In this document: positions 1 through 64,000 of the stretch, one piece after another | Layout of the letters: each line of letters begins with the position of its first letter | Numbering within the stretch: the first letter of the stretch is position 1 | Origin: Candidatus Acidiferrales bacterium | GTDB taxonomy: Bacteria > Acidobacteriota > Terriglobia > Acidiferrales > UBA7541 | Length of the DNA stretch: 64,000 bases | Reading direction: 5' to 3' | Assembly: GCA_049678505.1 (NCBI GenBank) | Contig: JBAUEH010000111.1 | Coordinates: 3,626 to 67,625, forward strand | Translations under genes and position numbers: made by a program | The notes under the pieces: generated by a model | Databases searched by the model: none | Told to the model about the DNA's origin: nothing | The model's input: only the letters and a program-made list of their open reading frames with translations

Positions 1-27
1 GCTGATCGGCATTCTCTCCACGTAGTG
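1..27. repeat. imperfect direct repeat, copy A (partner at 1434-1460)
   Basis: gctgatcggcattctctccacgtagtg versus gctgatcggtatcctttccacgtagtg is identical at 24 of 27 positions in the same orientation. Copy A is cut by the window edge. Confidence 0.6.
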
Positions 28-34
28 CGTTGCG

Positions 35-1261
35 CTACTCCCTGGCGCCCCGCTCTTGGAGAAACGCTACCGTTTTTCGGTCACCTTTCCAGTCAGCATC
101 AGGGAACATCGATGCGTATCCCAGTGCAGTGCATTCAACAAATTCTTCTGGTCGTTCATAATGACCGGGAAGTTTAACGCGAATCGATAGGTCAGCCCCG
201 CGTTCCACCAACAGTTTGGCTACGGGTAAGCCCCAATCGCCAAACTGCGTCACCGCATGGAAAATCGGCGTCTGACCGCCCGCCCCGGATTCATGGATCG
301 CCGCGCGCGCATTGACGTCAGCGCCGCGATCCAGAAGTAGTTTGGCGGCGTCCAGATTCCCGTACTCCGCCGCCACGTGCAAAAGCGTCGCTCCTTCGAG
401 CAGGAGTCGCCTCATGGCCGTACTGCCGAAGTTGAGTTCTGGGAACCGTCTGTTCACCAGCTCTGGATCGGCTTCCAGGTGCTTCGATAAACGATCAAGG
501 CGGCTTCGCAACATGTCCAGCACGCTCGGCACGTCGTATTTGGTTACGCCACCAGCCTCGACGAGGATATCGATGCAAGTGCTGAGTTGCGTTGAGCGCC
601 AATACGAGCCGATAACGTAGTCGAGCGCGGTGCTCGGGTGCTTCCGGTTCGCGTTGGCGTGGTTCGGATTTGCTCCGTGATCCAGAAGCCATTGTAGAGC
701 CGCTGCATCCACCGTTTCGCAAGGGGCGAAGATAATCGGGAAATGTCCGTCCCACTCGGCGTTGACGTTCGCGCCGTGCGAAACCAGCAGTTCCATCATC
801 GGGATTCGATCACCCGCGAGCGCAGCTCTCATCAGCGGACCATCTCCGCCTTGGTGCACATCTGACCCGTTTTTGATCATCCACTCCGCCATGGCGAGTC
901 TGGCCGGGCTCGGTGGCTCATACGGGATGCGGCATTCCGCAACCCAGGTCAGCGGCCCATTCTTGCCGTAGCCCAGCGGCGCTCGATGCAGCGCGGGATT
1001 CTTGGTCATCAGTGTCTTGACACCTTCGAAGTCGTTGGTGTCGATTGCCTCTCTGAGCTGGCCAATCTCCTCCAGCGATTCGATGTGTGCTTTCAGCTTT
1101 GGCCAGCTTGCAAAGCCATAGAGCCGCGCAATCTTGAACTGCGCCTCGGTAAGCGATCTCGCGCCGTTGGCCTTGAACAAATCCTTGGCCTGATCCTTCA
1201 AATGCCGGAGATTGGGACGTTCGGGAAGTGGACGCGGCGCGTCGTGAGGATTGGTCGACAT
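35..1261 (-). CDS. ankyrin-repeat protein
   Basis: 408-aa ORF with tandem ~33-aa ankyrin-like units (MMELLVSHGANVNAE, AALQWLLDHGANPNH, GATLLHVAAEYGNLDAAKLLLDRGADVNA, GQTPIFHAV...LLVERGADLS). AAGGAGG lies 5 nt upstream of ATG 1261. Confidence 0.8.
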   Translation of the reverse strand: MSTNPHDAPRPLPERPNLRHLKDQAKDLFKANGARSLTEAQFKIARLYGFASWPKLKAHIESLEEIGQLREAIDTNDFEGVKTLMTKNPALHRAPLGYGKNGPLTWVAECRIPYEPPSPARLAMAEWMIKNGSDVHQGGDGPLMRAALAGDRIPMMELLVSHGANVNAEWDGHFPIIFAPCETVDAAALQWLLDHGANPNHANANRKHPSTALDYVIGSYWRSTQLSTCIDILVEAGGVTKYDVPSVLDMLRSRLDRLSKHLEADPELVNRRFPELNFGSTAMRRLLLEGATLLHVAAEYGNLDAAKLLLDRGADVNARAAIHESGAGGQTPIFHAVTQFGDWGLPVAKLLVERGADLSIRVKLPGHYERPEEFVECTALGYASMFPDADWKGDRKTVAFLQERGARE

Positions 1262-1433
1262 GGCGACCTCCTTTCATTAACTCGCCCGTTGTCCGCGCAT
1301 CGGGCTGAAAGAAGGTTCGCGAAAATCGATTACAAGCAGGTGGGCTTCTACCCTTTCCGCGGCCCGGATGCGTCCCTGACGCTGCTGAAATGCTACCACA
1401 AAGCTGCTGTGACACCGAACGCGACATCGCCAA

Positions 1434-1460
1434 GCTGATCGGTATCCTTTCCACGTAGTG
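1434..1460. repeat. imperfect direct repeat, copy B (partner at 1-27)
   Basis: See copy A. It lies about 30 nt downstream of the rsmD stop, so the two copies bracket the ankyrin gene. Confidence 0.6.
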
Positions 1461-1490
1461 TTTTCTGTGACCTGACACTTCGCAAAAGCA

Positions 1491-2054
1491 TCACGATGGT
1501 CTCGCAATGCGATAGAAGCTCAGCGCGGAATCGCCCTGCACCTTCACGCGCGTTCGTTCGAGCCCAGGTACCTGCGGCGGCAACTCCAGTTTTTCCCCGT
1601 GCTCAGCGATTACGATCCCTGTCGTGGAAAGTATCTCTGCCGCACCAATGAATTCCAGAACTCGCTGGTATTCGCGCGCCTGCGCGTAGGGCGGATCGAG
1701 AAAAACAAAATCACTTGGTTCGTGTTGTGACGCGAGCCTTTCGAGACCGCGCATCGCGTCCATCGGAAGAATTTCCGCCGCGCTAGCGATTTCGAGCGAT
1801 TTCAGATTTTCGCGAATCACTTGCACCGCCGGAGCGTGGCGTTCAATGAACACCACGCGGCGCGCTCCGCGGCTGATAGCTTCGATGCCCACCGCGCCGG
1901 TTCCTGCGAACAGATCGACAAACAGGCAACCTTCCACTGTGTCGCCGAGAATGTCGAACAGCGTTTCGCGCAGCCGGTCGCTGGTCGGCCGCAGCTCCAT
2001 TCCGCGAAGCGCGCGCAGCCGGCGGCTCTTGAATCTCCCTGCGATCACGCGCAT
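1491..2054 (-). CDS. rsmD: 16S rRNA (guanine966-N2)-methyltransferase RsmD
   Basis: 187 aa with RPTSDRLRETLFDIL, the SAM-binding DLFAGTGAVGIEAISRGA motif and the FLDPPY motif. It starts 3 nt after the recG stop. Confidence 0.85.
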   Translation of the reverse strand: MRVIAGRFKSRRLRALRGMELRPTSDRLRETLFDILGDTVEGCLFVDLFAGTGAVGIEAISRGARRVVFIERHAPAVQVIRENLKSLEIASAAEILPMDAMRGLERLASQHEPSDFVFLDPPYAQAREYQRVLEFIGAAEILSTTGIVIAEHGEKLELPPQVPGLERTRVKVQGDSALSFYRIARPS

Positions 2055-2057
2055 CGT

Positions 2058-4166
2058 CTATCCCACTGCGGCCAGCCGGAACTTGTTTTGCCACTCCGGC
2101 CCCAGAAATGTCGTGAGCTTTGCCAGTTCGGGCGAACGCGAACGGTCTTCCACAAGCGCAAAAGCCTCGGCTCGCGCCAGATCCAAGAGCTTGTGGTCGC
2201 GCAGCGGATGCGCCATATGAAATGCCACATCTCCATGCTGCTTTGTGCCGAAAAATTCTCCCGGCCCTCGAAGCTTCAGGTCCTGTTCGGCAATCTGAAA
2301 CCCGTCGGCTGTTGCGACTAGTGTTTCGAGCCGGGCGCGCGCTTCTTCCGTTACGTTCTTTGGGGCCACCAGAATGCAGTGTGATTTGTGCGCGCCTCGC
2401 CCGATGCGTCCGCGAAGCTGATGAAGCTGCGCCAAGCCAAATCGGTCGGCGTGCTCGATCACCATCACGGTCGCATTGCGCACGTCGACGCCAACTTCTA
2501 CGACAGTCGTTGCTACAAGAACCTGAATTTTTCCGCTGCGAAACTGCTCCATCACGTCGTCTTTTTCTTCGCTGCGCATGCGCCCGTGCAGCAGCCCGGC
2601 GTGCAGCTTCGGGAAAACGTTTTTTGAGAGGCGCTCGTACTCGGCCGTCGCCGCTTTTAATTCCTGCTTCGATTCTTCGACCACCGGATAAATGATGTAG
2701 GCTTGCCGGCCGCTGGAAACTTCGCGTCGCACGAACTCCCAAACTCCCGGAAGAGTTTCTTCCGCGCCCCAGCGCGTTTCTACGGGCGTCCTCCCCGGCG
2801 GCATCTCGTCGATGATCGACAGATCGAGATCGCCATAGAGCGTGAGCGCGAGAGTGCGCGGAATCGGCGTCGCTGTCATCACCAGCACATGCGGCGCTTT
2901 TCCCTTTTCTGTCAGGCGCTTGCGTTGCAGCACGCCGAAGCGATGCTGCTCGTCGATGATTACCAGCCCCAGCTTCGCGAAATTCACCACATCTTCAATC
3001 AGCGCATGCGTGCCGGTGACGAAGTTCGCTTGACCCGAGGCGATGCGCGCCAGCGCTTCTTCTTTTTCGCGCGGCTTCATTCCACTGACGAGCAGCTCCA
3101 CGGAATAGCTCGCGGAAGAAAATATTCTCCGCGCGGATAAATAATGCTGCACGGCGAGAATTTCCGTCGGCGCCATGAGCACCACCTGATAGCCGTTTTC
3201 GATGACGATTGCCGCCGCTTCGAGCGCCACAATCGTTTTTCCGCTACCGACGTCGCCCTCGAGCAGGCGAGTCATGGGCATCGCACGTTCGAGATCCGCC
3301 GCGATTTCAGCGAGCACGCGCTTTTGCGCGGCGGTCGGCTTGAACGGCAGGATTTGTTTCAGCGCTTCGCGAACTTTATCCTGGCGCACTAGCATCGGAA
3401 TTCCGGCCTGTTGCTGTTCGCGCTGCCGGCGAATCGCCAGGCCAAGCTGGTAGAGAAAAAACTCTTCGAAAATCATCCGCACCTGCGTCGGACTGCGGAA
3501 TTCGTTCAGCAGCCCGACATCGGCGTCACGCTCAGGGAAGTGCACGCGCAAGAGAGCTTCGCGCTTGGACGGGAATCCGAAACGCTGCAAAAGTTCCGGC
3601 GGCAGCGGATCTGGAATTTCTCCCTGAAAATCTTCTACGACTCTGAAAATAATCCGGCGCAGCATTCGCGAGCTGATGTCGCTGATGGCTTCGTACACCG
3701 GAACAATGCGCCCCACTTCCGCGGAGTCCATTGCGTCGTCGCCGGGATGAAGCAATTCGAATTCCGGATTGATCATTTCGATGCGCATCGGACGGTTCGG
3801 ATCGGCGCTGACTTTGCCGTGCAGGACCAGCGGCTGGCCGGGCTTCAATTTTCCGTCGAGGTAGGCTCCGTGGAAAAAGCGCACGGCGAGCTTGCCGCTG
3901 GCATCTTTCACGCTCAGATGAAACATGGCGTTGCGGCGGCCCCTGAAACGGACGAGGCTTCCGCTCTCAACTTCGACTCTCACGGTCGCCACCTGCCCGG
4001 GCGTAAGTTCCGCTACGTTCGTGAAATGGATGCGATCTTCGTAACGAAAGGGCAGGTAGTTGAGGAGGTGGCCGACGGTGGTGATGCCGCGCTCGGCGAG
4101 CAGGGCGGCGCGGTGAGGGCCGAGGCCCTTCATGGTGGTAACTGGCGAGTTCGAGGCTAAGGGCAT
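2058..4166 (-). CDS. recG: ATP-dependent DNA helicase RecG
   Basis: 702 aa. An OB/wedge-type N-terminus is followed by SF2 helicase motifs GDVGSGKT, IIDEQHRFGV, MTATPIPRTL and QLHQLRGRIGRG. Confidence 0.95.
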   Translation of the reverse strand: MPLASNSPVTTMKGLGPHRAALLAERGITTVGHLLNYLPFRYEDRIHFTNVAELTPGQVATVRVEVESGSLVRFRGRRNAMFHLSVKDASGKLAVRFFHGAYLDGKLKPGQPLVLHGKVSADPNRPMRIEMINPEFELLHPGDDAMDSAEVGRIVPVYEAISDISSRMLRRIIFRVVEDFQGEIPDPLPPELLQRFGFPSKREALLRVHFPERDADVGLLNEFRSPTQVRMIFEEFFLYQLGLAIRRQREQQQAGIPMLVRQDKVREALKQILPFKPTAAQKRVLAEIAADLERAMPMTRLLEGDVGSGKTIVALEAAAIVIENGYQVVLMAPTEILAVQHYLSARRIFSSASYSVELLVSGMKPREKEEALARIASGQANFVTGTHALIEDVVNFAKLGLVIIDEQHRFGVLQRKRLTEKGKAPHVLVMTATPIPRTLALTLYGDLDLSIIDEMPPGRTPVETRWGAEETLPGVWEFVRREVSSGRQAYIIYPVVEESKQELKAATAEYERLSKNVFPKLHAGLLHGRMRSEEKDDVMEQFRSGKIQVLVATTVVEVGVDVRNATVMVIEHADRFGLAQLHQLRGRIGRGAHKSHCILVAPKNVTEEARARLETLVATADGFQIAEQDLKLRGPGEFFGTKQHGDVAFHMAHPLRDHKLLDLARAEAFALVEDRSRSPELAKLTTFLGPEWQNKFRLAAVG

Positions 4167-4254
4167 ATGCGTGCGAGCTGAGATTTGCTCCGACTAGGAA
4201 GAGTTAAGTGATTGATTTTATGGGTGGTTAGCAAAAAATGAATGAACGTTGCGG

Positions 4255-4460
4255 TCCCGATTAGAAAAGCACTGTCAGGGGACAGGTGACAAATGACGAA
4301 CAGGCGCGACACGGAAGCGTGGAAGGGCGCGGGCGGAGGGAAAAGTCTAATCGAGTATTTTGCAAAAAAAGCGCAGAAAAACTCGATTAGAAATAGCTTC
4401 CGGTGTTTGTTTTGTGTGAGTTGCATGAAGTTCTAATTCCCCATATTTACTCGATTAGAA
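4255..4460. repeat. four copies of a 12-nt motif ACTCGATTAGAA in an AT-rich intergenic region
   Basis: ACTCGATTAGAA occurs at 4381-4392 and 4449-4460 (+). Its reverse complement (ACTCGATTAGAC) is at 4345-4356, and a variant tCcCGATTAGAA is at 4255-4266. Copies 2 and 3 form a 10-bp perfect inverted repeat separated by 26 nt. Confidence 0.7.
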
Positions 4461-4477
4461 TTCAAAAAGCGCATAAA

Positions 4478-4547
4478 AAGCAAAAAGCCGCGTCTCCGCG
4501 GCCTGTCTCCTCTAAGCAACGTCAAGTCTGTAACTTCCAGAGTACAA
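4478..4547 (-). ncRNA. candidate small RNA of unknown family, defined only by a promoter and terminator
   Basis: On the minus strand there is a -35 TTGACA (4582-4577), a 17-nt spacer ending in TGn, and a -10 TAAATA (4559-4554). About 70 nt later comes a hairpin GCCGCG-GAGA-CGCGGC (4502-4487) followed by TTTTTGCTTTTT. No plausible ORF lies in between. Confidence 0.3.
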
Positions 4548-4767
4548 AGACCTTATTTACCATACGGTCAGAGGAATGTCAAGGGAAAAAGAAGGAATTT
4601 GGATTTCTAATATGGATCTCCAGGGCGGAAGAGGCTGCTTACCAAAGGGACGAGGCATTCGTCTAAGGCTGTATGATGGAGGGTAAGTGAGTTGTGATGT
4701 TCCCGGACACAGCCACCTGCGGCAAGTCGCGCCGTACAACCGCGGAACGAGCGGGTCGCATCCGGTT

Positions 4768-5406
4768 ATGAACGCCATGGGGATGAGCGCCGCGCTCGAA
4801 CGAGGGGCAGCGCAACGCGCAGTGCAGAAAGCGGACGAACAGGTCCTAGTCCGGCAGGCGCAAGCGGGCAATCGGCCGGCTTTTGAGGAACTAGTGCGCC
4901 GGTACGACCGTGACGTGCTGCGCCTGGCGCTGAACCTGGTGCGCGGCACGGAGGACGCTCGCGACCTTTACCAGGAAATTTTTCTTCGCGTGTACCGTAA
5001 CCTTTCGCGTTTCCGTTTCGAGTGCAGTTTTTATACATGGATCTATCGCATCGCCACGAATGTGTGCCTGGACCATCTGCGGCGCAAGAACACGCGGCGT
5101 GAGGAGCAGGCGCCGCAGCCCGCTGACAGCGAGGGCGTTGCGCCCGATTTCTTCGACCAGCAAGTGGAGCATCGAGCGGCGGCCAATCCGGAGCGGCAAT
5201 TTCTGGGTCAGGAACTTGGGAAGCATATCGACGCGGCGCTCGACGGGCTTTCGGCACGGGAGCGCATGGTTTTTGAACTGAAGCATTACGAAGGGCTGAG
5301 ATTGCGAGTGATCGGGGACATGCTGGGCACTTCGGAGGAAACAGTAAAGAATTCGCTGTTCCGCGCGACGCGGAAATTGCGCGCCACACTGGACGGCATG
5401 AGATGA
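4768..5406 (+). CDS. ECF (sigma-70 family) RNA polymerase sigma factor
   Basis: Region 2 (AFEELVRRYDRDVLRLALNLV...DLYQEIFLRVYRNLSRF) and region 4 (RERMVFELKHYEGLRLRVIGDMLGTSEETVKNSLFRATRKLR) are present. The track ORF starts at 4687. I chose ATG 4768 to give a typical ECF length, and the start remains uncertain. Confidence 0.85.
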   Translation: MNAMGMSAALERGAAQRAVQKADEQVLVRQAQAGNRPAFEELVRRYDRDVLRLALNLVRGTEDARDLYQEIFLRVYRNLSRFRFECSFYTWIYRIATNVCLDHLRRKNTRREEQAPQPADSEGVAPDFFDQQVEHRAAANPERQFLGQELGKHIDAALDGLSARERMVFELKHYEGLRLRVIGDMLGTSEETVKNSLFRATRKLRATLDGMR

Positions 5407-5421
5407 AGCAAGGAGCTAACA

Positions 5422-6429
5422 ATGCAGGAATTTAGCCAACCCTCCGGGGCATGTCCGGAGTTCGAACCAAACATCATCCTTTATGCGGTGGATGAGCTGG
5501 AAGGCTCGGAACGCGATTCCCTGGAAGAGCATCTTGACCAATGCGCGCGCTGCGTCGCGGCGCTGGATGTGGAGCGGAAATTACTCGAGATGGCCGCCGC
5601 TCACCGGCGGCTCGAACCCACGGCGGGCCTGCTGGCAAGTTGCCGCAACCGGTTCGAGGATTCGCTCGATGAGATGGACCATCGCAGCATTTTCGTGCGT
5701 TGGGCGGAGTCACTTTTTCCCGCGCACTGGCTGGCGCTGCATCCGGCAGCCAGCGTCGCCACTTTGCTGCTGGTGGGCTTCTCCGTAGGAATGCTGGGGC
5801 CTTGGCATTCGCAGGCGCCAAACGCGCCTTTGCCCCGGCCAACCGCAGTATTGGGTTCGATGGGTTTGGATAATCAGGAGCTGCAATCCGCGAATGTTTC
5901 GGGAATCAACTGGACGCCGAGCAATGACAGCCGTCCGCCGCAGATCGAAGTTCAGATGAATACGGAGCGTCCAATGGTTGTGCAGGGAACGGTGAACGAC
6001 GACGAGGTGAAGCGTGTGCTTCTCTACGTCCTTCACAATAATCATCGGTTCTGCCCAGACGTTCGCATTAACGCAGTGGAGTTGCTGAAAGCGCGCGCGA
6101 ACGATCCGGATGTAGAGCGTGCGCTTTCCCAGGCGGTGCTCACCGATCGCAATCCGGCGGTGCGATTGAAAGCGCTGGACGCGCTGACGGTGGCAAAGCC
6201 GGACGACGCCAGCGTGCAAACGATGCTGGAGGCGCTGACGAAAGACGCAAATATCGGCGTGCGCGTGGAGGCGATCAATGCGCTGCTCATTGCTTCGGAA
6301 CGCGGAGGGCTGCTTGCCGATCCGAAGGCACTCGGCATTCTGCGCGACCGGATGCGCACGGATCCGAATACGTATATTCGTTTACAAAGCGCGGCGGCCG
6401 TTCAGCAAGCGCAGCCGAACCAGCAGTAG
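5422..6429 (+). CDS. anti-sigma factor with an N-terminal zf-HC2, one TM helix and C-terminal HEAT-like repeats
   Basis: An H-x3-C-x2-C motif (EEHLDQCARCVAAL) is followed by the TM helix AASVATLLLVGFSVGMLGPW. The C-terminal half has repeated units such as DVRINAVELL, NPAVRLKALDAL, NIGVRVEAINAL and NTYIRLQSAAAV. AAGGAG lies upstream of the ATG. The gene sits immediately downstream of the sigma gene. Confidence 0.75.
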   Translation: MQEFSQPSGACPEFEPNIILYAVDELEGSERDSLEEHLDQCARCVAALDVERKLLEMAAAHRRLEPTAGLLASCRNRFEDSLDEMDHRSIFVRWAESLFPAHWLALHPAASVATLLLVGFSVGMLGPWHSQAPNAPLPRPTAVLGSMGLDNQELQSANVSGINWTPSNDSRPPQIEVQMNTERPMVVQGTVNDDEVKRVLLYVLHNNHRFCPDVRINAVELLKARANDPDVERALSQAVLTDRNPAVRLKALDALTVAKPDDASVQTMLEALTKDANIGVRVEAINALLIASERGGLLADPKALGILRDRMRTDPNTYIRLQSAAAVQQAQPNQQ

Positions 6430-6445
6430 CGGAGACAGGAACAAG

Positions 6446-7750
6446 ATGAGGCCCGGCATTTTTCGAATTTCGCTTCCGATAATCGCAGTTCTGGCCACGC
6501 TGCCTGCATGGGCTGGCGGAGGCCACTCGAATCCCGCGACGGCCGACAAGACAGGGCAGTTTTCGACGAGCCCCGGCTCGCACCTGCGCGTGGCAGTCGA
6601 CCAAGGCAACATTCGTATTTTGAACGGAAACGCTTCGCAAGTCAGCTACCGCGTTCATCTGGAGACCGATGCGGATGATTCGAATGCACAGCAGATTCTG
6701 AATGCTTTTGTTTTGGAAGCGCGGAACGAAGGGGACGGGGTGGTGTTGATTGGCCGGTCGCCGCATCTTGGGTGGGGACATCATCTGTCCGTCACGATCT
6801 CAGTGACCGTTCCGCACAACTACAACCTGGATCTTTCCACAGATGGCGGAGCAATCCAGATAGCGGATGTTCAGGGCCGCGTCTCCGCGTTGACGGATGG
6901 AGGAAACATTTCGGCCGGAGAGATTGATGGCCCGGCGCGGCTTATCACCGACGGCGGGCACATTGTCGCGAAAAACGTCGGGGGCGACCTGACGGCGCAG
7001 ACGGGCGGCGGAGATATTACGGTCGGCTCGGTGGCGGGCGGTGCGGTATTACGCACCGGGGGCGGGCACATTCGCGTCGCGTCCATTGCCGGCGCGGGGC
7101 GGCTCGACACAGGCGGCGGAAATATTTCGCTTGAGCATGCCGGCGCGGGGCTGGTGGTGAGCACAGGCGGCGGAGAAATTGAGGTTGGCGAAGCATCCGG
7201 GCTAGTTCGCGCACGCACGGGCGGCGGAGGGATTCGCGTGGTCCGGTCGTCGGGTCCGACGGAACTCGAAACGGGAGCAGGGAGCGTTTACCTGATGCAA
7301 GTGCAAAACGCGGTGCGAGCTTCGACGGGCGCAGGAGGAATTACGGCGTGGTTCGGCCCGGACGCGAAGCTAAGCAGTTCTTGCCGCCTGGCGGCAGGCG
7401 AAGGGGACATCGTTGTTTATCTGCCGAAGGAGCTCGCCGTCACCGTAGACGCGCAAGTGGAGCTGGGCGGCGATCATCGGGTAGTGGTCGATCCTGCGTT
7501 TCCGTTGAAAGTGACTTATGGGGAGCCGGATGAAGGCAGCCAAGTGGTTCGCGCGGAAGGAGCGCTCAATGGCGGCGGCGCGACGCTGGTTCTGCGAACG
7601 GTGTCCGGAAATATCCGGCTGATGCTGAACGACGCAGAGCACGAAAAAGAGCAAATGGACCAGTTGCGCCAACGAATGGAGCAGATGCAAAAGCAATTAG
7701 AAATGAATTTGCTGGAGCTCCAGCCGCCACAGCCACCGGATCAACCGTAA
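6446..7750 (+). CDS. DUF4097 (putative adhesin, Gly-rich beta-helix repeat) protein with a C-terminal coiled coil
   Basis: Signal peptide MRPGIFRISLPIIAVLATLPAWA. More than 10 repeats of the type TDGGNISAGEIDG / TGGGDITVGSVAG / TGGGHIRVASIAG. The tail is EKEQMDQLRQRMEQMQKQLEMNLLELQPPQPPDQP. The start was moved from 6278 to ATG 6446, which has GGAGA upstream. Confidence 0.75.
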   Translation: MRPGIFRISLPIIAVLATLPAWAGGGHSNPATADKTGQFSTSPGSHLRVAVDQGNIRILNGNASQVSYRVHLETDADDSNAQQILNAFVLEARNEGDGVVLIGRSPHLGWGHHLSVTISVTVPHNYNLDLSTDGGAIQIADVQGRVSALTDGGNISAGEIDGPARLITDGGHIVAKNVGGDLTAQTGGGDITVGSVAGGAVLRTGGGHIRVASIAGAGRLDTGGGNISLEHAGAGLVVSTGGGEIEVGEASGLVRARTGGGGIRVVRSSGPTELETGAGSVYLMQVQNAVRASTGAGGITAWFGPDAKLSSSCRLAAGEGDIVVYLPKELAVTVDAQVELGGDHRVVVDPAFPLKVTYGEPDEGSQVVRAEGALNGGGATLVLRTVSGNIRLMLNDAEHEKEQMDQLRQRMEQMQKQLEMNLLELQPPQPPDQP

Positions 7751-7780
7751 AGCCGTTTCGCGAGCGAAAGGAGACGATGT

Positions 7781-8563
7781 ATGAACGCAAGGATTCTTTC
7801 CAGGTTGCGCGGCTGTCATTGGCTGGGCTTGGCTGCCCTCGCAGCATTTTTTGTGGCAACACTTCCTGCGCGCGCCTCCACGCAGGTTTTCGATCAGGTT
7901 TACCCGCTGCATTCCGGAGGAGTGTTTGCGCTGGCGAACGTGAATGGCGGGGTGCAAGTGGAGAGCTGGGATCGCGAGCAAGTTGAGGTGCGCGCCATCA
8001 AGACTGCGCTGCACGAAAGCGATGATTTGGACCGCGTGCACATCGATGTGCAGGGAGATGGAGAGCAACTCGCGGTGAACACGCGTTACCCACAGGGGAG
8101 CGGCGTCCAAGTGACCGTCGAATATCAAATCCATGTGCCCTACAAGCTGCGCTGCGCGGTGGTGCAAACGGTGAATGGAGACGTTCACCTGCGGGGCATA
8201 GCGGGCGCGGGAATTCTGGATTCCGTGAACGGGAGTGTAGAAGTTCTGGACAGCGACGGACGGTTCAGCGCGAAAACCACAAACGGCGATGTGCGTTTGC
8301 AATTGAAATCGCTGCCGGATGGAGATCCGGTGAGCCTGACGACGGTCAACGGCTCAGTGGTGCTGTCGCTTCCGGAGCGCGCGAACGCGGATGTTCGCGT
8401 GGTTAATCGCAACGGGGATTTCCGGTCGGATTTTCCACTGGCGACACTGGGGGCATACGACGCGAGCCGTTTTCGCGGGCGCCTTGGCAGCGGGGGCGGC
8501 GAGGTATTCATGAGCACGGTGAACGGGGCGATCCGCCTGGTGGATGGGCGGCCGGTGGTCTAA
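7781..8563 (+). CDS. DUF4097 domain protein
   Basis: Signal peptide, then repeated xVNGxVxL units (TVNGDVHLRG, SVNGSVEVLD, TTNGDVRLQL, TVNGSVVLSL, TVNGAIRLVD). AAGGAG RBS. Confidence 0.75.
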   Translation: MNARILSRLRGCHWLGLAALAAFFVATLPARASTQVFDQVYPLHSGGVFALANVNGGVQVESWDREQVEVRAIKTALHESDDLDRVHIDVQGDGEQLAVNTRYPQGSGVQVTVEYQIHVPYKLRCAVVQTVNGDVHLRGIAGAGILDSVNGSVEVLDSDGRFSAKTTNGDVRLQLKSLPDGDPVSLTTVNGSVVLSLPERANADVRVVNRNGDFRSDFPLATLGAYDASRFRGRLGSGGGEVFMSTVNGAIRLVDGRPVV

Positions 8564-8602
8564 CCGAATAGTGAAAAATATCGTCCGATAGGGAGAACAA
8601 AA

Positions 8603-9700
8603 ATGCGCGCTTTGACGTATCTAAAGTATATGAGCTTGGGAACAATGGCTGTCGCTCTGACCGCAGCGGGGGTTCGGTCACAAGACCTCCCCACAACGCA
8701 AACACCGGGCACCACCCAAGCGAATGACAATTGCAGCAACAGCTTGTTTGACGCAGCCGCGCTACAGAAAGAGATGGCGCAGATGCAAAGCCGAATGAGA
8801 GAGAGTCTTCGCGATGTGCAAACACGGGCCCAGCAGTATGAAGCGGAGGTGGCAAGGGAAATGACCGAGAACGGGATGAAACCGGAGGAATTGGCCAGCC
8901 TTGCAGAGCGGGCGCGGAGCGCATCACAACAAGCACAACAACTCTTCGCACAGGCGCCTGGCCTACTCGACAGCGATGAAGACACGGGTTGGCTTGGCCT
9001 GGAGATGACCGAGGTCACTACGGAAAAAGCCAAAGACCTGAACCTAACGCCAGCGCACGGAGTGTTGGTGTCAGAAGTTTTGCCGGACGGCCCTGCGGCG
9101 AAGGCAGGCTTGCAATCGAATGATGTGATTCTTGAATACGAGGGGCATGAAGTGGAAGGCACGGTGCAATTCCGGCGGCTGGTGCGAGAAACGCCTCCGG
9201 GGCGCAGCGTGGGGATGGCCGTCTTGCGCGCGGGCCATGAAGAAAAATTGACGATTCAAGTCGGAAATCGCGCGCGAAACATCGAGAGCGATTGGCGAGA
9301 GAGAACACCGCTGGTGGCGCCGCCGCAGTCTTTCAATTTCAAAATGGAGATGCCGGAATTGTTTATGGGGATGACGCCGGTCCTGGGCATCGAGGGAGAA
9401 GATGTCAACGGGCAACTGGGCAAGTACTTCCGCGTGCCGGGAGACGAGGGCGTGCTGGTTCGCGAAGTGAGCACGGGCACACCGGCGGCAAAAGCGGGAT
9501 TGAAGGCGGGAGACGTGATCACGCGCATTGACGGTTTAACGGTGACGACGCTGGCGGAGTTGCGCGCGCGATTGCGGGAGAAGCGCGAGGAGAAAAGCGT
9601 GTCGCTGATGGTGATGCGTCAAGGTTCGCCGGTGACGATCACAGTGACGCTCGAATCTCCTGCGCCGCAACCTGCGAAGACACGCAGCGCAGAGCTTTAA
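8603..9700 (+). CDS. secreted or anchored double-PDZ protein with no protease domain
   Basis: N-terminal hydrophobic segment, a coiled-coil region, then two PDZ units (GVLVSEVLPDGPAAKAGLQSNDVILEYEG and GVLVREVSTGTPAAKAGLKAGDVITRIDG). Confidence 0.8.
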   Translation: MRALTYLKYMSLGTMAVALTAAGVRSQDLPTTQTPGTTQANDNCSNSLFDAAALQKEMAQMQSRMRESLRDVQTRAQQYEAEVAREMTENGMKPEELASLAERARSASQQAQQLFAQAPGLLDSDEDTGWLGLEMTEVTTEKAKDLNLTPAHGVLVSEVLPDGPAAKAGLQSNDVILEYEGHEVEGTVQFRRLVRETPPGRSVGMAVLRAGHEEKLTIQVGNRARNIESDWRERTPLVAPPQSFNFKMEMPELFMGMTPVLGIEGEDVNGQLGKYFRVPGDEGVLVREVSTGTPAAKAGLKAGDVITRIDGLTVTTLAELRARLREKREEKSVSLMVMRQGSPVTITVTLESPAPQPAKTRSAEL

Positions 9701-9728
9701 CCGAATTGGAGCGGCTTGAAAAATCGGA

Positions 9729-9760
9729 GGCCCGGGCATGAAAAGCCCGGGTCTTTTTTT
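9729..9760 (+). terminator. intrinsic terminator after the PDZ gene
   Basis: GGCCCGGGC-atgaaaa-GCCCGGGTC followed by TTTTTTT. Confidence 0.65.
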
Positions 9761-9773
9761 GCGAGAATCCGCG

Positions 9774-10529
9774 CTACTGGCGGACGATTTCCGCGTTTGA
9801 AGATGGCACGGAGACGCGTTCCAGACGATTGCCGTCCAGATAGAGAATGATTTCCAAGTCCTGGCTGCGCACGCGAAGGCGATCGAGACTTTTGCCGTTC
9901 GAATTCTCCGGGTCGAGAGCTTCGACAGTAATCGTTCCGGGAGTCATCTCCTGCGGTATCAGGACAGAGAAAGTCTGCGGGCCTTTCTTTGACCAATCAT
10001 AAAGATCGGCGAGAATCGCGTATTGGTGGTACAGATTGTCGTCGAGGACGGCGATAACGGGAGTTTTAAAAAAAAATTGCTGAGTGAAAGGCGTTCCACC
10101 GTTGACTTGCACGTGGATCGTTGCGGTGCCGTTGTCGAAATCGACGGAGGCGCCGGCGGTTTTTGAGCCGGTGACGGTGGTCCACTCATAATGCGCCGGG
10201 GCGCCGTCAGCGCGCAGTTGCAGGTGTGAAGTTATGTGTGTTTCGGGACCCTGCGCGGATCGGACAGAAGCGCTGCCGCGCGCGAGCCAGCCGCCGCCGC
10301 TATCCGAGGATATCTCGAATTCTTCCGAGCCAACCTCCTTGCCGTTGACCATGTCGCGGAATTTGCCTTTTTGCGGGCTTAAGGACCGGGTGGAATCGGC
10401 TGGGAGTAAACGTGCGGGCTTTGCCGACAACGGGCGCGAATCACGAGCTGGCGTGGTGATGACAGTGGTAAGCGCAAGGGCAGAGACTAAGGAAAAACAC
10501 GCGGCAAAGATTCTCGCGGCGCGAGTCAT
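9774..10529 (-). CDS. secreted hypothetical protein
   Basis: 251 aa with signal peptide MTRAARIFAACFSLVSALALTTV. The start overlaps the aroK stop (ATGA). I recognise no family. Confidence 0.6.
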   Translation of the reverse strand: MTRAARIFAACFSLVSALALTTVITTPARDSRPLSAKPARLLPADSTRSLSPQKGKFRDMVNGKEVGSEEFEISSDSGGGWLARGSASVRSAQGPETHITSHLQLRADGAPAHYEWTTVTGSKTAGASVDFDNGTATIHVQVNGGTPFTQQFFFKTPVIAVLDDNLYHQYAILADLYDWSKKGPQTFSVLIPQEMTPGTITVEALDPENSNGKSLDRLRVRSQDLEIILYLDGNRLERVSVPSSNAEIVRQ

Positions 10530-11125
10530 AGCGGAACACCGTCGAGAATGCCCAGAGCAATGATGGATTGCACGACGCGCAACGGCTCAACGGAGCTTTC
10601 CACGCGATAGTGAGCGAGTTGGTAGAACGGCAGGCGCTCCTGGTAAAGCTGGCGGAAGCTGGCTTCGTCCTTGAAAAGCGGCCTGTCGGTAATGTGGGAG
10701 CAGCGCTGCATCAATTCTTCGACGGAGCATTGGAGCCAGACGGTGGTGCATCCAGCTTGCTTGAGTAATTCCACATTTGCGGGTTGAGCCATGGTGCCGC
10801 CACCGAGAGAGGCGATGGTGGGTTTCGCCGTTGCGGCCGCTTCTCCCAGAATACGTTCCAGCTCCTCGCGCTCGGTTGTCCGAAAGGCAGATTCACCGAG
10901 CTGCGCAAAAATCGCGGGGATGGCCAAGCCGACGCGCGTGACAATGCGCTTGTCGAGGTCGGCATGAATCCAGCCGATTTGGCGAGCGAGCAAACGCGCG
11001 ACGGTAGATTTTCCGCATCCCATGAATCCCGTCAACGCAAGCAGGCGGCGATTTATGCGTACGCCTGGCGAGGCTATTCCGGTCTGAAGATCCTTATTGC
11101 TAACAGGGGTCAGTGCGTCAGTCAC
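10526..11125 (-). CDS. aroK: shikimate kinase
   Basis: Walker A GFMGCGKSTVARLLA with the downstream shikimate-kinase pattern. The start is ambiguous: GTG 11125 overlaps the upstream stop (GTGACTGA), and ATG 11149 and 11185 are also in frame. Confidence 0.85.
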   Translation of the reverse strand: MTDALTPVSNKDLQTGIASPGVRINRRLLALTGFMGCGKSTVARLLARQIGWIHADLDKRIVTRVGLAIPAIFAQLGESAFRTTEREELERILGEAAATAKPTIASLGGGTMAQPANVELLKQAGCTTVWLQCSVEELMQRCSHITDRPLFKDEASFRQLYQERLPFYQLAHYRVESSVEPLRVVQSIIALGILDGVPL

Positions 11126-12017
11126 GCTTGTGGATGTTGATTGTACCATTGAACGAGGACAATTCCAGCTTGGCGCGCCCCTCATTCAGGCTGCCAAACA
11201 GGGTTTTTGCGAATCGGGGCGGACGCTGATTGGGGTGGGACGGCGGAACAAGTTTCGCCTGATTATCGACCTTCCCGTAGAGAGAAGTTGCGTTCACGTC
11301 AAAAGAGTCGCCGGCTGAAAAACGGACGTTGATCGGACCGCTGTAATTTTTCAGGTGATATACACCGTTAGGCAGGAAGTCGCCGTCGAGAAGAATATTG
11401 CCTGTCGATGTCTGCGCGAAAATGTTGGAGCTGTGATCATCGACGAGGCGCAGGTCGCCACTAATGGAATGCACCTCAATGCGACCCGTGCAGCGCATGC
11501 ACTGGAAAGGGCCGCCAACCGTTTGAACCACCAGATACCCGCCTATATCCTCGGCATCGACGCCGGCAGCGACCGTTTCCACATTCATATCGCCGAGGAT
11601 ATTGGAAACGCTGATGCTGCCAGAATCGCTGTGCACTTGCAGTTCGGAATCCTCCGGCACAGTGATCACGTAATTGGCGCGTAGCTCATCGGGCGAGATG
11701 TTCTCGGCCAGCAGGTGGGTTACGACGTCGACGCGGTTGCCAACTTGCTCGGCATCCACTTCAATTTTTTCGCTATCGTGATCGGCGACCACCATTACCG
11801 TCGGCTTATTCCAGGACGAGATCACGACCGTGCCGCTTGGGTTATGCAGGGTGATCAGCGGATGGGTCTGCACCGTGAATTGCTTCTCCAAATGATGAGC
11901 AAATGCCGGGGAGGCGCAGACAAATAACAGGGCGGAGCCAAACAACACAGCCGCACTGTTTTCCGCAACTCGCCACATTGGTTTCAACGATGTCGACGAT
12001 ATCATGGGAGGCTCCAT
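11118..12017 (-). CDS. DUF4097 domain protein
   Basis: Signal peptide, then repeats SGSISVSNILGDMNV, TGRIEVHSISGDLRL, TSTGNILLDG and SFNGTINIH. The start overlaps the anti-sigma stop by 1 nt. Confidence 0.75.
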   Translation of the reverse strand: MEPPMISSTSLKPMWRVAENSAAVLFGSALLFVCASPAFAHHLEKQFTVQTHPLITLHNPSGTVVISSWNKPTVMVVADHDSEKIEVDAEQVGNRVDVVTHLLAENISPDELRANYVITVPEDSELQVHSDSGSISVSNILGDMNVETVAAGVDAEDIGGYLVVQTVGGPFQCMRCTGRIEVHSISGDLRLVDDHSSNIFAQTSTGNILLDGDFLPNGVYHLKNYSGPINVRFSAGDSFDVNATSLYGKVDNQAKLVPPSHPNQRPPRFAKTLFGSLNEGRAKLELSSFNGTINIHKRD

Positions 12018-12676
12018 TACCGCTCCGCACTCTCTGCCATGGTTGCCAAGAGATCCGCTTTCTGCTGGTACGCCGTATACAAATAATCGCGCGTCATCTC
12101 GTTTTGAGGATCTTCGCGAACGCTCTTTTCACACATGGAAATCATATTGTCAACAATGGCGAGGTTATGATTCAGAGTGGTGGTCACATCGTTGCCTTGC
12201 GCTTGGAGCGCCGGAACGGTTTTTGTCTCGGCGGTGCTCAATTCCGCGTCCACCGGAGCCATGGTCGTTTGCGCGCGCTGCAGCCACATGGCTTCCTGAT
12301 CGGCGCGGTTGGTAGTCTTCATCTGCACGCCAAGCACGGCAGCACCTACGATGACAAGCGACAGATAGGCACCCGCGAGAGCCGGCCGGAAAGCACCAAA
12401 GGCCCCGAGGCGCGTCCACCATCCTGCGCTGGGTCGCAGGCTCGGTGTGCGAATCAGGCCTTCTTTTTCCAACTGCGATCTGATTGCGAGCCAGACTTGA
12501 GCAGGAGGCTCGACCTCGGGCAGGAGCGCGCTGGCATTGCGAATCATCTCCAGGTCAGCGATCAGAGCGCGACAGCGTGCGCATCCCGCCATGTGCGATG
12601 CGGCCACGGGATTACGTTCGCCATCCATCCACTCGCCGCTGATTTGCCGGAATTCGTCACAACGCATCGGTGCCAT
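12017..12676 (-). CDS. anti-sigma factor (zf-HC2, single TM)
   Basis: MRCDEFRQ...HMAGCARCRALIADL motif and TM helix AGAYLSLVIVGAAVLGV. It starts 5 nt after the sigma stop. Confidence 0.75.
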   Translation of the reverse strand: MAPMRCDEFRQISGEWMDGERNPVAASHMAGCARCRALIADLEMIRNASALLPEVEPPAQVWLAIRSQLEKEGLIRTPSLRPSAGWWTRLGAFGAFRPALAGAYLSLVIVGAAVLGVQMKTTNRADQEAMWLQRAQTTMAPVDAELSTAETKTVPALQAQGNDVTTTLNHNLAIVDNMISMCEKSVREDPQNEMTRDYLYTAYQQKADLLATMAESAER

Positions 12677-12681
12677 GGCGT

Positions 12682-13335
12682 TCAGTCCTCGCCCGCAGCG
12701 TCCTGTTTGAAAGCCTGACGCTCATCGCGAGCTTTTTGCCTTTCGGTCTCATGGAGAAGATCTCTCAATCTCATGCGAGCCTTATGCAGTTGCGACTTCG
12801 AATTGCCGATGGAGCAGCCCATAATATCCGCGATCTCGTTGTGCTCGTAGCCTTGCACATCGTGCAGCACAAACACCGCCTTGTAGCCAGCCGGCAACTG
12901 ATCCACGGCCCGTTGCAGGTTCACGCGGTCGATCGAACCGCTGAGCCCTAGGTCGGGGCCGCCGAAATCCCTGCGTGGGCCGCCGCTCTCTTCATCCGGT
13001 TCGGTTACTTCCTCGAGAGAAGTCTCCGAGCCGGTCTTCTTGCGCAACCGCATCAGCACTACGTTAACGGCAAGTCGATGAAGCCATGTCGAAAAGGCAG
13101 ATTCGCCGCGGAAGGTGCTGATTTTTCTAAACAGCTGCAGAAAGGCTTCTTGAGTCAAGTCCTCTGCTTCAGCCGTGTTTCCGACCATCCGCAAGCACAA
13201 TGAGTAAACGCGGCGCTGGTGAATCTGATAGAGCCGCTCAAAAGCCGCCGCATCACCCTGCTGCGCCAGGCGGATCGCATCCGCTTCCGGCACTTCGCCG
13301 TTTTCGATTCGCCTCGTTCGGGCCACGATACCCAA
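12682..13335 (-). CDS. ECF sigma factor
   Basis: Region 2 ([23 protein letters not shown]...[17 protein letters not shown]) and region 4 ([41 protein letters not shown]). Confidence 0.85.
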
Positions 13336-13491
13336 CGCGACGCATCTGTCTTCTCCGATGCGCCGCCTAATCCAGAAGTTGTACTTAAAAGTTCCAGGAA
13401 TGCGCCGGTATTCTAAGATTCACCGGCTCATCCCTACCGCACCGCAGAAACAGGTACGGACTGCTATTTTCTTCGGAAATCGCCTGCGCGT

Positions 13492-14232
13492 CTACCGAGG
13501 AACGCGGGAGACTGGTGGGCGAAGAACCTCGCGAACAGCCGAGGCCGCGGCGCTCAAGTCATCGTGAAAGAGAGCCAAATTCCTAGGAGGTAATGCCAGA
13601 ATAAACGACTTGAGCACGACAACGGTTTCACGCAGGCAAGTATTCAGGTCGTAATGCAGTTCATCCAGCCTGGGCCAAGAAGAGTCCGGGTGGATGTGCA
13701 CACCGGCGGACAATTCTTCGGCCTCGCGATGGAATTCGTCTCCGAGAGCGCTGACGCTCATTTCGATCACGCGGAGCTTATGCAGGAATCGCGAACGGCT
13801 GCCAAACAGAATCCGGTGCATGAGCTGGTTCCATTGGGCGTTCTGCTGAGCCGCTTCGCTGCGGTAAAAAGCCGGATTGAGCGCCGCCACGGCAGGAGGA
13901 GCGACAAGTTGGCGTCCCCATTTTTCCAGAATACGGCAAGAGGCTGCCAAGGGTCCGGTGAGGTCGGTCACGACGGTGGCAGCGATCTCCACGCATTGGC
14001 GTGCGTGCATAATCTTGCCCTCTGAGCGGAGAGTCATCGCGTCGTCCAGCGGCACGGAGAAAACGGCATAGGCGTCTTCCCACTCGCGGACGATGCTGTC
14101 GAAAACGCGATTCTTCTCGGCGGGAAGACGAGTAAACCAATCCTCCTTTACCGAACTGCGAGCAATCGCAGACTCACGCTGTTTTCGCCAAAGCACGACG
14201 GCCCCAATCAGGCGGGCATTATACCAGAGCAA
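13492..14232 (-). CDS. hypothetical protein
   Basis: 246-aa ORF with a TTG start and non-repetitive, helix-like composition. I recognise no motif, and both coding status and start are uncertain. Confidence 0.4.
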   Translation of the reverse strand: MLWYNARLIGAVVLWRKQRESAIARSSVKEDWFTRLPAEKNRVFDSIVREWEDAYAVFSVPLDDAMTLRSEGKIMHARQCVEIAATVVTDLTGPLAASCRILEKWGRQLVAPPAVAALNPAFYRSEAAQQNAQWNQLMHRILFGSRSRFLHKLRVIEMSVSALGDEFHREAEELSAGVHIHPDSSWPRLDELHYDLNTCLRETVVVLKSFILALPPRNLALFHDDLSAAASAVREVLRPPVSRVPR

Positions 14233-14238
14233 GCAAGT

Positions 14239-14255
14239 CCGGGCGTTTCTTGACG
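14239..14255 (+). repeat. 17-bp perfect direct repeat, left copy (partner 15327-15343)
   Basis: CCGGGCGTTTCTTGACG is identical at both sites, and the flanking bases differ on both sides. Confidence 0.85.
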
Positions 14256-14293
14256 GGGTATTACGTACTGAGGGGAAAATGCTACACCCCGGG
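14256..14293. repeat. ~40-bp imperfect inverted repeat, left arm (partner 15215-15256)
   Basis: gggtattacgtactgaggggaaaatgctacaccccggg compared with the reverse complement of ccggagtgtagcaaaatcccctcagtgggtaatatcccgggg gives about 32 of 40 positions matching with one gap. Confidence 0.65.
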
Positions 14294-14532
14294 TGGAGGT
14301 CGCCAGTATAGTCAGGACAGAAGAATCCATCAACCGATTGAGGGAGTTAGGATACAGAGACGCGCGAAACCGGCCCTCCGGGCATTATGATTCGCGAGTG
14401 AGCGGAGTATACAGACCGGCAACAACGCGTAACAAGCGATGGGTTTCCCGGGTGATCGGCATGCGCGGGAGGATTTCTTAAGATACAATACGGCCCATCT
14501 TCGCGGTCAACAATCGTTTTACAGGAGCATCC

Positions 14533-15105
14533 ATGAAGGCATTTTTCTGCGTGATGGCCGGTTTGGCATTGATGAGCGTTGCGAGTCCGCGTGCAATCGG
14601 CCAATCGAGCAGCGTGAAATCCGAAATTGCACGCGCGCTATCGGCTGCTCCAACTTCCGTGTCGGCAGGTGCAAGCGTTGATACCGCCGATGCGAAAGGA
14701 CATATGACAGAGTTGCGCCGTGGATCGAATGGTTGGACATGCGTAATCGACGATCCGGCAGCGATACAACATGATCCCATCGAGCACCATCCGGCCTGCT
14801 TCGACAAACATGGATTGGAATGGATGGAAGCCTTTACGGCCGGACGCGTTCCGAATCCCGACCGCGCTGGCTACGCTTATATGCTGGAAGGCGGCTCATC
14901 CTGGAGCAACACGGATCCTAGCGCCACAAAACTGGCTCCCGGCCAGAAGGATTACATTCGCATCCCCGCGCACATCATGATCCTGAACGCAAAAGTCGCA
15001 AATTCCTCGGGATTCCCATCGGGACAGGCGAAGCCTGACACGCGCAAACCATTTGTAATGTTCGGCGGCACAGCTTACGCGATACTGATTATTCCGGTGA
15101 ACTGA
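14533..15105 (+). CDS. secreted hypothetical protein
   Basis: 190 aa, signal peptide MKAFFCVMAGLALMSVASPRAIGQ, RBS ACAGGAG. No family recognised. Confidence 0.6.
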   Translation: MKAFFCVMAGLALMSVASPRAIGQSSSVKSEIARALSAAPTSVSAGASVDTADAKGHMTELRRGSNGWTCVIDDPAAIQHDPIEHHPACFDKHGLEWMEAFTAGRVPNPDRAGYAYMLEGGSSWSNTDPSATKLAPGQKDYIRIPAHIMILNAKVANSSGFPSGQAKPDTRKPFVMFGGTAYAILIIPVN

Positions 15106-15214
15106 AAGGTCTCAGCCAGATTCACTGGGGCTGCGTTCGGGAAGATTTTTTCTTTTTTCTCGGGTACCCACTCGGAAGCAAATCATCCCCGCACCCGCAC
15201 TCGCTCACGGGCCG

Positions 15215-15256
15215 CCGGAGTGTAGCAAAATCCCCTCAGTGGGTAATATCCCGGGG
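15215..15256. repeat. ~40-bp imperfect inverted repeat, right arm
   Basis: See the left arm at 14256-14293. Confidence 0.65.
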
Positions 15257-15326
15257 TAGTGGGTCAGTTTGGATTTTGACTCTTTGTGTCACGATCAAGA
15301 AAATTCAAACTGCCCCACTACCTATC

Positions 15327-15343
15327 CCGGGCGTTTCTTGACG
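15327..15343 (+). repeat. 17-bp perfect direct repeat, right copy
   Basis: CCGGGCGTTTCTTGACG. It contains the -35 of the putative lysS promoter. Confidence 0.85.
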
Positions 15344-15367
15344 CTTCGCGAGGGCGCTCGCTATACT
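15338..15367 (+). promoter_or_regulatory. putative sigma-70-type promoter of lysS
   Basis: TTGACG (15338-15343), an 18-nt spacer, and TATACT (15362-15367). Confidence 0.4.
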
Positions 15368-15400
15368 GCCGAACGACTCCAGGAAAGGAATGCCGCGCTT

Positions 15401-16981
15401 TTGGAATTCGAACCGCACGACCAGCTTGTCCAGCGTCAGAAAAAACTGGAGCGAATCGCCGCGCTGGGCTTCGATCCTTATCCTCACAAGTTCGAGTGGA
15501 AGCAAACGCCTGCTCAAATTGTCGCGGAATTTGGAGATCGCTCCGCGGAAGCTCTGGAAGCGTCGCAGGCGAATGTTTCCGTTGCCGGCCGCATCCTGAC
15601 AATTCGTCTGCATGGCAAAGCGGGCTTTGCGCACATTCAAGGGGACGGCCAGCGGCTTCAAATCTACGTGAAACTCGATGCCGTTGGACCGCGTTTTTTT
15701 GAGCTTTTTCAGCTTCTCGATATGGGCGACGTCATCGGCGTCTCCGGCCATCTTTTTCGCACCAAGACGAACGAATTGACGGTGTGGGTGGAACAGGTCA
15801 CGCTGCTTACCAAGGCCTTGCTGCCGCTACCCGAGAAGTGGCACGGCCTCGCCGACGTGGAGATGCGCTATCGCCGGCGCTACCTCGATTTGATTGCGAA
15901 CGAGCGCGTGCGCCAGATTTTTCTGCGGCGCGCACAAATCATTCGCTACATCCGGGACTTTTTTGACGCGCGGAAATACCTGGAAGTTGAGACTCCGATG
16001 ATGCATCCGATCCTGGGAGGCGCGACGGCCCGGCCATTTGTCACGCGGCACAACACATTCGATGTCGATTTTTATATGCGCATTGCGCCGGAGCTTTACC
16101 TGAAGCGGCTGGTGGTTGGGGGACTGGACCGCGTGTACGAAATCAATCGCAATTTTCGGAATGAAGGCATCGACGCCATTCACACGCCGGAATTCACCAT
16201 GCTGGAGTTTTATCAGGCGTACAGCGATTACCGCGAGTTAATGAAACTGACCGAAGAACTGTTCTCAGGGATGGCGAAAGCGGTCTGTGGCGGAACGAAG
16301 GTCAAATACGGCGAGCACGAAATCGATTTCGGCCGGTTTGAGGCGCTGTCGATGCGCGAAGCGATCGTCAAATTCTGGTCGGCGGCGGCTAGCCAAGCGC
16401 CGACAGTCGAGGAACTGGCCGCGCCGCAAGGCCCCCGCGCGGTTGCTGAACGCTATAACGTCTACGCCCGCGCGAAAGGCCTCGAAAGTGGCTTTGACGC
16501 GATCGCCGATCTCGACAAGTCCTCCGCTGGCGAATTGACAGGCGCGCTTTTTGAAGAAGTGGCCGAAGAGCATCTGATTCAGCCCACGTTTATTTACGAT
16601 TTTCCGGCGGATATTTCGCCCTTGTCGAAGCGTCGAAGGGATGATCCGTCGCTGGCGGAACGCTTTGAACTTTTCATCGAGGGGATGGAACTGGCGAATG
16701 GTTTTTCGGAGCTGAACGACCCCGCTGACCAGGAGCAGCGTTTCCGCGCTCAGGTGGAGTCGGGCGGGTTGGAAATGCCGAAGGAAATTGATTGGGATTA
16801 TATCCGCGCGCTGGCGCACGGAATGCCGCCGACGGCAGGCGAAGGCATTGGAATCGACCGGCTGATTATGCTGCTCACCGATTCGCACTCGATTCGCGAA
16901 GTGATCCTTTTCCCCACATTGCGTCCGCAAAAGGATTCGGAAACGGATGCCGTGGCAGCGCCGCACGAAGAACATTCATGA
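15401..16981 (+). CDS. lysS: lysine--tRNA ligase (class II)
   Basis: An OB anticodon-binding domain (VSVAGRILTIRLHGKAGFAHIQ) is followed by a class II catalytic core (YLEVETPMMH, NRNFRNEGID, GEGIGIDRLIMLLT). The track start at 15269 lies upstream of the putative promoter. I place the start at in-frame TTG 15401, which has GGAAAGGA about 11 nt upstream. The start is uncertain. Confidence 0.88.
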   Translation: MEFEPHDQLVQRQKKLERIAALGFDPYPHKFEWKQTPAQIVAEFGDRSAEALEASQANVSVAGRILTIRLHGKAGFAHIQGDGQRLQIYVKLDAVGPRFFELFQLLDMGDVIGVSGHLFRTKTNELTVWVEQVTLLTKALLPLPEKWHGLADVEMRYRRRYLDLIANERVRQIFLRRAQIIRYIRDFFDARKYLEVETPMMHPILGGATARPFVTRHNTFDVDFYMRIAPELYLKRLVVGGLDRVYEINRNFRNEGIDAIHTPEFTMLEFYQAYSDYRELMKLTEELFSGMAKAVCGGTKVKYGEHEIDFGRFEALSMREAIVKFWSAAASQAPTVEELAAPQGPRAVAERYNVYARAKGLESGFDAIADLDKSSAGELTGALFEEVAEEHLIQPTFIYDFPADISPLSKRRRDDPSLAERFELFIEGMELANGFSELNDPADQEQRFRAQVESGGLEMPKEIDWDYIRALAHGMPPTAGEGIGIDRLIMLLTDSHSIREVILFPTLRPQKDSETDAVAAPHEEHS

Positions 16982-18204
16982 AATTCGAATGGATGGTCGC
17001 GCGGCGCTACCTGCGATCGAAACATAAGCCGCCAGTGCTGCGGCTGGTTACGTTTCTTTCTGTTGTCGGCGTCGCCGCGGGCGTGGCCACGCTGGTGATT
17101 GCGTTGGCGATGAACACAGGTTTTCGCCGGGCGATTCGCGACCGGCTGCTGGTGGTCACCGCGCACATCAACCTAAAGCCCAACGGAACAGAGGGCATCC
17201 GGGATTATTCGCAACTGATGGCGCGGCTGGCGCCGACTCCCGGCGTGCGCTCGATCACTCCGGCGGTGTACAACACGGTTCTTCTTTCGGCTCATGATAA
17301 ATCGCAAGGCATCATCTTGAAAGGCGTGAATCCGCAGATGGAAGAGCGCGCGGATGCGGCGCTGCAGCACATTGTTTCCGGCAGCGATAGTTTCGCGGCA
17401 GATTCGTTTGGCATTCCGGGGATTCTGATTGGGCGGATTTTGGCGGGAGACTGGGATTTGGCCGTGGGAGATTATGTGACGGTTACCAGCCCACAAGGCA
17501 GCCTGACGCCGTTTGGAATGCTGCCGCGATCACAGCGCTTCCGCGTGAATGGGATATTCGATTCTGGCTTTTACGATTACGATGCGAATTGGACGTTTAT
17601 CACGTTGCACGCGGCTCAGGCGTTGGCCGGCGTAGGAGACGTGGTCAGCGAACTGGAAATTCGCGTGACTGATTTGGATCACACGGATCAAATCGCCTCC
17701 TTAATTGCGCAAGAGGCCGGACCAGGGTACCACGCGACCACATGGAGCGAGGAAAATCGGGCGCTCTTTCGCGCGATGAGCCTCGAGAAACTGGTCACGG
17801 CGATTTTCATTGGGCTCATCACGTTCGTCGCGGGCCTAAACATTCTTGTGGTGCTGGCCATGACCGTGACGGACAAAGCTCACGATATCGCGGTGTTGAT
17901 GACGCTGGGCGCGCGGCGCTTGCAAGTACGGAACATTTTTGTGCTGCAGGGGTTTTTAGTCGGAGCGGCCGGGACGACGATAGGCTTGATTCTGGGTTAT
18001 GTTCTGGCGTGGACTTTGAATCACTGGCGGCTGGTGCCGCTCAATCCGGAAATTTATGCCGTCCCGTACGTTCCATTTTATTCGAATGCATGGGATGCGT
18101 TGTGGATCGCGGCTTCCGCTTTGGCCATCAGCGTGGCGGCGACGGTTTATCCAGCGCGCGCCGCGTCGGGCACGCGGCCGGTTGAGATTCTCAGAGCCGA
18201 ATAG
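16978..18204 (+). CDS. lolE: LolC/LolE-family lipoprotein-release ABC permease (FtsX fold)
   Basis: MKFEWMVARRYLRSK N-terminus, 4 TM helices with a large loop between TM1 and TM2. ATG 16978 overlaps the lysS stop (ATGA). Confidence 0.85.
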   Translation: MKFEWMVARRYLRSKHKPPVLRLVTFLSVVGVAAGVATLVIALAMNTGFRRAIRDRLLVVTAHINLKPNGTEGIRDYSQLMARLAPTPGVRSITPAVYNTVLLSAHDKSQGIILKGVNPQMEERADAALQHIVSGSDSFAADSFGIPGILIGRILAGDWDLAVGDYVTVTSPQGSLTPFGMLPRSQRFRVNGIFDSGFYDYDANWTFITLHAAQALAGVGDVVSELEIRVTDLDHTDQIASLIAQEAGPGYHATTWSEENRALFRAMSLEKLVTAIFIGLITFVAGLNILVVLAMTVTDKAHDIAVLMTLGARRLQVRNIFVLQGFLVGAAGTTIGLILGYVLAWTLNHWRLVPLNPEIYAVPYVPFYSNAWDALWIAASALAISVAATVYPARAASGTRPVEILRAE

Positions 18205-18650
18205 GTGCTTTGAGCAAGCGTGTCCACTGGCGAGGGCAACGTTTCTCGACATCCCGCATAACAGCGATCCATTTCGATACATTGTTGGACGGATCATGTA
18301 GCGATTTGCGCAGGTCCAGTGACGGATGGGAAACAAGTCCCGTTACTAAAGTACGGTGCCACTGGCGCACATGAGACTCGCGTAATCCGGATGAAAAAAC
18401 GCCGCGTGTTACAATAGAGAGGAAGTTAGACACTCATTATGTGCAATAAATTAGCCGTCGGAGAGGGCGAGCAAAAGGGCCTTTCGGTAAGACACAGAAT
18501 CGAAAGCAATAGCTGGCGGCGGCTTCGGCACGGGAATTGACTGGAACTTTAGCGGTGAGTGAAGAATCCAACTTGTAGGCCTCCGGGCGCTTCGGCAGGC
18601 GGGACGGCATGGAGGACGCAGGGAGGGAGTAAAGCGGGAAGCAGGGCACA

Positions 18651-19463
18651 ATGACGAGCCCAACGGCAGCAACGGTCGAGACTCAGCAACCGCGAATATC
18701 CGCGGCGAGCGGTTCGCAGGCGCTTGTGCGCGGTGAAGCGTTGCGAAAAGTGTTTCGCTCCGGAGAAACCGAAGTCGCTGCGTTGGCGGGCGTGACTCTT
18801 GCGATTGCACCGGGAGAAATGGTTGCGTTGATTGGCCCGTCCGGCTCGGGCAAAAGCACGTTGCTGCATTTGCTCGCTGCGCTGGACACACCCACGAGCG
18901 GTACAGTATACTTCGCCGGAAATTCCTTGGCGGCGCTCGCGGAAAATGAATTGGAGGATTTCCGCAGCCGCGCGGTTGGTTTTGTTTGGCAGAGGCATCA
19001 GCTTCTCGCTGACTTTACCGCCGTGGAAAATGTGGCAATGCCGCTGTTGATTCGAGGGAACACGGCGGGGGAAGCTCTTGATTCGGCGCGCGCGTGGCTT
19101 GGAGAAGTGGGCCTTGCGGATCGTGCGCTGCAGCGGGCAGGCGAGCTCTCCGGCGGTGAGCAGCAGCGTGTAGCGATTGCCCGGGCCCTGGTGACTCGGC
19201 CGAAGTTGCTCCTGGCTGACGAACCAACCGGCGATTTAGACGAGCGGAATACGGAGTCGATATTCGAACTCATGCAGCGCTTGCACCGGTCTCATCATCT
19301 GACTTCGATCCTTGCAACCCACAATCTTTCTTTGGCGCAGCGCGCGAACCGCGTGCTCGTCCTGGAGCACGGTTTGTTGATGTCGGATGATGCAACGTTC
19401 GCGCATCGCGCTTCCGGGTGCGACGCGACAGGGGAGTCTTCGGCCCCAGAAGGGCGCGGGTGA
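18651..19463 (+). CDS. lolD: LolD-like ABC transporter ATP-binding protein
   Basis: Walker A GPSGSGKST, signature LSGGEQQRVAIARAL, Walker B LLLADEPTGDLD. Confidence 0.85.
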   Translation: MTSPTAATVETQQPRISAASGSQALVRGEALRKVFRSGETEVAALAGVTLAIAPGEMVALIGPSGSGKSTLLHLLAALDTPTSGTVYFAGNSLAALAENELEDFRSRAVGFVWQRHQLLADFTAVENVAMPLLIRGNTAGEALDSARAWLGEVGLADRALQRAGELSGGEQQRVAIARALVTRPKLLLADEPTGDLDERNTESIFELMQRLHRSHHLTSILATHNLSLAQRANRVLVLEHGLLMSDDATFAHRASGCDATGESSAPEGRG

Positions 19464-19466
19464 CCC

Positions 19467-21890
19467 GTGTTTGAACGGTATACAGAAAAAGCTCGGCGCG
19501 TGATTTTTTTCGCGCGTTACGAGGCCAGCCAGTACGGCAGCCCCTTCATCGAAACGGAACATTTGCTGCTCGGCCTGTTACGAGAGGATAAAGGCCTCGC
19601 CAATCGTTTCCTGCGCACACACGGCTCGATCGAGTCTATTCGCAAGGAGATCGAGACGCGCATCACCGTTCGCGAGCGGATTTCCACTTCAGTTGAGGTT
19701 CCGCTTAGCCAGGAATGCCGCCGCATTTTGAACTACGCGGCCGAAGAAGCCGAGCGCCTAAATCACAAGCATGTGGGGACGGAACATCTTCTGTTGGGCA
19801 TTCTGCGCGAGGAAAAATCTTTTGGCGCGGAGATTTTGCAGGAGCGCGGGCTGCGGCTTTCCGGAGTGCGTGAGGAGCTTGCGCGCAGCGCAGGAGAAAA
19901 AGTGCCGGTCAATCGTCCAAAAGAAACTTCGCTGCTTGCCGAATTCAGCCGTGATCTGACTCAGGCGGCGATGGATGGCCAGCTTGATCCGCTGGTGGGC
20001 CGTGACCGCGAGCTGGAGCGGGCCATTCAGATTCTGTGCCGCCGCACAAAGAACAATCCGGTTCTGATCGGCGAGCCCGGCGTCGGCAAGACCGCTATCG
20101 TCGAAGGCCTAGCGCAGCGCATTGCCGATGGAGATGTGCCGCCGTTTCTGGCGGACAAACGGATTCTGTCGCTCGACTTGTCGCTAATCGTTGCTGGCAC
20201 AAAGTACCGCGGGCAATTCGAGGAGCGCCTGAAGACCATCATGAAAGAGCTGATGGAGAGCCAGAACGCCATCGTCTTTATCGACGAATTGCATACGCTG
20301 GTGGGCGCGGGCTCGGCGGAAGGCTCGCTCGACGCGGCTAATATTCTGAAGCCGGCGCTCAGCCGGGGTGAGATTCAGTGTATCGGCGCCACTACGCCGG
20401 GCGAATATCGCAAGTCGGTTGAGAAGGACCGCTCTTTGGAGCGCCGCTTCCAGTCGGTGAAGGTTTCCGCTCCGAACGAAGACGAAGCGATTCGTGTTCT
20501 GCAGGGTGTGCGCGACCGGTACGAAAAATTCCATGCCGTCTCGTACACGGACGAGGCCATCCAGTATGCGGTTTACCTCTCGAATCGCTATATTCCGGAC
20601 CGCTTCCTTCCCGATAAGGCCATCGATTTGATCGACGAAGCCGGCGCACGCGTGAAATTGCGTCAGGCCATGCTGCCGGAGGAAGTTTCCGAAGCGCAAA
20701 AGCGCGTCAAATTCATTACTCATCGTATGGAAACGGCCATCGCCAATCATGAATTCGAAAAGGCGCGCTTTTATTCCGAGGAGGAGCGTAAGGAAAAAGA
20801 GAATCTGCGCGCCCTTCGGGAAAAACTGAAGATCGACGACTCTTCCACGGGTACGGTCACGCGCGACGACATCGAAGAAGTGGTGGCGCGTTGGACGGGC
20901 GTAGCGGTCACGGCGATCAAAGAAGATGAGCAGCAAAAACTGCTGCGCATCGAGGAAGAACTGCACAAGCGCGTCATCAGCCAGGACAAAGCCATCACGG
21001 CGCTGGCCCGGGCCATTCGCAGGAGCCGAGCAGGGCTCAAGGCTCCAGGCCGGCCCGTAGGCTGCTTCCTCTTCTTGGGACCGACTGGCGTTGGCAAGAC
21101 CGAAGTGGCGCGACGGCTTGCGGAGTTTTTGTTCGGCAGCGAGAAATCGCTAGTTCGCTTCGATATGTCCGAGTACATGGAAAAGCACTCCGTATCGAAA
21201 CTGATCGGCGCCCCTCCGGGATATGTGGGCTACGAAGAGGGCGGCCAATTGACCGAGCGTGTGCGCCGCACTCCGTATTCGATTATTTTGCTCGATGAAA
21301 TCGAAAAAGCACACCCGGATGTGTACAACATTCTGCTGCAGGTGTTCGAAGATGGCCAGCTCACCGATGGATTGGGCAACACCGTCGATTTCCGCAACAC
21401 GATCTTGATTCTCACGTCGAACCTCGGCGCCCGCGCCTTGCACAAGCAGGCGACGATGGGTTTTCAGTCCGGCGGCGACGCGCAGGCAAAGAGCCTGGAC
21501 GATGTGGTGATGAATGAAGTAAAGCGGGTTTTCAATCCGGAATTCCTGAACCGCCTGGATGAAGTGATCCTGTTCAATGCGCTCGCCGACGAGGATCTGC
21601 TGCGCATAATTGATTTGCTCGTAAGCCAGATTAACGATACTCTCGTCCACCGCCAAGTGCAGATTCAGATGACACCGGAAGCGCGGCAGTGGATTTTGGA
21701 CAAGACTTGCACCGATCGCAATTACGGCGCACGCCCGCTCCGCCGCGCGCTTCAGAAGTATGTCGAGGATCCGCTCTCGGAGGCGCTAATTCAAGGCGGG
21801 CTTCAACGTCCGGCCATCATGGAAGTTTATCTCGCGCCTGATGGCTTGGGCTTCCGTCCGGTGGTAGAAGCAACCCCAGTGGCCCACTAA
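19467..21890 (+). CDS. clpC: ATP-dependent Clp protease ATP-binding subunit ClpC
   Basis: Two Clp_N repeats, AAA+ D1 ([15 protein letters not shown]), a UVR-like linker ([17 protein letters not shown]), and D2 ([15 protein letters not shown]). GTG start 3 nt after lolD. Confidence 0.92.
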
Positions 21891-21968
21891 AGAATCCTAC
21901 ACGCGCATGCTGGACGGCGGGGACAGTCCGGCGGGGGAGCACAATATATTGGATGGCGGAGCGCGGCT

Positions 21969-24875
21969 TTGACTCTAAGTAAAGCCGCAGAGAGGAAATC
22001 TTGCCTGCATACTACCTCGCTGGCCGTGGTAGTGTGCGCCTTCCTGTTCTGCCTGGGCCTTCAGCCTGTTCGTGCGCAGGAGTCCGCCAGCCCGCAACAA
22101 CAGGAGAAGGGCGCCGCCGCGCAGCCGGTTATTGAACGCATCGAATTTGTGGGGCTTTTACGCGTTCAGAAAGAGGCGCTGCTAGGGCGGATTTTTTCCC
22201 GGCAGGGCGACGTTTATAGCGTGGATGCGGTCCGCCGCGATTTCCGCGCACTTTGGAACACGGATTTTTTCGAAGACATTCGCTTGGAAGTGGAAAACAG
22301 CCCGACTAATCCGAACGGCAGGATTCTGGTCTTCTATGTGACTGAGCGTCCCACAATTCGCAATATCACGTACAAGGGGAATAAATCCGTTTCGGAGTCC
22401 GACATTCTCGACGCGTTCAAGGACCGCAAAGTCGACCTGACGGTGGAGAGCCGCTTCGATCCGACGAAAGTGAAGCACGCCGAAGTGGTCATCCAGCAAC
22501 TGCTCGCCGCACACGGCCATATGTTCGCAACCGTGAAGCCGACTTACGAGCGTATTCCCGCCACGAATTCGGTGAGCCTGACTTTCAATATAGATGAGGG
22601 GCCTAAGGTCAAGGTCGGCCACATCACGATCACCGGAAATCACATATTTTCGGCGACGCGAATCATCCGCTCCATGCACAATTCCCGTCCCATTGCCATT
22701 CCGCTGGGCTTCGCCGACATCAACCTTTTCAGCAAGACCTATGACCGGGACAAACTGGATGAAGACATCGCCGTCGGTATTGAAGGTCTTTACCGCGACC
22801 ACGGCTACTTCCGCGTTGATCCAGGGACGCCCGTGCTCAATACGGTGAAAACTGAACACAACGGAATTCCCGGTCCGTGGCCGCTGATCGGTCGCCGGCG
22901 CAGCATTCGGACGGACATCACCCTTCCCATCGAAGAAGGCGTGCAATATCGCATGGGCCGGCTGATCATTCGCAGCGCCAATTTGGACGAGAATCTTTAC
23001 TTTAAACCTGAATTTCTCGAGTCGATTTTCCCGATCAAAAAGGGGCAAATTCTCGATACCTCAAAAATTCGCAAGGCCATCGATGACTATACGAAGCTCT
23101 ACGGCGATTACGGATTCATCGACTTCACCGCGAATCCGGTTCCTGACATCGATGACGCCACCAAGACGGTCAATTGGACGATTGACTTCGATCAGCAGAA
23201 GCAGTTTTACGTCCGGCGCATCGAGTTTTCCGGCAACACAACCACGCGCGACAAAGTGATCCGCCGTGAGATCCTCCTTGACGAAGGCAGCCTGTTCAAC
23301 GATCGCCTGTGGGAGCTGAGCATCCTTCGTCTGAATCAGCTCGGTTACTTCGAGGAAATCAAGAAGGAAAACGCGGATCTGAAACGCGACACCAAGGCTG
23401 GGACCGTCGACATTACGCTCAAAGTCAAAGAAAAGGGTAAACAATCGATCAGTTTTACGGGCGGCGTCAGCGGGTTGGCGGGAACTTTCCTGGGCCTAGC
23501 GTATCAGACCAATAATTTCCTGGGCCTCGGCGAGACGCTCACGTTTTCCGCGAATGTCGGCAGCATCCAGACCAGCGAGCTTTTTAGTTTCTCCGAACCA
23601 TATTTATTCGACAGGCCCATTTCCACTGGGTTTTCGATTTTTGCCAACAAATTCAATTTCAACCAGGAAAAACAACTGTCCATCCTGGTCGGCCAGTCCG
23701 TGGCCATCAATCCTGCGCTTGCACAGGACTACAGCCAGAACAGCAAAGGCTTTACCCTTTTCGCAAGCTATCCGTTGCATCGATTTGCCTTCACCCGCGT
23801 GGGCATCACGTATGGTTGGACGAAAAGCAATATCTCGGCGTTCAGTCAGGCTTCGCAGTTGCTTTTCCAGTCCATTCAATACAGCAGTCTTCAGGGGCCG
23901 TCGCAGTTGAACGGCATCATTTCCAGCAAAATCACTCCGTCTATCACCTACAATACGGTTAACAATCCTGTAAACCCTACATCCGGCAAGAGTTTCTCCT
24001 ATTCGATCCCTGTGGAAGGCGGTCCACTGCTGGGGAATGTCGATACGGTTTCGAATATCTTTCAGGCGGAGTATTTCCATCCGACCTACCACAAGCGCAA
24101 CGTGATCGGCATGCGCCTGATTCTGGGGTGGATGACGGGGTACGGCGGAAAACTCATTCCGCCATATGAACGATTCTATCTCGGCGGTGAACAAGATGTG
24201 CGCGGTTTTGATTTCTTCAACATCTCGCCATGGACGTTCATTCCTTCGGTCGTGACTCAGTCAGTTACACTCCAGAACCCCACGGTTCTGGGGCCCAATG
24301 GGAACCCCTCGACGCAAACCGTTAGCGTTCCGATGCTGGAATATTTCGCGACGCGTCCGGGAGGCGATACCGAGACAGTGGGTAACTTCGAGTACCGCAT
24401 TCCGATCGCCGGCCCGGTCAGCGTCAACCTTTTCGCGGATCTTGGCATTGATGGCATCTTACGGCCCAGCCAGTTGCAGCTCGATCCAACAGAGAACCAG
24501 GAGTTGAGATCGGACTTTCCCAATCCGTTCTTTCCCGACACATTCGTGTCGCAAAGGCTCTCTATCGTACAAGGGACGAATTGGACGCCGCGCACTTCCA
24601 CCGGCATTGAATTTGTGGTCTTCTTGCCCATTGTTCGCGCGCCGTTCCGGTTCTACTACGCGTACAACCCGACGCGGCTGAACGAAACGATTGTAGGACC
24701 GTCGGGGGCTTATTATCTTAGCCCCGCAGAGATCGCCTCTTTGCCGCCGGGCACACTGCAATCGCAGGTTATTCCTACGCTGGATCAGATATTAAGTGAG
24801 CAGGTACAAAGGTTTCCAACCGGCTTGGTTGAACCGCGCAGCACGTTTCGGTTCACGGTGGGGAGAACGTTCTAG
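21969..24875 (+). CDS. bamA: outer-membrane protein assembly factor BamA
   Basis: 968 aa. Signal peptide, POTRA-like units (IERIEFVGLLRVQKEAL, IRNITYKGNKSVSESDI, VGHITITGNHIFSATRI, RIEFSGNTTTRDKVIRREI), and a C-terminal barrel ending FRFTVGRTF. Confidence 0.9.
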   Translation: MTLSKAAERKSCLHTTSLAVVVCAFLFCLGLQPVRAQESASPQQQEKGAAAQPVIERIEFVGLLRVQKEALLGRIFSRQGDVYSVDAVRRDFRALWNTDFFEDIRLEVENSPTNPNGRILVFYVTERPTIRNITYKGNKSVSESDILDAFKDRKVDLTVESRFDPTKVKHAEVVIQQLLAAHGHMFATVKPTYERIPATNSVSLTFNIDEGPKVKVGHITITGNHIFSATRIIRSMHNSRPIAIPLGFADINLFSKTYDRDKLDEDIAVGIEGLYRDHGYFRVDPGTPVLNTVKTEHNGIPGPWPLIGRRRSIRTDITLPIEEGVQYRMGRLIIRSANLDENLYFKPEFLESIFPIKKGQILDTSKIRKAIDDYTKLYGDYGFIDFTANPVPDIDDATKTVNWTIDFDQQKQFYVRRIEFSGNTTTRDKVIRREILLDEGSLFNDRLWELSILRLNQLGYFEEIKKENADLKRDTKAGTVDITLKVKEKGKQSISFTGGVSGLAGTFLGLAYQTNNFLGLGETLTFSANVGSIQTSELFSFSEPYLFDRPISTGFSIFANKFNFNQEKQLSILVGQSVAINPALAQDYSQNSKGFTLFASYPLHRFAFTRVGITYGWTKSNISAFSQASQLLFQSIQYSSLQGPSQLNGIISSKITPSITYNTVNNPVNPTSGKSFSYSIPVEGGPLLGNVDTVSNIFQAEYFHPTYHKRNVIGMRLILGWMTGYGGKLIPPYERFYLGGEQDVRGFDFFNISPWTFIPSVVTQSVTLQNPTVLGPNGNPSTQTVSVPMLEYFATRPGGDTETVGNFEYRIPIAGPVSVNLFADLGIDGILRPSQLQLDPTENQELRSDFPNPFFPDTFVSQRLSIVQGTNWTPRTSTGIEFVVFLPIVRAPFRFYYAYNPTRLNETIVGPSGAYYLSPAEIASLPPGTLQSQVIPTLDQILSEQVQRFPTGLVEPRSTFRFTVGRTF

Positions 24876-24970
24876 TTTAGACGTCGACGGCTAGAGTGGA
24901 CGTGCGCAAAAATAGGCACTGAGAGGGTATCGCGGGGAACGGGCGACCGAAAATTGGCGGAGGCAAGTGG

Positions 24971-27900
24971 ATGAGATTTGGCAAGCTGGCGGCAATTCTA
25001 CTGTTTGCGACCGTGATCGCGGGTTGTGGCGGTAACTCCCAGACTATAACTGTGACGATTAGTCCAACCGGAGCCACGGTCGTGCGGACCGGTACGCAGC
25101 AGTTTACTGTGGCCGTTGCTGGAATTTCCAACACGCTGGTTACTTGGTACGTGTGCAATCCCGCTCCAGCAACCATTGCGACAGGTTCATCCACGGTTGC
25201 AAACCTTGTCCTACCCACGGGATGCGTTGCGGGTGGAAACACAACCCTGGGAGCAATTACGGTAACAGGCCTTTACACTGGTCCTGCGGCATTGCCTCCC
25301 AATGCGATGGTCAGTATATTGGCAGTGAGCCAGGGCAATACCGATTACTATGCTATCGTCGACGTAACCATCGATTCCGGCGTCCGCGTTGCAGTGACTC
25401 CTGCGTCTGTGACCATGGGCACACTTGAGCAATTCCAATTCGACGCCACCGTTTCGGGAAACACGAATACGTCAGTCAGTTGGGCCGTAGACGGCATCGC
25501 GAATGGTAACTCGACGGTAGGTACGATCACACCAACGGCTTGCACGGTTTCCATGCCGATCACGCCAATATCGTCGAACCCAGTGCCGCCCGGAACGAGT
25601 TACGGTTGCTACATCGCTTCTTCGACGCCGCAGTCTTCCGTTACCATCACGGCTACCGCCGCCGCCGACACCAGCCAATCAGCACAATCAGCCGTGACCG
25701 TTATCTCGGCAACGGATTCGTCGTTCAGCACCAACATACCGCTGGAACCTACAGCGGCAGTAGAGGGCTCCGCCCAACAGGACGTCTATCTTTTTGGCAG
25801 CAATTTCTTTACAACAAGTCAGGCAGAGGTGGATGGTGCGCCTGTCCCGACTACATTCATCAACACTGGCACGCTTCGCGCCACGATTCCCGGCAATTTC
25901 TTCTCTGGCCCTGTTCCTGCTGGGCTTCCCATCACCATCGAGCGTCAGAACGGCGATGTGATTCAGCCTGTCCTCCTAGCCGTCCAGCCCACGCGGCCCG
26001 CGGTCACGGCGTTAAGTCCGCAGAGTTTTCCGACTTCCACCTCTTCGGGAACGCTTGACTTGAACGGCGGCTACTTTTCCTCGTCTACGCAGGCGAGCTC
26101 CGAGGGTACGTCGCTGCCAGCCACTGTGGTAAACAGCCGCCAACTGCAGGTGACGCTGTCGAGTCCGAATTTCTCATTTTCGACTCCGGGCTTGGTCCCC
26201 ATCCTGGTTCAAAATACCGACGTGCCCAGCGGATCTCCATTTCTTTCTTCTGTGAATGTGGCGATTTCTCCTTCCGCAGTCAATATTCCTACGTCGGCGA
26301 ATACGCCCATTGCCGTCGGCACGCAGCCGATCGCCGTGGGTATTGATTCGGCTTTGGGCATTGCCGCGGTCGTCGACGAGGGCAACGGGAGCGGCGGAGC
26401 GGTTTCGTTGTTCAACCTGGACACGAATTCAGTGCTGGGCACAGTGTCCGTGGGAAACACACCGACGAGCGTCGGTGTGGACGACATCCTTCACTTAGCA
26501 GCCGTTGTAAACAGCGCGGACAATACTCTATCCATTATAAATTTACAGAGTGAGTCGCTGGCTTCTACCGTGGCGCTTCCATCGAACCCGACGGGAACGA
26601 CCCCTGCGCCGTTGCCATATGCTATCGGCGTAAATCCACTTACCCATCGCGCGGTGATTGCCTATTCATCTTCGAATATCGCCACTATTTTCGATCTTTC
26701 GACAAATCCCCCCAGCCTGGTTTGCACATTGGGCGGTTCTGATCCAACGATGCCAAACAACTGCGCTGTCACGGCCAATTCGAATACGCGCCCGGTGAGC
26801 ACTGGGCCGACGCCGTCCATTGCCGTTGAGCCGCAATTGAATTGGGCGGTCGTAACGCCGGGTGGCTCGGGTTCCGTTTCCATTGTGGATTTGGGAACCT
26901 CCGCCACTGCCAATCAAGTTGCGCGCGTGCCCAACGCGATCGCGACTTTCGTCAATATTTCAACGAGCATACGCGGCGTCGCAATCAATACGGAGACGGA
27001 AGAAGCACTGCTTGTCGATCCAAACGTTTCGACAATGACTGCGTTCAGTGTCCTCGATCAGACCGTCAGCAGTTTCTCGTTGTCGCAGGGCTTTGTTGCC
27101 GTCGCCGTGAATCCACTTACCGATGTCGGCGTTGCGGTGAACGGAGCAGGGGGAACAGCTTGGGTCATCGATTTGGGCACCCTCAAGCCAATCGGGAACA
27201 GCATTCCCGTGGGGACATCGCCGCAAGCGGTTGCCATTGATCCGGGGAAGAACGTTGCAGTCATCGCGAATACCGGAAGCAACACCATTTCCATTCTTCC
27301 GTTGGGCTCGATTCTCACCCCCCAGATCACCGAGGTTAGTCCCGGGAATACGTATAGCGCCCCATCTTCAGGCCCGCTTACGGTAACTGTGAACGGTTTC
27401 GGATTTTCTTCGGGCGCTCAAGTGCGCCTGGATGGCACCGCCGTGCCCACCACGATCAGTTCAAACGGCCGGCAGGCCGTTGCAACCGTTCCTGGGAGCA
27501 TGCTGACATCGGCGCGCCGGTACACTCTGGACGTTTTGAATTCCGGTGGCGCGAGCTCCAACGTAAGGCGCTTCTTTGTGGTCGGTACCGTGCCTATCGG
27601 AGTGAACCCGATCGGTGTGGCCATCGATTCCGATTTAAACGAGGCCTTGGTCACCAGCCAGGGTCCGACCGCTGGCACTGCAGGCACATGCACGGGCCCT
27701 GGCTCGGTTTCGGTCGTTGACCTTGCAACCGCATTGGTAGGGAACACGCTAACGGTCGGGACATGCCCGGAAGGCGTGGCCGTTCTGCCGCGGCTGGGCC
27801 TAGGAGTTGTCGCAAACAATGGGAGCCAAGACGCGACGGTGGTTGACTATGTGAACAACCTCGTGGATTCTACCGTTAGCGTGGAATTAAATCCTGCGGG

Positions 27901-28543
27901 AGTCGCGATTCAGCCGGATACTGCCTTGTCGCTTGTCGCCAATAGCAGCATGAGTTCCAATTCTGTTTCGGTTTTTACGATCAACTCCACTTCAGCCACA
28001 ACTACGGCGAGTGCGGTTTCGGTCGATCAGGTTCCGTTTGGCCTTGCGGTCGATCCCATTGACAACGTCGGCGTCGTTACGGCCAGTGGCCAGAACATGG
28101 TTGACGGACTCAGTCTTACGTCCTCCTCGGCATTCCTATCTGGCCGAGTGCAGGGTTTCGAAAATCCATTGGACGTGACGTTCGATCCCATCACCGATAC
28201 ATTTCTTGTCGCCGACAGCCTGAACAATCAGATCGGCATCGTCGATGCCAAAACGCTTGTGCTCACTCCGTTCCGGGTAGGCATCGATCCTACGGCCATC
28301 GCGTACAATTTCCAGAGCGGCACGGGCGTGACGGTCAATCAGGCCACCAACACGCTTTCGATATTCAATTTCGTTGCTACTAACCCGCCGAATTCGCAAC
28401 TCATGATAAACACGGCGCAAGTCGAAATTATTCTGCCGTTCGGCGGGTCAGCGGAATTTTCGGTGGCTGTCAATCCGCTTACTAACGTCGCCACCGTAGT
28501 GGACCAGGCGAACGGCCGATTGTTGCTGATTCCTTTGCCTTGA
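24971..28543 (+). CDS. large surface lipoprotein with Ig-like (Big_2-type), IPT/TIG-like and YVTN beta-propeller repeats
   Basis: 1190 aa with lipobox LLFATVIAGCGG. It has Ig-like units (GTQQFTVAVAG...VTWYV; LEQFQFDATVSGNTNTSVSWAV), IPT-like units (PQITEVSPG...VNGFGFSSGAQVRLDG) and many YVTN-type units (VGTQPIAVGID, VGNTPTSVGVD, VGTSPQAVAID, IGVNPIGVAID, VGTCPEGVAV). Confidence 0.8.
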   Translation: MRFGKLAAILLFATVIAGCGGNSQTITVTISPTGATVVRTGTQQFTVAVAGISNTLVTWYVCNPAPATIATGSSTVANLVLPTGCVAGGNTTLGAITVTGLYTGPAALPPNAMVSILAVSQGNTDYYAIVDVTIDSGVRVAVTPASVTMGTLEQFQFDATVSGNTNTSVSWAVDGIANGNSTVGTITPTACTVSMPITPISSNPVPPGTSYGCYIASSTPQSSVTITATAAADTSQSAQSAVTVISATDSSFSTNIPLEPTAAVEGSAQQDVYLFGSNFFTTSQAEVDGAPVPTTFINTGTLRATIPGNFFSGPVPAGLPITIERQNGDVIQPVLLAVQPTRPAVTALSPQSFPTSTSSGTLDLNGGYFSSSTQASSEGTSLPATVVNSRQLQVTLSSPNFSFSTPGLVPILVQNTDVPSGSPFLSSVNVAISPSAVNIPTSANTPIAVGTQPIAVGIDSALGIAAVVDEGNGSGGAVSLFNLDTNSVLGTVSVGNTPTSVGVDDILHLAAVVNSADNTLSIINLQSESLASTVALPSNPTGTTPAPLPYAIGVNPLTHRAVIAYSSSNIATIFDLSTNPPSLVCTLGGSDPTMPNNCAVTANSNTRPVSTGPTPSIAVEPQLNWAVVTPGGSGSVSIVDLGTSATANQVARVPNAIATFVNISTSIRGVAINTETEEALLVDPNVSTMTAFSVLDQTVSSFSLSQGFVAVAVNPLTDVGVAVNGAGGTAWVIDLGTLKPIGNSIPVGTSPQAVAIDPGKNVAVIANTGSNTISILPLGSILTPQITEVSPGNTYSAPSSGPLTVTVNGFGFSSGAQVRLDGTAVPTTISSNGRQAVATVPGSMLTSARRYTLDVLNSGGASSNVRRFFVVGTVPIGVNPIGVAIDSDLNEALVTSQGPTAGTAGTCTGPGSVSVVDLATALVGNTLTVGTCPEGVAVLPRLGLGVVANNGSQDATVVDYVNNLVDSTVSVELNPAGVAIQPDTALSLVANSSMSSNSVSVFTINSTSATTTASAVSVDQVPFGLAVDPIDNVGVVTASGQNMVDGLSLTSSSAFLSGRVQGFENPLDVTFDPITDTFLVADSLNNQIGIVDAKTLVLTPFRVGIDPTAIAYNFQSGTGVTVNQATNTLSIFNFVATNPPNSQLMINTAQVEIILPFGGSAEFSVAVNPLTNVATVVDQANGRLLLIPLP

Positions 28544-28657
28544 GGAATGAGCGGTCGCATTGAAGTCGGCACAATCAAAAACAGGTGCGGCCAACTGCAA
28601 GGGCCTGTTTTGCATCGCTATCAGTAGAATTCGCATGGCCGGGCAGGCTGATTCCGG

Positions 28658-28687
28658 TTGACCATCCTGCTAGGGGGCCGCTATAAT
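28658..28687 (+). promoter_or_regulatory. putative promoter of skp
   Basis: TTGACC (28658-28663), an 18-nt spacer, and TATAAT (28682-28687). AAGGAG RBS at 28720-28725. Confidence 0.45.
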
Positions 28688-28730
28688 CGCGCGTTTGTAA
28701 TTCCTCTAAGATTCACACTAAGGAGCTAGC

Positions 28731-29339
28731 ATGAAGGTTCGATATTCACTCGTGACGGTGTTTGCCGTCCTTCTGGCCATTCCGGCTGCATGGGCACAAA
28801 CCGGCGCTTCCGCGGATGCGCCCGCCGAAAAGGTCGCTGTAATCAGCCTCCAAGAAGCTATCACTAGCACAGCGGAAGGCAAGCAAGCGTCGCAGCAACT
28901 TACAGCACAATTCGCTCCGCGCGTGACTGAATTGCAAAATATTCAAAGGCAGCTTCAGGATATCCAGCAGCGCCTTCAGGCTGGCGCCAACACGCTCAGC
29001 GCTGAGGAGAGCGCGCGCCTCGAGCGCCAGGGCGCCGAACTGCAACGCAAAGGTCAGCGCGAACAACAGGATCTAACGGACGACCGGAACGATGCATCTC
29101 AGGACGCCATCAATCACATCGGGCAGAGGATGATACCCATCCTCAACAAATACGCCAAACAAAATGGCTACGGCGTTGTCTTTGACGATTCGGCGACGAA
29201 TACCCCAGTCGTTTACCGTGCTGACCAGACGGACATCACCCAGCAAATCATCAAGCTCTACGATGAAGCCTACCCGGTTAAGGCGGCAACTTCTCCTGCT
29301 GCTCATCCGGGAACTCCAAAGTCGCCGCAGAAACGGTAA
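28731..29339 (+). CDS. skp: OmpH/Skp-family periplasmic chaperone
   Basis: 202 aa, signal peptide, long Q/E/R-rich helical region (NIQRQLQDIQQRLQ...LERQGAELQRKGQREQQDL). The size and position near bamA are typical. Confidence 0.8.
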   Translation: MKVRYSLVTVFAVLLAIPAAWAQTGASADAPAEKVAVISLQEAITSTAEGKQASQQLTAQFAPRVTELQNIQRQLQDIQQRLQAGANTLSAEESARLERQGAELQRKGQREQQDLTDDRNDASQDAINHIGQRMIPILNKYAKQNGYGVVFDDSATNTPVVYRADQTDITQQIIKLYDEAYPVKAATSPAAHPGTPKSPQKR

Positions 29340-29356
29340 CTTGACGCTCGTTTGAG

Positions 29357-29390
29357 CCTGCTTCGCCGGGATTGTGCGAAGCAGGTTCGT
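29357..29390 (+). terminator. hairpin after skp
   Basis: CCTGCTTCG-(11 nt)-CGAAGCAGG followed by TTCGTT, which is a weak U-tract. Confidence 0.45.
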
Positions 29391-29432
29391 TGCGGGGATC
29401 TGGCCTTTACTTTGGCCAATCCCACGGTTGGC

Positions 29433-29461
29433 TTGCGTTTCGTGGTACCTGCGTCTATACT
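29433..29461 (+). promoter_or_regulatory. putative promoter in front of the rimP-nusA-infB leader
   Basis: TTGCGT (29433-29438), a 17-nt spacer, and TATACT (29456-29461). Confidence 0.35.
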
Positions 29462-29488
29462 GAGCTAGTTTGAAGTGGGCGAAAGTTC

Positions 29489-29515
29489 AAGTGGGCGCGA
29501 GCCCACTTTTTTGTT
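29489..29515 (+). terminator. strong intrinsic terminator or attenuator inside the rimP leader
   Basis: AAGTGGGC-GCGA-GCCCACTT followed by TTTTGTT. A second copy of the 5' arm (AAGTGGGCG) lies at 29472-29480. Confidence 0.6.
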
Positions 29516-29588
29516 GGCGGCAAAAGTATCCGCCCCACGCTTCTTGGGACCGCCCGGGGTACGGGCAAGCTTGTGGGTTTTGGTGTCG

Positions 29589-30062
29589 ATGGACCTGGCT
29601 AAGATTCGCGAAGCGGCAGAACGCGTAGCGGGCTCGGTCGGCGTGGAGATTGTTGACGTCGAATGGAAGATCGGCAAGCAGCGCCTGCTCCGGGTCTATA
29701 TCGACCGTCCGCCGTCGCCGGGGCAACGCATCGGCTCGGGAGTGAGCCATAGCGATTGTGAGGCTATGAGCGAGCAGTTGAGCGTTATCCTCGATGTCGA
29801 GGATTTGGTTCCCGGGAGCGGGTACGTTCTGGAGGTCAGTTCGCCGGGTCTGGACCGGAAACTTTTGAAGCTTTCGGACTATGAGAAGTTTTCCGGACGT
29901 TTGGCGCGAGTTTGGCTGAACGAACCGGTAGAGAATGCGAAGTATTTTGAAGGACGTTTGGCCGGATGCACAGATGGCATGGTTCGGCTTTCCGTAAGGG
30001 ACCGGATGATATCGTTCTCCTACGAAAATATTCGCAAGGCGAATTTGATGGTCGAGTTTTGA
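29589..30062 (+). CDS. rimP: ribosome maturation factor RimP
   Basis: MDLAKIREAAE...VEIVDVEW...LRVYID...LEVSSPGLDRKL...NIRKANL matches the RimP pattern. The start was moved from 29475 to ATG 29589. Confidence 0.85.
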   Translation: MDLAKIREAAERVAGSVGVEIVDVEWKIGKQRLLRVYIDRPPSPGQRIGSGVSHSDCEAMSEQLSVILDVEDLVPGSGYVLEVSSPGLDRKLLKLSDYEKFSGRLARVWLNEPVENAKYFEGRLAGCTDGMVRLSVRDRMISFSYENIRKANLMVEF

Positions 30063-30077
30063 TGGAGAATCGCCGAA

Positions 30078-31670
30078 ATGGCAAGTTTGCTGTATCAGAC
30101 GATCGAACAAATCAGCCGGGAGAAGCACATTGAGCCCGAGATCATTGTCGCGGCTATTGAGGAAGCGATGGTCGTCGCGGCGCGCAAATTCTATAAAGGC
30201 GATGAAGACCTCCGCTCGAAGTTCAATCAGGAAACCGGACAGGTAGAGCTTTACGCGGTTCGCACCGTCGTCGAAGACATCGTCGATCCAGTCCGAGAGA
30301 TTACCCTCGCGGATGCCCGCAAGCAGCAGCCCGCCATCGAAGTAGGGGGCGAGATCGTTCAGGCTCGCGCCACGGACGTTCTCGGCCGCATTCAGGCGCA
30401 AACTGCCAAGCAGGTGATTCTGCAGAAGGTGCGCGAAGCCGAGCGCGACACCATCTACAACGAGTTTCACACGCGAGTCGGTGAACTGGTCAATTGCATC
30501 GTGAAGCGAATCGATGGCCCGGATGTGATCGTGGACCTCGGCCGAACCGAAGCACGCTTGCCCAAGCGCGAACAATCTCGTCTGGAAGCTTACAACGTTG
30601 GCGACCGCCTGCGCGTCGCGATTCGTGCCGTGGAGCGTGCGGCCAAGGGGCCGCAGGTCATCGTTTCACGCGCGGATTCCGTGCTCGTGCAGCGTTTGTT
30701 TGAAATGGAAGTGCCGGAGATTTACGACGGCACGGTGCAAATTCGTGCCGTCGCGCGCGAGGCGGGGGAGCGCACAAAAATCGCTGTGGAGAGCCGCGAT
30801 AAGGACGTCGATCCGGTTGGCGCTTGCGTCGGCATGAAGGGCATGCGCGTGCAATCCATCATTCGCGAGCTGCGCGGCGAGAAGATCGACATCATTCCCT
30901 ATAACGAAGACATTTTGATGTTTGCGCAGAAGGGACTGAGCCCGGCCAAGGTCACTCGCGTCCAGGTGGTGGACGTCGAGGAAAGGCGCCTCGAAGTGAT
31001 TGTGGAAGACACGCAGCTTTCTCTGGCCATTGGCAAGAAAGGCCAGAATGTCCGCCTGGCCAGCAAGCTGATTGGTTGGAACATCGACATCAAGAGCGAG
31101 GAAGAGAAGCGACGCGACGTCGAAGCGCAAATGGCCGAACTCACGGTCGCGTCAACCTCTCTTGCTGAGATGTCAGGCGTGGGACCGAAGACCATCGAAA
31201 AACTCGAGTCTCATGGCATCACTTCCATCGAAAAGCTCGCCGACATGACGCCCGAGCAATTGCTCGAAATTCCCGGCATCGGCGAAAAAATGGTCGAAAA
31301 GATCCGCATCTCGGTCGAACAATATTTCCAGTCGCTGGAATCACAACAGGCAGGCGAAGGTGAATCCGCAGAAGCAGCGCCTGAGGTCAATGCGACGGCG
31401 GAAGGACAGTTTGCCACCGAAGCGGGGACTGTCGGCGAAGCGGCTCCGCCTTCCGAGGAAGTCACCGAGGCGGAGACGGAAGCAGGTCCGCTGCCCGATA
31501 CGGAAGAGACTGCTGGTAGCAGCGCCGAAAGCGAATCGTCCGCCGAAGATAGCTCGATCTCTGAATCCAATTCTCACACCGAGCCTGATACGAACTCGAA
31601 TGCCGAGAGCGAAGCGCATGAATCGGAGGGCGCGAGCAACTCAGATAGCAAGACGGAGGACAGCATTTAG
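30078..31670 (+). CDS. nusA: transcription termination/antitermination factor NusA with an acidic C-terminal tail
   Basis: NTD, S1, KH1 (GACVGMKGMRVQSIIREL), KH2 (AIGKKGQNVRLASKLIGWNIDI), an HhH segment, then a ~110-aa Glu/Ser/Ala-rich tail. Confidence 0.95.
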   Translation: MASLLYQTIEQISREKHIEPEIIVAAIEEAMVVAARKFYKGDEDLRSKFNQETGQVELYAVRTVVEDIVDPVREITLADARKQQPAIEVGGEIVQARATDVLGRIQAQTAKQVILQKVREAERDTIYNEFHTRVGELVNCIVKRIDGPDVIVDLGRTEARLPKREQSRLEAYNVGDRLRVAIRAVERAAKGPQVIVSRADSVLVQRLFEMEVPEIYDGTVQIRAVAREAGERTKIAVESRDKDVDPVGACVGMKGMRVQSIIRELRGEKIDIIPYNEDILMFAQKGLSPAKVTRVQVVDVEERRLEVIVEDTQLSLAIGKKGQNVRLASKLIGWNIDIKSEEEKRRDVEAQMAELTVASTSLAEMSGVGPKTIEKLESHGITSIEKLADMTPEQLLEIPGIGEKMVEKIRISVEQYFQSLESQQAGEGESAEAAPEVNATAEGQFATEAGTVGEAAPPSEEVTEAETEAGPLPDTEETAGSSAESESSAEDSSISESNSHTEPDTNSNAESEAHESEGASNSDSKTEDSI

Positions 31671-31673
31671 CAA

Positions 31674-34448
31674 ATGTCGGACGCCAGTCAAATTCGCATC
31701 AACGAGCTCGCGAGGGAACTCGAGATCAAGGCAAAGGTCCTGATCGAGTACCTGCCTGAGATCGGAATTTCCGAAAAGAAAACTCATTCGAGTTCGCTCG
31801 AGCACGACCAGGCGGAGAAGGTACGCAAGCATTTTCGGGCTGAAGCTGACGCGGAGGCCGCGGTCGAAGCAGAGAAGCAGGCTAAGATCGCCGCTGCAAA
31901 GGCCAAACCAGCGGCCAAGCCAGTCGCAACTGCAGCACATCCTGCGGCTCCCACAGCCGCGCCGACGCCGACAGTAGTAAAGCCAGCTGTTCCAGCAGGT
32001 GCGCCTGTCGCAAAACCGCCAGTTCGTCCTGCGGCTGCGCCTCCCGCAGGAGCTGTCCCGCCCGCGCGTCCCGCGACACCTGCTTCTGCCGTCCCCAGTG
32101 CCGGGGCAGTCGTCCATGCGCCGACCCCGCCGCGCGCGGCGGTGCCTGCGTCAAGCGCGTCTGCGGGAGGGTCCACAGGCCCAAGACCAGTCACTTTGCC
32201 GCCGCAAAAAGCACCGATTGTCAACCGCCCAGCTGCGGCCGGACGTCCTGCAGGGGCACCTGCGGCTGGCCAGCGGCCGGGCGGCTTCGTGCGGCCAGGA
32301 GGCACCCCAACCGGGGGCCGACCTGCTCCGCGATTAGCTGCGCCGATGGGTTCGCGTCCAGGGATGGGCCCAGGAGTTCGGCCCGGGGGTGGCGCGCCAA
32401 TGCGTCCACCGCAGCGTCCCGGACAACCAATGGGCGGACGGCCTGCGGCCCCTGCCCAGAAAGCAGAGCCGGGCAAGCCGCTGTATGTGCGTAAGACTCC
32501 CCCGCGAGCGAAGCCGACCATTGAGAAGCGCTTCGCGGAAGGCGAACGCAAGCTGCATCCCGTTCGCGCGCGAGCCGGGGCCCCCGGAAGTCACGGCGCG
32601 GCCCATGCCGAGCCCGCTCCGCCGGTTGTACGCGAGCCTCGCAACGTCACCATCACGGAAGGCATCACCGTTCGCGAACTTTCGGAGAAACTTGACGTCC
32701 GCGCCAAAGAGCTGCTGAAAACGCTCCTCGATCGCGGCATTTTTGCTAGCATCAATCAGGCCCTTGACGTTCAGACCGCGTCCAGTCTTGCCGAAGCGTT
32801 CAACGGAATCGTCCAAGTCGTCTCCTTCGAAGAACAGATGGCGGAGGAAGTCGGCGCGACCGAAGACAAGTCGGATCGGACGACTGCGCGCGCTCCCGTG
32901 GTCACTGTGATGGGCCATGTCGACCACGGCAAAACGAGCCTGCTCGATGCCATTCGCTCCACCGAAGTCGCCGCTGGCGAGTCCGGCGGCATCACGCAGC
33001 ATATCGGTGCAAGCCAAGTGCATGTCAACGGCCGCCGAATCGTTTTTATCGATACGCCCGGCCACGAGGCGTTTACGCGCATGCGCGCGCGCGGCGCCAA
33101 GGTCACGGACATCGTCGTCCTGGTCGTCGGCGCAGACGACGGGGTCATGCCGCAAACCGAAGAGGCCATCGACCACGCGCGCGCCGCGAAAGTTCCCATT
33201 GTCGTGGCGGTCAATAAGGTGGACTTGCCCGATGCGCAGCCGGAGCGCGTCAAACGTCAACTTGCCGATCGTGGTCTGATGCCGGAGGAGTGGGGCGGCG
33301 ACACCGTGATGGTAGAGGTGTCAGCGAAAACGAAGAAGAACATCGAACGCCTGCTTGAGATGATTCTCCTCGTGGGCGATCTTCGCGAGCTGCGGGCTAA
33401 TCCAGCCACCTCGGCCAGCGGCACGGTTCTCGAATCGCGCGTCGATAAAGGCCGCGGCCCTGTCGCAACGGTTCTCGTTCAAAACGGCACTCTCAGCGTA
33501 GGCGACGTCTTCATCTGCGGCGCAGTGTACGGCAAAGTTCGCGCGCTCTTTGATGACAAGGGGCAGAGCGTGAAAAGCGCCGGTCCTTCTTCACCCGTCG
33601 AAGTTTTGGGTTTGCAAGGCGTACCGGGTGCGGGCGATCAATTCCAGGTTGCCGACGAAGCCAAGGCGCGCCACATCGTAGAATATCGCCAATCCAAGCT
33701 GCGCGAAGCTTCGCTGGCCAAGTCGGCCACTTCGCGCCTCACTCTCGACCAGTTGCACGAGCAGCTCAAGGCCGGCGAAGTCAAAGACCTACCTATCGTC
33801 ATCAAGGCGGACGTGCAAGGCTCCGTCGAAGTCTTAAGCGAAATGTTGCCCAAGCTTTCCAACGATCAGGTGAAATTGAAGATCATGCACGCTAGCGTCG
33901 GCGCTGTTTCCGAAACCGACGTTCTTCTCGCCTCCGCTTCGAACGCCATCATCATCGGTTTTAACGTGCGCCCGGAGCGAAAAGCGTCCGACCTGGCGCA
34001 GCAGGAAAACGTTGAGATTCGCCTGCACACGATCATCTACGAGGTGGTCGACGAAATTAAGAAAGCCATGGTTGGCTTGCTCACGCCGGTCATCAAGGAG
34101 CAGTATCTCGGCCGCGCCGAAGTTCGCGATACGTTCCGCATCAAGGGCGTTGGAATGATCGCAGGCTCGTACATTCAGGACGGCATATTCAAGCGCGACG
34201 CGGAAGTACGCGTTCTGCGCGACAACGTGGTGATTTATACCGGGCGTGTGGCCTCCCTACGCCGTTTCAAAGAAGACGTGGCGGAGGTGCGCACCGGTTT
34301 CGAGTGCGGTATCGGGATTTCGAATTTCGGCGACGTCAAGGCCGGCGACATTCTGGAATGCTTCAGTCAGCAACAAGTTCAACCTGTTGCCGTTGATGTT
34401 GGTGATCGGACGCGAATGGAAAGCCGAGCGGACCAGAGGACTCATTAG
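31674..34448 (+). CDS. infB: translation initiation factor IF-2
   Basis: Pro/Ala-rich N-region, G domain ([24 protein letters not shown]) and C-terminal domains. Confidence 0.95.
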
Positions 34449-34479
34449 CGCCCGGCCATCCCAAGTGAACCAGACAGAG

Positions 34480-34761
34480 ATGCCGATTGGTCTTGTCACT
34501 CTCGAGATTCACATTCCCGATGCGCGCTCTCTAAAAGATAAGCGCCAGGTGTTGCGCAGCCTGAAGGACCGCCTGCGCGGCCATTTCAACGTAGCGGTCG
34601 CAGAACTCGACCATCAGGACGTCTGGCAGCGCAGCGTGATTGGCGTGGTGGGAATTTCAAGCGAAGACGGGCATCTTGCCGAAACAATGGCCGCCGTGCT
34701 GGAAGCATCTGAGCAAGTGCTGGGACGCGGTTTGATTTCGCACGAAATTGAATACCTTTGA
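34480..34761 (+). CDS. DUF503 (YlxP-like) protein
   Basis: MPIGLVTLEIHIPDARSLKDKRQVLRSLKDRL... in the typical infB-rbfA position. The start was moved to ATG 34480. Confidence 0.8.
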   Translation: MPIGLVTLEIHIPDARSLKDKRQVLRSLKDRLRGHFNVAVAELDHQDVWQRSVIGVVGISSEDGHLAETMAAVLEASEQVLGRGLISHEIEYL

Positions 34762-34791
34762 GCGAGTCAAATTCAATTAGGGTAGCAAGCC

Positions 34792-35154
34792 ATGAATGTC
34801 ACTGGCCATCGCCCGGAACGCATCGCCGAAGAAATTCGCAACGAAGTCAGCTTGATGCTCGCTGGTGAGCTCAAGGATCCCCGACTGGCGAACGCGATGA
34901 ATGTCACCGAGGTTCGCGTGGCGCCGGGCTTGAAGCACGTGCGCGTGTACGTCGAAATTCTCGGCTCGGAAGCCGATCGCCAGGAGACTCTCGATGGCTT
35001 AACCGCGGCTTCGGGGTTTATCCGCCATGAATTGGTGGAGCGGCTGCGCTTGCGCCGCGCCCCGGAAGTTTTTTTCATTCCCGATCGCTCGGAAGAGTAC
35101 GGACAACGCATCGAAGATCTGCTGAAGGAGACCAAGCGTCCGGAGGAACCGTAG
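34792..35154 (+). CDS. rbfA: ribosome-binding factor A
   Basis: RPERIAEEIRNEVSLML...VTEVRVAPGLKHVRVYV pattern. Confidence 0.9.
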   Translation: MNVTGHRPERIAEEIRNEVSLMLAGELKDPRLANAMNVTEVRVAPGLKHVRVYVEILGSEADRQETLDGLTAASGFIRHELVERLRLRRAPEVFFIPDRSEEYGQRIEDLLKETKRPEEP

Positions 35155-35208
35155 TTATCTGAATAGGCCGCGCAACCCGCTCGCTGGCGTCGCGCCATTC
35201 GTTTCCGC

Positions 35209-36183
35209 ATGCCCCGCACGATTCAACCACCGTCAATCGATGGCGCGCTTGTTGTCGACAAGCCGGCGGGCAAAACCTCTCACGACGTTGTTGAGGCGGT
35301 ACGCCGGCTCATCGGCTTCCGCCAGATCGGGCATCTCGGCACTCTGGACCCGCTCGCCACGGGTGTACTGGTTCTCCTGCTTGGCCGGGCCACGCGCCTC
35401 GCGCGTTTTTATTCCGGGCGTCGCAAGCGTTACAACTGCGCGGTGCGTTTCGGCGTCGCCACGGACACGTATGATTCTGACGGCGAGCCGCAAGGCCCCG
35501 ATCTCGCGCCATCCCTTGACCGCGGCACCATCGAACGTTTTGCGGCCGGCTTCGCAGGACGCATTGAGCAGACGCCACCGGCATTTTCGGCGAAAAAAAT
35601 TCATGGACGCCCGGCGCACGAGCTGGCACGCAAGAAAAAGCCGGTCGATCTGAAGCCTGTGGATGTGGATGTCTACGAATTCCGGCTCACAGCCATAGAA
35701 GGATCGCTCGCGCGCTTCACGATTGAATGCGGCGCCGGGACGTATATCCGCTCCCTGGCGCATGAGCTAGGCAAGCTGGAAGGTTCGGGAGCGCATCTTT
35801 CTGAAATCACCCGCACCGCCGTCGGCGAGTTCACTCTGGACCAGGCCGTCAGCGTCAACGAACTGGCTGAAACGGTTCGCTCGGCGCGGCTTTCCGACCG
35901 CGTGATTCCTATGGAAGGTTTGCTTTCGGAGATGCCCCGGGTTACCGTTCTGCCGGTGATCGAACGCCGAATTCTCCACGGAGCCAAATTCAATGTCACT
36001 ATCGCGCAGATACAGCCGGGTCGCGTGAGTGCAGCACAAGGCGCGACCACGGCCTTGGACTCTGGTGAACAGCAGGGCGCGCGCCTTCGCGTTTTTAATG
36101 CACAGGAGCGCCTTATCGCCATCGCCGAGGCCGTTGTCCCCCGCACTTACCAGCCTCTTGTGGTGCTCGAGTCGACGCCATAA
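35209..36183 (+). CDS. truB: tRNA pseudouridine(55) synthase TruB
   Basis: Contains GALVVDKPAGKTSHDVV, the catalytic Asp motif GHLGTLDPLATGVL, and QTPPAFSAKKI. Confidence 0.9.
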   Translation: MPRTIQPPSIDGALVVDKPAGKTSHDVVEAVRRLIGFRQIGHLGTLDPLATGVLVLLLGRATRLARFYSGRRKRYNCAVRFGVATDTYDSDGEPQGPDLAPSLDRGTIERFAAGFAGRIEQTPPAFSAKKIHGRPAHELARKKKPVDLKPVDVDVYEFRLTAIEGSLARFTIECGAGTYIRSLAHELGKLEGSGAHLSEITRTAVGEFTLDQAVSVNELAETVRSARLSDRVIPMEGLLSEMPRVTVLPVIERRILHGAKFNVTIAQIQPGRVSAAQGATTALDSGEQQGARLRVFNAQERLIAIAEAVVPRTYQPLVVLESTP

Positions 36184-39129
36184 TCAAGGCACCGGCCGGA
36201 AACCTGCGGACGACCCTCCCGCATAGATTGGCTTTCCTGTCTTCGGACTCCGCTGCACGACGTGCGGCGTCAACAGGATCAGCAATTCGGTGCTGCTGTT
36301 CTGCGTGTTGGAAGCACTTGCCGCCAGCGCCAGCGGTCCCAGTGCTTCCGCTCCGGGCGTCCCATTAATGGCCTGCATCTCCGTGGATTCGATGATCCCC
36401 GCGAGCGCTGTTGTTTGCTCCGCCTTGGTGCTAACCGTTTGTTCCACGGTCTCGTTGCTAATCACCGGGATTTCATTCACGGTGCTGCCGGTGAGGCTTC
36501 GCAGCTCGAAATGCAAGTCCAACGTGACATTTCCACCCGCCTGAATGTACGGCGTAGCTTTGATTTTCAATCCAATGTCTTCATACTCTGCAGAGGGATA
36601 AGGAGTCGACGCCACGCCGGTTCCGTTCGGGCTGAACGTTGCATTGTCCAGGATGATGGTCAGCTCATTCGCCGTTGAATTGGCGATCGCCAAGCCTGGT
36701 GGACTGGTAGTGCCCAGAAAATCGGCTGAAACGAGTCCCACAGGAGCGCTGCCCGCCGGTAAAATGAGCGGTGTCGCGAAAGTCCCGTCTCCGTTTCCTA
36801 TGAGAATGGACACGGTGTCTGCGTCTTGGTCCGTCACCGCCAGGTCCGGCAGCCCGTCCACGTTGAAATCTCCCTCGGTGATCGCGACGGGTTTGTTCCC
36901 GGCTGCAGATGCATTGTTCAGCACGAATGTTTCCCCCTGCGTGAACGTGCCGTCGCCGTTGCCCAAGTAAACCAAAAGGGTGTCGTCCGTCTGATTCACC
37001 ATCGCCAGATCGATGTTCGTGCTGTTATCCAAATCGAACTGCCCTGCGGCAATGGCCACGGGAGTGTTTCCTGTGACCAGTGTGGTTAAGTTTATGAACG
37101 TGCCATTCCCATTGCCTAGGAAGACTGAAACCGTGTTCGCCGTTTGGTTCGTTACCGCAAGATCGAGTTTGCCATCGTTGTTGAAGTCAGCCGTCGCAAT
37201 CGCTGAGGGTGCCGCGCCGGTGGTAAACTTCGCTTGCGGTTGGAACGTGCCATCTCCATTGCCCAGCAAAATCGAAACAGTGTTGTCTGTTTGATTGACC
37301 ACCGCCAAATCGATGTATCCGTCGTCGTTGAAATCCCCGGACACAATCGCCACCGGATTCTTCCCTGTCGCGAACGTGCCTTTCAGCGTAAATGTCCCGT
37401 CACCATTGCCCAAGAAAATTGAAACCGTATTGTCTGTCTGATTGACAACCGCTAGGTCCGGAATGCCGTCACCATTGAAGTCGGCGGTCACCGCAGCTAT
37501 CGGTCCTTGCCCCGTTGCCAGGGTCCCGTTGCTGTTGAACGTCCCATTCCCGTTGCCCAACAAAATGGAAACTGTGTTATCCGTATGATTCACCACCGCC
37601 AAGTCGACATTTCCATCCCCATTGAAATCCGCCGTGATGACGGCGACGGGATCCTGTCCCGTCGCGACCGTCGACTCGGGAAAGAGGCTCGATGAAACTG
37701 CCGAAATGAAACCCGGTGAGGTTAAGCTTGAGGAATACTGCGCCAGATCGATCGGCACACGTTCGCCTGCAAAAAAGGTGGTTGGTTTGCCATCTTCCGC
37801 GCGCAACACCACACGGCGTCCGGTCCGCACCGTATTTAGCATGTCGGAAAACGCCGCTGCGGCCCCAGGCAGCGTCGCCAGGAACGTTGTTTTGCCTCCG
37901 CCAAAAGCCACCAGCGGCGGTATCAGCGAGCCAATGCCTACCGTTCCTTCTCCAATTAGTGATGCCAATTGCGTCGTGCTCACTCCTGATAAGCTGCTCC
38001 CTGTTCCGAATAGTTGCTGGATCACGGAAACCAGTCCCGCTGCTCCTTGTTGCGCTTCCTGAATCTGCTGCGAGCTCAGCGTGAAGGCCTGCGCTGTCTG
38101 CGGGGGCGTGATGCCGAGCTGCGTGGCCGCATTGCGGTCCACTTCCAGTATTTCCATTTCAAGTACCACTTCGCCATGCGGCTGCTCTAATTGATCCAGC
38201 AACTGCGCCGCCACGGAAATCGCTTGCGGCGAAGCGCGCATGGTTATCGTTCGACTCGCCAGATTCAACTCGGCGCGGTTAATCCCTGCTATCTCGCGCA
38301 CCGTGCGGACCTCCTGCGTCATTTCATCGTTTGAGTCCGCCGCCGGCAATTGCACCGTGCGCACAACCGAGAGGTCATAGGCCCGTCTCTTCTCCGGCGT
38401 ATCAGCGGCAACGAAGAACAACCGTGACGTTAGCGGCCGCCAGAAACTTCCGGTCATGTCTCCCAACACTCGCATGGCCGTCTCGAAATCCACATTCTCA
38501 ATCCTCAGGTGAACCGCTCTCGATTGCAGGTCCACATCGAACGAAGCCTCCACGCCAAATTCGCGCGCCACCTCTTCGTACGCGCTCGCCGTATCGCCGT
38601 GAAAGTCGAAGCTTTTCGTGCCCGTTAGCGGTTTCAAACGCACTACGCCTGCCGGTTCCAGCATCAATGTTCGCAGCGTTTCCGCCGACGAAGGCGCCAG
38701 TTGCGCCAGCCGCTCGCGCACGATTTCGTCGCCTGGATCGAGCACTAGCGCCGCGTGCAGTTCATGGCGCGCTTCGGCCATGCTGCCCATCAGCGCGTCT
38801 TGCTCGGCGCGATCAACCTCTTCGCCCACGACCTTGCCCCGCGCGATTTCGCGCCGCAGCAAATATTCGTGACTCGTCGAATCCTGCCGGACGGCTTCCG
38901 AATACGCCGCGAACGCCAGCAGCCAATTTGCTTCCTTCTCTGCCTTCAATCCTCTCTGGTATGCAGCCTTTGCCTGCTTCGCATCCTGCGGCTTATTCGT
39001 CACGCTTTTCGCGGACGGCGCCTGCTGGCCCGCTGGAGCAGGCTTCGCCGGCGTCGGCGTTTGCGCGTTGGTAACGGCCGCAGCGCAAAGAAAAAGTGCA
39101 ATGAGTATGTTCGAGCGCAAGGAAATCAA
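36184..39129 (-). CDS. secretin-family outer-membrane channel protein with an inserted seven-repeat FG-GAP/VCBS-like module
   Basis: 981 aa. Signal peptide, a TPR-like helical region, secretin-N-like domains, and the start of the secretin domain (VVLEMEILEVDRNAATQLGI ... VVLRAEDGKPTTFFAGERVPI). Seven FG-GAP-like repeats follow. Then comes the secretin end (YEDIGLKIKATPYIQAGGNVTLDLHFELRSL ... IPVISNETVEQTVS ... ELLILLTPHVV). Confidence 0.8.
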   Translation of the reverse strand: MISLRSNILIALFLCAAAVTNAQTPTPAKPAPAGQQAPSAKSVTNKPQDAKQAKAAYQRGLKAEKEANWLLAFAAYSEAVRQDSTSHEYLLRREIARGKVVGEEVDRAEQDALMGSMAEARHELHAALVLDPGDEIVRERLAQLAPSSAETLRTLMLEPAGVVRLKPLTGTKSFDFHGDTASAYEEVAREFGVEASFDVDLQSRAVHLRIENVDFETAMRVLGDMTGSFWRPLTSRLFFVAADTPEKRRAYDLSVVRTVQLPAADSNDEMTQEVRTVREIAGINRAELNLASRTITMRASPQAISVAAQLLDQLEQPHGEVVLEMEILEVDRNAATQLGITPPQTAQAFTLSSQQIQEAQQGAAGLVSVIQQLFGTGSSLSGVSTTQLASLIGEGTVGIGSLIPPLVAFGGGKTTFLATLPGAAAAFSDMLNTVRTGRRVVLRAEDGKPTTFFAGERVPIDLAQYSSSLTSPGFISAVSSSLFPESTVATGQDPVAVITADFNGDGNVDLAVVNHTDNTVSILLGNGNGTFNSNGTLATGQGPIAAVTADFNGDGIPDLAVVNQTDNTVSIFLGNGDGTFTLKGTFATGKNPVAIVSGDFNDDGYIDLAVVNQTDNTVSILLGNGDGTFQPQAKFTTGAAPSAIATADFNNDGKLDLAVTNQTANTVSVFLGNGNGTFINLTTLVTGNTPVAIAAGQFDLDNSTNIDLAMVNQTDDTLLVYLGNGDGTFTQGETFVLNNASAAGNKPVAITEGDFNVDGLPDLAVTDQDADTVSILIGNGDGTFATPLILPAGSAPVGLVSADFLGTTSPPGLAIANSTANELTIILDNATFSPNGTGVASTPYPSAEYEDIGLKIKATPYIQAGGNVTLDLHFELRSLTGSTVNEIPVISNETVEQTVSTKAEQTTALAGIIESTEMQAINGTPGAEALGPLALAASASNTQNSSTELLILLTPHVVQRSPKTGKPIYAGGSSAGFRPVP
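36625..37677 (-). repeat. seven tandem ~49-codon FG-GAP-like coding repeats inside the secretin gene
   Basis: Consensus TG..P.A....DFNGDG..DLAV.NQTDNTVSI.LGNGDGTF. Five copies are very regular and two are degenerate. Confidence 0.8.
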
Positions 39130-39270
39130 CCTTTTGCTATCTTACACAGATTGGAAGGAGGCACGTGAAGTTGCCTGGACTTGTGCCGCGAAAGCTAAGC
39201 CTCGCGCCTGCTTCCCGCAACAGAAGTCTGCTGCAGACGCGCCGCTTCAGCGCTTGTCAGGGCATTTCCC

Positions 39271-39299
39271 TTGCTTCTGGCGCTTCCTCGGGGTACACT
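39271..39299 (+). promoter_or_regulatory. putative promoter of the FTR1 cluster
   Basis: TTGCTT (39271-39276), a 17-nt spacer, and TACACT (39294-39299). Confidence 0.35.
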
Positions 39300-39306
39300 C
39301 GAATTT

Positions 39307-39331
39307 CTAGTTGATACATAGTGTCAACTAG
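39307..39331. promoter_or_regulatory. 25-bp near-perfect palindrome (candidate operator) at the predicted transcription start
   Basis: CTAGTTGATAC-ATA-GTGTCAACTAG has 11-bp arms with one G:T position. It begins about 8 nt after the -10. Confidence 0.45.
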
Positions 39332-39347
39332 CTGGGATTACCGATCC

Positions 39348-40610
39348 ATGCTTTCTGCTCTCTTAATCGCTCTCCGTGAAGGCGTCGAGGCCGCCCTTGT
39401 TGTCGGCATCGTCCTAGTTTATCTCAATCGCACTGGTCGTCGCGCGCTGGCTCGTTATGTATGGGTAGGTGTCGCTCTTGCGGTCGTCGTTAGCTTCGCG
39501 GCAGCCGTCCTGCTTCAGCGCTGGCAGATCAGCGAAGACGGCTTTGAGGGCATCCTCATGCTCTTGGCCGCGGTCCTCGTTGTTTCCATGATCGTCTGGA
39601 TGAACCGCGTCGCCCGCCGCTTGCGCAAGGAGATCGAGCAGCGCATCGAGCGTTATGCGCAACAGAGCGAGCGCTTTGCGGGTTGGGGAATCGGCTTTTT
39701 CGTTTTTCTGATGGTTCTTCGCGAAGGCGCCGAACTCATCCTGATTCTGCGCGCTGTGGAGCTGTCCATCGCCGGCCTGCAAGTTTGGATCGGCACGGGC
39801 GTGGGCATCACGCTCGCCGTGGCCGTGGGAGTCTTTTTCTTTCAGGGCACTTTGAAAGTGCCTCTCAGCCGTTTCTTTGCCGCGACCAGCATCATCCTGA
39901 TGGTCGTGGCTTTCCAGCTTGCCCTCACCGGCCTTCACGAAATGAGCGAGGCGCTCTGGCTGCCTTCGAGCGCCCGCGAAATGGCCACCGTGGGCCCTAT
40001 CGTTCGTAATGAATACTTCTTTTTCGTCGTTATTTTGGCGGTGACCGCCATCGTTGTTCTTCGCGAATGGTTCGCGCTCCGCGCCGCTGCGGCGAACTCC
40101 ATCGAGAATCCCGCCGAAAAGCGTCTTCGCCAATATGAACATCGCCGCCGTAGCATCTGGACCGCCGCGACGGCATTTCTCTGCCTGGTGGTCATTCTTT
40201 CCTTGACCGCTGAATTCGTCTACACACGCGCATCGGCTGCTCCGCCCGAAGCTGAAAAACTCGTTGCTGCGGGAAACATTGTCCGCATTCCGGTGGCGGA
40301 GATGAACGGCGTGGATCTTCATTTCTACGCCATGGATGTGCAGGGCTCGTCGGTTCGGTTCCTGGTGATCCGCAAGCCCAACGGCCAGTATGCCACCGCG
40401 CTCGATGCCTGCCAGATTTGCGGCGCCATGGGTTTTCGTCAGGAAGGTTCGATGCTGATTTGCCGCAATTGCGGCGCGCCGATTAATGCCGTCGAAGTCG
40501 GCATGCCCGGCGGCTGCAATCCCATCGCCTTCCCGTCACACGTGGACGGCGCGAACATCGTCATCGACGTCTCCGCGATCTCCGCCGCTGTTTCGGAAAT
40601 TAAGAAATGA
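39348..40610 (+). CDS. FTR1-family iron permease fused to a C-terminal four-Cys DUF2318-like domain
   Basis: REGVE (MLSALLIALREGVEAAL) and REGAE (MVLREGAELILIL) permease motifs and multiple TM helices. The C-terminal soluble domain carries ACQICG...CRNCG. The start was set at ATG 39348 because this N-terminus resembles E. coli EfeU as I recall it (MFVPFLIMLREGLEAAL). GTG 39321 is also in frame. Confidence 0.8.
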   Translation: MLSALLIALREGVEAALVVGIVLVYLNRTGRRALARYVWVGVALAVVVSFAAAVLLQRWQISEDGFEGILMLLAAVLVVSMIVWMNRVARRLRKEIEQRIERYAQQSERFAGWGIGFFVFLMVLREGAELILILRAVELSIAGLQVWIGTGVGITLAVAVGVFFFQGTLKVPLSRFFAATSIILMVVAFQLALTGLHEMSEALWLPSSAREMATVGPIVRNEYFFFVVILAVTAIVVLREWFALRAAAANSIENPAEKRLRQYEHRRRSIWTAATAFLCLVVILSLTAEFVYTRASAAPPEAEKLVAAGNIVRIPVAEMNGVDLHFYAMDVQGSSVRFLVIRKPNGQYATALDACQICGAMGFRQEGSMLICRNCGAPINAVEVGMPGGCNPIAFPSHVDGANIVIDVSAISAAVSEIKK

Positions 40611-40628
40611 AAGCTCGCCGAAAATAGG

Positions 40629-41927
40629 ATGTTCATTCGCCTCCTTAAGGAATCGCTTATCCGCAATCCGCGCCGTAAGCTCCTCACCGGCATAGCACTC
40701 GTTTTGGGCATGGCCGTTGCCACGGCGACATTCACGGTCGCCGTCGACGTCGGTGACCAACTCGCTCGCGAGTTCCGCAGCTTTGGCGCTAACCTCCTGG
40801 TTACGCCGCAAGACGATACGTTGCCCGTCGAAATCGGCGGTGTCGATTATCGCCCGGTCACGCAAGGCGCCTATCTTTCGGTCTCGGTATTGCCCAAGCT
40901 CAAATCGATTTTCTGGCGCCACAACATCCTCGGCTTCACGCCTTTCCTCGACGTTCCGGTCGCGGTCGCAACCTCCACTGGCAGCGCTTCCGGTAAAACT
41001 TTTTCTGCCACTCTTATCGGCACTTGGTACAAGCACTCCGTCGCCGTGGAAGACGGCTCGACGTTCGTTACGGGTGCCAGCTCCACGCATCCGTGGTGGA
41101 AAATTCGAGGTCAATGGTTCACGGAAGATTCTCCGCAGTGTGTCGTCGGCGCTTCGCTGGCAGGAAAATACGGGATCACCGTTGGCAGCGTTCTGAATCT
41201 GTCCGCGGCGAACTCAAATGTCGCCACGGCTGTAACTGTCACGGGCGTGGTCTCCACTGGCGACTCGCAAGACGACGCAATTCTTTGTCCTCTATCCATC
41301 GCGCAGAATCTCGCCGGCAAGCCCGGCCAGTTCCGCAGTCTTTTCATCAGCGCGCTCACCAAGCCAGAGGACAGCTTCTCCCGCCGTGATCCCAACACGA
41401 TGAGTCCCACCGAATTTGATCGCTGGTACTGCACGCCGTATATCAGTTCCATCAGTCACCAGATTCAGCAAGTTTTCCCCGGCACGCAAGTGCGACCCAT
41501 CCGCCGCGTTGCGGATACCGAAGGCCGCGTTCTTTCTCAGGTCAGCTTGCTGCTTTGGATCGTCACGATTGCCGCACTCATCGCCGCCGCGCTTGCCGTT
41601 GCCGCTACCTCCGCCACAACCGCCATGGAACGCCGCTCGGAAGTCGGCTTGATGAAGGCTCTCGGAGCCACGAATTTTCTCGTGAGCGGCTTGTTCTTTT
41701 CCGAGCAACTTTTTCTTGCCATCGTCGGCGGCTGCATTGGCTTCGCGCTCGGCGCGGGGCTGGCTCGCGAACTTGGTGAAACAGTCTTCGGCGTCGCCAC
41801 GTCTCCTCGGCTGATTGTCTTGCCCGTAATTCTCGCGGCCGCGACGCTAGTCGCCATTGTGGGCAGCTGGATTCCTCTTTATCGCGCCGCGCACATTTCT
41901 CCCGCTCCAATTCTGAGGGGAGAATAA
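40629..41927 (+). CDS. FtsX/MacB-type ABC transporter permease
   Basis: 432 aa. TM1, a ~250-aa extracytoplasmic domain, then three C-terminal TM helices carrying the FtsX signature region (RRSEVGLMKALGATN). Confidence 0.8.
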   Translation: MFIRLLKESLIRNPRRKLLTGIALVLGMAVATATFTVAVDVGDQLAREFRSFGANLLVTPQDDTLPVEIGGVDYRPVTQGAYLSVSVLPKLKSIFWRHNILGFTPFLDVPVAVATSTGSASGKTFSATLIGTWYKHSVAVEDGSTFVTGASSTHPWWKIRGQWFTEDSPQCVVGASLAGKYGITVGSVLNLSAANSNVATAVTVTGVVSTGDSQDDAILCPLSIAQNLAGKPGQFRSLFISALTKPEDSFSRRDPNTMSPTEFDRWYCTPYISSISHQIQQVFPGTQVRPIRRVADTEGRVLSQVSLLLWIVTIAALIAAALAVAATSATTAMERRSEVGLMKALGATNFLVSGLFFSEQLFLAIVGGCIGFALGAGLARELGETVFGVATSPRLIVLPVILAAATLVAIVGSWIPLYRAAHISPAPILRGE

Positions 41928-43063
41928 TGTTCAAACGCCTTCTTCTGCATTTGCTTCGTGGAAATCGCGTGCGCCTGACCGTCGCGTTGCTCGCGCTCAC
42001 TAGCGGCGCCACGGTTGTTTCCGCGCTCATGAATCTCGACGTCGATATCAATCGTAAACTCGCGCAGGAATTTCGCTCCCTCGGCGCGAATCTCGTCGTC
42101 TCTGCGCCATCCTCGATAGCGTCGAATACAGCTTCTTCCGCGTTGTTCGACGCTTCCGCCATGCGAGCCGTCGACTCGCTGCAATCATCCGGCGTCGTCG
42201 CGTCTCCCTATCTTTACCTAGTTGCGCGCACCGGCTCCACTCCCGGTCGCGAGGTCGTGGTCGCTGGCGCGTGGCTCGATCGCATCGCTCAAATGTCTCC
42301 CTGGTGGCAAATCGCGGGCGACTCATCTGTTTCGCGCACCGACCCTTCGCATTGCCTAATCGGACGCAACGTCAGCCGTAGCCTCGCCCTTTCCACCGGC
42401 GGCACATTTGCGCTCAGTTACGAAAGTCGCACCGCGAATCTCATCATCGCGGGCATCGTCGACGCCGGCGGCCCCGAAGACAATCAGATCTTCGTGAACC
42501 TGCCCGTCGCTCAGACGCTCGCCGGGGCTGCTGGCAAAGTCCAGCTCGTCCAGCTCAGTGTTCCCGGTTCACCCGACGAGGTTCGCACCGTGCAATCTCA
42601 TCTGCAATCCGTGCTCCCTGCTCTCCTCGTCAAGCCCATTCCGCAAATCACCGAGGCGGAAGGCAAGCTGCTCCGCCGCATTCGTTTTTTAATTTTTTCA
42701 ACGGGCCTGCTCATCTTGGTGCTCACTGCGCTCTGCCTCGTGGCCACCATGGCTGCGCTTGCCATGGAACGCCGCAAAGATGTCGGCTTGATGAAAGCCC
42801 TCGGCGGTTCCATGCAAAAGGTGCTTCGAATTTTTCTGGCCGAAGTCGGCATCATGGCGTTCGCCGGAGGGATTCTCGGGTATGGTTTTGGCATGCTGCT
42901 TTCCGTTTGGATGGGATACCGCGTTTTCGGGGCGAGTATCACGCCGCGTTGGGAAGTGCTTCCGGCAACCTTGGTTCTGATGCTCTTCGTCGCGTTTGCC
43001 GGCGCGCTCCCTTTGCGGCTGCTGGGCAACGTTCGCCCGGCCGTTATTTTGCGTGGAGAATAA
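41927..43063 (+). CDS. FtsX/MacB-type ABC transporter permease (second copy)
   Basis: 378 aa with the same architecture (RRKDVGLMKALGGSM). The start overlaps the previous stop. Confidence 0.8.
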   Translation: MFKRLLLHLLRGNRVRLTVALLALTSGATVVSALMNLDVDINRKLAQEFRSLGANLVVSAPSSIASNTASSALFDASAMRAVDSLQSSGVVASPYLYLVARTGSTPGREVVVAGAWLDRIAQMSPWWQIAGDSSVSRTDPSHCLIGRNVSRSLALSTGGTFALSYESRTANLIIAGIVDAGGPEDNQIFVNLPVAQTLAGAAGKVQLVQLSVPGSPDEVRTVQSHLQSVLPALLVKPIPQITEAEGKLLRRIRFLIFSTGLLILVLTALCLVATMAALAMERRKDVGLMKALGGSMQKVLRIFLAEVGIMAFAGGILGYGFGMLLSVWMGYRVFGASITPRWEVLPATLVLMLFVAFAGALPLRLLGNVRPAVILRGE

Positions 43064-43067
43064 GAAA

Positions 43068-44135
43068 GTGCCGCTTGTTGAAGTTGCGAACTTGAAAAAA
43101 TCTTTCGGCGAAGTCCGCGCGCTCAATGGTGTTTCCTTTTCCGTCGAAGCCGGCGAATGGATCGCCATCATGGGGCCCTCGGGCTCCGGCAAGACCACGC
43201 TCATCAATATTCTTGGCGGCCTGGACACTCCCACGGAAGGCAGCGCCCTCGTCGATGGCGTCGACGTTGGCCGGCTCAACGAATTCGGCCTCACGCGCTT
43301 TCGCGCCGAGAAAATCGGCTTCGTCTTCCAGCAATTCCATCTCGTGCCGTACCTCAGCGCACTCGAAAACGTTATGCTCGCCCAATATTTCCACAGCACC
43401 ACGGACGAATCGGAGGCCGCCACAGCACTGCGCCGCGTTGGCCTCGGCGACCGCCTCACGCATCTTCCCTCGCAGCTCTCCGGAGGAGAACAGCAGCGCG
43501 TAGCTGTCGCTCGCGCGCTGATCAATCATCCCAAGCTGATTCTCGCCGACGAGCCCACGGGCAACCTCGACGAAGCCAACGAAGAGACCGTCATTCACCT
43601 TCTTCGCGAGCTCCATGGCGAAGGTCATACGATCTTCATGGTCACGCACGATCCATCCATTGGCAGCCTCGCCGACCGTCGCGTTGAGCTCGCCCACGGT
43701 CGTCTTGCGCAAATCACGATCTACTCCGCTGAGGACGAAGCCCGTTTCGATCACGTCCTCGAGGAGCTCTGGCTCTGCGCGGAGATTGGCAAGCGCGCCA
43801 AGCTGGCGCGTTTCCATTCGCTCGACCCTGACCCGGAACGCACCATTCAACGCCTCTCCGTTGTCGGCCTCGTGAGTTTGCAGGACTCCGAAGTCGAGTT
43901 GACCGATCGCGGTCAGCGCCGCGCTCGCGGCGTCGTGCGCCGGCGCCGTCTCGCCGAGCGCCTGTTCACGGATACGTTTTCCATCGCGAACGCCGAAGCC
44001 GATTCGCAAGCCTGCAAGTTCGAGCACATCATTAGCCCGGAACTCGACGAACGCATCTGCTCTTTCCTCGGCCATCCGAAGACCTGCCCTCACGGCAAAC
44101 CCATCCCTCCAGGCCCCTGCTGTCCCTCGAAATAA
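43068..44135 (+). CDS. ABC transporter ATP-binding protein fused to a DtxR/MntR-like (wHTH plus metal-binding dimerisation) module
   Basis: Walker A GPSGSGKT, signature [15 protein letters not shown], Walker B [12 protein letters not shown], H-loop VTHD. The C-terminal ~135 aa contain [12 protein letters not shown]...ACKFEHIIS...[8 protein letters not shown]. GTG 43068 lies 4 nt after the upstream stop, and the track start at 42996 overlaps the permease. Confidence 0.8.
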   Translation: [355 protein letters not shown]

Positions 44136-44245
44136 TTTGTCTGGAAAGCCGTGGCATCTGGGTTTTGTCACGATCGGCCCGGCGTGTGAACGGCGTTAGG
44201 ATAGGCTAGAATGAGTGGTCCGACACGATAGCTCCGACCAGTTTG

Positions 44246-44632
44246 ATGCCACTCCCCCTCGACATTCGCAAGAAGCCCATCGACGTCAAGGTTCACATCT
44301 CGACGGATGCTGGCGTTGACATCACCTGGTCAGACGCGCACACCAGTCACTACGACTTTCCCTATCTTCGCGAACATTGCCCTTGTGCCACATGCAGAGA
44401 AACGCATGACAAGCATGCTGAGGTCGATGCGAAGACAGCCGGTGGATCCTCGGCACTTCCCATGTTCAAGCCCAAGATAACTGCTCGCGCCGCGGCGACG
44501 GTAGGGAACTACGCCGTTCAAATCGAATTCACCGACGGCCATTCTACGGGCATCTATAGCTTCGACCACCTCCGTGAAATCTGTCCTTGCGAAGCTTGCG
44601 CCCGCGAATTTCGAGCGTTTCACACGGGGTAA
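44246..44632 (+). CDS. DUF971 (gamma-butyrobetaine hydroxylase N-terminal-like) protein
   Basis: Two half-repeats: ITWSDAHTSHYDFPYLREHCPCATC and IEFTDGHSTGIYSFDHLREICPCEAC. Confidence 0.75.
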   Translation: MPLPLDIRKKPIDVKVHISTDAGVDITWSDAHTSHYDFPYLREHCPCATCRETHDKHAEVDAKTAGGSSALPMFKPKITARAAATVGNYAVQIEFTDGHSTGIYSFDHLREICPCEACAREFRAFHTG

Positions 44633-44709
44633 CTCCTGCGATTTCTGTTTCCTGCTGACTATTTATTTTTCTCGCCAAACACCGTATAGTCACTTCCCAC
44701 GTCGTTTTC

Positions 44710-46965
44710 ATGGCTTCCAATCCTTTAAATCCCGGTTCGCAGCGTCCCGTTGCCAACGTGCTCGTCGCCACCACGGCGATGCTCAGTTTTATTTCTTTCT
44801 GGCGCGCCGGGGCCATCGTTCTCAACGACCTCGCCTCCTCCGCCTATTACGCTGGCGGTGAAGCCGAGCAGTTCATAGGTAAGTCCGCGCCCTGGTTCAT
44901 TCTCGGGGTTATGCTGCTTGCGTACGCGGTCTCTTTGATCTACGTCGAGAGCTGCAGCATGTTCGTTCGCGGCGGCGTTTATCGCGTCGTGAAGGAAGCC
45001 ATGGGCGGCACGCTCGCCAAATTTTCCGTCTCTGCCCTGATGTTCGACTACATCCTAACTGGCCCCATTAGCGGTGTCGCCGCAGGCCAGTACATCGCGG
45101 GCTTGGGCAACGAACTCCTCCACTACGCCCACATTCACCTTTCCCTGCACGTAAATGCCACTGCGGCAGCTATTGCGATCCTCGTCACCGTTTATTTCTG
45201 GTGGCAAAACGTCAAAGGTATTCCGGAATCAAGCGAAAAAGCTCTGCGCATCATGGAACTCACCACCGTCATGGTGGTAGTTCTCATCGTTTGGTGCGTT
45301 TACACCATTTGGGTACGCGGTGTTCACTGGCCGCCCGCGCCGGTTGCTCGCAATGTGGTTCTCGACAAACATTCTCTCGGTTGGCTCACGAATTTCCGCT
45401 GGGCTCACGCGCTTACCCTGGTAATCATTTTTGTCGGCCTGGGCCATTCTGTTCTGGCCATGAGCGGCGAAGAGACCCTCGCTCAGGTTTACCGCGAAAT
45501 TGAGCACCCCAAGCTCCCCAACCTCAAGAAAACGGCTCTCATCATTTTCATTTATAGCCTGCTCTTCACCGCGCTGGTTTCCTTTTTCGCGGTCATGATT
45601 ATTCCCGACCACATCCGCCCGCACTTCTTCGAAAATCTCATCGGCGGCCTTGCCATGAGTTTGCAAGGCCCCTTCGGGCTTCGCCTGGCTTTTCATGTTT
45701 TTGTCGTCATCGTGGGCATGCTGATTCTTTCTGGCGCGGTCAATACCGCCATCGTTGGCTCCAATGGGGTCCTCAGCCGTGTCTCGGAAGATGGTGTTCT
45801 CACCGATTGGTTTCGCCATCCGCATCGCCGGTTCGGCACATCTCATCGCATCATTACCTCCGTTGCCGTCCTTCAAATCATCACGATTCTTATCAGCCGC
45901 GGAGACGTAGATTTCCTCGGCAACCTCTACGCCTTCGGGGTTATTTGGAGTTTTGCACTAAAAGGAATTGCCGTCCTCGTTCTCCGCTACACGCATCCGC
46001 AAGACCGCGAATATCGCGTACCTCTGAATTTCACGATTGCTGGCAAGGAAATTCCTGTGGGGCTCGCTCTCATCACCCTCGTTCTTTTGCTTATTGCGGT
46101 CGTCAACTTGTTCACTAAGCCCGACGCCACCATCGCTGGCGTTGTCTTCTCCGGACTTCTCTTCATCGGGTTTACTCTGTCAGAACGAAGCGTTCGCCGC
46201 CGCGTAGGCAGCACCCAGGCAGCCGAACTTGACCAGTTCAATCTTGCCGAGGAGGCCGATCTATCTCCGGCAAGCGTGGGCGTGCGTCCAGGCAATGTGC
46301 TTGTGCCGGTGAGCAACTACTACGCGCTCTATCATCTTCATTCCGCCCTGGAACGTCTCAAAGCGAACGAGCAGGACGTTGTCGTGCTCCACATTCGTTT
46401 GCTGCGCCGCGCCGCATCGGGAGAATACGACCTCCGTCCCGATCAACTTTTCAGCACCATCGAGCAGCTGCTGTTCACAAAAGTTCTGGCCATCGCTGAA
46501 AAAGAAGGCAAGCCCGTGCGCCTCGCCGTCGCCGCTGCCAACGACCTCTGGGACGGCATTTTGCGCGCCGGCGCGAATCTGCAATCCAGCAGCATCATCG
46601 TTGGCAGCTCCTCGAAAATGCCCATCAACGAGCAAGCGCGTGAAGTCGGCCTTGCCTGGGAGCGCATGCTGGAGCCTCGTCCCCGTCTCGCTCTCGATAT
46701 TTTTACCCCCGGCGGACAGGAACGCATTTTCTACCTCGGGCCGCATGCACCTCATCTCACACCCAAGGAAATCGATCTTCTCCACAATGTCTGGCTTCAG
46801 TTAGGCAACGATCTACCGGGTGAGGACTTGCACCATCATGACATCATCCATTTTGCTTTGACCGAACTCACCCGCGAGATGTCTCAGGACCAGGGCAACG
46901 GCGTGCTCGACCGTCTCCGCGAGCATCTTCGCGAGATCAAAGACCGGCGCCCGCCCACGCCATAG
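44710..46965 (+). CDS. APC-superfamily amino-acid permease fused to a C-terminal universal-stress-protein-like domain
   Basis: About 12 TM helices in the first ~480 aa. A USP-like alpha/beta region follows (NVLVPVSNYYALYHL...VVVLHIRLL...PVRLAVAAANDLWDGILRAGANLQSSSIIVGSS). Confidence 0.75.
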   Translation: MASNPLNPGSQRPVANVLVATTAMLSFISFWRAGAIVLNDLASSAYYAGGEAEQFIGKSAPWFILGVMLLAYAVSLIYVESCSMFVRGGVYRVVKEAMGGTLAKFSVSALMFDYILTGPISGVAAGQYIAGLGNELLHYAHIHLSLHVNATAAAIAILVTVYFWWQNVKGIPESSEKALRIMELTTVMVVVLIVWCVYTIWVRGVHWPPAPVARNVVLDKHSLGWLTNFRWAHALTLVIIFVGLGHSVLAMSGEETLAQVYREIEHPKLPNLKKTALIIFIYSLLFTALVSFFAVMIIPDHIRPHFFENLIGGLAMSLQGPFGLRLAFHVFVVIVGMLILSGAVNTAIVGSNGVLSRVSEDGVLTDWFRHPHRRFGTSHRIITSVAVLQIITILISRGDVDFLGNLYAFGVIWSFALKGIAVLVLRYTHPQDREYRVPLNFTIAGKEIPVGLALITLVLLLIAVVNLFTKPDATIAGVVFSGLLFIGFTLSERSVRRRVGSTQAAELDQFNLAEEADLSPASVGVRPGNVLVPVSNYYALYHLHSALERLKANEQDVVVLHIRLLRRAASGEYDLRPDQLFSTIEQLLFTKVLAIAEKEGKPVRLAVAAANDLWDGILRAGANLQSSSIIVGSSSKMPINEQAREVGLAWERMLEPRPRLALDIFTPGGQERIFYLGPHAPHLTPKEIDLLHNVWLQLGNDLPGEDLHHHDIIHFALTELTREMSQDQGNGVLDRLREHLREIKDRRPPTP

Positions 46966-47016
46966 CGTGCACCTTTGCTGGCATTTACTGCTTTTCTTCA
47001 GGCCAGAGTTCCGGCA

Positions 47017-47454
47017 TCAGACTGTCACAGCCGCCGTGCAAAACGCGCACTTCGTCGCTTTCAGCGGAATCGTCGACAAGCAATACGGACAATTCTTGGT
47101 CGTCGGCGTCGGTGGCGGCCCGGGCTTGGTGGTCCACCGATTGATTTGTTTCACCACCAGAAAAATCACGAACGCCACAATCAGGAAATCAATCACCGTA
47201 TTGATGAAGGTCCCGTAGTTGATCGTCGCCGCTCCGGCTGCTTTCGCGGCGGCGAGCGTCGGATAGCCTGTACCAGAAATGTTGAAAAACCGATCGTTGA
47301 AGTCCACTTTTCCCAGGAGCAGCCCGATCGGCGGCATAATCACATCGCTCACCAGCGAAGTCACGATCCTCCCGAACGCCGCGCCGATGATGATGCCAAC
47401 GGCCATGTCCATTACATTGCCCTTCATCGCAAATTCTTTGAATTCTTTCAGCAT
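47017..47454 (-). CDS. mscL: large-conductance mechanosensitive channel MscL with a Cys4 C-terminal tail
   Basis: [31 protein letters not shown]...VIMPPIG is the canonical MscL N-terminus and TM1. The tail is [29 protein letters not shown]. Confidence 0.9.
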
Positions 47455-47674
47455 AGAGTTTCCTTTCCCATTCTCGCAGCCTTCGCATTTTCAAAAGATG
47501 TTTTGATTCGGTGGGCTGGGGCCCAAGGTAAGCAATCGCGCGCATTATACTGCCATTTGTGATTCGCGCTGCATTCCAGTAAATTTGCAGAAGGAACGAG
47601 GGCGAGTTTTCAAACCCGTCCTTCTGTAGCTCTCGCCATGCTAGAATGCCTTTCCTTTTGCTCTGAATCATTGC

Positions 47675-48634
47675 GTGTTGCAGCAGAATCCAATACTTCG
47701 GGAGCGTTTCGTGCACAAAGTGGTCATTATCGGCAGCGGTTGCGCTGGTCTCACTGCCGCCATTTACGCCGCGCGAGCCAATTTGAAGCCCATCGTCATT
47801 GACGGCTTCGAGCCCGGCGGCCAGCTCACTCTCACCACCATGGTCGAGAATTTCCCCGGCTTTCCCAGCGGCATTCTCGGCCCGGAGCTCACCGAAGCCA
47901 TGCGCAAACAAGCCCAGCACTTCGGCGCTGAATTCCGCGCCGGTGCGGTCACTTCCGTTGATTTGAAGAAACGCCCGTTCAAGATCGAAGCGGTGAAAGA
48001 ACAATTCGAAGCCGAAACGCTCATCGTTGCCGCAGGCGCTTCCGCGCGTCTTCTCGGCCTCGAATCTGAGCGCCAGCTCATCGGCCACGGCGTTTCCACT
48101 TGCGCCACCTGCGACGGCTATTTTTTTCGCGGCAAGGAAATCGCCGTCGTAGGCGGCGGTGACACCGCCATGGAAGAGGCCACTTTCCTCACGCGTTTCG
48201 CGAAGAAAGTGAACATTCTTCACCGCCGTCGCGACTTTCGCGCCTCCAAAATTATGCTCGACCGCGCCCGCGCCAACGATAAGATTCGCTTTGTCACGCC
48301 GGTGGTTGTCGAAGAGGTTCTCGACCCGTCCAAACAAAGCGTCGAAGCCGTCAAACTTCGCAATCTCGACGACAACAAAACATCGATTCTTCCTCTCGAT
48401 GGTTTGTTCGTCGGCATTGGCCACAAGCCCAACACAAAAATCTTTCGCGATCAGCTCGACATGGACGACACTGGCTACCTCAAGACCCATCATGGCAGCC
48501 GTACCAACGTCGAAGGAGTTTTCGCTGCTGGCGACGTGCAAGACAAAGTCTATCGCCAGGCTATCACCGCCGCCGGTTCCGGCTGCATGGCTGCCATGGA
48601 CGCCGAAAGATTCCTCGAATCTCAGTCCCACTGA
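47675..48634 (+). CDS. trxB: thioredoxin-disulfide reductase
   Basis: FAD motif VVIIGSGCAGLTAA, redox-active CATCDG, NADPH motif VVGGGDTAMEEA. The start could instead be GTG 47711. Confidence 0.9.
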   Translation: MLQQNPILRERFVHKVVIIGSGCAGLTAAIYAARANLKPIVIDGFEPGGQLTLTTMVENFPGFPSGILGPELTEAMRKQAQHFGAEFRAGAVTSVDLKKRPFKIEAVKEQFEAETLIVAAGASARLLGLESERQLIGHGVSTCATCDGYFFRGKEIAVVGGGDTAMEEATFLTRFAKKVNILHRRRDFRASKIMLDRARANDKIRFVTPVVVEEVLDPSKQSVEAVKLRNLDDNKTSILPLDGLFVGIGHKPNTKIFRDQLDMDDTGYLKTHHGSRTNVEGVFAAGDVQDKVYRQAITAAGSGCMAAMDAERFLESQSH

Positions 48635-48782
48635 CGGATTGGCATCCGGACGAGAGGGCGGATCGAACACATTTCCTTAACGTCGCAACCGTCGCTCGCT
48701 TTCATACGTCTTTTGCTCTCATGACAGACTCGCGACTGCATTGCAAACGCGCGCGAATGCCTTTATTCTTCTTCCGGCCCTG

Positions 48783-49697
48783 ATGCTGCGTTCCATTCTC
48801 CTTGCGCTCTCGCAAAGTCCTCGCGTCGCCCGCTTCGTTACGCGCAACAATGTCAGCCGCCGGGTTGTCCGCCGTTTCGTTGCTGGAGAGCACCTCGACG
48901 ACGCCGTCGCCGCGGTCCGCGCCCTCAACCACGCCGGACGTCTTGCCTCCCTCGACTGCCTCGGCGAAAGCGTTGCTACCGAAGAGGAAGCGCGCCGCGC
49001 CGCCGCGGCCTACTCCGGCATGTTCGATCGCATCGCTGCCGAAAAACTCACTTGTAACGTATCGCTCAAGCTCACGCAGCTCGGCCTGGACACGAGCCAG
49101 CCGCTTTGCGAAGAACTGCTTGCCGAAATTGTCAATCGCGCCGCCGCGCAAGGCAACTTCGTCCGTATTGATATGGAGAGTTCCGCTTATACTGGCCGCA
49201 CCATAGACATCTGCAAGCGCGTGCGCGCCAAAACGGATTCCGTCGGCACCGTCCTGCAGTCCTATCTTTTCCGCACCGAGCAGGACGCGCGCGACCTTGT
49301 CGCCTCCGGCTGCCGGCTTCGCCTCGTCAAAGGCGCTTACAAAGAGCCTCCCAGCGTCGCCTTCCCGCAAAAATCCGACGTGGACGCTAACTACATCAAA
49401 GTGATGAAAGTGCTGCTTGCCAGCGGGATTTATCACGGCATCGCGACGCACGACCCGCGCATGCTCGAGGCCACCAAGAAATTTGCTTCCGAGAAGGGGA
49501 TTCGCACCGAGCAGTTTGAGTTTCAGATGTTGTACGGGATTCGCACCGACTTGCAGGAGCAGTTGATTCGCGAAGGCTACCGTCTCCGCGTCTATGTTCC
49601 TTACGGTTCCGACTGGTTTCCCTATTTTATGCGCCGTCTTGCCGAACGCCCGGCCAACCTCAAATTCTTCCTCTCCAACCTCTTTCGCTCAGGCTAA
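48783..49697 (+). CDS. monofunctional proline dehydrogenase
   Basis: About 305 aa with a C-terminus typical of the family (MLYGIRTDLQEQL...RVYVPYGSDWFPYFMRRLAERPANL). The start was moved to ATG 48783. Confidence 0.78.
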   Translation: MLRSILLALSQSPRVARFVTRNNVSRRVVRRFVAGEHLDDAVAAVRALNHAGRLASLDCLGESVATEEEARRAAAAYSGMFDRIAAEKLTCNVSLKLTQLGLDTSQPLCEELLAEIVNRAAAQGNFVRIDMESSAYTGRTIDICKRVRAKTDSVGTVLQSYLFRTEQDARDLVASGCRLRLVKGAYKEPPSVAFPQKSDVDANYIKVMKVLLASGIYHGIATHDPRMLEATKKFASEKGIRTEQFEFQMLYGIRTDLQEQLIREGYRLRVYVPYGSDWFPYFMRRLAERPANLKFFLSNLFRSG

Positions 49698-49747
49698 ATG
49701 TCTCGGTGTATGATTACGCGCGCTTCTCAGTCGGCCACGGAGAACCC

Positions 49748-51580
49748 ATGAGTCGAGCATCTGCATTTGCAACAACCGCAGTCTTCGCCACCATCGTCGC
49801 AGCTTGTTTCTTCGTGGTCAGCGCCGCTCAAAGCTCTCACCGTAAAGCAGGCGAAATCGCCGTAAGCTCTGCGACCGTCCATCGCGCGCTGCACTTCGAC
49901 GTCTCCGGGCCCCTCGTGTTGCTTCACAGCGCAAACACCGCGACGCAGACTGCCGATTGCGAAGGCGCCAGATGTGGATTGTCCCCAGGTAGGCCGTCTG
50001 ACGATTCGCAGCAGCAGAATCCGCCTGGGCCTCCGCCCGCGCCGGCAATCACCGCGGCTGGTGCCGCAGTCGAGCAAACATCCCAAGGCCAGCAACCGTC
50101 TGTTCCAGTTCTCGACAGTTTCGACGGCCTCGGCGCTGGCTTCAAAGGCCCGCAGAGTTCGCAAGGTCCCGCCTTCTTCCGCAATCCGTCCGACAATAGC
50201 CTCGCCGTTGGCCCCAATCACATCGTGCAGATCGTCAACACGCGTATCGCCGTCTACACGAAAAAGGGCGCGCGCTACGACAACACGGGAACTGTCCTCT
50301 ACGGCCCTGTTCCCACCAACGCGATCTTTGCCGGCTTCGGTGGCGTCTGCGAGGAGCGCGACAACGGTGACGCCGTCGTTCGCTACGACCAGCTAGCCAA
50401 CCGCTGGCTCGTCGTGATGCCAATCTTCAGCCCCATTCCCACTGCCGAGGGCCGCAAGCGTGGCGCTCTCGCTGGCCAGCCTGTCAAACCCGGCCACGCG
50501 TCGATTCCCGGCGCGCCCGGCGCTCCGCCCGCAAATCCCGTGCAGGCGCAAGGTCCCTACGCCATGTGCTACGCCGTGAGCGTCAGCAGCGATCCTCTCG
50601 GCAAGTATTATCGATACGCCTTCGAGCGCACACTGTTCCCCGACTATCCTCGTCCCGCGATCTGGCCCGATGGCTACTACGTCCCTACCAGCACGGGAGA
50701 CACCGTCATTCAGAAACACGTCTGCATCGCCGATCGCAACAAAATGCTGAAAGGCCTTCCCGCCACCGAACAGTGCCTGATCGTCGATGGCGTGAACTTC
50801 CTCAATAACGCCGACATCGACGGCCAGCGCCTGCCGCCGCCGGGCGCGCCAAACATCATGATGGCCGCTGGAGGCACGCAGCTTAGAAAAGTTTTCGAGG
50901 ACGATGGCATTTATTTCTGGAAGGTTCACGTCGACTGGCGCAATCCACAGAACACCAAAGCCATCGGCCCGGTGAAAATCTCCGTCGCACCATATCACTA
51001 TCTTTGTGATGGCCAATTGAGCAGTTGCGTGCCGCAGCCTGGCACGGATCAACGTCTCGACTCGCAAGGCGACAAGCTCATGCAGCGCCTCGTGTATCGC
51101 AACTTCGGCGATTACGAATCCATCGTCGCCGCGCACTCCATCACCACCAAAGCAGGAGGAGGTGGCGTTCGCTGGTACGAATTCCGCCTCGATGAGAATC
51201 GCAACCCAGTTCTCTACCAGCAGAGCACCTACGCACCCGACGCCTTTTACCGTTGGATGCCCAGCATCGCCATGGACAAGAACGGCGACATCAGCGTTGG
51301 CTATTCCTTTGGCGGCACTCCGGATTTCCCAGGTCAGCGGTTTGCCGCACGCCTTGCTTCCGACCCCAAGGGCCTGCTGACTTTCCACGAGACTGTCCTC
51401 GTCGACGGCCAAGCGTCGCAAACCAACACGCTTCGCTGGGAGGACTACACCACAACGGCCATTGACCCGAGCGATGACTGCACGTTTTGGTACGTCGGCG
51501 ATTACATCAAATCCGGTGCCCCAACCTACAGCACACGCATCGGCTCCTTCCGCCTTCCCGGCTGCGATGCCAGCCACTAG
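49748..51580 (+). CDS. large secreted hypothetical protein
   Basis: Signal peptide MSRASAFATTAVFATIVAACFFVVSAAQS with GGAG upstream. 610 aa. I cannot assign a family with confidence. C-terminal segments such as RWEDYTTTAIDPSDDCTFWYVGDY recall beta-propeller hydrolase-like proteins. Confidence 0.65.
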   Translation: MSRASAFATTAVFATIVAACFFVVSAAQSSHRKAGEIAVSSATVHRALHFDVSGPLVLLHSANTATQTADCEGARCGLSPGRPSDDSQQQNPPGPPPAPAITAAGAAVEQTSQGQQPSVPVLDSFDGLGAGFKGPQSSQGPAFFRNPSDNSLAVGPNHIVQIVNTRIAVYTKKGARYDNTGTVLYGPVPTNAIFAGFGGVCEERDNGDAVVRYDQLANRWLVVMPIFSPIPTAEGRKRGALAGQPVKPGHASIPGAPGAPPANPVQAQGPYAMCYAVSVSSDPLGKYYRYAFERTLFPDYPRPAIWPDGYYVPTSTGDTVIQKHVCIADRNKMLKGLPATEQCLIVDGVNFLNNADIDGQRLPPPGAPNIMMAAGGTQLRKVFEDDGIYFWKVHVDWRNPQNTKAIGPVKISVAPYHYLCDGQLSSCVPQPGTDQRLDSQGDKLMQRLVYRNFGDYESIVAAHSITTKAGGGGVRWYEFRLDENRNPVLYQQSTYAPDAFYRWMPSIAMDKNGDISVGYSFGGTPDFPGQRFAARLASDPKGLLTFHETVLVDGQASQTNTLRWEDYTTTAIDPSDDCTFWYVGDYIKSGAPTYSTRIGSFRLPGCDASH

Positions 51581-51645
51581 GATGGTGTTCTTGAGGCCGT
51601 GCGTGCGGGATTGTGCTTGACGACACGTCAGGAAAGAGAGAGCAC

Positions 51646-52035
51646 ATGAGCAAACTCGATCACGTCACGTTCGCAGTCAAAAACTGGCGAATTTCGCGTG
51701 ACTGGTACGTCCTAAACCTCGGATTGAAGCGTGAATTCGAAGTGCCCAATGGCGGACAGGCCAAGCTCGGCGTCGCCGCGCTGCAGGATGACTCCGGCTT
51801 GACTCTTTTTCTCGAGCAGGTCACCGGAAGCATTCCCGCTTGCGGATGCGTTCACAATTTTCAGGTCGCCGACGTGGATGCGAAGTATCGCGAACTCTCC
51901 GCTTCCGGCGTCAAATTCTTGCGCGCCCCGCAAAAGCTCTACTGGGGTTACGGCGCCGAGCTCGCCGACCCCGACGGCCACATCATTTACCTGTGGGACG
52001 AAAAATCCATGCGCGAAAAGGGAGGAGGTTCCTAG
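51646..52035 (+). CDS. VOC (glyoxalase/bleomycin-resistance fold) family protein
   Basis: 129 aa with KLDHVTFAVKNWRISRDWY...FLEQV...HNFQVADVD...GAELADPDGHIIYLWD. Confidence 0.75.
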   Translation: MSKLDHVTFAVKNWRISRDWYVLNLGLKREFEVPNGGQAKLGVAALQDDSGLTLFLEQVTGSIPACGCVHNFQVADVDAKYRELSASGVKFLRAPQKLYWGYGAELADPDGHIIYLWDEKSMREKGGGS

Positions 52036-52144
52036 CCCCATTGGTTCGTTCACGCGCGCATACGGTTCCTCATCTTGTTAATTCGCGGTGAATCCTGAAT
52101 AATAGTTCGAAGTTTCGCGGCGCTCTCAGCGCTGCGCACTCCAT

Positions 52145-52219
52145 GGCGCTATGGTGCAATGGTTAGCACGCGGCCCTTTCAAGGCTGAAATACGGGTTCG
52201 ACTCCCGTTAGCGCTACCA
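52145..52219 (+). tRNA. tRNA-Glu (anticodon UUC)
   Basis: Manual cloverleaf: acceptor GGCGCTA/TAGCGCT (G1:U72 wobble), D arm GTGC-AATGGTTA-GCAC, anticodon arm CGGCC-CTTTCAA-GGCTG, a 4-nt variable loop, T arm ACGGG-TTCGACT-CCCGT, discriminator A, and an encoded CCA. Confidence 0.85.
52173..52219 (+). repeat. 47-bp perfect direct repeat, copy 1 (3' part of tRNA-Glu; attL-like)
   Basis: gccctttcaaggctgaaatacgggttcgactcccgttagcgctacca is identical to 53371-53417. Confidence 0.9.
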
Positions 52220-52467
52220 AATCTTCTTTTTTGAACCGTATTGCTTCCAATCAAATAGAACAATACTAGGGGGTTATCTCGAGATCCGGGAATGCCGATC
52301 GCGGTGCCTTTGAGATGGCAGAAATGGCGCGCAGGTCACCTTTTCACAGCCTACGCCAACCGAGATGTTAAATCAATGCCCTACCATTTTGAACACTACC
52401 TGTCCATCAGTACAGCTTGGCGGATCGCGCGAGTGCCCCGCATGATAAGGGACAGGGGGAAATCATC

Positions 52468-52848
52468 ATGAACGAGATAGGTTCTTCCCGTGTATTTTGG
52501 TTTATCTGCGGATGTGTGCTGAGCGCAGTCGTTTTCGGGGTTTATTCATTCACCTTCTACCAGCACGTCCACGCGGCGCAAAATACCAACCAACAGGGTA
52601 TCCAGCAGCAAATGCAGAATATTTCGGCCCAACTAACGGAAGCTGACCAAGAGCGCGATGCTTGCCGGGCGAAGTTTAGCAGGGAAACAGTTTTGTATGA
52701 CCCGTCTGAAGTATTTGGTATACGTGAGAAAACGTGGATTATTCCGGCTGACATTACTCCTCAATATGTTGGCGCGAGGCGAGGCGCTCAGGTCAGTCAC
52801 TACGACCCCAAAACGCAAGACGAAACGGTCAAACAGCCAGCGCAGTAA
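52468..52848 (+). CDS. islet ORF A: small single-pass membrane protein
   Basis: 126 aa from ATG 52468 (GGGGGA upstream), TM helix VFWFICGCVLSAVVFGVYSFTFY, then a Gln-rich helical segment. Confidence 0.5.
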   Translation: MNEIGSSRVFWFICGCVLSAVVFGVYSFTFYQHVHAAQNTNQQGIQQQMQNISAQLTEADQERDACRAKFSRETVLYDPSEVFGIREKTWIIPADITPQYVGARRGAQVSHYDPKTQDETVKQPAQ

Positions 52849-52942
52849 ATAACGCAAAGGACGACCGATGCCCATTCATTTGTTGGCACTGTCAACGTTC
52901 CTGAAGTTCAGAAAAGCAAAGCCGTCGAAGGAGAAAAAAGAG

Positions 52943-53092
52943 ATGGTAACTAAGGACTTCGATGCACACGTAACGAAGAAAGTTCCGACGAACGTAAAGT
53001 TCAAGACGCGGGCTGGCAAGAAGGTCCGATTCACCGCTGAAAAGCCGACACGTGTCAAAACGCATGTCCATTTCAAAACCCGCAAGCCCTAA
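52943..53092 (+). CDS. islet ORF B: 49-aa highly basic peptide with internal repeats
   Basis: ATG 52943 is preceded by AAGGAG. The sequence is MVTKDFDAHVTKKVPTNVKFKTRAGKKVRFTAEKPTRVKTHVHFKTRKP. Confidence 0.4.
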   Translation: MVTKDFDAHVTKKVPTNVKFKTRAGKKVRFTAEKPTRVKTHVHFKTRKP

Positions 53093-53096
53093 GCAC

Positions 53097-53294
53097 ATGG
53101 CAGACGGCGAACAGTTTCTTGAACGGTGGACCGTAGTGCAGATTGATCGCAAGATGTTTTTAGTGCGAGATAAAAATGATGATCCAGACTATGCAGGTTT
53201 CCGGTCACGGCAAGAGAATATGAACGGCTACGTGCTGCCAAAAGTGCAGAAGATTTTCTGCGGCTACTTCTTGAGTTCGAGAGCACCTTGTTGA
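53097..53294 (+). CDS. islet ORF C: small hypothetical protein
   Basis: 65 aa from ATG 53097 (MADGEQFLERWTVVQIDRKMFLVRDKNDDPDYAGF...). No clear RBS, and coding status is uncertain. Confidence 0.3.
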   Translation: MADGEQFLERWTVVQIDRKMFLVRDKNDDPDYAGFRSRQENMNGYVLPKVQKIFCGYFLSSRAPC

Positions 53295-53370
53295 AATGAA
53301 AACGGTCCGAAAAAATTGATACAAAATCCTGAAAACAACGAAAAAAGCCAAGTAAAACGCGATATTGCCA

Positions 53371-53417
53371 GCCCTTTCAAGGCTGAAATACGGGTTCGAC
53401 TCCCGTTAGCGCTACCA
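53371..53417 (+). repeat. 47-bp perfect direct repeat, copy 2 (attR-like partial tRNA-Glu)
   Basis: Identical to 52173-52219. The sequences diverge immediately on both sides. Confidence 0.9.
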
Positions 53418-53504
53418 TAATTCCCCCAATGCCTGACCAACCTCCCATTGCGACTCCTGAGGCGTCGAGTGGAGAAGCGCCCGCAGGATGTGTAGACTGC
53501 GGGC

Positions 53505-53921
53505 ATGAAAGCATGGCAGACGTGGGTATGGATCCTCGTCGTCGCCGTCGCTTGGGGGTTGGTCGTTTACCAAGACCACGGCGCGTGGTCTGTGCACCGG
53601 ACTGTGGGCATGATCATTGCCGTTTCGGCATTCTGTCTTTGGGCGCTGGCGCGTCTGCAGCTCGGAAGGTCTTTCGCCATCAGCGCGCAGGCCAAAGAGC
53701 TTGTTACGCACGGCCTGTATTCGAAAATTCAAAATCCCGTTTATGTTTTTAGTGCGATTTTCTTCGCCGGCCTGATCGTGTTCTTCAGCCAGCCTGTGTT
53801 TGTTTTATTTTTTCTGATTTTGATTCCGCTGCAAGCGATACGCATCCGCGAGGAGCGCCGCGTCCTCGAGGCGAAATTCGGCGACGCCTACCGCGAATAT
53901 CGCAAGCGCACTTGGTTCTGA
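53505..53921 (+). CDS. isoprenylcysteine carboxyl / phospholipid methyltransferase-family membrane protein
   Basis: 138 aa with 4 TM helices and LVTHGLYSKIQNPVYVFSAIFF...EERRVLEAKFGDAYREYRKRTWF. Confidence 0.78.
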   Translation: MKAWQTWVWILVVAVAWGLVVYQDHGAWSVHRTVGMIIAVSAFCLWALARLQLGRSFAISAQAKELVTHGLYSKIQNPVYVFSAIFFAGLIVFFSQPVFVLFFLILIPLQAIRIREERRVLEAKFGDAYREYRKRTWF

Positions 53922-53924
53922 GGA

Positions 53925-54767
53925 ATGTGCATTGAAATGCCCATCGATGCCCAACTCGCGCTGAAGCTGCTCGAAGAGCTCGTCTCGATTGAGTCTGTCA
54001 ATTCCACGCTCGTGCCCGGCGCTTGCGGAGAGCAGTGTGCAGCCGAGCACGTGCAGAAATTCCTTCGCGCGCACAGCATTGCCGCCGAGCCGGAAGAGGC
54101 CGCGCCTAGCAGACCCACGGATTTGCAGCTCGTCGTCGCACACAAGGGCTACGCCTGGTTTGAAATCGTCACCCACGGCCGTGCGGCGCACGGCAGTTTG
54201 CCTGGTGAAGGCCGCGACGCAATACGCATGATGGGTCGCGTCCTTGTCGCGCTCGATGGATTAGAAAAAAAACTCGCGACCCGCCCGCCGCACACGCGCC
54301 TCGGCAACGCGTCGCTGCATGCCTCGCTCATCGAAGGCGGCCAGGAGCTTTCGAGCTATCCCGCGGAATGCCGCCTGCAGCTCGAACGGCGAATGCTCCC
54401 CGGCGAGACCGACATGAGCGTCGAAGCCGAGCTTCGCGCGATGCTCGCGCAACTCGAAAAACAGGACTCAGAATTTCGCGCCACTCTGCGCGCTGATTTA
54501 GGCTCGCGCCCGGCCTACGAAATCGCCGAAGACTCTTCGCTGGTCAAGCGCGCCAGCGCCGCCGTCCGGCGCACGTGCGGAGCCTGTGAACTTGCTGGCA
54601 TGGCTGCATGGACCGATACGGCCCTCCTGGCTGCCGCCGTAATCCCTGGAGTTGTCTTCGGCCCCACCGGCCGCGGCCTTCACGGCGCCGAGGAATACGT
54701 AGAGATCGAGTCAGTAGGGAAGTGCGCCGCGGCTCTTCGCGAATTGATTTTAGAATTTTGCTCGTAA
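53925..54767 (+). CDS. M20-family (ArgE/DapE-like) peptidase homologue with an in-frame internal deletion
   Basis: N-terminal LLEELVSIESVNS and the dimerisation and C-terminal parts (AHKGYAWFEIVTHGRAAHGSLPGEGRDAI ... GPTGRGLHGAEEYVEI) are present. The segment that normally carries the GHxD, DMKG and DEE metal ligands is absent. The protein is 280 aa versus roughly 380 expected. Confidence 0.6.
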   Translation: MCIEMPIDAQLALKLLEELVSIESVNSTLVPGACGEQCAAEHVQKFLRAHSIAAEPEEAAPSRPTDLQLVVAHKGYAWFEIVTHGRAAHGSLPGEGRDAIRMMGRVLVALDGLEKKLATRPPHTRLGNASLHASLIEGGQELSSYPAECRLQLERRMLPGETDMSVEAELRAMLAQLEKQDSEFRATLRADLGSRPAYEIAEDSSLVKRASAAVRRTCGACELAGMAAWTDTALLAAAVIPGVVFGPTGRGLHGAEEYVEIESVGKCAAALRELILEFCS

Positions 54768-54782
54768 ACACGGATTTGGCGC

Positions 54783-56045
54783 CTACGGGCGTATGCGCGG
54801 AGCAAAATTCGTGTTAACGACTGGCACCGTACACGAATTCGCCGCGCCCGTGGTACACACGCCACTTGTTGCGCCTGCGATGTCGCTTGCTTGCACCAAG
54901 CCGACGAAAGGCTCGGCATAAATCATGTAGCTGTGCCCAACCGGCAGCGGCCCAAGCGTGTAAGAGCCATCGAACTGGACATTTGTCGTACCGGATGCTG
55001 CGCCGGGTGACGCTGATGGATCGCACGTCCATCCTCCAAGCGTCGCCGCAATCACTGATCCACTCGCTGCATCGACCGCCACCACTTGCGCGCCGAACAT
55101 TCCCGTCACGTATTGCCCCGGCGAAGTCGCGGGAAAATCCGCCAGCGCGAAGGGATTCGCGGGCAGCACGCGCCCGCTGATGTAGCCAATATCCACCGTA
55201 TCCGCGGGATCGGGATAGAGCGACCGCAGTCCAGCGCGGTCGTCATCCGCGAGCGGCGCATCGGGCGACGAAATACTCGGCCGCTCGCCGACAAACGTGC
55301 CCGGCGACGGCGCAAAGGGAAACATCCCTGCGCGCCAAACTCCGGAGTGGTCAAGCCCGAAGAGATGTCCAAGTTCGTGCGCCAGCAGCGACTCCAGATC
55401 GTACGCGCCCGGCGCCGAGGCCAGCGCCGCAGGCGTCGCGAACGTCGCCTGTCCATCATTGCGAAAATAAATATCCGCGTCGACGATCTGTCCCGCAAAC
55501 ACCGACGCCGGCGCGGAGCCAAAAGTCTCCGAAGGCGCATCCGCAATCAGCACGCGCGTGAACGACAGCACTCCGGTGGTGAACGCCGACGAAGACTGAT
55601 TGAAGCAAATCGTATCGACGCCATCGACGTTCGTCTGCGAGCCGCTCGTCGGATCGGGTGTACATGCATTTTGCACGGCTGTTTGTCCCAGCGGCCCCAG
55701 CGCATTCGGAAACGTGCTCGCGTTCACCGCCGTTCCTGAAACGCCGCCCCAGATCCCGTAAGCCTGCGTGATGGTGTCTTCAATTTCGGTCAGTTGCGCG
55801 GAAGTGCCCGCGGCCGCCACGGTCACGATCGTCGGTGGATTGAGATTCGGCAGCGACGTGCTCCACTGTCGCGCCAGCGCTGGCGCGCTCGCGCCAATGT
55901 TCTCACGCTGCACCACAGGGCATCCGCCCGCCGCCGGCACTGTATAGTCGCGCGTGTACGCCCACCCGCACGGCGCGTTAACAGTTTGCAAAATGAAAAC
56001 GCAAAGCGTCACGCGTGCCAGCGCACTCGTGCAAACGCGTCTCAT
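54783..56045 (-). CDS. secreted metzincin (matrixin-like) zinc metalloprotease
   Basis: Signal peptide, the HELGHLFGLDHS zinc motif (HExxHxxGxxH) with a downstream Met-turn candidate (RAGMFPF). The start overlaps the upstream stop (ATGA). Confidence 0.8.
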   Translation of the reverse strand: MRRVCTSALARVTLCVFILQTVNAPCGWAYTRDYTVPAAGGCPVVQRENIGASAPALARQWSTSLPNLNPPTIVTVAAAGTSAQLTEIEDTITQAYGIWGGVSGTAVNASTFPNALGPLGQTAVQNACTPDPTSGSQTNVDGVDTICFNQSSSAFTTGVLSFTRVLIADAPSETFGSAPASVFAGQIVDADIYFRNDGQATFATPAALASAPGAYDLESLLAHELGHLFGLDHSGVWRAGMFPFAPSPGTFVGERPSISSPDAPLADDDRAGLRSLYPDPADTVDIGYISGRVLPANPFALADFPATSPGQYVTGMFGAQVVAVDAASGSVIAATLGGWTCDPSASPGAASGTTNVQFDGSYTLGPLPVGHSYMIYAEPFVGLVQASDIAGATSGVCTTGAANSCTVPVVNTNFAPRIRP

Positions 56046-56620
56046 CTCGTGCTCCGCTGTGCCATTTCTGCCGCCAGTACGCGCATTTTCAGTTCTGCCA
56101 GCGGCCAGTCGCGTATTCCGCTGTGCTGGAACGTGTGCGTCGGCGCGTCATACTCAGGTGTTGCTGCTGTATCCTGCGTAACGCTTGCTTCGCCGGTGCG
56201 CGCATCGACACGAATGCGAAACGTGCCCTCGCCCCACGCCGTTATGGACATTTCGTCCGTCTGTGTCGGCTCCAAAAATAAAACAGCTTTTTCCCCCGGA
56301 CGGAATCGCGGTGTGCCTGGCACGTAACTCGTGATTCGGCCAACGCGTCCGCCAATCATCCACACGTCGATTTCCGGTGGCGAGCTTCCTTTCCAATTCT
56401 CAATCACGCGAAACGACGTCGCCGTCCAAATTTCGCCGTCGTGCCATTGACATTTATTCGAAACCGCTTCTGCCTGCACGATGGCGTGCGCTGAACCAAC
56501 AAGCTGTGCAAGCGAGAGCTGCGCAAGCGTCGTCGATAGAGCCAGAGGCGCCAGCAGCAAGCCGAACGCCGTCAGGCAAATGAGTGAAAGCACTTCTGCG
56601 CAAATCGTTTTCATAATCAT
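56042..56620 (-). CDS. secreted hypothetical protein
   Basis: 192 aa from ATG 56620 (MIMKTICAEVLSLICLTAFGLLLAPLALS), which overlaps the upstream stop (ATGA). The longer track ORF, reaching 56911, overlaps the preceding gene. Confidence 0.6.
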   Translation of the reverse strand: MIMKTICAEVLSLICLTAFGLLLAPLALSTTLAQLSLAQLVGSAHAIVQAEAVSNKCQWHDGEIWTATSFRVIENWKGSSPPEIDVWMIGGRVGRITSYVPGTPRFRPGEKAVLFLEPTQTDEMSITAWGEGTFRIRVDARTGEASVTQDTAATPEYDAPTHTFQHSGIRDWPLAELKMRVLAAEMAQRSTR

Positions 56621-58213
56621 TGCACCTCGAGCACTCCCGTCGCCGTAGCCATGTCGCCGTTCGGCGTCGTAACGAAAAGCGTGCGCAGGCCAGCCGCGGT
56701 TTGGCTGGAAATCGTGAGTGTCAACTCGATCAAGTTTGGAAACAAACTCTCCATCGACGCTGTCGAGATTCCGATGTCTCCGCCCGTCTGCGGCGGGCTG
56801 AACGCGTAGTTGAACGTCGGGTCCAGAAAATTTCCCTGCACGCAAATATTCACTATTGTCGTTCCGGATGCCGGTCGCGTCACCGTAATCGCTGACGCTT
56901 GAAGCGTGCACGTCGACCCGTCCGGCGATACAAGCCCGACGAACTCGACATTCACAGAAGAAGTTGTTGCCCCTGCTGTTGTAGGTTCCACAACGATGAT
57001 GTCGTTGCCCTGTGCGGTCGACGCGGCGCTCGTCAGCGAAATTGTGCTCGGCGGCCGCGGCGCAGGCAGGATTACCACCGAAACCGGATTCGACAACGTT
57101 GCCGGTGTCCCTGAATTCCCGAGTTCAATGGATAGCGCACCCGCGGAGGCAATGTCAGAGGGTTGCAGCGTGATCGTGCAGAGGTTTGCCGTGGGCAATT
57201 CGTGGTGCGCGGAGAATTATTCACGAAGAGTTGGGATGTGCCGTTGCCGGTGGTTGCAACAAAATTGAGCCCTTCAACCGCAAGCTGGAAGCTCTGTTGT
57301 GCTCCTGCAATCACGCTCGAAGGCAGAACCGTTTCGATCGTTGGCCCCGACGTAATCGTCACCGTCGCCGTCCCCGCAAGCGATGGGTTCGCGACGCTCG
57401 TTGCAGTAATGCTAATCGCGTTCGGCGAAGGTGCAGCCCCAGGAGCCGTATAATTGCCCGCATTGTCGATCGAGCCGCACGATGCGCCCGAGCATCCTTG
57501 TCCCGGCACCGCGCTCGAAATTGTCCATGTGACGCCCGCACTCGCCACGCCGGTCACGTTCACGATGAACTGGAATTGCTGCGAAGCGAAACGCGTAAAA
57601 CGGTGCCACGCTTACGCCCGGCTGGGCAGGAGCGCTAATCGCAATTTGCGCGCTCCCGCTGCTCGCCGTAGCGCCCTGGCTTGTCGCCGTCAGTGTGACG
57701 CTGCTCGGCTGGGGCTGCGTTTGCGGCGCAACGTAATCCACAGTCGTTTCCGCCCCCGACGGTGCCGCTTTGAATTTGTACCGTCGCCGAACCGCTCGCC
57801 TGCGGTGCCGGTTGAGCCGTCGCCGTCACGGTCACGTTCGACGCCGAAGGCATCGCCCGTGGTGCAGTGTAGAGTCCGGACGCCGAAATTGTTCCCACCG
57901 TGGAATTTCCTCCGGCAACGTTGTTCACGCTCCAATTCACCGCGCTCGAACTCACGCCTGTTACCGTCGCCATGAACTGCACGGTCTGCCCCAGCAAAAC
58001 CGAAGCGCTTTGCGGCGAGACGCTGACGCTCACGCTCGTGGGGAGCTCAGTCGACGATCCTGTCGTGAATCCACATCCGCAAACAGCCAGCATCAGGCAA
58101 GCGCTTGCCACCGCCAGTGCGATGGGTGATTTTCGTCGCCTGGGCCACGTGACACAGAACACGCTTTTGCCCGAATCTGCCGCGTCCCGCGAATTTGAGG
58201 GGAGGAAGCTCAT
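56617..58213 (-). pseudogene. Ig-like (Big_2/IPT-type) surface lipoprotein gene interrupted by three frameshifts
   Basis: Four consecutive ORF pieces (57635-58213, 57412-57741, 57072-57563, 56617-57198) lie in frames 1, 0, 2 and 0. Together they read as one lipoprotein: lipobox LMLAVCGCG, Big_2-like units (GQTVQFMATVTGVSSSAVNWSV; QQFQFIVNVTGVASAGVTWTIS) and IPT-like units. Confidence 0.65.
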
Positions 58214-58532
58214 TGTTCGCAGAGTCACGAACGCAAAAACTGTTCCATTGCGGGGCACCTCTGCCTGCACGAGCGATTGCGGCACCTTGTCAGATGTAAG
58301 TATATGAAAACAAGCATGATACGAATTGCCTCGGGTTCGCTGCTCAAGCAAACATCGCCCCCAAGACTTCCGTTCGCTACGTTTCAGAATGGAACTGATT
58401 CCCGAAAATTCTTCCTCTTTTGAAAACAACGACCTGCGAATCTGCGCACGCACCATCAACTCATCGGCAACCGTTTCGCCGAATCTAGTGATCCAAGACC
58501 GCATGTCCGGCGTCTGGCATGTTGGGAAGGCG

Positions 58533-59084
58533 ATGGATGCATTCGCGGCGAGCTGCACCGAACCCGTGATCGAAGATGTCTCGCTCGAGCGCGAATTTCA
58601 CGAGCGCCTTGCCGAATGCGCAACTCTCGCATTTCGCGTTGCGCTGGGTGTTTTACGCGACCGTGCCGAGGCGGAGGATGTGGCTCAGGAATCGCTGCTG
58701 CGGGCCTATCGGAACTTTCATCGCTTACGCGACCGCGCCACTTTTCGAAGCTGGCTGGTCAGAATCGCGTGGCGCATGGCCATCGACCATCGCCGCGCGC
58801 GAAAGCGGCGCGAGCGCCATGAGGAAGACGCCGCGCAGAACAGCGTTCGCGAAACGGGACGCGCTTCGCAGAACGCCGAAGAGGTCGCCGCGTCGCGCGA
58901 ATTCGAACGCCGCTTGCACGAGGAACTGGATGCGTTGCCGGAGAAGCTGAGAATCGTGATGGTCATGGCTGCCGTCGAGGGTTACGACACGCGTGAAGTC
59001 GCTCAGTTGCTTCAATTGCCCGAAGGCACTGTGAAATCGCGGCTGCGGCTGGCTCGCAGGCGGCTCGCGGAGAAGTTGCGCTAA
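58533..59084 (+). CDS. ECF sigma factor
   Basis: Region 2 (LAFRVALGVLRDRAEAEDVAQESLLRAYRNFHRL) and region 4 (LRIVMVMAAVEGYDTREVAQLLQLPEGTVKSRLRLARRRL). The start was moved to ATG 58533. Confidence 0.85.
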   Translation: MDAFAASCTEPVIEDVSLEREFHERLAECATLAFRVALGVLRDRAEAEDVAQESLLRAYRNFHRLRDRATFRSWLVRIAWRMAIDHRRARKRRERHEEDAAQNSVRETGRASQNAEEVAASREFERRLHEELDALPEKLRIVMVMAAVEGYDTREVAQLLQLPEGTVKSRLRLARRRLAEKLR

Positions 59085-59132
59085 ACGAAAATGACACGAG
59101 AGTGACGATAGGGAAGGGAAGAGAGTAGGAAA

Positions 59133-59915
59133 ATGACCAGCAAGATCACGACCTGCGCGCAGTTCCGCGAATGTATAGCCGACGCTGCGGACGCCGCGCT
59201 TTTCGGCAGCCTCCGATCTCATTTCGACGCTCACGTCCGCGATTGCGCCGCCTGCCGCGAAGAATTTCGCCGCGTGCAAACGCTGCTGCAGGCAATCGAT
59301 GACGGCGTGAGCGCGAGCGTCGCCGCCGAGCCATCCTCTCAGCTTCTTGCCAATGTTCGTCAGCGAATCGCCGCGCAACAGCATCGCGCGCCGGCATGGT
59401 GGTCGCGAAGCGCATGGCTAACTGCTGCCGGCGCCTGCGTCGCGCTCGCCATCTTCTTATTTGCCGCTCGGACGTTGCATAAGTTCAACCGGTCCCTTCC
59501 CAATGCGGCTCCCAACCCAATTGCTGCTTCATCCACGCCGGGTCACTCCGCTCTACCTCCAAACCGCAGCCCAGCGGTCAAATCCGCCACGTCCGCTCCG
59601 CCTCGCAAACCCGCGCTGCTGTTTGCGCGTCATACATCGTCGCGCACGCTCCATCGCCCTGCTTCGGAGCCCGAAATCATTGTCGATCCCGGCCAGACGC
59701 AGGCAATTCTTCGTTTCGCCGCTGCTTTGCAGAGTGGCCAAATCGACGGCGCCAAGCTGCTCGCCGACCAGAAGCGAGCGGCCGAGCCGCTCGAAATCAA
59801 GCCCCTCACCATTGCGCCATTGAAAATCGCGGCATTAGCCGATGACGCTGCGCCGCCTGCTTCCGGCAATAGCCAAAGCGGTGACAAGAATTTCGTTGCT
59901 GGCCGTTCGGATTGA
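59133..59915 (+). CDS. anti-sigma factor (zf-HC2, single TM, Pro/Ala-rich C-terminus)
   Basis: CAQFRECIADA...HFDAHVRDCAACREEF and TM helix SAWLTAAGACVALAIFLFAA. Confidence 0.7.
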   Translation: MTSKITTCAQFRECIADAADAALFGSLRSHFDAHVRDCAACREEFRRVQTLLQAIDDGVSASVAAEPSSQLLANVRQRIAAQQHRAPAWWSRSAWLTAAGACVALAIFLFAARTLHKFNRSLPNAAPNPIAASSTPGHSALPPNRSPAVKSATSAPPRKPALLFARHTSSRTLHRPASEPEIIVDPGQTQAILRFAAALQSGQIDGAKLLADQKRAAEPLEIKPLTIAPLKIAALADDAAPPASGNSQSGDKNFVAGRSD

Positions 59916-59949
59916 CTACCACGCCTGTATCGTGAAAAGGAGAATCAAC

Positions 59950-60474
59950 ATGAAGCTCAGCATGAAAGTGGCAGCTATATCCTTTGGCTTGCTGATGGCC
60001 GCTGCGTTTGCCCCTGCGCAGGACCAAGCGAAAAACTCCAATGAAGTAATCAAAAGCCATGTTCGTTTGGATTTCCTTTTCACCGAATACAACGGTGATA
60101 AGAAGATCAGCAGCTTGCCCTATACGATGTATATCGAGGCGGCATCGCGCGAACCACGCCCTGGAAAATTGCGGATACGCGACGTCTTTCATCTTCAGGT
60201 TGAAACAGATATAGATTGTTCTGCCTATGCCGAGGAAGACGGGTCTTACGAACTCGCGACGAACGTGAATAGGTTCTCGGTATATTCGGCTGCGGATGGG
60301 CAAAGCGAAGCTGCAGCAATTCCAAACGCCAATGATCGGCCCGTAAACCGCATGTTCACCGTCGAATTCGACTTGGAATTACATGATGGTCAGACAATGG
60401 AAGGTGCTTCAGCGACAGACCCTTTCAATGGCCACGTGCTGAAGGTTAGTGTCACCCTGCACGTCATAAAGTAA
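59950..60474 (+). CDS. small secreted hypothetical protein
   Basis: 174 aa, signal peptide MKLSMKVAAISFGLLMAAAFAPAQ, AAAAGGAGA RBS. The start was moved to ATG 59950. Confidence 0.6.
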   Translation: MKLSMKVAAISFGLLMAAAFAPAQDQAKNSNEVIKSHVRLDFLFTEYNGDKKISSLPYTMYIEAASREPRPGKLRIRDVFHLQVETDIDCSAYAEEDGSYELATNVNRFSVYSAADGQSEAAAIPNANDRPVNRMFTVEFDLELHDGQTMEGASATDPFNGHVLKVSVTLHVIK

Positions 60475-60493
60475 ATCCGCTACTCACAAAAAC

Positions 60494-60531
60494 AAAAAAG
60501 GCGCTCGCATCTCCGAGCGCCTTTTCCATTT
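60494..60531. terminator. bidirectional intrinsic terminator
   Basis: AAAAAA-GGCGCTCG-catctc-CGAGCGCC-TTTT lies between convergent genes. Confidence 0.65.
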
Positions 60532-60551
60532 TTAACCTGCAAAACTTGTTA

Positions 60552-61247
60552 CTACGGAAAACTCGACGGGCTCACGTTCTTTTTCTCGTGATGATTCAGC
60601 ACGATAGCCAAAACCGCAACTGTGCCAACCACTGCAATTCCCAGAAGCACGATCAGTCCCGTGCGCCGCTTTGCCGTGCGGTTCTGGTTCTGGTCTTGAT
60701 CCTGTGATGGAATCATGTGTACTTCCATCATCGACCCTGCCGGAATAACGCGGCTCGCTCCGTCGTGCGACGTGGTGACGAGAAGGTTGCCGTTCTCGGC
60801 CCCGATGATCGCAGACGTCGGGCTCGTAAATTCGACGTAACCGGAAGCGGTCGACGAATCCGCTGGACTGATCGTCGCATCGTAAAGAAGTCCCTGCACC
60901 GGCGCCTTGTCTGTACTGCGGAACCTTACTTGGCCCTGCGCGATGTCGAAATCGATCGGGCCAGTCGCCAAATCTTTGCGGATTTGAAGTTCGGTATTTT
61001 GTCCCAGCAAAATCCCTCCGCCGCCGGGAAGTATTACCCACGCGCTGCCCCTGTCCGCCGTCGAAATGGCGTCGCCGTCATAGATATTGGTTCCGTCCGC
61101 TAGGCTAGCGCCCGCAATCGTGGCGAATTGGGTGTTCGCAACTGTGCCGACAATCCTGGGAGCGCCTGGAGCGGCCCACATAGGAACCGCGAGGAGGGCC
61201 ACCACTGTGGCCACAATCAATTGACGGGATAATTCACGAAAACTCAT
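60552..61247 (-). CDS. hypothetical protein with a signal peptide and a C-terminal membrane anchor
   Basis: The start was set at ATG 61247 (GAGG 6 nt upstream). N-terminal LIVATVVALLAVPMWA and C-terminal TM GLIVLLGIAVVGTVAVLAIVL. Confidence 0.55.
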   Translation of the reverse strand: MSFRELSRQLIVATVVALLAVPMWAAPGAPRIVGTVANTQFATIAGASLADGTNIYDGDAISTADRGSAWVILPGGGGILLGQNTELQIRKDLATGPIDFDIAQGQVRFRSTDKAPVQGLLYDATISPADSSTASGYVEFTSPTSAIIGAENGNLLVTTSHDGASRVIPAGSMMEVHMIPSQDQDQNQNRTAKRRTGLIVLLGIAVVGTVAVLAIVLNHHEKKNVSPSSFP

Positions 61248-61376
61248 TTGCCGCCTCGATCGGTTTGATGGAACGGGCGATTCCACAAACCTGCTGCAAG
61301 GCTAACAAACTGCAAGACAAAGTCAAGGCGGGGACTCTTCCAAAAATACTGTAGGGAATTTCCTCAAACGAAGGTC

Positions 61377-62282
61377 TCAATCGAGAATGGATGCAAGCGC
61401 TTCCTTCAATTGAGGATGCCGGAACACATATCCCATCCTATTCAATTTTTCCGGCATTACGCGCTGGCTCGCCAGCAGCGCGTCCGTCATTTCGCCCAGC
61501 GCCAGCCTCAACGCAAACCGCGGCGCTGGGAAAAGCGCCGGCCTGTGCAGCACTCCGGCCAGGATGCTCGTAAACTCGGCATTCGTCACGGCATTCGCTG
61601 TCACCGCGTTCACCGGTCCGCGCGGCGACTCCTTCTCGATGGCATACCGGATCAGCGCTACCACATCTTCCAATGTGATCCAGCTCATCCACTGTCGGCC
61701 ACTTCCGAGCCTTCCTCCTACGCCCAAGCGGAACGGACGAAGCATCTGCTGCAGTGCTCCTCCGTGCGGCGCGAGGATTATGCCGAAGCGCAGCATGACC
61801 GTGCGGATGCCTTCGTGTTCCGCCTTTGCCGCTTCTGCCTCCCAGTCACGGCAAAGCTGCGCCAGAAAGTCATTTCCGGGCGCGCTCGTTTCAGTCAGGA
61901 TTTCATTGCCGCGGCTGCCGTAGTAGCCGATCGCCGACGCCGAAACCAGCACTCGCGGCTTCTCTTTCAGTTGCGCCAGACCCGCCACCAGGTGCCGCGT
62001 CGCATTCACGCGGCTTCGCCGCAGCACCTCCTTGCGCCCGGTCGTCCATCGTCCGCCAGCAACAGAAGCGCCTGCCAAATTCACCACGGCGTCCGCGCCT
62101 TCCATCGCCGCCAAATCGATCGAGCCAGTGGGGGGTTCCCAACGGATCATCTTTGAAGTAGCATCGGCCGTCGCCGCGGAACCCGAACGCACCAGCCGCG
62201 CAATCGTGTGTCCTTCCGGGCGCAGAGAATCGATGAGCGCTGCTCCAACCAAACCGGAAGATCCGGACACGATGATCTTCAC
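61377..62282 (-). CDS. NAD-dependent epimerase-family protein (TIGR01777 / SDR39U1-like with a DUF1731-type C-terminus)
   Basis: VKIIVSGSSGLVGAALIDSL Rossmann motif with C-terminal LRLALGEMTDALLASQRVMPEKL. The start was set at GTG 62282. Confidence 0.78.
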   Translation of the reverse strand: MKIIVSGSSGLVGAALIDSLRPEGHTIARLVRSGSAATADATSKMIRWEPPTGSIDLAAMEGADAVVNLAGASVAGGRWTTGRKEVLRRSRVNATRHLVAGLAQLKEKPRVLVSASAIGYYGSRGNEILTETSAPGNDFLAQLCRDWEAEAAKAEHEGIRTVMLRFGIILAPHGGALQQMLRPFRLGVGGRLGSGRQWMSWITLEDVVALIRYAIEKESPRGPVNAVTANAVTNAEFTSILAGVLHRPALFPAPRFALRLALGEMTDALLASQRVMPEKLNRMGYVFRHPQLKEALASILD

Positions 62283-62443
62283 CGCGCACTCCTCGAGGGA
62301 CAAGCGTGCTGCGTCGCGCCAGTGAATCAGCGCCCTTAAAATATGTTGACTCCTCACCTGCGTCAAGCGCGTCAGCAGTAATATCGTGGCCAGCGCGAAC
62401 ACAACGCGTCGAACATGGCCACAGCGGACGCCGCCGCGTTAGA

Positions 62444-63169
62444 ATGGAGTCCATGGTCTTGCGCGTCCTCTTTTTTGGCCAGTTGAAGGAAATCGTCGGT
62501 GCCGCGGAGCACACCTTCGACGCTGCCGACGGCGCGCGCCTGGAAGACCTGTATTCGAGCTACGCGCAGAAATTTCCCCGCCTCGCGGAATTTCGCGCCT
62601 CAGTCGCCGCCTCGATCAACCAGGAATATGCGCCCTGGAATGCAAAGCCACGGGCTGGCGATGAAGTAGCTTTTCTTCCTCCCGTAAGCGGCGGATCATT
62701 GCAGTCCTTCGAGGGTATTTTCCAGATCGTGCGCGCAACGATCCGCACCGAACAAATTGTCGCTTCACTGAAAGCCGCCGAAGACGGCGCCGTTGCCGTA
62801 TTCGAAGGCATCGTCCGCAATCACTCGCGCGGCAAAAGCACCTTATACCTCGAATACGAGGCCTACGAGCCCATGGCGCTCGGCAAAATGCGCGAAATCG
62901 GCGCGCACATGCGCAAAGTTTTCACCATCGACAGGCTCGCCATGGTCCACCGTCTCGGCCGTCTCGAAATCGGCGAGACTAGCGTTCTCATCGCCGTCAG
63001 CTCCGCGCATCGCGCGGCGGCGTTCGACGCCTGCCGTTACGGCATCGACACTCTCAAGCGCCTGGTGCCCATTTGGAAGAAGGAGTATTTTTCCGATGGG
63101 GGCATCTGGTCGGAGGGCGAAAAAATTCCTGCGGAAGCCTTTTTGCCGCAGCGCACATCTACTCCCTAG
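62444..63169 (+). CDS. moaDE: molybdopterin synthase MoaD::MoaE fusion protein
   Basis: The MoaD part is MVLRVLFFGQLKEIVG...DEVAFLPPVSGG, with the internal Gly-Gly. The MoaE part is GAVAVFEGIVRNHSRGK...LEYEAYEPMA...IGETSVLIAVSSAHRAAAFDACRYGIDTLKRLVPIWKKE. The start is ATG 62444 or 62453. Confidence 0.8.
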   Translation: MESMVLRVLFFGQLKEIVGAAEHTFDAADGARLEDLYSSYAQKFPRLAEFRASVAASINQEYAPWNAKPRAGDEVAFLPPVSGGSLQSFEGIFQIVRATIRTEQIVASLKAAEDGAVAVFEGIVRNHSRGKSTLYLEYEAYEPMALGKMREIGAHMRKVFTIDRLAMVHRLGRLEIGETSVLIAVSSAHRAAAFDACRYGIDTLKRLVPIWKKEYFSDGGIWSEGEKIPAEAFLPQRTSTP

Positions 63170-63170
63170 A

Positions 63171-64000
63171 ATGAATCGCCAGAAGAATCACATTTCGACC
63201 GGCAACGCGGCCCTAGCGGTTGTCTTGTGCTTTTGCGCGATTCTGTTTCTGCCGGCGAATGTCGGCGCGCAAGCCGGCTCGCGCAAAGAGCCGCATCTTC
63301 GCGTCCAGACCGATCTCGTGACTGTTCCCGCGAGCGTGCTTGACGCTACCGGCAAACCGGTCTCGGACTTGCCCGAGTCCGCGTTCAAGCTCTATCAAGA
63401 CGGCGTCGAGCAGAAGATCGCAAAATTCGAAACGCAAACTGACCGCCCCCTCGAGCTTGCTCTCATGGTGGATTCCAGTCTCAGCACGTTGAAGGACACC
63501 AAATTTGAAAACGAAGCCACCGCACGTTTCATACGCCTTGTCGTGCGGCCGGGCGACCTGCTCGGCGTTTTTGAATTTTCCGATTATGTTTACGAGCTCT
63601 CTGACTTCTCGGCAAATGTTGCCAAGCTCGAAGCCGCCGCGGAAAGGATCGCGCCGGGGGCAGGAACTTCGCTTTACGACGCAATCGTTCTCGGTTCTCA
63701 GCAACTGGAAACATTGCCCCAGGACCGTCGGCGCGTCATCGTTTTGGTCACCGACGCTGGCGAGACCACCAGCAAGTCCAGCTTTGAGGTCGCACGCCGC
63801 GACGCCATCGCATCCGAAGCCTTGCTCTACACCATCCTCATCCGCCCAGTGCCCACTGAGAGCGGCCGCAACACCGGCGGCGAGCATGCCATCGACACCA
63901 TCATCGATTCCACCGGCGGCGCGGTCTATTATCCCGATGTGCTGACGCAATTGGACGCCATGTTCCAGCAAATCAGCCGCGAGCTGCGTACACAGTATCT
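63171..64000 (+). CDS. VWA-domain protein (acidobacterial VWFA-related type), 3'-truncated by the window edge
   Basis: My own translation from ATG 63171 stays open to position 64000. It reads MNRQKNHISTGNAALAVVLCFCAILFLPANVGAQ...LRVQTDLVTVPASVLDATGKPVSDL...LELALMVDSSLS...GTSLYDAI...RRVIVLVTDAGET.... It is absent from the ORF track because no stop codon falls inside the window. Confidence 0.8.
   Translation, partial: MNRQKNHISTGNAALAVVLCFCAILFLPANVGAQAGSRKEPHLRVQTDLVTVPASVLDATGKPVSDLPESAFKLYQDGVEQKIAKFETQTDRPLELALMVDSSLSTLKDTKFENEATARFIRLVVRPGDLLGVFEFSDYVYELSDFSANVAKLEAAAERIAPGAGTSLYDAIVLGSQQLETLPQDRRRVIVLVTDAGETTSKSSFEVARRDAIASEALLYTILIRPVPTESGRNTGGEHAIDTIIDSTGGAVYYPDVLTQLDAMFQQISRELRTQY

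Follow-up and report, generated by a model that had tools for sequence, protein, structure and literature searches.

The window analysed here, a 64-kb stretch of contig JBAUEH010000111.1 (assembly GCA_049678505.1), comes from an uncultured soil acidobacterium, Candidatus Acidiferrales bacterium. Within it we found a gene for a secretin-family protein of 981 aa. A signal peptide is followed by TPR-like helices, then by two N-domains, and last by a secretin domain that is interrupted by approximately 345 aa. The 3' end of this open reading frame (ORF) meets truB (35209..36183, plus strand) tail-to-tail with zero spacer, and the conserved neighbourhood consists of truB, the secretin gene and an FTR1-FtsX-ABC cluster. 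The following features were assigned.

36184..39129, minus strand: whole gene, secretin-family protein with propeller insert (981 aa, TTG start, stop 36184-36186; from the ORF list, Pfam and full-length homologs)
39130..39320, no strand: divergent intergenic region in common with the FTR1 operon (from the sequence)
39064..39129, minus strand: Sec-type signal peptide, aa 1-22 (MISLRSNILIALFLCAAAVTNA, inferred cleavage before Q; translation read directly)
38701..38982, minus strand: TPR-like helical region, aa 50-143 (AlphaFold2 helices, pLDDT 80-92)
38401..38622, minus strand: periplasmic N-domain A, aa 170-243, strands alternating with helices (AlphaFold2 pLDDT 71-91)
38176..38400, minus strand: N3-like domain, aa 244-318, up to the N3/secretin junction (HGEVVLEMEILEVDRNAATQLGI)
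37765..38175, minus strand: secretin domain, first part, aa 319-455 (first barrel strand, lip region, hairpin 434-445/450-460)
37672..37764, minus strand: Gate 1 loop, proximal arm (ERVPIDLAQYSSSLTSPGFISAVSSSLFPES), aa 456-486
36640..37671, minus strand: predicted seven-bladed FG-GAP beta-propeller, aa 487-830 (Pfam, AlphaFold2, Foldseek, motifs)
36574..36639, minus strand: Gate 1, distal arm (TFSPNGTGVASTPYPSAEYEDI), aa 831-852, running into hinge glycine G853
36250..36573, minus strand: secretin domain, second part, aa 853-960 (inner and outer barrel strands, Gate 2 region (LRSLTGSTVNEIPVISNETV), last strand ELLILLTPHVV)

Profile-HMM searches for domain borders found Secretin and FG-GAP, with Secretin_N weak in this protein and at 27.7 bits in the homolog P0142, just below the 28.2 cutoff. 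The residues preceding the cysteine of the signal peptide were unlike a lipobox when the translation was read. The TPR-like region gave weak matches to TPR_14 and to Amuc_1098/TraC N-terminal models, and its assignment was supported by clear TPR matches in the ortholog P0158 and by TPR proteins matched in the PDB. N-domain A was 62% conserved in distant homologs, while the N3-like domain aligned weakly by HMMER with the XcpQ N3/secretin junction (5wln 293-347), reaching an E-value of 0.0037 with an insert-less profile (A2).

Pfam Secretin (PF00263) matched the native protein at aa 837-959 only (profile 46-169; 5.4e-19, 68.9 bits against a cutoff of 27.5). When aa 479-836 were excised in silico, the match became contiguous over aa 442-478 and 837-959 (profile 16-169, 71.3 bits), with profile 16-45 now recovered in the first part, and it was also contiguous in insert-less orthologs (P0158, profile 16-169; P0134, 20-166; P0212, 5-169). 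The sequence preceding the repeats is therefore the genuine first part of the secretin domain. Insert-less relatives aligned unbroken to XcpQ/GspD from N3 through the entire secretin domain, and the second part was matched by GspD, PilQ, pIV and RcpA structures in the PDB. Two claims of an earlier note made from sequence alone, that secretin halves flank the repeats and that the VPxLGDIPxLG motif is degenerate (here INGTPGAEALGPLALAA), held. With a PF00263 score above the gathering cutoff, an upstream N3-type domain and the Gate 1 hinge glycines, the protein satisfies the sequence-based criteria for the secretin superfamily. That it forms a 12-15-mer double-walled barrel in the outer membrane is inferred, with only a monomer model and the signal peptide at hand.

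The insert sits between both conserved Gate 1 hinge glycines, G455 and G853, which are equivalent to G267 and G297 of f1 pIV (pIV numbering checked) and were invariant in 40 homologs. The hinges are separated by 397 aa, compared with 29 aa in pIV and XcpQ and 28-55 aa in insert-less relatives (mode 40 aa). Across the family this length was bimodal, with 40 proteins at 28-55 aa and 125 at approximately 300-458 aa (all but two of them at least 350 aa), and three further proteins had 600-700 aa. The first part of the secretin domain reaches G455 in FFAGERVPI, and the proximal arm that follows could be aligned by eye to the start (approximately the first 28 residues) of P0158's 40-aa gate loop; this arm had pLDDT values below 50 at aa 459-479 and 43% identity among distant homologs. 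The distal arm aligns with NPFxTVERKDIG of XcpQ and with pIV 286-297, and its residues P845, Y849 and D851, with G853, were invariant in the 40 homologs.

Gate 1 is the channel-sealing loop and is highly conserved among secretins, as described from cryo-EM of pIV (PMC8563730), and leaky pIV gate mutants admit antibiotics and detergent across the outer membrane (PMC8563730). The earlier placement of the repeats between two secretin halves can thus be refined to a position within Gate 1, and the note's own counter-argument, that the insertion may fall in a known variable loop, was not borne out. A pore-closing loop that bears a complete seven-bladed propeller does not fit known secretin closure; the architecture is shown, while the propeller fold is predicted by the model.

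The insert contains seven repeats of approximately 49 aa (aa 487-535, 536-584, 585-633, 634-682, 683-733, 734-786 and 787-830; nt ~36640-37671). The earlier claim of seven FG-GAP/VCBS-like repeats at 36625-37677 was upheld by Pfam, AlphaFold2 and Foldseek, with coordinates correct to within a few codons. Pfam FG-GAP_3 matched in six stretches (2.3e-53, 179.1 bits against a cutoff of 26.9) and FG-GAP also matched (3.4e-16, 59.2 bits against 22.1). AlphaFold2 placed 28 strands (7 x 4) within aa 485-826, with pLDDT mostly above 90, and the best Foldseek matches were seven-bladed propellers (probability 1.0, target-normalised TM 0.7-0.8). The seven four-stranded blades are predicted, from the strand pattern and the Foldseek matches alone, to form a closed ring. 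The D-x-N-x-D-G-x-x-D calcium-loop motif was present in five of the seven blades (1, 2, 3, 4 and 6) with key residues conserved; calcium binding is inferred from this motif without binding data. Nearest in sequence among solved structures were glycan-binding propellers, namely the UmbA4 complex with teichuronic acid (9oee) and the GlcNAc lectin PAL (5mb4).

No DNA-level tandem repeat was detected across the blades, which argues that they are old and diverged and represent neither a recent amplification nor an assembly artefact. The propeller was as conserved as the barrel, with 50% identity in distant homologs compared with 46-62%. Since the N- and C-termini of a closed propeller are adjacent, such a 38-kDa folded domain could be spliced into the gate hairpin without breaking it. 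Some relatives nest further Ig-like domains inside the insert (Big_2 x3 or He_PIG x2). Big_2 and He_PIG are typically surface or adhesin domains.

Each of the 120 listed protein clusters (44-96% identity) had the same layout. So did at least 80 genomes representing Candidatus Acidiferrales species, which were assembled independently (Illumina as well as multi-megabase assemblies) and show conserved synteny. The organisms involved are all uncultured MAGs, the insert-bearing lineage being one of soil and peat Acidobacteriota, and no expression data stand behind our inferences. The insert-bearing proteins formed one clade in a neighbour-joining tree. Insert-less acidobacterial TPR-secretins (P0158, P0134, P0212 and P0217, annotated "hypothetical protein", Terriglobales) were 30-50% identical to aa 150-484 of the query, and P0158 occupies the equivalent slot between FTR1 and truB. 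These results show one intact, conserved gene for a secretin-family protein, whose outer-membrane location is inferred, within a larger undescribed acidobacterial family of stand-alone proteins with TPR, two N-domains and secretin, most members of which lack the insert. No description of this architecture was found in the literature searched.

One could also suspect an artefact: a chimeric assembly, a pseudogene in decay, or a simple fusion at the N-terminus with secretin-like sequence confined to the last 140 aa. The Pfam and PDB searches with the native protein, which reached no more of the secretin domain than its C-terminal part, would agree with this. Against it stand the intact frame, the 120 listed clusters and 80 genomes with the same architecture, the constraint on the propeller and the contiguous Secretin match after excision and in insert-less orthologs. 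We consider this reading all but excluded, and the gene is not the chimera that the earlier note had named as a refutation.

We also examined the neighbourhood and subfamily scores for a cognate machine. Pilus, T2SS, T3SS and Tad domains were absent from the 64 kb by Pfam on the tested ORFs (a few ORFs had no Pfam match or were identified by eye only), and no pilus or secretion genes were found in the 8-10 kb flanks of related loci. The earlier description of an orphan secretin without a machine held for the window and for related loci; the lack of a spacer to truB was confirmed in the window. A type IV pilus, Tad or T2SS machine with its genes at another place in the genome could nevertheless use the protein as its secretin, with the propellers acting in cis as a "cork" similar to PilY1, shutting the channel in the absence of a filament and pushed aside on extension. 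The conserved secretin fold and hinge glycines favour this reading, as do the labels CpaC or GspD given to some homologs in JGI annotation, the resemblance of the TPR region to the N-terminus of the Amuc_1098 type IV pilus outer-membrane protein family and the proposal that a PilY1 propeller plugs PilQ (PMC11525922). However, scores were far under each of the curated secretin cutoffs, among them T2SS GspD (TIGR02517, 61.9 bits versus 351.35), PilQ (TIGR02515, 50 versus 284.35, with no AMIN match in Pfam), SctC (29.5 versus 238), HofQ (28.9 versus 554) and MshL (35.7 versus 250). The Amuc_1098 family (NF042912) was not reached either (12.2 bits versus 750). For a Tad/Flp affiliation the signs are mixed: RcpA (8odn) was matched by the C-terminal barrel half only (3.4e-10), some homologs bear the CpaC label, no dedicated CpaC model matched and no tad genes lie nearby. 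No gsp genes were found in the window and no pil genes in the window or related loci, although the rest of the genome lay outside the search. A propeller on each subunit would also give 12-15 per channel, in contrast to one PilY1 per pilus. We regard a machine secretin as unlikely.

The gene adjacent to the secretin gene encodes an FTR1/FtrD permease; also confirmed by their domains in this neighbouring cluster were two MacB/FtsX-type permeases and an ABC ATPase that carries a DtxR-type metal-binding domain. The secretin might be the outer-membrane partner of this iron-uptake-like system, with the propellers capturing or gating a substrate. At 66 of the 73 related loci, with identities as low as 46%, FTR1 lies directly beside the secretin gene (gap of at most ~520 bp), and the pairing also occurs at the insert-less P0158. 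The divergent orientation was confirmed in the four places where it was checked, the window and loci L001, L002 and L087. A palindrome in the shared intergenic region (CTAGTTGA-N9-TCAACTAG, 39307-39331), not confined to that region and overlapping FTR1's annotated GTG start, could be taken as further support, with its core retained in 14 of 66 loci, but a functional link has not been shown. Against this reading, the region from nusA to an amino-acid permease is collinear among relatives, so adjacency may merely reflect vertical inheritance, and truB is an equally constant neighbour. In some genomes a kinase gene splits the pair, as in L001 and L002. More distant family members occur in unrelated contexts, no periplasmic adaptor is encoded and, to our knowledge, no secretin has a role in uptake. 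An iron-uptake partner appears very improbable.

The protein resembles canonical secretins (GspD/XcpQ, PilQ, RcpA/CpaC, f1 pIV and InvG) in its Secretin domain, N3-like domain, "vlvEa.ivEv"-type junction, both Gate 1 hinge glycines, Gate 2 region, terminal strand and Sec signal peptide. It differs in having a TPR-like N-terminus where these have N0 or AMIN, and in lacking both cognate genes nearby and the intact VPxLGDIPxLG motif. Insert-less TPR-secretins share the N-terminal TPR region, two N-domains, secretin and stand-alone genes; their Gate 1 loops carry no propeller, and they are apparently uncharacterised. The Amuc_1098 family likewise combines a TPR-like N-terminus with a C-terminal secretin and gave weak matches at both ends in this protein or its relatives (12-42 bits, far from the 750 cutoff), but Amuc_1098 has no propeller. 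It is encoded in a pilus-like gene cluster.

Other secretins are also known to carry elaborations on the conserved double barrel, such as the extended N3 loop of InvG (PMC8563730). Further examples are the cap gate (beta-lip) of Vibrio-type GspD and the S-domain. These additions are short and lie in the lip, N3 or C-terminus; no such element is known to be an entire folded domain or to be located in Gate 1. A related case is PilY1, a seven-bladed propeller proposed to sit as a "champagne cork" in the outer cavity of P. aeruginosa PilQ, touching the gate and blocking the channel (PMC11525922). PilY1 is, however, a separate protein delivered by the pilus tip, while the propeller here is fused in cis with no pilus genes nearby. 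FG-GAP propellers of the integrin alpha head, ITFG2, the fungal PAL/PVL lectins and Streptomyces UmbA share the repeat profile, the D-x-N-x-D-G-x-x-D loops and the seven-blade fold, but none is embedded in a membrane-channel domain.

Canonical secretins are 12-15-mers in which the Gate 1 tips meet at the channel axis. From an estimated size of ~50 x 50 x 30 Å, each propeller would occupy ~46,000 Å3 and fifteen of them ~0.7 million Å3, while the pIV 15-mer has an inner barrel of 90 Å, an N3 ring of 74 Å and a height of 96 Å (PMC8563730). Twelve to fifteen propellers would be too large for the centre of a ~90 Å inner barrel, from which we infer that Gate 1 cannot close the pore here in the usual iris-like manner. 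The earlier note had described the propeller as a decoration of the channel; its placement in the assembled channel is not established.

One possibility we cannot dismiss is that the propellers face the periplasm, with the Gate 1 arms unfolded into tethers and the propellers filling or hanging under the vestibule. They could then plug the channel permanently or anchor it to peptidoglycan or glycan, similar to AMIN domains in PilQ, and the multimer could be a closed scaffold or regulated pore. Folding would occur in the periplasm without export of a folded domain, the linkers (aa 459-479 and 831-848, pLDDT below 50) are the least conserved parts, as flexible tethers would be, and the lectin-like relatives of the propeller could equally bind peptidoglycan. 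However, the volume of fifteen propellers exceeds that of the vestibule, and passing the N3 ring would need a tether of at least ~65 Å, with only 23 residues between the last blade and G853. Thirty extended chains in the lumen would also abolish any transport, and the nested Big_2 and He_PIG domains suggest the surface.

We prefer a surface ring as the most likely arrangement overall, though at slightly less than even odds, the position of the propellers being inferred only. In this proposal the Gate 1 hairpins would never leave the "open-state" position, a conformation known from open InvG in which they are pivoted up along the barrel wall. They would serve as stalks, each holding its propeller at the outer opening of the channel or just over it. 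Together the propellers would make up a multivalent, lectin-like ring, capping the channel and binding some ligand at the surface (e.g. a glycan or exopolysaccharide). The protein would be a capped pore or surface-display platform and would not serve a classical T2SS, T4P or Tad machine as its conduit. The nearest sequence relatives of solved structure are glycan-binding propellers, the nested Big_2/He_PIG domains hint at surface exposure, Gate 1 swings "upwards and outwards" about its hinges in the open state (PMC8563730), and the PilY1 precedent places a single propeller above the PilQ gate (PMC11525922). The Gate 1 hairpins of this family are 11 aa longer than those of pIV or XcpQ even without the propeller. 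Against the surface ring, a permanently open Gate 1 leaves a hole of ~65 Å that fifteen propellers would not obviously seal, folded propellers must traverse the outer membrane via the forming channel, and, should the ancestral hairpin remain folded, the free tethers are short (~0-12 residues). FG-GAP, Big_2 and He_PIG domains are also found in periplasmic proteins. Stoichiometry, outer-membrane location, calcium binding and any ligand all remain inferences, as there is no oligomer model.

A bolder form of the surface reading, which we offer only tentatively, is that the barrel is a self-loading display platform. The former gate hairpin of each of 12-15 subunits would carry that subunit's propeller, already folded, out through the channel they share, and a multivalent lectin crown at the cell surface would replace the gate. 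If true, folded domains would here reach the diderm surface by a route not known before, and a secretin would be working without an inner-membrane machine.

No functional element of secretins is more conserved than Gate 1, and all current models of sealing and opening in T2SS, T3SS, T4P and filamentous phage rest on it. Here a natural lineage keeps a folded domain in the gate loop under purifying selection, and some relatives tolerate extra nested domains as well. The presence of the propeller in Gate 1 across the lineage therefore indicates that a secretin barrel can assemble and be useful without a canonical gate, and lets nature's own variant be used to ask what in the gate is required for assembly and what for sealing. 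It also draws attention to a large Acidobacteriota family of stand-alone TPR-secretins without a known partner or function. Should the propellers prove to be surface-exposed, the scaffold could possibly be engineered for multivalent display.

The propeller secretin gene encodes 981 aa, and the borders of its domains were taken from an AlphaFold2 model that drew on 40 homologs (pLDDT 72 on average, with the propeller mostly >90). The barrel and gate arms were modelled at moderate to low confidence only.

Features of the propeller secretin gene and its product
36184..39129, minus strand: propeller secretin gene, TTG start, 981 aa
N-terminus, minus-strand ORF 36184..39129: Sec-type signal peptide, MISLRSNILIALFLCAAAVTNA-cleavage-Q
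After the signal peptide: low-complexity stretch
aa 50-143: TPR-like helices (AlphaFold2)
aa 170-243 and 244-318: two alpha/beta N-domains (AlphaFold2)
aa 320-331, 434-445 and 450-460: secretin strands before the insert (AlphaFold2)
aa 485-826: 28-strand block (AlphaFold2)
aa 487-535, 536-584, 585-633, 634-682, 683-733, 734-786 and 787-830: seven repeats of ~49 aa each
aa 848-862, 867-884, 887-902, 907-922 and 939-959: secretin strands after the insert (AlphaFold2)
aa 927-937: helix in the second secretin part (AlphaFold2)

The residues preceding the cysteine of the signal peptide were incompatible with a lipobox. The gene lies tail-to-tail with truB (35209..36183, plus strand) with zero spacer. 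A promoter scan of 36000-39500 found no sigma-70-type site, and terminator-like matches there were at background level.

Pfam Secretin matched the native protein over aa 837-959 only (profile positions 46-169), and only its C-terminal part was likewise matched by the PDB secretins XcpQ, GspD, PilQ, RcpA and pIV; a weak match at aa 292-340 marked the N3/secretin junction. Removing aa 479-836 in silico gave an unbroken Secretin match (aa 442-478 plus 837-959, profile 16-169, 71.3 bits). A query with aa 150-484 retrieved many insert-less relatives of 590-670 aa from a library of 1.8 billion proteins, and in these acidobacterial TPR-secretins the Pfam Secretin match was contiguous (P0158, profile 16-169; P0134, 20-166; P0212, 5-169). 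The NCBIfam GspD model spanned such relatives from N3 to the C-terminus (P0217, 273-619 versus 301-599 of 600), and a profile of insert-less proteins aligned without interruption to XcpQ 370-573 and, across N3 and secretin, to 5w68/5zdh. On this profile evidence the secretin domain is truly split by the insert. The earlier note, which had described an orphan secretin with its pore domain interrupted by a seven-repeat FG-GAP module, would have failed had the region upstream of the repeats not been secretin-like; the contiguous matches after excision and in insert-less relatives show that it did not fail there. Foldseek hits to the full model were predominantly propellers and offered no separate structural support for the barrel, which leaves the secretin assignment dependent on the profiles.

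The same profiles place the protein in the secretin superfamily, with a score far below cutoff for every curated subfamily.

Scores of the propeller secretin against curated secretin subfamilies
GspD: score 61.9, cutoff 351
PilQ: score 50, cutoff 284
MshL: score 35.7, cutoff 250
SctC: score 29.5, cutoff 238
HofQ: score 28.9, cutoff 554
Amuc_1098: score 12.2, cutoff 750

Insert-less relatives gave similarly low scores. Database labels for the propeller secretin included 'FG-GAP-like repeat-containing protein', 'hypothetical', 'CpaC' and 'GspD'. No secretin with FG-GAP or any folded domain in the gate was described in the literature searched, nor was a paper found there for PDB 8JVB, which scored highest among the secretins in the profile search.

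The insert itself was matched by FG-GAP_3 (179 bits) and FG-GAP (59 bits) in Pfam, and five of the seven units carry D-F-N-x-D-G-x-x-D. Its 28 predicted strands correspond to seven blades of four (AlphaFold2), and the top Foldseek matches were seven-bladed propellers (probability 1.0, target-normalised TM 0.7-0.8), including ITFG2 in KICSTOR, BBS1, LGI1 EPTP, PAL lectin and integrin alpha. By sequence, the nearest solved relatives were glycan-binding propellers, namely 9oee (UmbA4 complex of Streptomyces with teichuronic acid as ligand; 3e-17 using the family profile) and 5mb4 (the GlcNAc lectin PAL). Tandem Repeats Finder detected no DNA-level tandem repeats in 36000-39300; the blades repeat at the protein level only and are therefore ancient, which rules out recent blade amplification or repeat-driven misassembly.

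We located the insert by comparison with f1 pIV. The cryo-EM paper on that protein gives the name Gate 1 to the loop flanked by hinge glycines G267 and G297, calls it strongly conserved across secretins, and notes that the tip (G275-Q289) extends to the centre of the pore and 'presumably seals the channel' (PMC8563730). The numbering was confirmed against chain 7ofh_A (S265-V-G267-QNVPFIT-G275...Q289-TVE-R293-QNV-G297). The pIV motif vGxxVP corresponds to F-F-A-G455-E-R-V-P-I in the propeller secretin and ExxxvG to E-Y-E-D-I-G853, with G455 and G853 both invariant in a 40-sequence alignment. Hinge-to-hinge distance, measured by regex over 168 family members, was bimodal: 28-55 aa (mode 40) in 40 insert-less relatives versus ~300-458 aa in 125 propeller-bearing proteins, all but two of these >=350. 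The window's protein has 397 aa, three proteins with a propeller plus extra nested domains have 600-700 aa, and pIV and XcpQ have 29 aa (counted from alignments). By eye, against the P0158 sequence GDRFPIILASFTSIFFTPDMIKAILGGTFVPPIPAVQYEDLG, the residues before the propeller (PIDLAQYSSSLTSPGFISAVSSSLFPES) represent the first ~28 of the ancestral loop, and those after it (TPYPSAEYEDIG) the last ~12. Since both arms flank the propeller, the insertion site falls in the distal portion of Gate 1, close to the tip, and by this by-eye comparison its position approximates the disordered tip of pIV Gate 1. Full replacement of the gate hairpin was ruled out because each arm of the 40-aa ancestral loop can still be recognised in that comparison.

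Each of the 120 protein clusters listed, at 44-96% identity, combined FG-GAP with Secretin; their lengths were 890-1120 aa except for a few truncated entries. A scan of one genome per species yielded 468 stretches encoding relatives, of which the best 80 were kept; essentially all 981 aa were covered in 79 of these, the other (L023) being a contig fragment. All 80 were Acidobacteriota MAGs, mostly Candidatus Acidiferrales (class Terriglobia), from independent projects and with assemblies from labelled Illumina bins up to 3.7 Mb contigs. The samples behind the MAGs were of peat, palsa and Danish soil, and L004, P0003 and L007 lie on contigs of 1.28, 2.3 and 3.35 Mb. Among homologs of ~44-52% identity the propeller was conserved like the barrel (50% versus 46% for the secretin C-part), with 62% in the N-part and 39-43% in the linkers. 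The architecture shared across independent assemblies and the conserved propeller rule out both a pseudogene and the assembly chimera that the earlier note had allowed for. The observation and the interpretation given in that note both stand, on firmer ground than it claimed: the insert is ancient, constrained, widespread in an uncultured order and sited in the gate itself.

Neighbour joining on the sequence outside the insert, without support values, grouped the propeller-bearing proteins in one clade with the insert-less P0158 as its sister. The insert-less P0134, whose gene (locus L083) adjoins a GBBH-like_N gene, was nested among propeller-bearing proteins and might represent a clean loss of the propeller, a reading limited by the missing support values. 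P0158 (L087/L088) occupies the same slot as the propeller secretin (FTR1/FtrD-FtsX-FtsX-ABC, gene, truB-rbfA-DUF503) and is its positional ortholog. A single insertion event into a pre-existing gene is the simplest reading. The site continued to accrete domains, giving domain within domain within domain: three Big_2 in P0151, two He_PIG in P0142 and three Ig-like repeats in P0124, all nested within the propeller region and accounting for the hinge-to-hinge distances of 600-700 aa.

The window contains, in order, bamA, a 1190-aa lipoprotein-like ORF, skp, rimP-nusA-infB-DUF503-rbfA-truB and the propeller secretin, convergent with truB. Genes for an FTR1/FtrD-like permease, two MacB/FtsX-type permeases, an ABC ATPase, a GBBH-like_N protein and an amino-acid permease lie divergent from it. 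No pilus, T2SS, T3SS or Tad domain was found in the other window ORFs tested. Distant insert-less relatives had unrelated housekeeping contexts, adjoining a DsbC-like thioredoxin, and no secretion genes at the loci examined; judged from these loci, the TPR-secretin family as a whole is stand-alone. In related loci, truB was present in 77 of 82 and the FTR1 gene in 73 of 82, as direct neighbour in 66 of those 73 (gap about <=520 bp). The divergent FTR1 orientation was confirmed in the window, L087 and L001/L002, with a kinase gene intervening in the last two. Given collinearity across the region as a whole, strict functional coupling with the FTR1 operon was retained only as a rival of low probability.

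Several other observations were made in these regions. A perfect palindrome, CTAGTTGA-N9-TCAACTAG, lies at 39307-39331, overlapping the GTG (39321) that is annotated as the start of the FTR1/FtrD-like gene and ~20-40 nt upstream of a more plausible in-frame ATG (39348). Its core, GTTGA-N9-TCAAC, recurred in 14 of the 66 intergenic regions from related loci, 7 of the 8 closest relatives examined (>=73% identity) being among these 14. It is a possible operator of the iron-uptake-like operon and might also serve the divergent propeller secretin gene. The ABC ATPase of the FTR1/FtsX cluster (42996-44135, plus strand) ends in Fe_dep_repr_C (DtxR-type metal-binding and dimerisation), as it does in L001, L002 and L087, a fusion that hints at direct metal sensing by the transporter. 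In L001 (6925-9594) and L002 (6983-9650), the kinase that separates the secretin gene from the FTR1 operon is of Ser/Thr type, with Tricorn/PD40-type beta-propeller domains either fused to it or following it; the window lacks this kinase. The 1190-aa ORF (24971-28543, plus strand), between bamA (21969-24875) and skp (28731-29339), has a lipoprotein-type N-terminus (…VIAGC), Ig-like-looking repeats and zero Pfam matches; L002 has a 1123-aa uncharacterised gene at the equivalent place, adjoining OmpH. The region 4687-13335 may be an envelope-stress module, with two ECF-type sigma-factor genes (4687-5406, Pfam-confirmed; 12682-13335, by eye only), a putative anti-sigma gene (by eye), a PDZ protein and three Toastrack DUF4097 proteins (6278-7750, 7781-8563, 11118-12017). 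A 493-aa ORF (47189-48670, minus strand) with zero Pfam matches and an odd N-terminus could merely be a false frame on the opposite strand.

The pIV particle is a 15-mer, 96 Å tall, with an inner barrel 90 Å wide and an N3 ring 74 Å wide; its Gate 1 pivots 'upwards and outwards' on the hinge glycines, widening the aperture from ~40 Å closed to 65 Å open (PMC8563730). A seven-bladed, 345-residue propeller occupies ~46,000 Å3 by our own estimate, roughly 50 x 50 x 30 Å. Fifteen would need an estimated ~0.7 million Å3, more than a 90-Å-wide cylinder as tall as the whole particle, and the tethers are short if the gate hairpin remains folded. With this bulk and these tethers the Gate 1 tips cannot all meet at the axis; from the estimated volume and the pIV dimensions we infer that canonical closure is excluded.

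Two placements are then left. In the extracellular one, the Gate 1 hairpins, already 11 residues longer in this family, would lie along the barrel wall as in the known open state, with the propellers carried at the extracellular mouth or above it. We favour this placement, by inference and without multimer, location or ligand data, because it uses a known conformation and a shorter reach, because Big_2 and He_PIG, the nested domains, typify surface proteins, and because the closest propeller relatives are glycan-binding lectins. The periplasmic rival, in which unfolded arms would let the propellers hang into or below the periplasmic vestibule, is also an inference and ranks second; a placement that is neither is unlikely. 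What chiefly speaks against the extracellular placement is the 65-Å hole, for which propellers arranged in a ring are not an obvious seal. The outer cavity of P. aeruginosa PilQ has been proposed to hold one PilY1 propeller as a cork (PMC11525922), so one propeller can fit there, but 12-15 are a different matter.

The function of the propeller secretin is unknown, and its multimer formation, location and ligand are inferred only. The insert-less ortholog in the same locus strengthens the case for a propeller inserted in the gate, and the structure will probably prove genuinely interesting.

Follow-up and report, generated by a model that had tools for sequence, protein, structure and literature searches.

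Control of metal uptake in bacteria is usually described at the level of transcription, through Fur or DtxR. Fast post-translational shut-off is known for only a handful of ABC importers, among them the methionine, molybdate, and maltose transporters. The trans-inhibited ABC systems known so far belong to the type I importers, have NIL or TOBE domains, and include no system of the MacB type. In Campylobacter jejuni, the fetMP-fetABCDEF system combines cFtr1-P19 and a DUF2318 protein with two FtsX permeases, an ABC ATPase, and thioredoxins (PMC6083913, PMC10783030). Each of fetB, fetC, and fetD is required there for growth under iron limitation (PMC10783030), and the cargo of the MacB-type complex in FTR1 systems is not established (PMC6083913, PMC10783030). 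The acidobacterial operon examined here lies in a 64-kb stretch of DNA, referred to in full as the window, and is a relative of fetMP-fetABCDEF. Its ATPase continues into a DtxR-like module. The earlier note on this DNA had known of no characterized ATPase with a DtxR fold, and our literature search likewise found no precedent and no described ABC-DtxR fusion.

The loci that carry the fusion share a fixed synteny of FTR1-FtrD, FtsX, FtsX, ATPase-DtxR, and DUF971. In the window, the features of this cluster are as follows.

39271..39299, + strand: putative promoter, with -35 element TTGCTT (39271-39276), 17-nt spacer, and -10 element TACACT (39294-39299), proposed from cross-species conservation
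39307..39331, no strand: palindrome CTAGTTGATACATAGTGTCAACTAG, core AGTTG-N11-CAACT (39309-39329), the sole match in the window
39348..40610, + strand: FTR1 iron permease fused to an FtrD-like (DUF2318) Cys-rich domain (Pfam: FTR1 1.9e-38, FtrD-like 1.1e-27)
40629..41927, + strand: FtsX/MacB-type permease 1 with periplasmic MacB_PCD (Pfam: FtsX 4.6e-14, MacB_PCD 1e-10)
41927..43063, + strand: FtsX/MacB-type permease 2 (Pfam: FtsX 3.7e-12, MacB_PCD 3.9e-7)
43068..43709, + strand: ABC ATPase domain of the MacB/LolD/FtsE type, residues 1-214 (Walker A, signature, Walker B, H-loop)
43728..43904, + strand: DtxR-like domain 1, residues 221-279, with helix 1 (H229, E232), HTH, and wing (alignment to IdeR 27-72, and model)
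43905..44078, + strand: DtxR-like domain 2, residues 280-337, for dimerization and metal binding (Pfam: Fe_dep_repr_C 6e-26)
44079..44135, + strand: Cys/His tail and stop codon (conserved C340, H342, C351, and C352, with C331 and H336 just upstream)
44243..44632, + strand: small Cys-rich DUF971 (GBBH-like_N) protein, last member of the cluster (Pfam: 3.9e-25)

The first protein of the cluster is assigned to EfeU/Ftr1 by NCBIfam, and its start is probably the ATG at 39348 (MLSALLIALREGVEA...), chosen by the REGVE motif and by homologues. The FtsX and MacB_PCD pair directly upstream of the ATPase is kept in all related loci. A DUF971 gene lies downstream in nearly all of them, only 2-15 nt past the ATPase stop in about one-third. 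The spacer between the two genes ranges from 2 to 321 nt across loci, and no second conserved operator was found within it. A scan of six ORFs of the cluster and its downstream flank (39321-46965) found neither P19/FetP nor the thioredoxins FetE/F.

Positions 43068-44135 (+ strand) form one stop-free ORF of 355 amino acids. Its start codon, a GTG, comes 4 nt after the preceding FtsX gene ends and has a GGAG 9 nt ahead of it. The motifs quoted from it in the earlier note were all found in the translation, including PGPCCPSK. A missed stop or frameshift joining two genes was ruled out, as the reading frame is unbroken both in the window and in 44 public assemblies of acidobacteria, which comprise 42 species-level genome loci together with L001 and L002. 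In two records, a stand-alone regulator of 132-134 amino acids is annotated; this is a gene-calling artifact inside intact fusion ORFs. Residues 1 to ~215 had been described as an ordinary ABC ATPase, with which the data agree: ABC_tran (PF00005) matches residues 19-164 at 3e-36 (125 bits against a Pfam cutoff of 25), and the motif set is complete, with the signature LSGGQ and VTHD present. The best Foldseek and phmmer matches for this nucleotide-binding domain (NBD) were the MacB NBD, LolD, MJ0796, YbbA, and FtsE. For the NCBIfam equivalogs, all scores were below the models' own cutoffs, with LolD at the top (213 bits against 307.75). The ATPase is, by these profile scores, a separate lineage without a curated NCBIfam model.

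The C-terminal ~140 residues are, judging from alignment and modeled fold, a co-opted DtxR/IdeR metalloregulator, made up of a winged helix-turn-helix (wHTH) and a dimerization/metal-binding domain, without an SH3/FeoA domain; there is no third domain, and the protein stops at residue 355. A complete two-domain module of this kind had been proposed before, and three lines of evidence agree with it. Fe_dep_repr_C (PF02742) matches residues 279-347 (6e-26, 90.7 bits against a Pfam cutoff of 27). Pairwise alignment of the C-terminal 141 amino acids to residues 27-133 of IdeR/DtxR gave E values from 6e-18 to 5e-14. An AlphaFold model of the module (pLDDT 80) superimposes on domains 1 and 2 of DtxR/IdeR with TM scores of 0.69-0.75, and on 1F5T with an rmsd of 1.7 Å across 113 residues. 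Of the two DtxR-family profiles that had been named as a check, only Fe_dep_repr_C detected the module: the wHTH profile Fe_dep_repress (PF01325) had no match in the protein even at E ≤ 10, and the wHTH was detected solely by pairwise alignment and fold comparison. In the model, domain 1 consists of helices 221-239, 246-251, and 256-265 followed by strands 269-272 and 275-278. The full-length model is of moderate quality (pLDDT 72.7, pTM 0.51) and has a short linker, with NBD strand 212-218 leading into helix 221-239. A fold search with the full-length model returned NBD matches only.

Alignment to DtxR places C316/E319/H320, the primary site of domain 2, at C102/E105/H106, and H229 at the position of Met10. 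The ancillary-site equivalents are R293/E297/D312, with R293 and D312 in place of His79 and His98. The earlier note's account of a kept C-x-x-E-H triad, a His at the Met10 position, and Arg and Asp for the two His residues thus stands. Across the window protein and its 44 counterparts, both ancillary positions are His in 28 of the 45 sequences. A Cys where DtxR has C102 marks DtxR/IdeR as Fe-type regulators, with Glu found in the Mn-sensing MntR; this distinction by metal type is reportedly due to Guedon and Helmann in 2003.

The fusion is conserved, being present with both domains in each of the 120 best database clusters; further-off fusions include P0297 (Polarisedimenticolia), P0367, and P0242. 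Conservation was calculated for 45 sequences (the window plus 44), and ligands were counted more widely in 144 fusion proteins. Segment conservation in the 45 sequences was 0.83 for the NBD, 0.79 for helix 1, 0.83 for alpha-4, 0.84 for the metal/dimer region, and 0.93 for the tail, and dropped to 0.41, 0.51, 0.54, and 0.57 for HTH helix 2, turn, helix 3, and wing, respectively, which makes the HTH the least conserved segment of the protein. H229, C316, E319, and H320 are unchanged in all 45 sequences. C316/E319/H320 are kept in 142 of the 144 fusion proteins, and ligand and tail positions overall in 138-144 of 144. Two sister operons, L150 and L159, encode ATPases of 224 and 227 amino acids that lack the module and are 78-87% identical to their fused neighbors. 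Since such operons exist, the module is, on this sequence comparison, an accessory to the ATPase.

On balance, we consider it somewhat probable that the DtxR module is a C-terminal regulatory domain through which cytosolic Fe2+ gates the ATPase, rather than a repressor of the operon. The ATPase would be a subunit of a MacB/FtsX-type ABC complex that partners the FTR1-FtrD iron permease, with two DtxR modules pairing beneath the NBD dimer. Rising cytosolic Fe2+ would bind at the site formed by H229/E232 of helix 1 and C316/E319/H320 of domain 2, and a second Fe2+ site is probable at E297, C340, H342, and the C-terminal CC. Because helix 1 comes only a few residues past the last NBD strand, metal binding could clamp the junction between NBD and module, fix the geometry of the NBDs, and lower ATP hydrolysis. 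Iron uptake would then drop, amounting to trans-inhibition by the transported metal, and transcription of the operon would be controlled separately by a Fur-family repressor at the promoter palindrome. The identity of the metal, the dimerization, the direction of the effect, and the loss of DNA binding are parts of this reading that we infer. Gating of the ATPase would mean gating of uptake, given the need for fetB, fetC, and fetD in C. jejuni (PMC10783030). The nearest stand-alone relatives of the module are Fe_dep_repr_C+FeoA proteins with genes beside feoB, and the module therefore belongs to a DtxR subfamily tied to Fe2+ transporters. Against gating by Fe2+ stands the replacement of the ancillary-site His residues by R293 and D312 in the lineage of the window.

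The tail admits other roles for the module. The Cys-rich tail that the earlier note had called extra is present, but other proteins have it too: the tail characterizes a whole DtxR subfamily, stand-alone Feo-linked proteins included. Its six positions C331, H336, C340, H342, C351, and C352 are kept in 45/45 sequences, in 144/144 fusions, and at about 96-100% among the stand-alone relatives. The module could be a constitutive dimerization or latch domain that carries a structural metal, for instance Zn in the Cys/His tail, and holds the NBDs together without sensing. The C-terminal domains of many ABC ATPases are chiefly dimerization platforms, the tail resembles structural Zn sites and is the most conserved segment, and in the distant fusions P0367/P0387 the residues H/D/Y replace C316/E319/H320 while the tail is kept. 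We nonetheless think a purely structural role quite unlikely, as the regulatory-type ligands, so uniformly kept elsewhere, would be needless for it. Moreover, NBDs of the MacB/LolD/FtsE type normally have no extra dimerization domain, and non-fused sister operons exist.

The same Cys and His residues could also make the module an iron acceptor, which receives iron from FTR1 and hands it on, or an Fe-S unit, in which a cluster on C331/C340/C351/C352 reports Fe-S status, maybe together with the DUF971 protein. This would be in keeping with four invariant Cys and two invariant His, with a second copy of the H..HP..CP..DCC motif inserted in the linker in 14 of the 45 sequences, with a Cys-rich DUF971 gene as a constant neighbor, translationally coupled in roughly one-third of the loci, and with Cys motifs in both the FtrD-like and the DUF971 domains. 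However, the tail is modeled at low confidence (pLDDT 40-49). The tail's CPHG aligns with the CPHG of SloR and ScaR, whose Cys and His are ligands of a mononuclear metal, and those stand-alone relatives that share the tail resemble ordinary members of the DtxR family, FeoA domain included. An acceptor or Fe-S function therefore seems to us a slim prospect.

To place transcriptional control of the operon, we turn to the region ahead of FTR1-FtrD. More than 40 aligned related loci have the conserved pattern TTGAC-N17-TA(g/a/c)ACT at a constant distance from the palindrome. A sigma-70 consensus scan found no promoter in the window at the scan threshold, so the assignment of the putative promoter comes from conservation only. 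The palindrome reported earlier at 39307-39331 is indeed there, between the -10 element and the start codon. Some 40 related loci have it in the same place, with a family consensus of GTAGTTGCAAATcAtTTtCAACTGG and nearly invariant half-sites; the copy in the window, AGTTGATACATAGTGTCAACT, is the most diverged of the set and has the lowest of the 42 training-site scores. An RNA hairpin was rejected as the main reading, as the outer arms of 5 bp keep their sequence and show no covariation, and the inner arms are in many cases non-complementary (e.g., AGTTGCAAATCAATAACAACT). No DtxR-type operator (TTAGGTTAGCCTAACCTAA) is present, and a search of papers for the box gave no match to its sequence.

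The same motif has a regulon-like spread. It occurs directly upstream of three Nramp genes, three TonB-receptor-like genes, a ZnuA gene, and a ZrgA gene, and in L096 and L107 it lies between a gene for a FUR-domain protein and the neighboring gene; proteins of Sulfotelmatobacter and Terriglobales (Acidobacteriota) share 84-97% identity with the L096 Fur. The box is also kept in L150 and L159, the operons without a DtxR module. Its presence before other metal-uptake genes and in module-less operons rules out a private operator of the fusion. The palindrome is most likely a Fur-family-type box and the predicted target of a Fur-family protein.

These observations bear on an alternative in which the fusion is bifunctional: a membrane ATPase whose DNA-binding module would let it repress its own operon in an iron-dependent way, whether at the 39307-39331 palindrome or elsewhere. 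Two features speak for autorepression and count against the gating reading, namely the full wHTH fold, which is kept in all lineages and for which a pure sensor would have no obvious need, and the conserved recognition-helix arginines R258 (69%) and R262 (98%), which are conserved in stand-alone relatives too. Furthermore, the conserved cluster has no other transcription-factor gene, no fur gene was found in the 64-kb window or in the fusion loci, a conserved palindrome overlies the promoter, and the distant fusion locus L085 departs from the others in both HTH and promoter palindrome.

We still regard autorepression as unlikely. The palindrome is of the Fur type, TG-N11-CA, with a core of TGCAAAT-c-ATTTTCA against TGATAAT-n-ATTATCA for the Fur 7-1-7 box, and its occurrence before other metal-uptake genes, beside fur genes, and in operons without the module all argue against the fusion as its ligand. 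The HTH is poorly conserved whereas the half-sites are nearly invariant, and a sub-clade with an insertion of 9-10 amino acids in the HTH turn (H2-H3) retains the same box. Five DNA-contact positions of IdeR in the IdeR/DtxR-DNA structures (S37, T40, S42, R50, and R60) align with L, D, E, V, and S in the module, and PF01325 gives no score. In addition, the bulky NBD is joined within a few residues of helix 1, the N-terminus of which lies close to DNA in DtxR. The net charge of the HTH region, counted by hand, is the same as in IdeR and was not used as evidence. Of the two readings that the earlier note had offered, direct gating of transport by cytosolic Fe or Mn is the one that fits best; repression at the 39307-39331 palindrome is unsupported, as the box is of the Fur type and is kept without the module. 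Also improbable, in our judgment, is a further pair of possibilities: that the module, with its invariant tail of four Cys and two His (which one sub-clade duplicates in the linker), gates the transporter by way of an Fe-S cluster or multi-iron site, or that the membrane ATPase has kept DNA binding and, as a hybrid of transporter and repressor, works with Fur or against it at the promoter of its own operon.

If gating by Fe2+ is true, the fusion would be a clear natural case in which the sensor of a transcription factor has been put to new use as an allosteric domain on an iron-uptake motor, and iron entry would be under two-tier control, by Fur at the promoter and by iron at the ATPase. Should binding of iron to the module halt ATP turnover, the ATPase step would be directly tied to iron flux. 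The fusion would also give experiments a way in to the MacB-type ABC component of FTR1/P19 systems, whose part in them is unexplained. Its family is abundant among the Acidobacteria of soil and peat. Genetic work on these bacteria is difficult, and recombinant-protein biochemistry is the realistic route.

Finally, the locus can be set against the described systems. Like the 7-1-7 boxes of Fur, Mur, and Zur, the palindrome has the TG-N11-CA pattern, and 12 of the 15 positions in the core of its family consensus agree with the Fur 7-1-7 core; like such boxes, it overlaps the promoter, precedes metal-uptake genes, and adjoins fur genes. Its outer AGTTG/CAACT arms and TGCA flavor are unlike the E. 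coli consensus. With the C. jejuni fet system, an iron-regulated cluster, the operon shares FTR1, a DUF2318/FtrD-like domain, two FtsX permeases, an ABC ATPase, and a Fur-type box ahead (PMC6083913, PMC10783030). It differs in that FTR1 and the FtrD-like domain form one protein, a DUF971 gene follows, and genes for P19/FetP and thioredoxins are absent from the cluster. For FetD, the ATPase counterpart in C. jejuni, a DtxR module is mentioned in neither PMC6083913 nor PMC10783030.

The earlier note had compared the fusion with MetN, ModC, and MalK. The MetN C2/NIL domain and the TOBE-type domains of ModC/MalK likewise come directly after the NBD, as an extra domain expected to dimerize under the NBD dimer, and for the fusion, too, binding of the transported nutrient on the cytosolic side is proposed to lower ATPase activity, as the conserved metal ligands and the role of the operon suggest. 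The comparison does not extend to the transporter itself: MetNI, ModBC, and MalFGK are type I importers, and the system here is of the MacB/FtsX type (type VII). Where those importers have NIL, ACT, or TOBE domains, the fusion has a DtxR wHTH and dimerization domain, and its ligand would be a metal ion held by His, Cys, and Glu.

Of the regulators, DtxR of C. diphtheriae and IdeR of M. tuberculosis share with the module the two-domain fold (TM ~0.7; E = 6e-18 to IdeR), the C102/E105/H106 ligands, the RRHRLAERL helix, and the PxGxPIP loop. The module differs from them in its place behind an ATPase, in the lack of the SH3-like third domain, in the change of Met10 to His and, in the window, of His79/His98 to Arg/Asp, in an HTH that PF01325 misses, and in the added Cys/His tail. 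Regulators of the ScaR/SloR/MtsR type have the CPHG motif in common with the fusion, and the Feo-linked Fe_dep_repr_C+FeoA proteins share the whole C-x4-H-x3-C-x-H-x8-CC motif. Both groups are stand-alone proteins in which a FeoA/SH3 domain, absent from the fusion, gives a further ligand, and the terminal CC of the fusion may take the place of that ligand.

The ABC ATPase and the DtxR-like module lie in a single ORF of 355 aa, stop-free on translation of the window, whose GTG start is 4 nt past the FtsX stop and 9 nt past a GGAG. The surrounding operon encodes FTR1 fused to FtrD-like/DUF2318, two FtsX/MacB_PCD permeases, and the fusion ATPase, and the features discussed here are as follows:

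36184–39129, minus strand: 981-aa gene, divergent from the operon
39307–39331: palindrome CTAGTTGATACATAGTGTCAACTAG, in front of FTR1-FtrD
43068–44135, plus strand: ATPase-DtxR fusion (ATPase domain or NBD, residues 1–214; module, 215–355)
44243–44632: small, Cys-rich DUF971 (GBBH-like_N) gene
44710–46965: 751-aa amino-acid-permease-family protein, AA_permease_2 at residues 28–472

The divergent gene holds its position across the clade and shares with the operon the intergenic region carrying the Fur-type box; its counterpart in the related locus L001 has TPR, FG-GAP, and Secretin matches. In almost every related locus DUF971 lies 3′ of the ATPase, only 2–15 nt past the stop in about one-third of them, and it is kept even where the operon has lost the DtxR module. 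The permease, which has a C-terminal extension of roughly 280 aa without a family match, is kept downstream in most related loci.

Residues 1–214 form a standard ABC ATPase (PF00005, 3e-36 by Pfam profile search). Its nearest curated families were LolD, MacB, FtsE, and YbbA, every score being below cutoff, and its nearest structures were the MacB NBD, LolD, MJ0796, YbbA, and FtsE. With one genome scanned per species, matches running right across the NBD-module junction came from 42 loci, nearly all of them in Acidobacteriota. The earlier note had allowed that a missed stop or frameshift might have joined two genes; the ORF is instead continuous in the window and in the 42 loci, all of which hold both domains in a single ORF. 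Synteny is fixed across them, running from the divergent 981-aa gene through FTR1-FtrD, FtsX, FtsX, ATPase-DtxR, and DUF971 to, usually, the amino-acid permease. Both Pfam domains were present in all 120 of the best database clusters (72–94% identical), with source names only of ABC ATPases from Candidatus Acidoferrales/Acidiferrales MAGs. Remoter fusions are the protein records P0297 (Polarisedimenticolia), P0367/P0387, and P0242.

The distant fusion P0387 belongs to a low-GC relative (L085, 4969–9071) with one FtsX gene rather than two, in which H/D/Y replace C316/E319/H320 and the Cys/His tail is intact. Its promoter palindrome differs (ATTGTGA-n6-TCACAAT), and it is flanked by a redoxin gene upstream and by a TetR gene and a row of heme-biosynthesis genes downstream. 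Two records of 132–134 aa, P0133 and P0165, were rejected as separate regulators, as they lie inside intact fusion ORFs, and the assembly behind P0235 has broken gene calls. Public annotation of L001 (8001–8399) and L002 (8001–8405) gives a separate 132–134 aa “metal-dependent transcriptional regulator” that starts at an internal Met of the intact ATPase-DtxR ORF, leaving the ATPase half uncalled; records of this type will mislead domain-architecture counts.

The last 141 aa align with residues 27–133 of IdeR/DtxR (E = 6e-18 to 5e-14). In a search of 1.84 billion representative proteins, stand-alone DtxR-family proteins matched the module nearly end to end, its positions 8–14 to 139 corresponding to their residues about 2–135 at 37–50% identity. 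The expectation that the module would score against DtxR-family profiles held for its C-terminal part, with a Pfam Fe_dep_repr_C match at residues 279–347 (6e-26), but not for the wHTH, as the Pfam profile PF01325 gave no match to the module even at E ≤ 10. The AlphaFold model (pLDDT 80, pTM 0.72) comprises a long helix 1, a helix-turn-helix, a beta-hairpin wing, and three more helices. In the PDB it is closest to IdeR and DtxR, with many DNA-bound structures among the best matches (TM 0.69–0.75) and an rmsd of 1.7 Å over 113 residues against 1F5T. The ligand equivalents proposed earlier proved right for the window: C316/E319/H320, with H229 at Met10, R293 at His79, and D312 at His98.

Conservation by segment of the fusion protein, as mean frequency of the commonest residue (n = 45 sequences: the window and 44 public assemblies)
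NBD: 0.83
Helix 1: 0.79
HTH helix 2: 0.41
HTH turn: 0.51
Recognition helix: 0.54
Wing: 0.57
Alpha-4: 0.83
Metal/dimer region: 0.84
Cys/His tail: 0.93

H229, C316, E319, and H320 are invariant in all 45 sequences, as are C331, H336, C340, H342, C351, and C352, and the same ten positions are kept in 138–144 of 144 fusion proteins in a wider set. A purely structural dimerization domain is less likely because these regulatory-type ligands are invariant. The ancillary-site positions are His in 28 of 45 sequences and R/D in the window's lineage (9/45). The tail also occurs in about 96–100% of stand-alone relatives, including Fe_dep_repr_C+FeoA proteins (L003, beside feoB; L068, Anaeromyxobacter), and so is not unique to the fusion. 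Its CPHG motif aligns with that of SloR and ScaR, in whose structures the CPHG Cys and His bind metal together with the Glu of the RLxE helix and an Asp of the FeoA domain. Because the fusion, unlike these proteins, is without a FeoA domain, its terminal CC may complete the metal site in place of the FeoA ligand. The DtxR subfamily of the module appears as a whole to work with Fe2+ transporters. The closest stand-alone relatives, Fe_dep_repr_C+FeoA proteins, are encoded directly after feoB (L068 4032–7531; L003 468–3338), the Anaeromyxobacter order being fur-feoB-dtxR/feoA.

R258 (69%) and R262 (98%) are the only conserved residues of the recognition helix. At the IdeR DNA-contact positions S37, T40, S42, R50, and R60, pairwise alignment gives L, D, E, V, and S in the window's protein. 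A sub-clade of 14 of the 45 sequences, to which the window does not belong (L011, L018, L026, L028–L031, L034–L037, and L044–L046), carries a 9–10 aa insertion in the H2-H3 turn of the HTH and a 21–25 aa NBD-module linker insertion with the motif HGPxHPLxCPLxxTxDCC. This linker motif (H..HP..CP..DCC) is similar to the C-terminal GHPxTCPHGxPIPPGxCC tail and looks like a duplicate of it.

The palindrome occurs once in the window, between a TTGCTT-N17-TACACT element and the start codon. About 40 related loci have GTAGTTGCAAATcAtTTtCAACTGG at the same position, 3′ of TTGAC-N17-TAgACT and abutting GGAG, again one per locus. Sequence is conserved in the outer arms, complementarity is often absent from the inner ones, and extra direct copies occur, a pattern that fits a protein-binding site better than an RNA hairpin. 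Of the 15 positions of the Fur 7-1-7 core TGATAAT-n-ATTATCA, 12 are shared by the core of this motif, TGCAAAT-c-ATTTTCA, which also conforms to TG-N11-CA, a pattern described for Fur-like boxes (PMC1698941). When metagenome contigs were scanned for the exact pattern, 80 loci were listed, about 30 of them being this operon; contexts among the rest included:

4–18 nt upstream of Nramp genes: L111, L153, L107
Upstream of TonB-receptor-like barrels: L166, L096, L140 (second copy in L166 and L140)
Upstream of ZnuA: L156
Upstream of ZrgA: L158
Between a FUR-domain gene and its divergent neighbor: L096, L107

The L096 Fur is 84–97% identical to proteins named for Sulfotelmatobacter and Terriglobales (Acidobacteriota). 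Low-GC contigs (GC 0.21–0.34) of moss and peat metagenomes also contain this palindrome, many of them with one or more further near-identical copies; the copies are flanked by inverted “catatgggataaac” sequences and look like a repeated element (L088, L095, L105, L108, L113, L114, L118, L137, L142, L146, L154, L161, and L163).

Two operon variants are module-less (L150 4868–5542 and L159 3110–3793, both minus strand). Their ATPases, of 224 and 227 aa, end right past the NBD, with DUF971 76–93 nt further on, and no DtxR-like sequence was found anywhere in the sequence covered for either locus. Because their NBDs are 78–87% identical to those of fused neighbors, the loss of the module is secondary. 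Both retain the box in front of FTR1, and they are useful as built-in controls for functional tests.

The operon palindrome thus appears to be one instance of a Fur-family-type box with a wide distribution, AGTTGCAAAT-n-ATTTGCAACT. Given its Fur-like core, its metal-gene and fur contexts, and its retention in module-less operons, the box is best assigned to a Fur-family regulator rather than to the fused module, and as a matrix it could be used directly to map metal regulons in Acidobacteriota. The earlier suggestion that the ATPase may double as a repressor acting on this palindrome loses its support accordingly. The fusion may still bind DNA, as the wHTH fold and two Arg (R258 and R262) are retained and the cluster is without any other regulator gene, though its most obvious target is lost.

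The evidence fits a module that is a co-opted sensor. Its ancestor, a DtxR-type protein whose gene probably lay beside or inside an iron-transport operon, as those of its Feo-linked relatives still do, would have become the ATPase C-terminal domain; strong selection would have preserved the metal sites and the dimer interface, and the DNA-reading surface would have drifted. In the full-length model (moderate confidence, pTM 0.51), a short linker separates the last NBD strand (212–218) from helix 1 (221–239), which would give H229 and E232 to a metal site shared with C316, E319, and H320, so that bound metal should lock the NBD firmly to the dimerized domain 2. As in MetN, ModC, and MalK, by analogy, the NBDs would then be kept from a productive arrangement at high cytosolic Fe2+. 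The Cys at the C102 position, said from the work of Guedon and Helmann in 2003 to distinguish Fe2+-type from Mn2+-type sites, argues for the former. An Fe-S or iron-handover role is an unlikely alternative, at which only the Cys count, the duplicated tail motif, and the adjacent DUF971 gene hint.

The operon gene set matches Campylobacter jejuni fetM, fetA, and fetBCD, where growth under iron limitation needs each of fetA to fetD and the cluster is preceded by a Fur box (PMC6083913, PMC10783030); no DtxR module is mentioned for that system in either paper. The combination of ABC ATPase and DtxR domain has already been recorded by automatic annotation, and searches for literature, structures, and families found no paper, solved structure, or curated family for it. 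The fusion is of a known kind, an ABC ATPase with a C-terminal ligand-sensing domain, and differs from the known examples in using a transcription-factor fold, on a MacB-type system, for what would be metal sensing.
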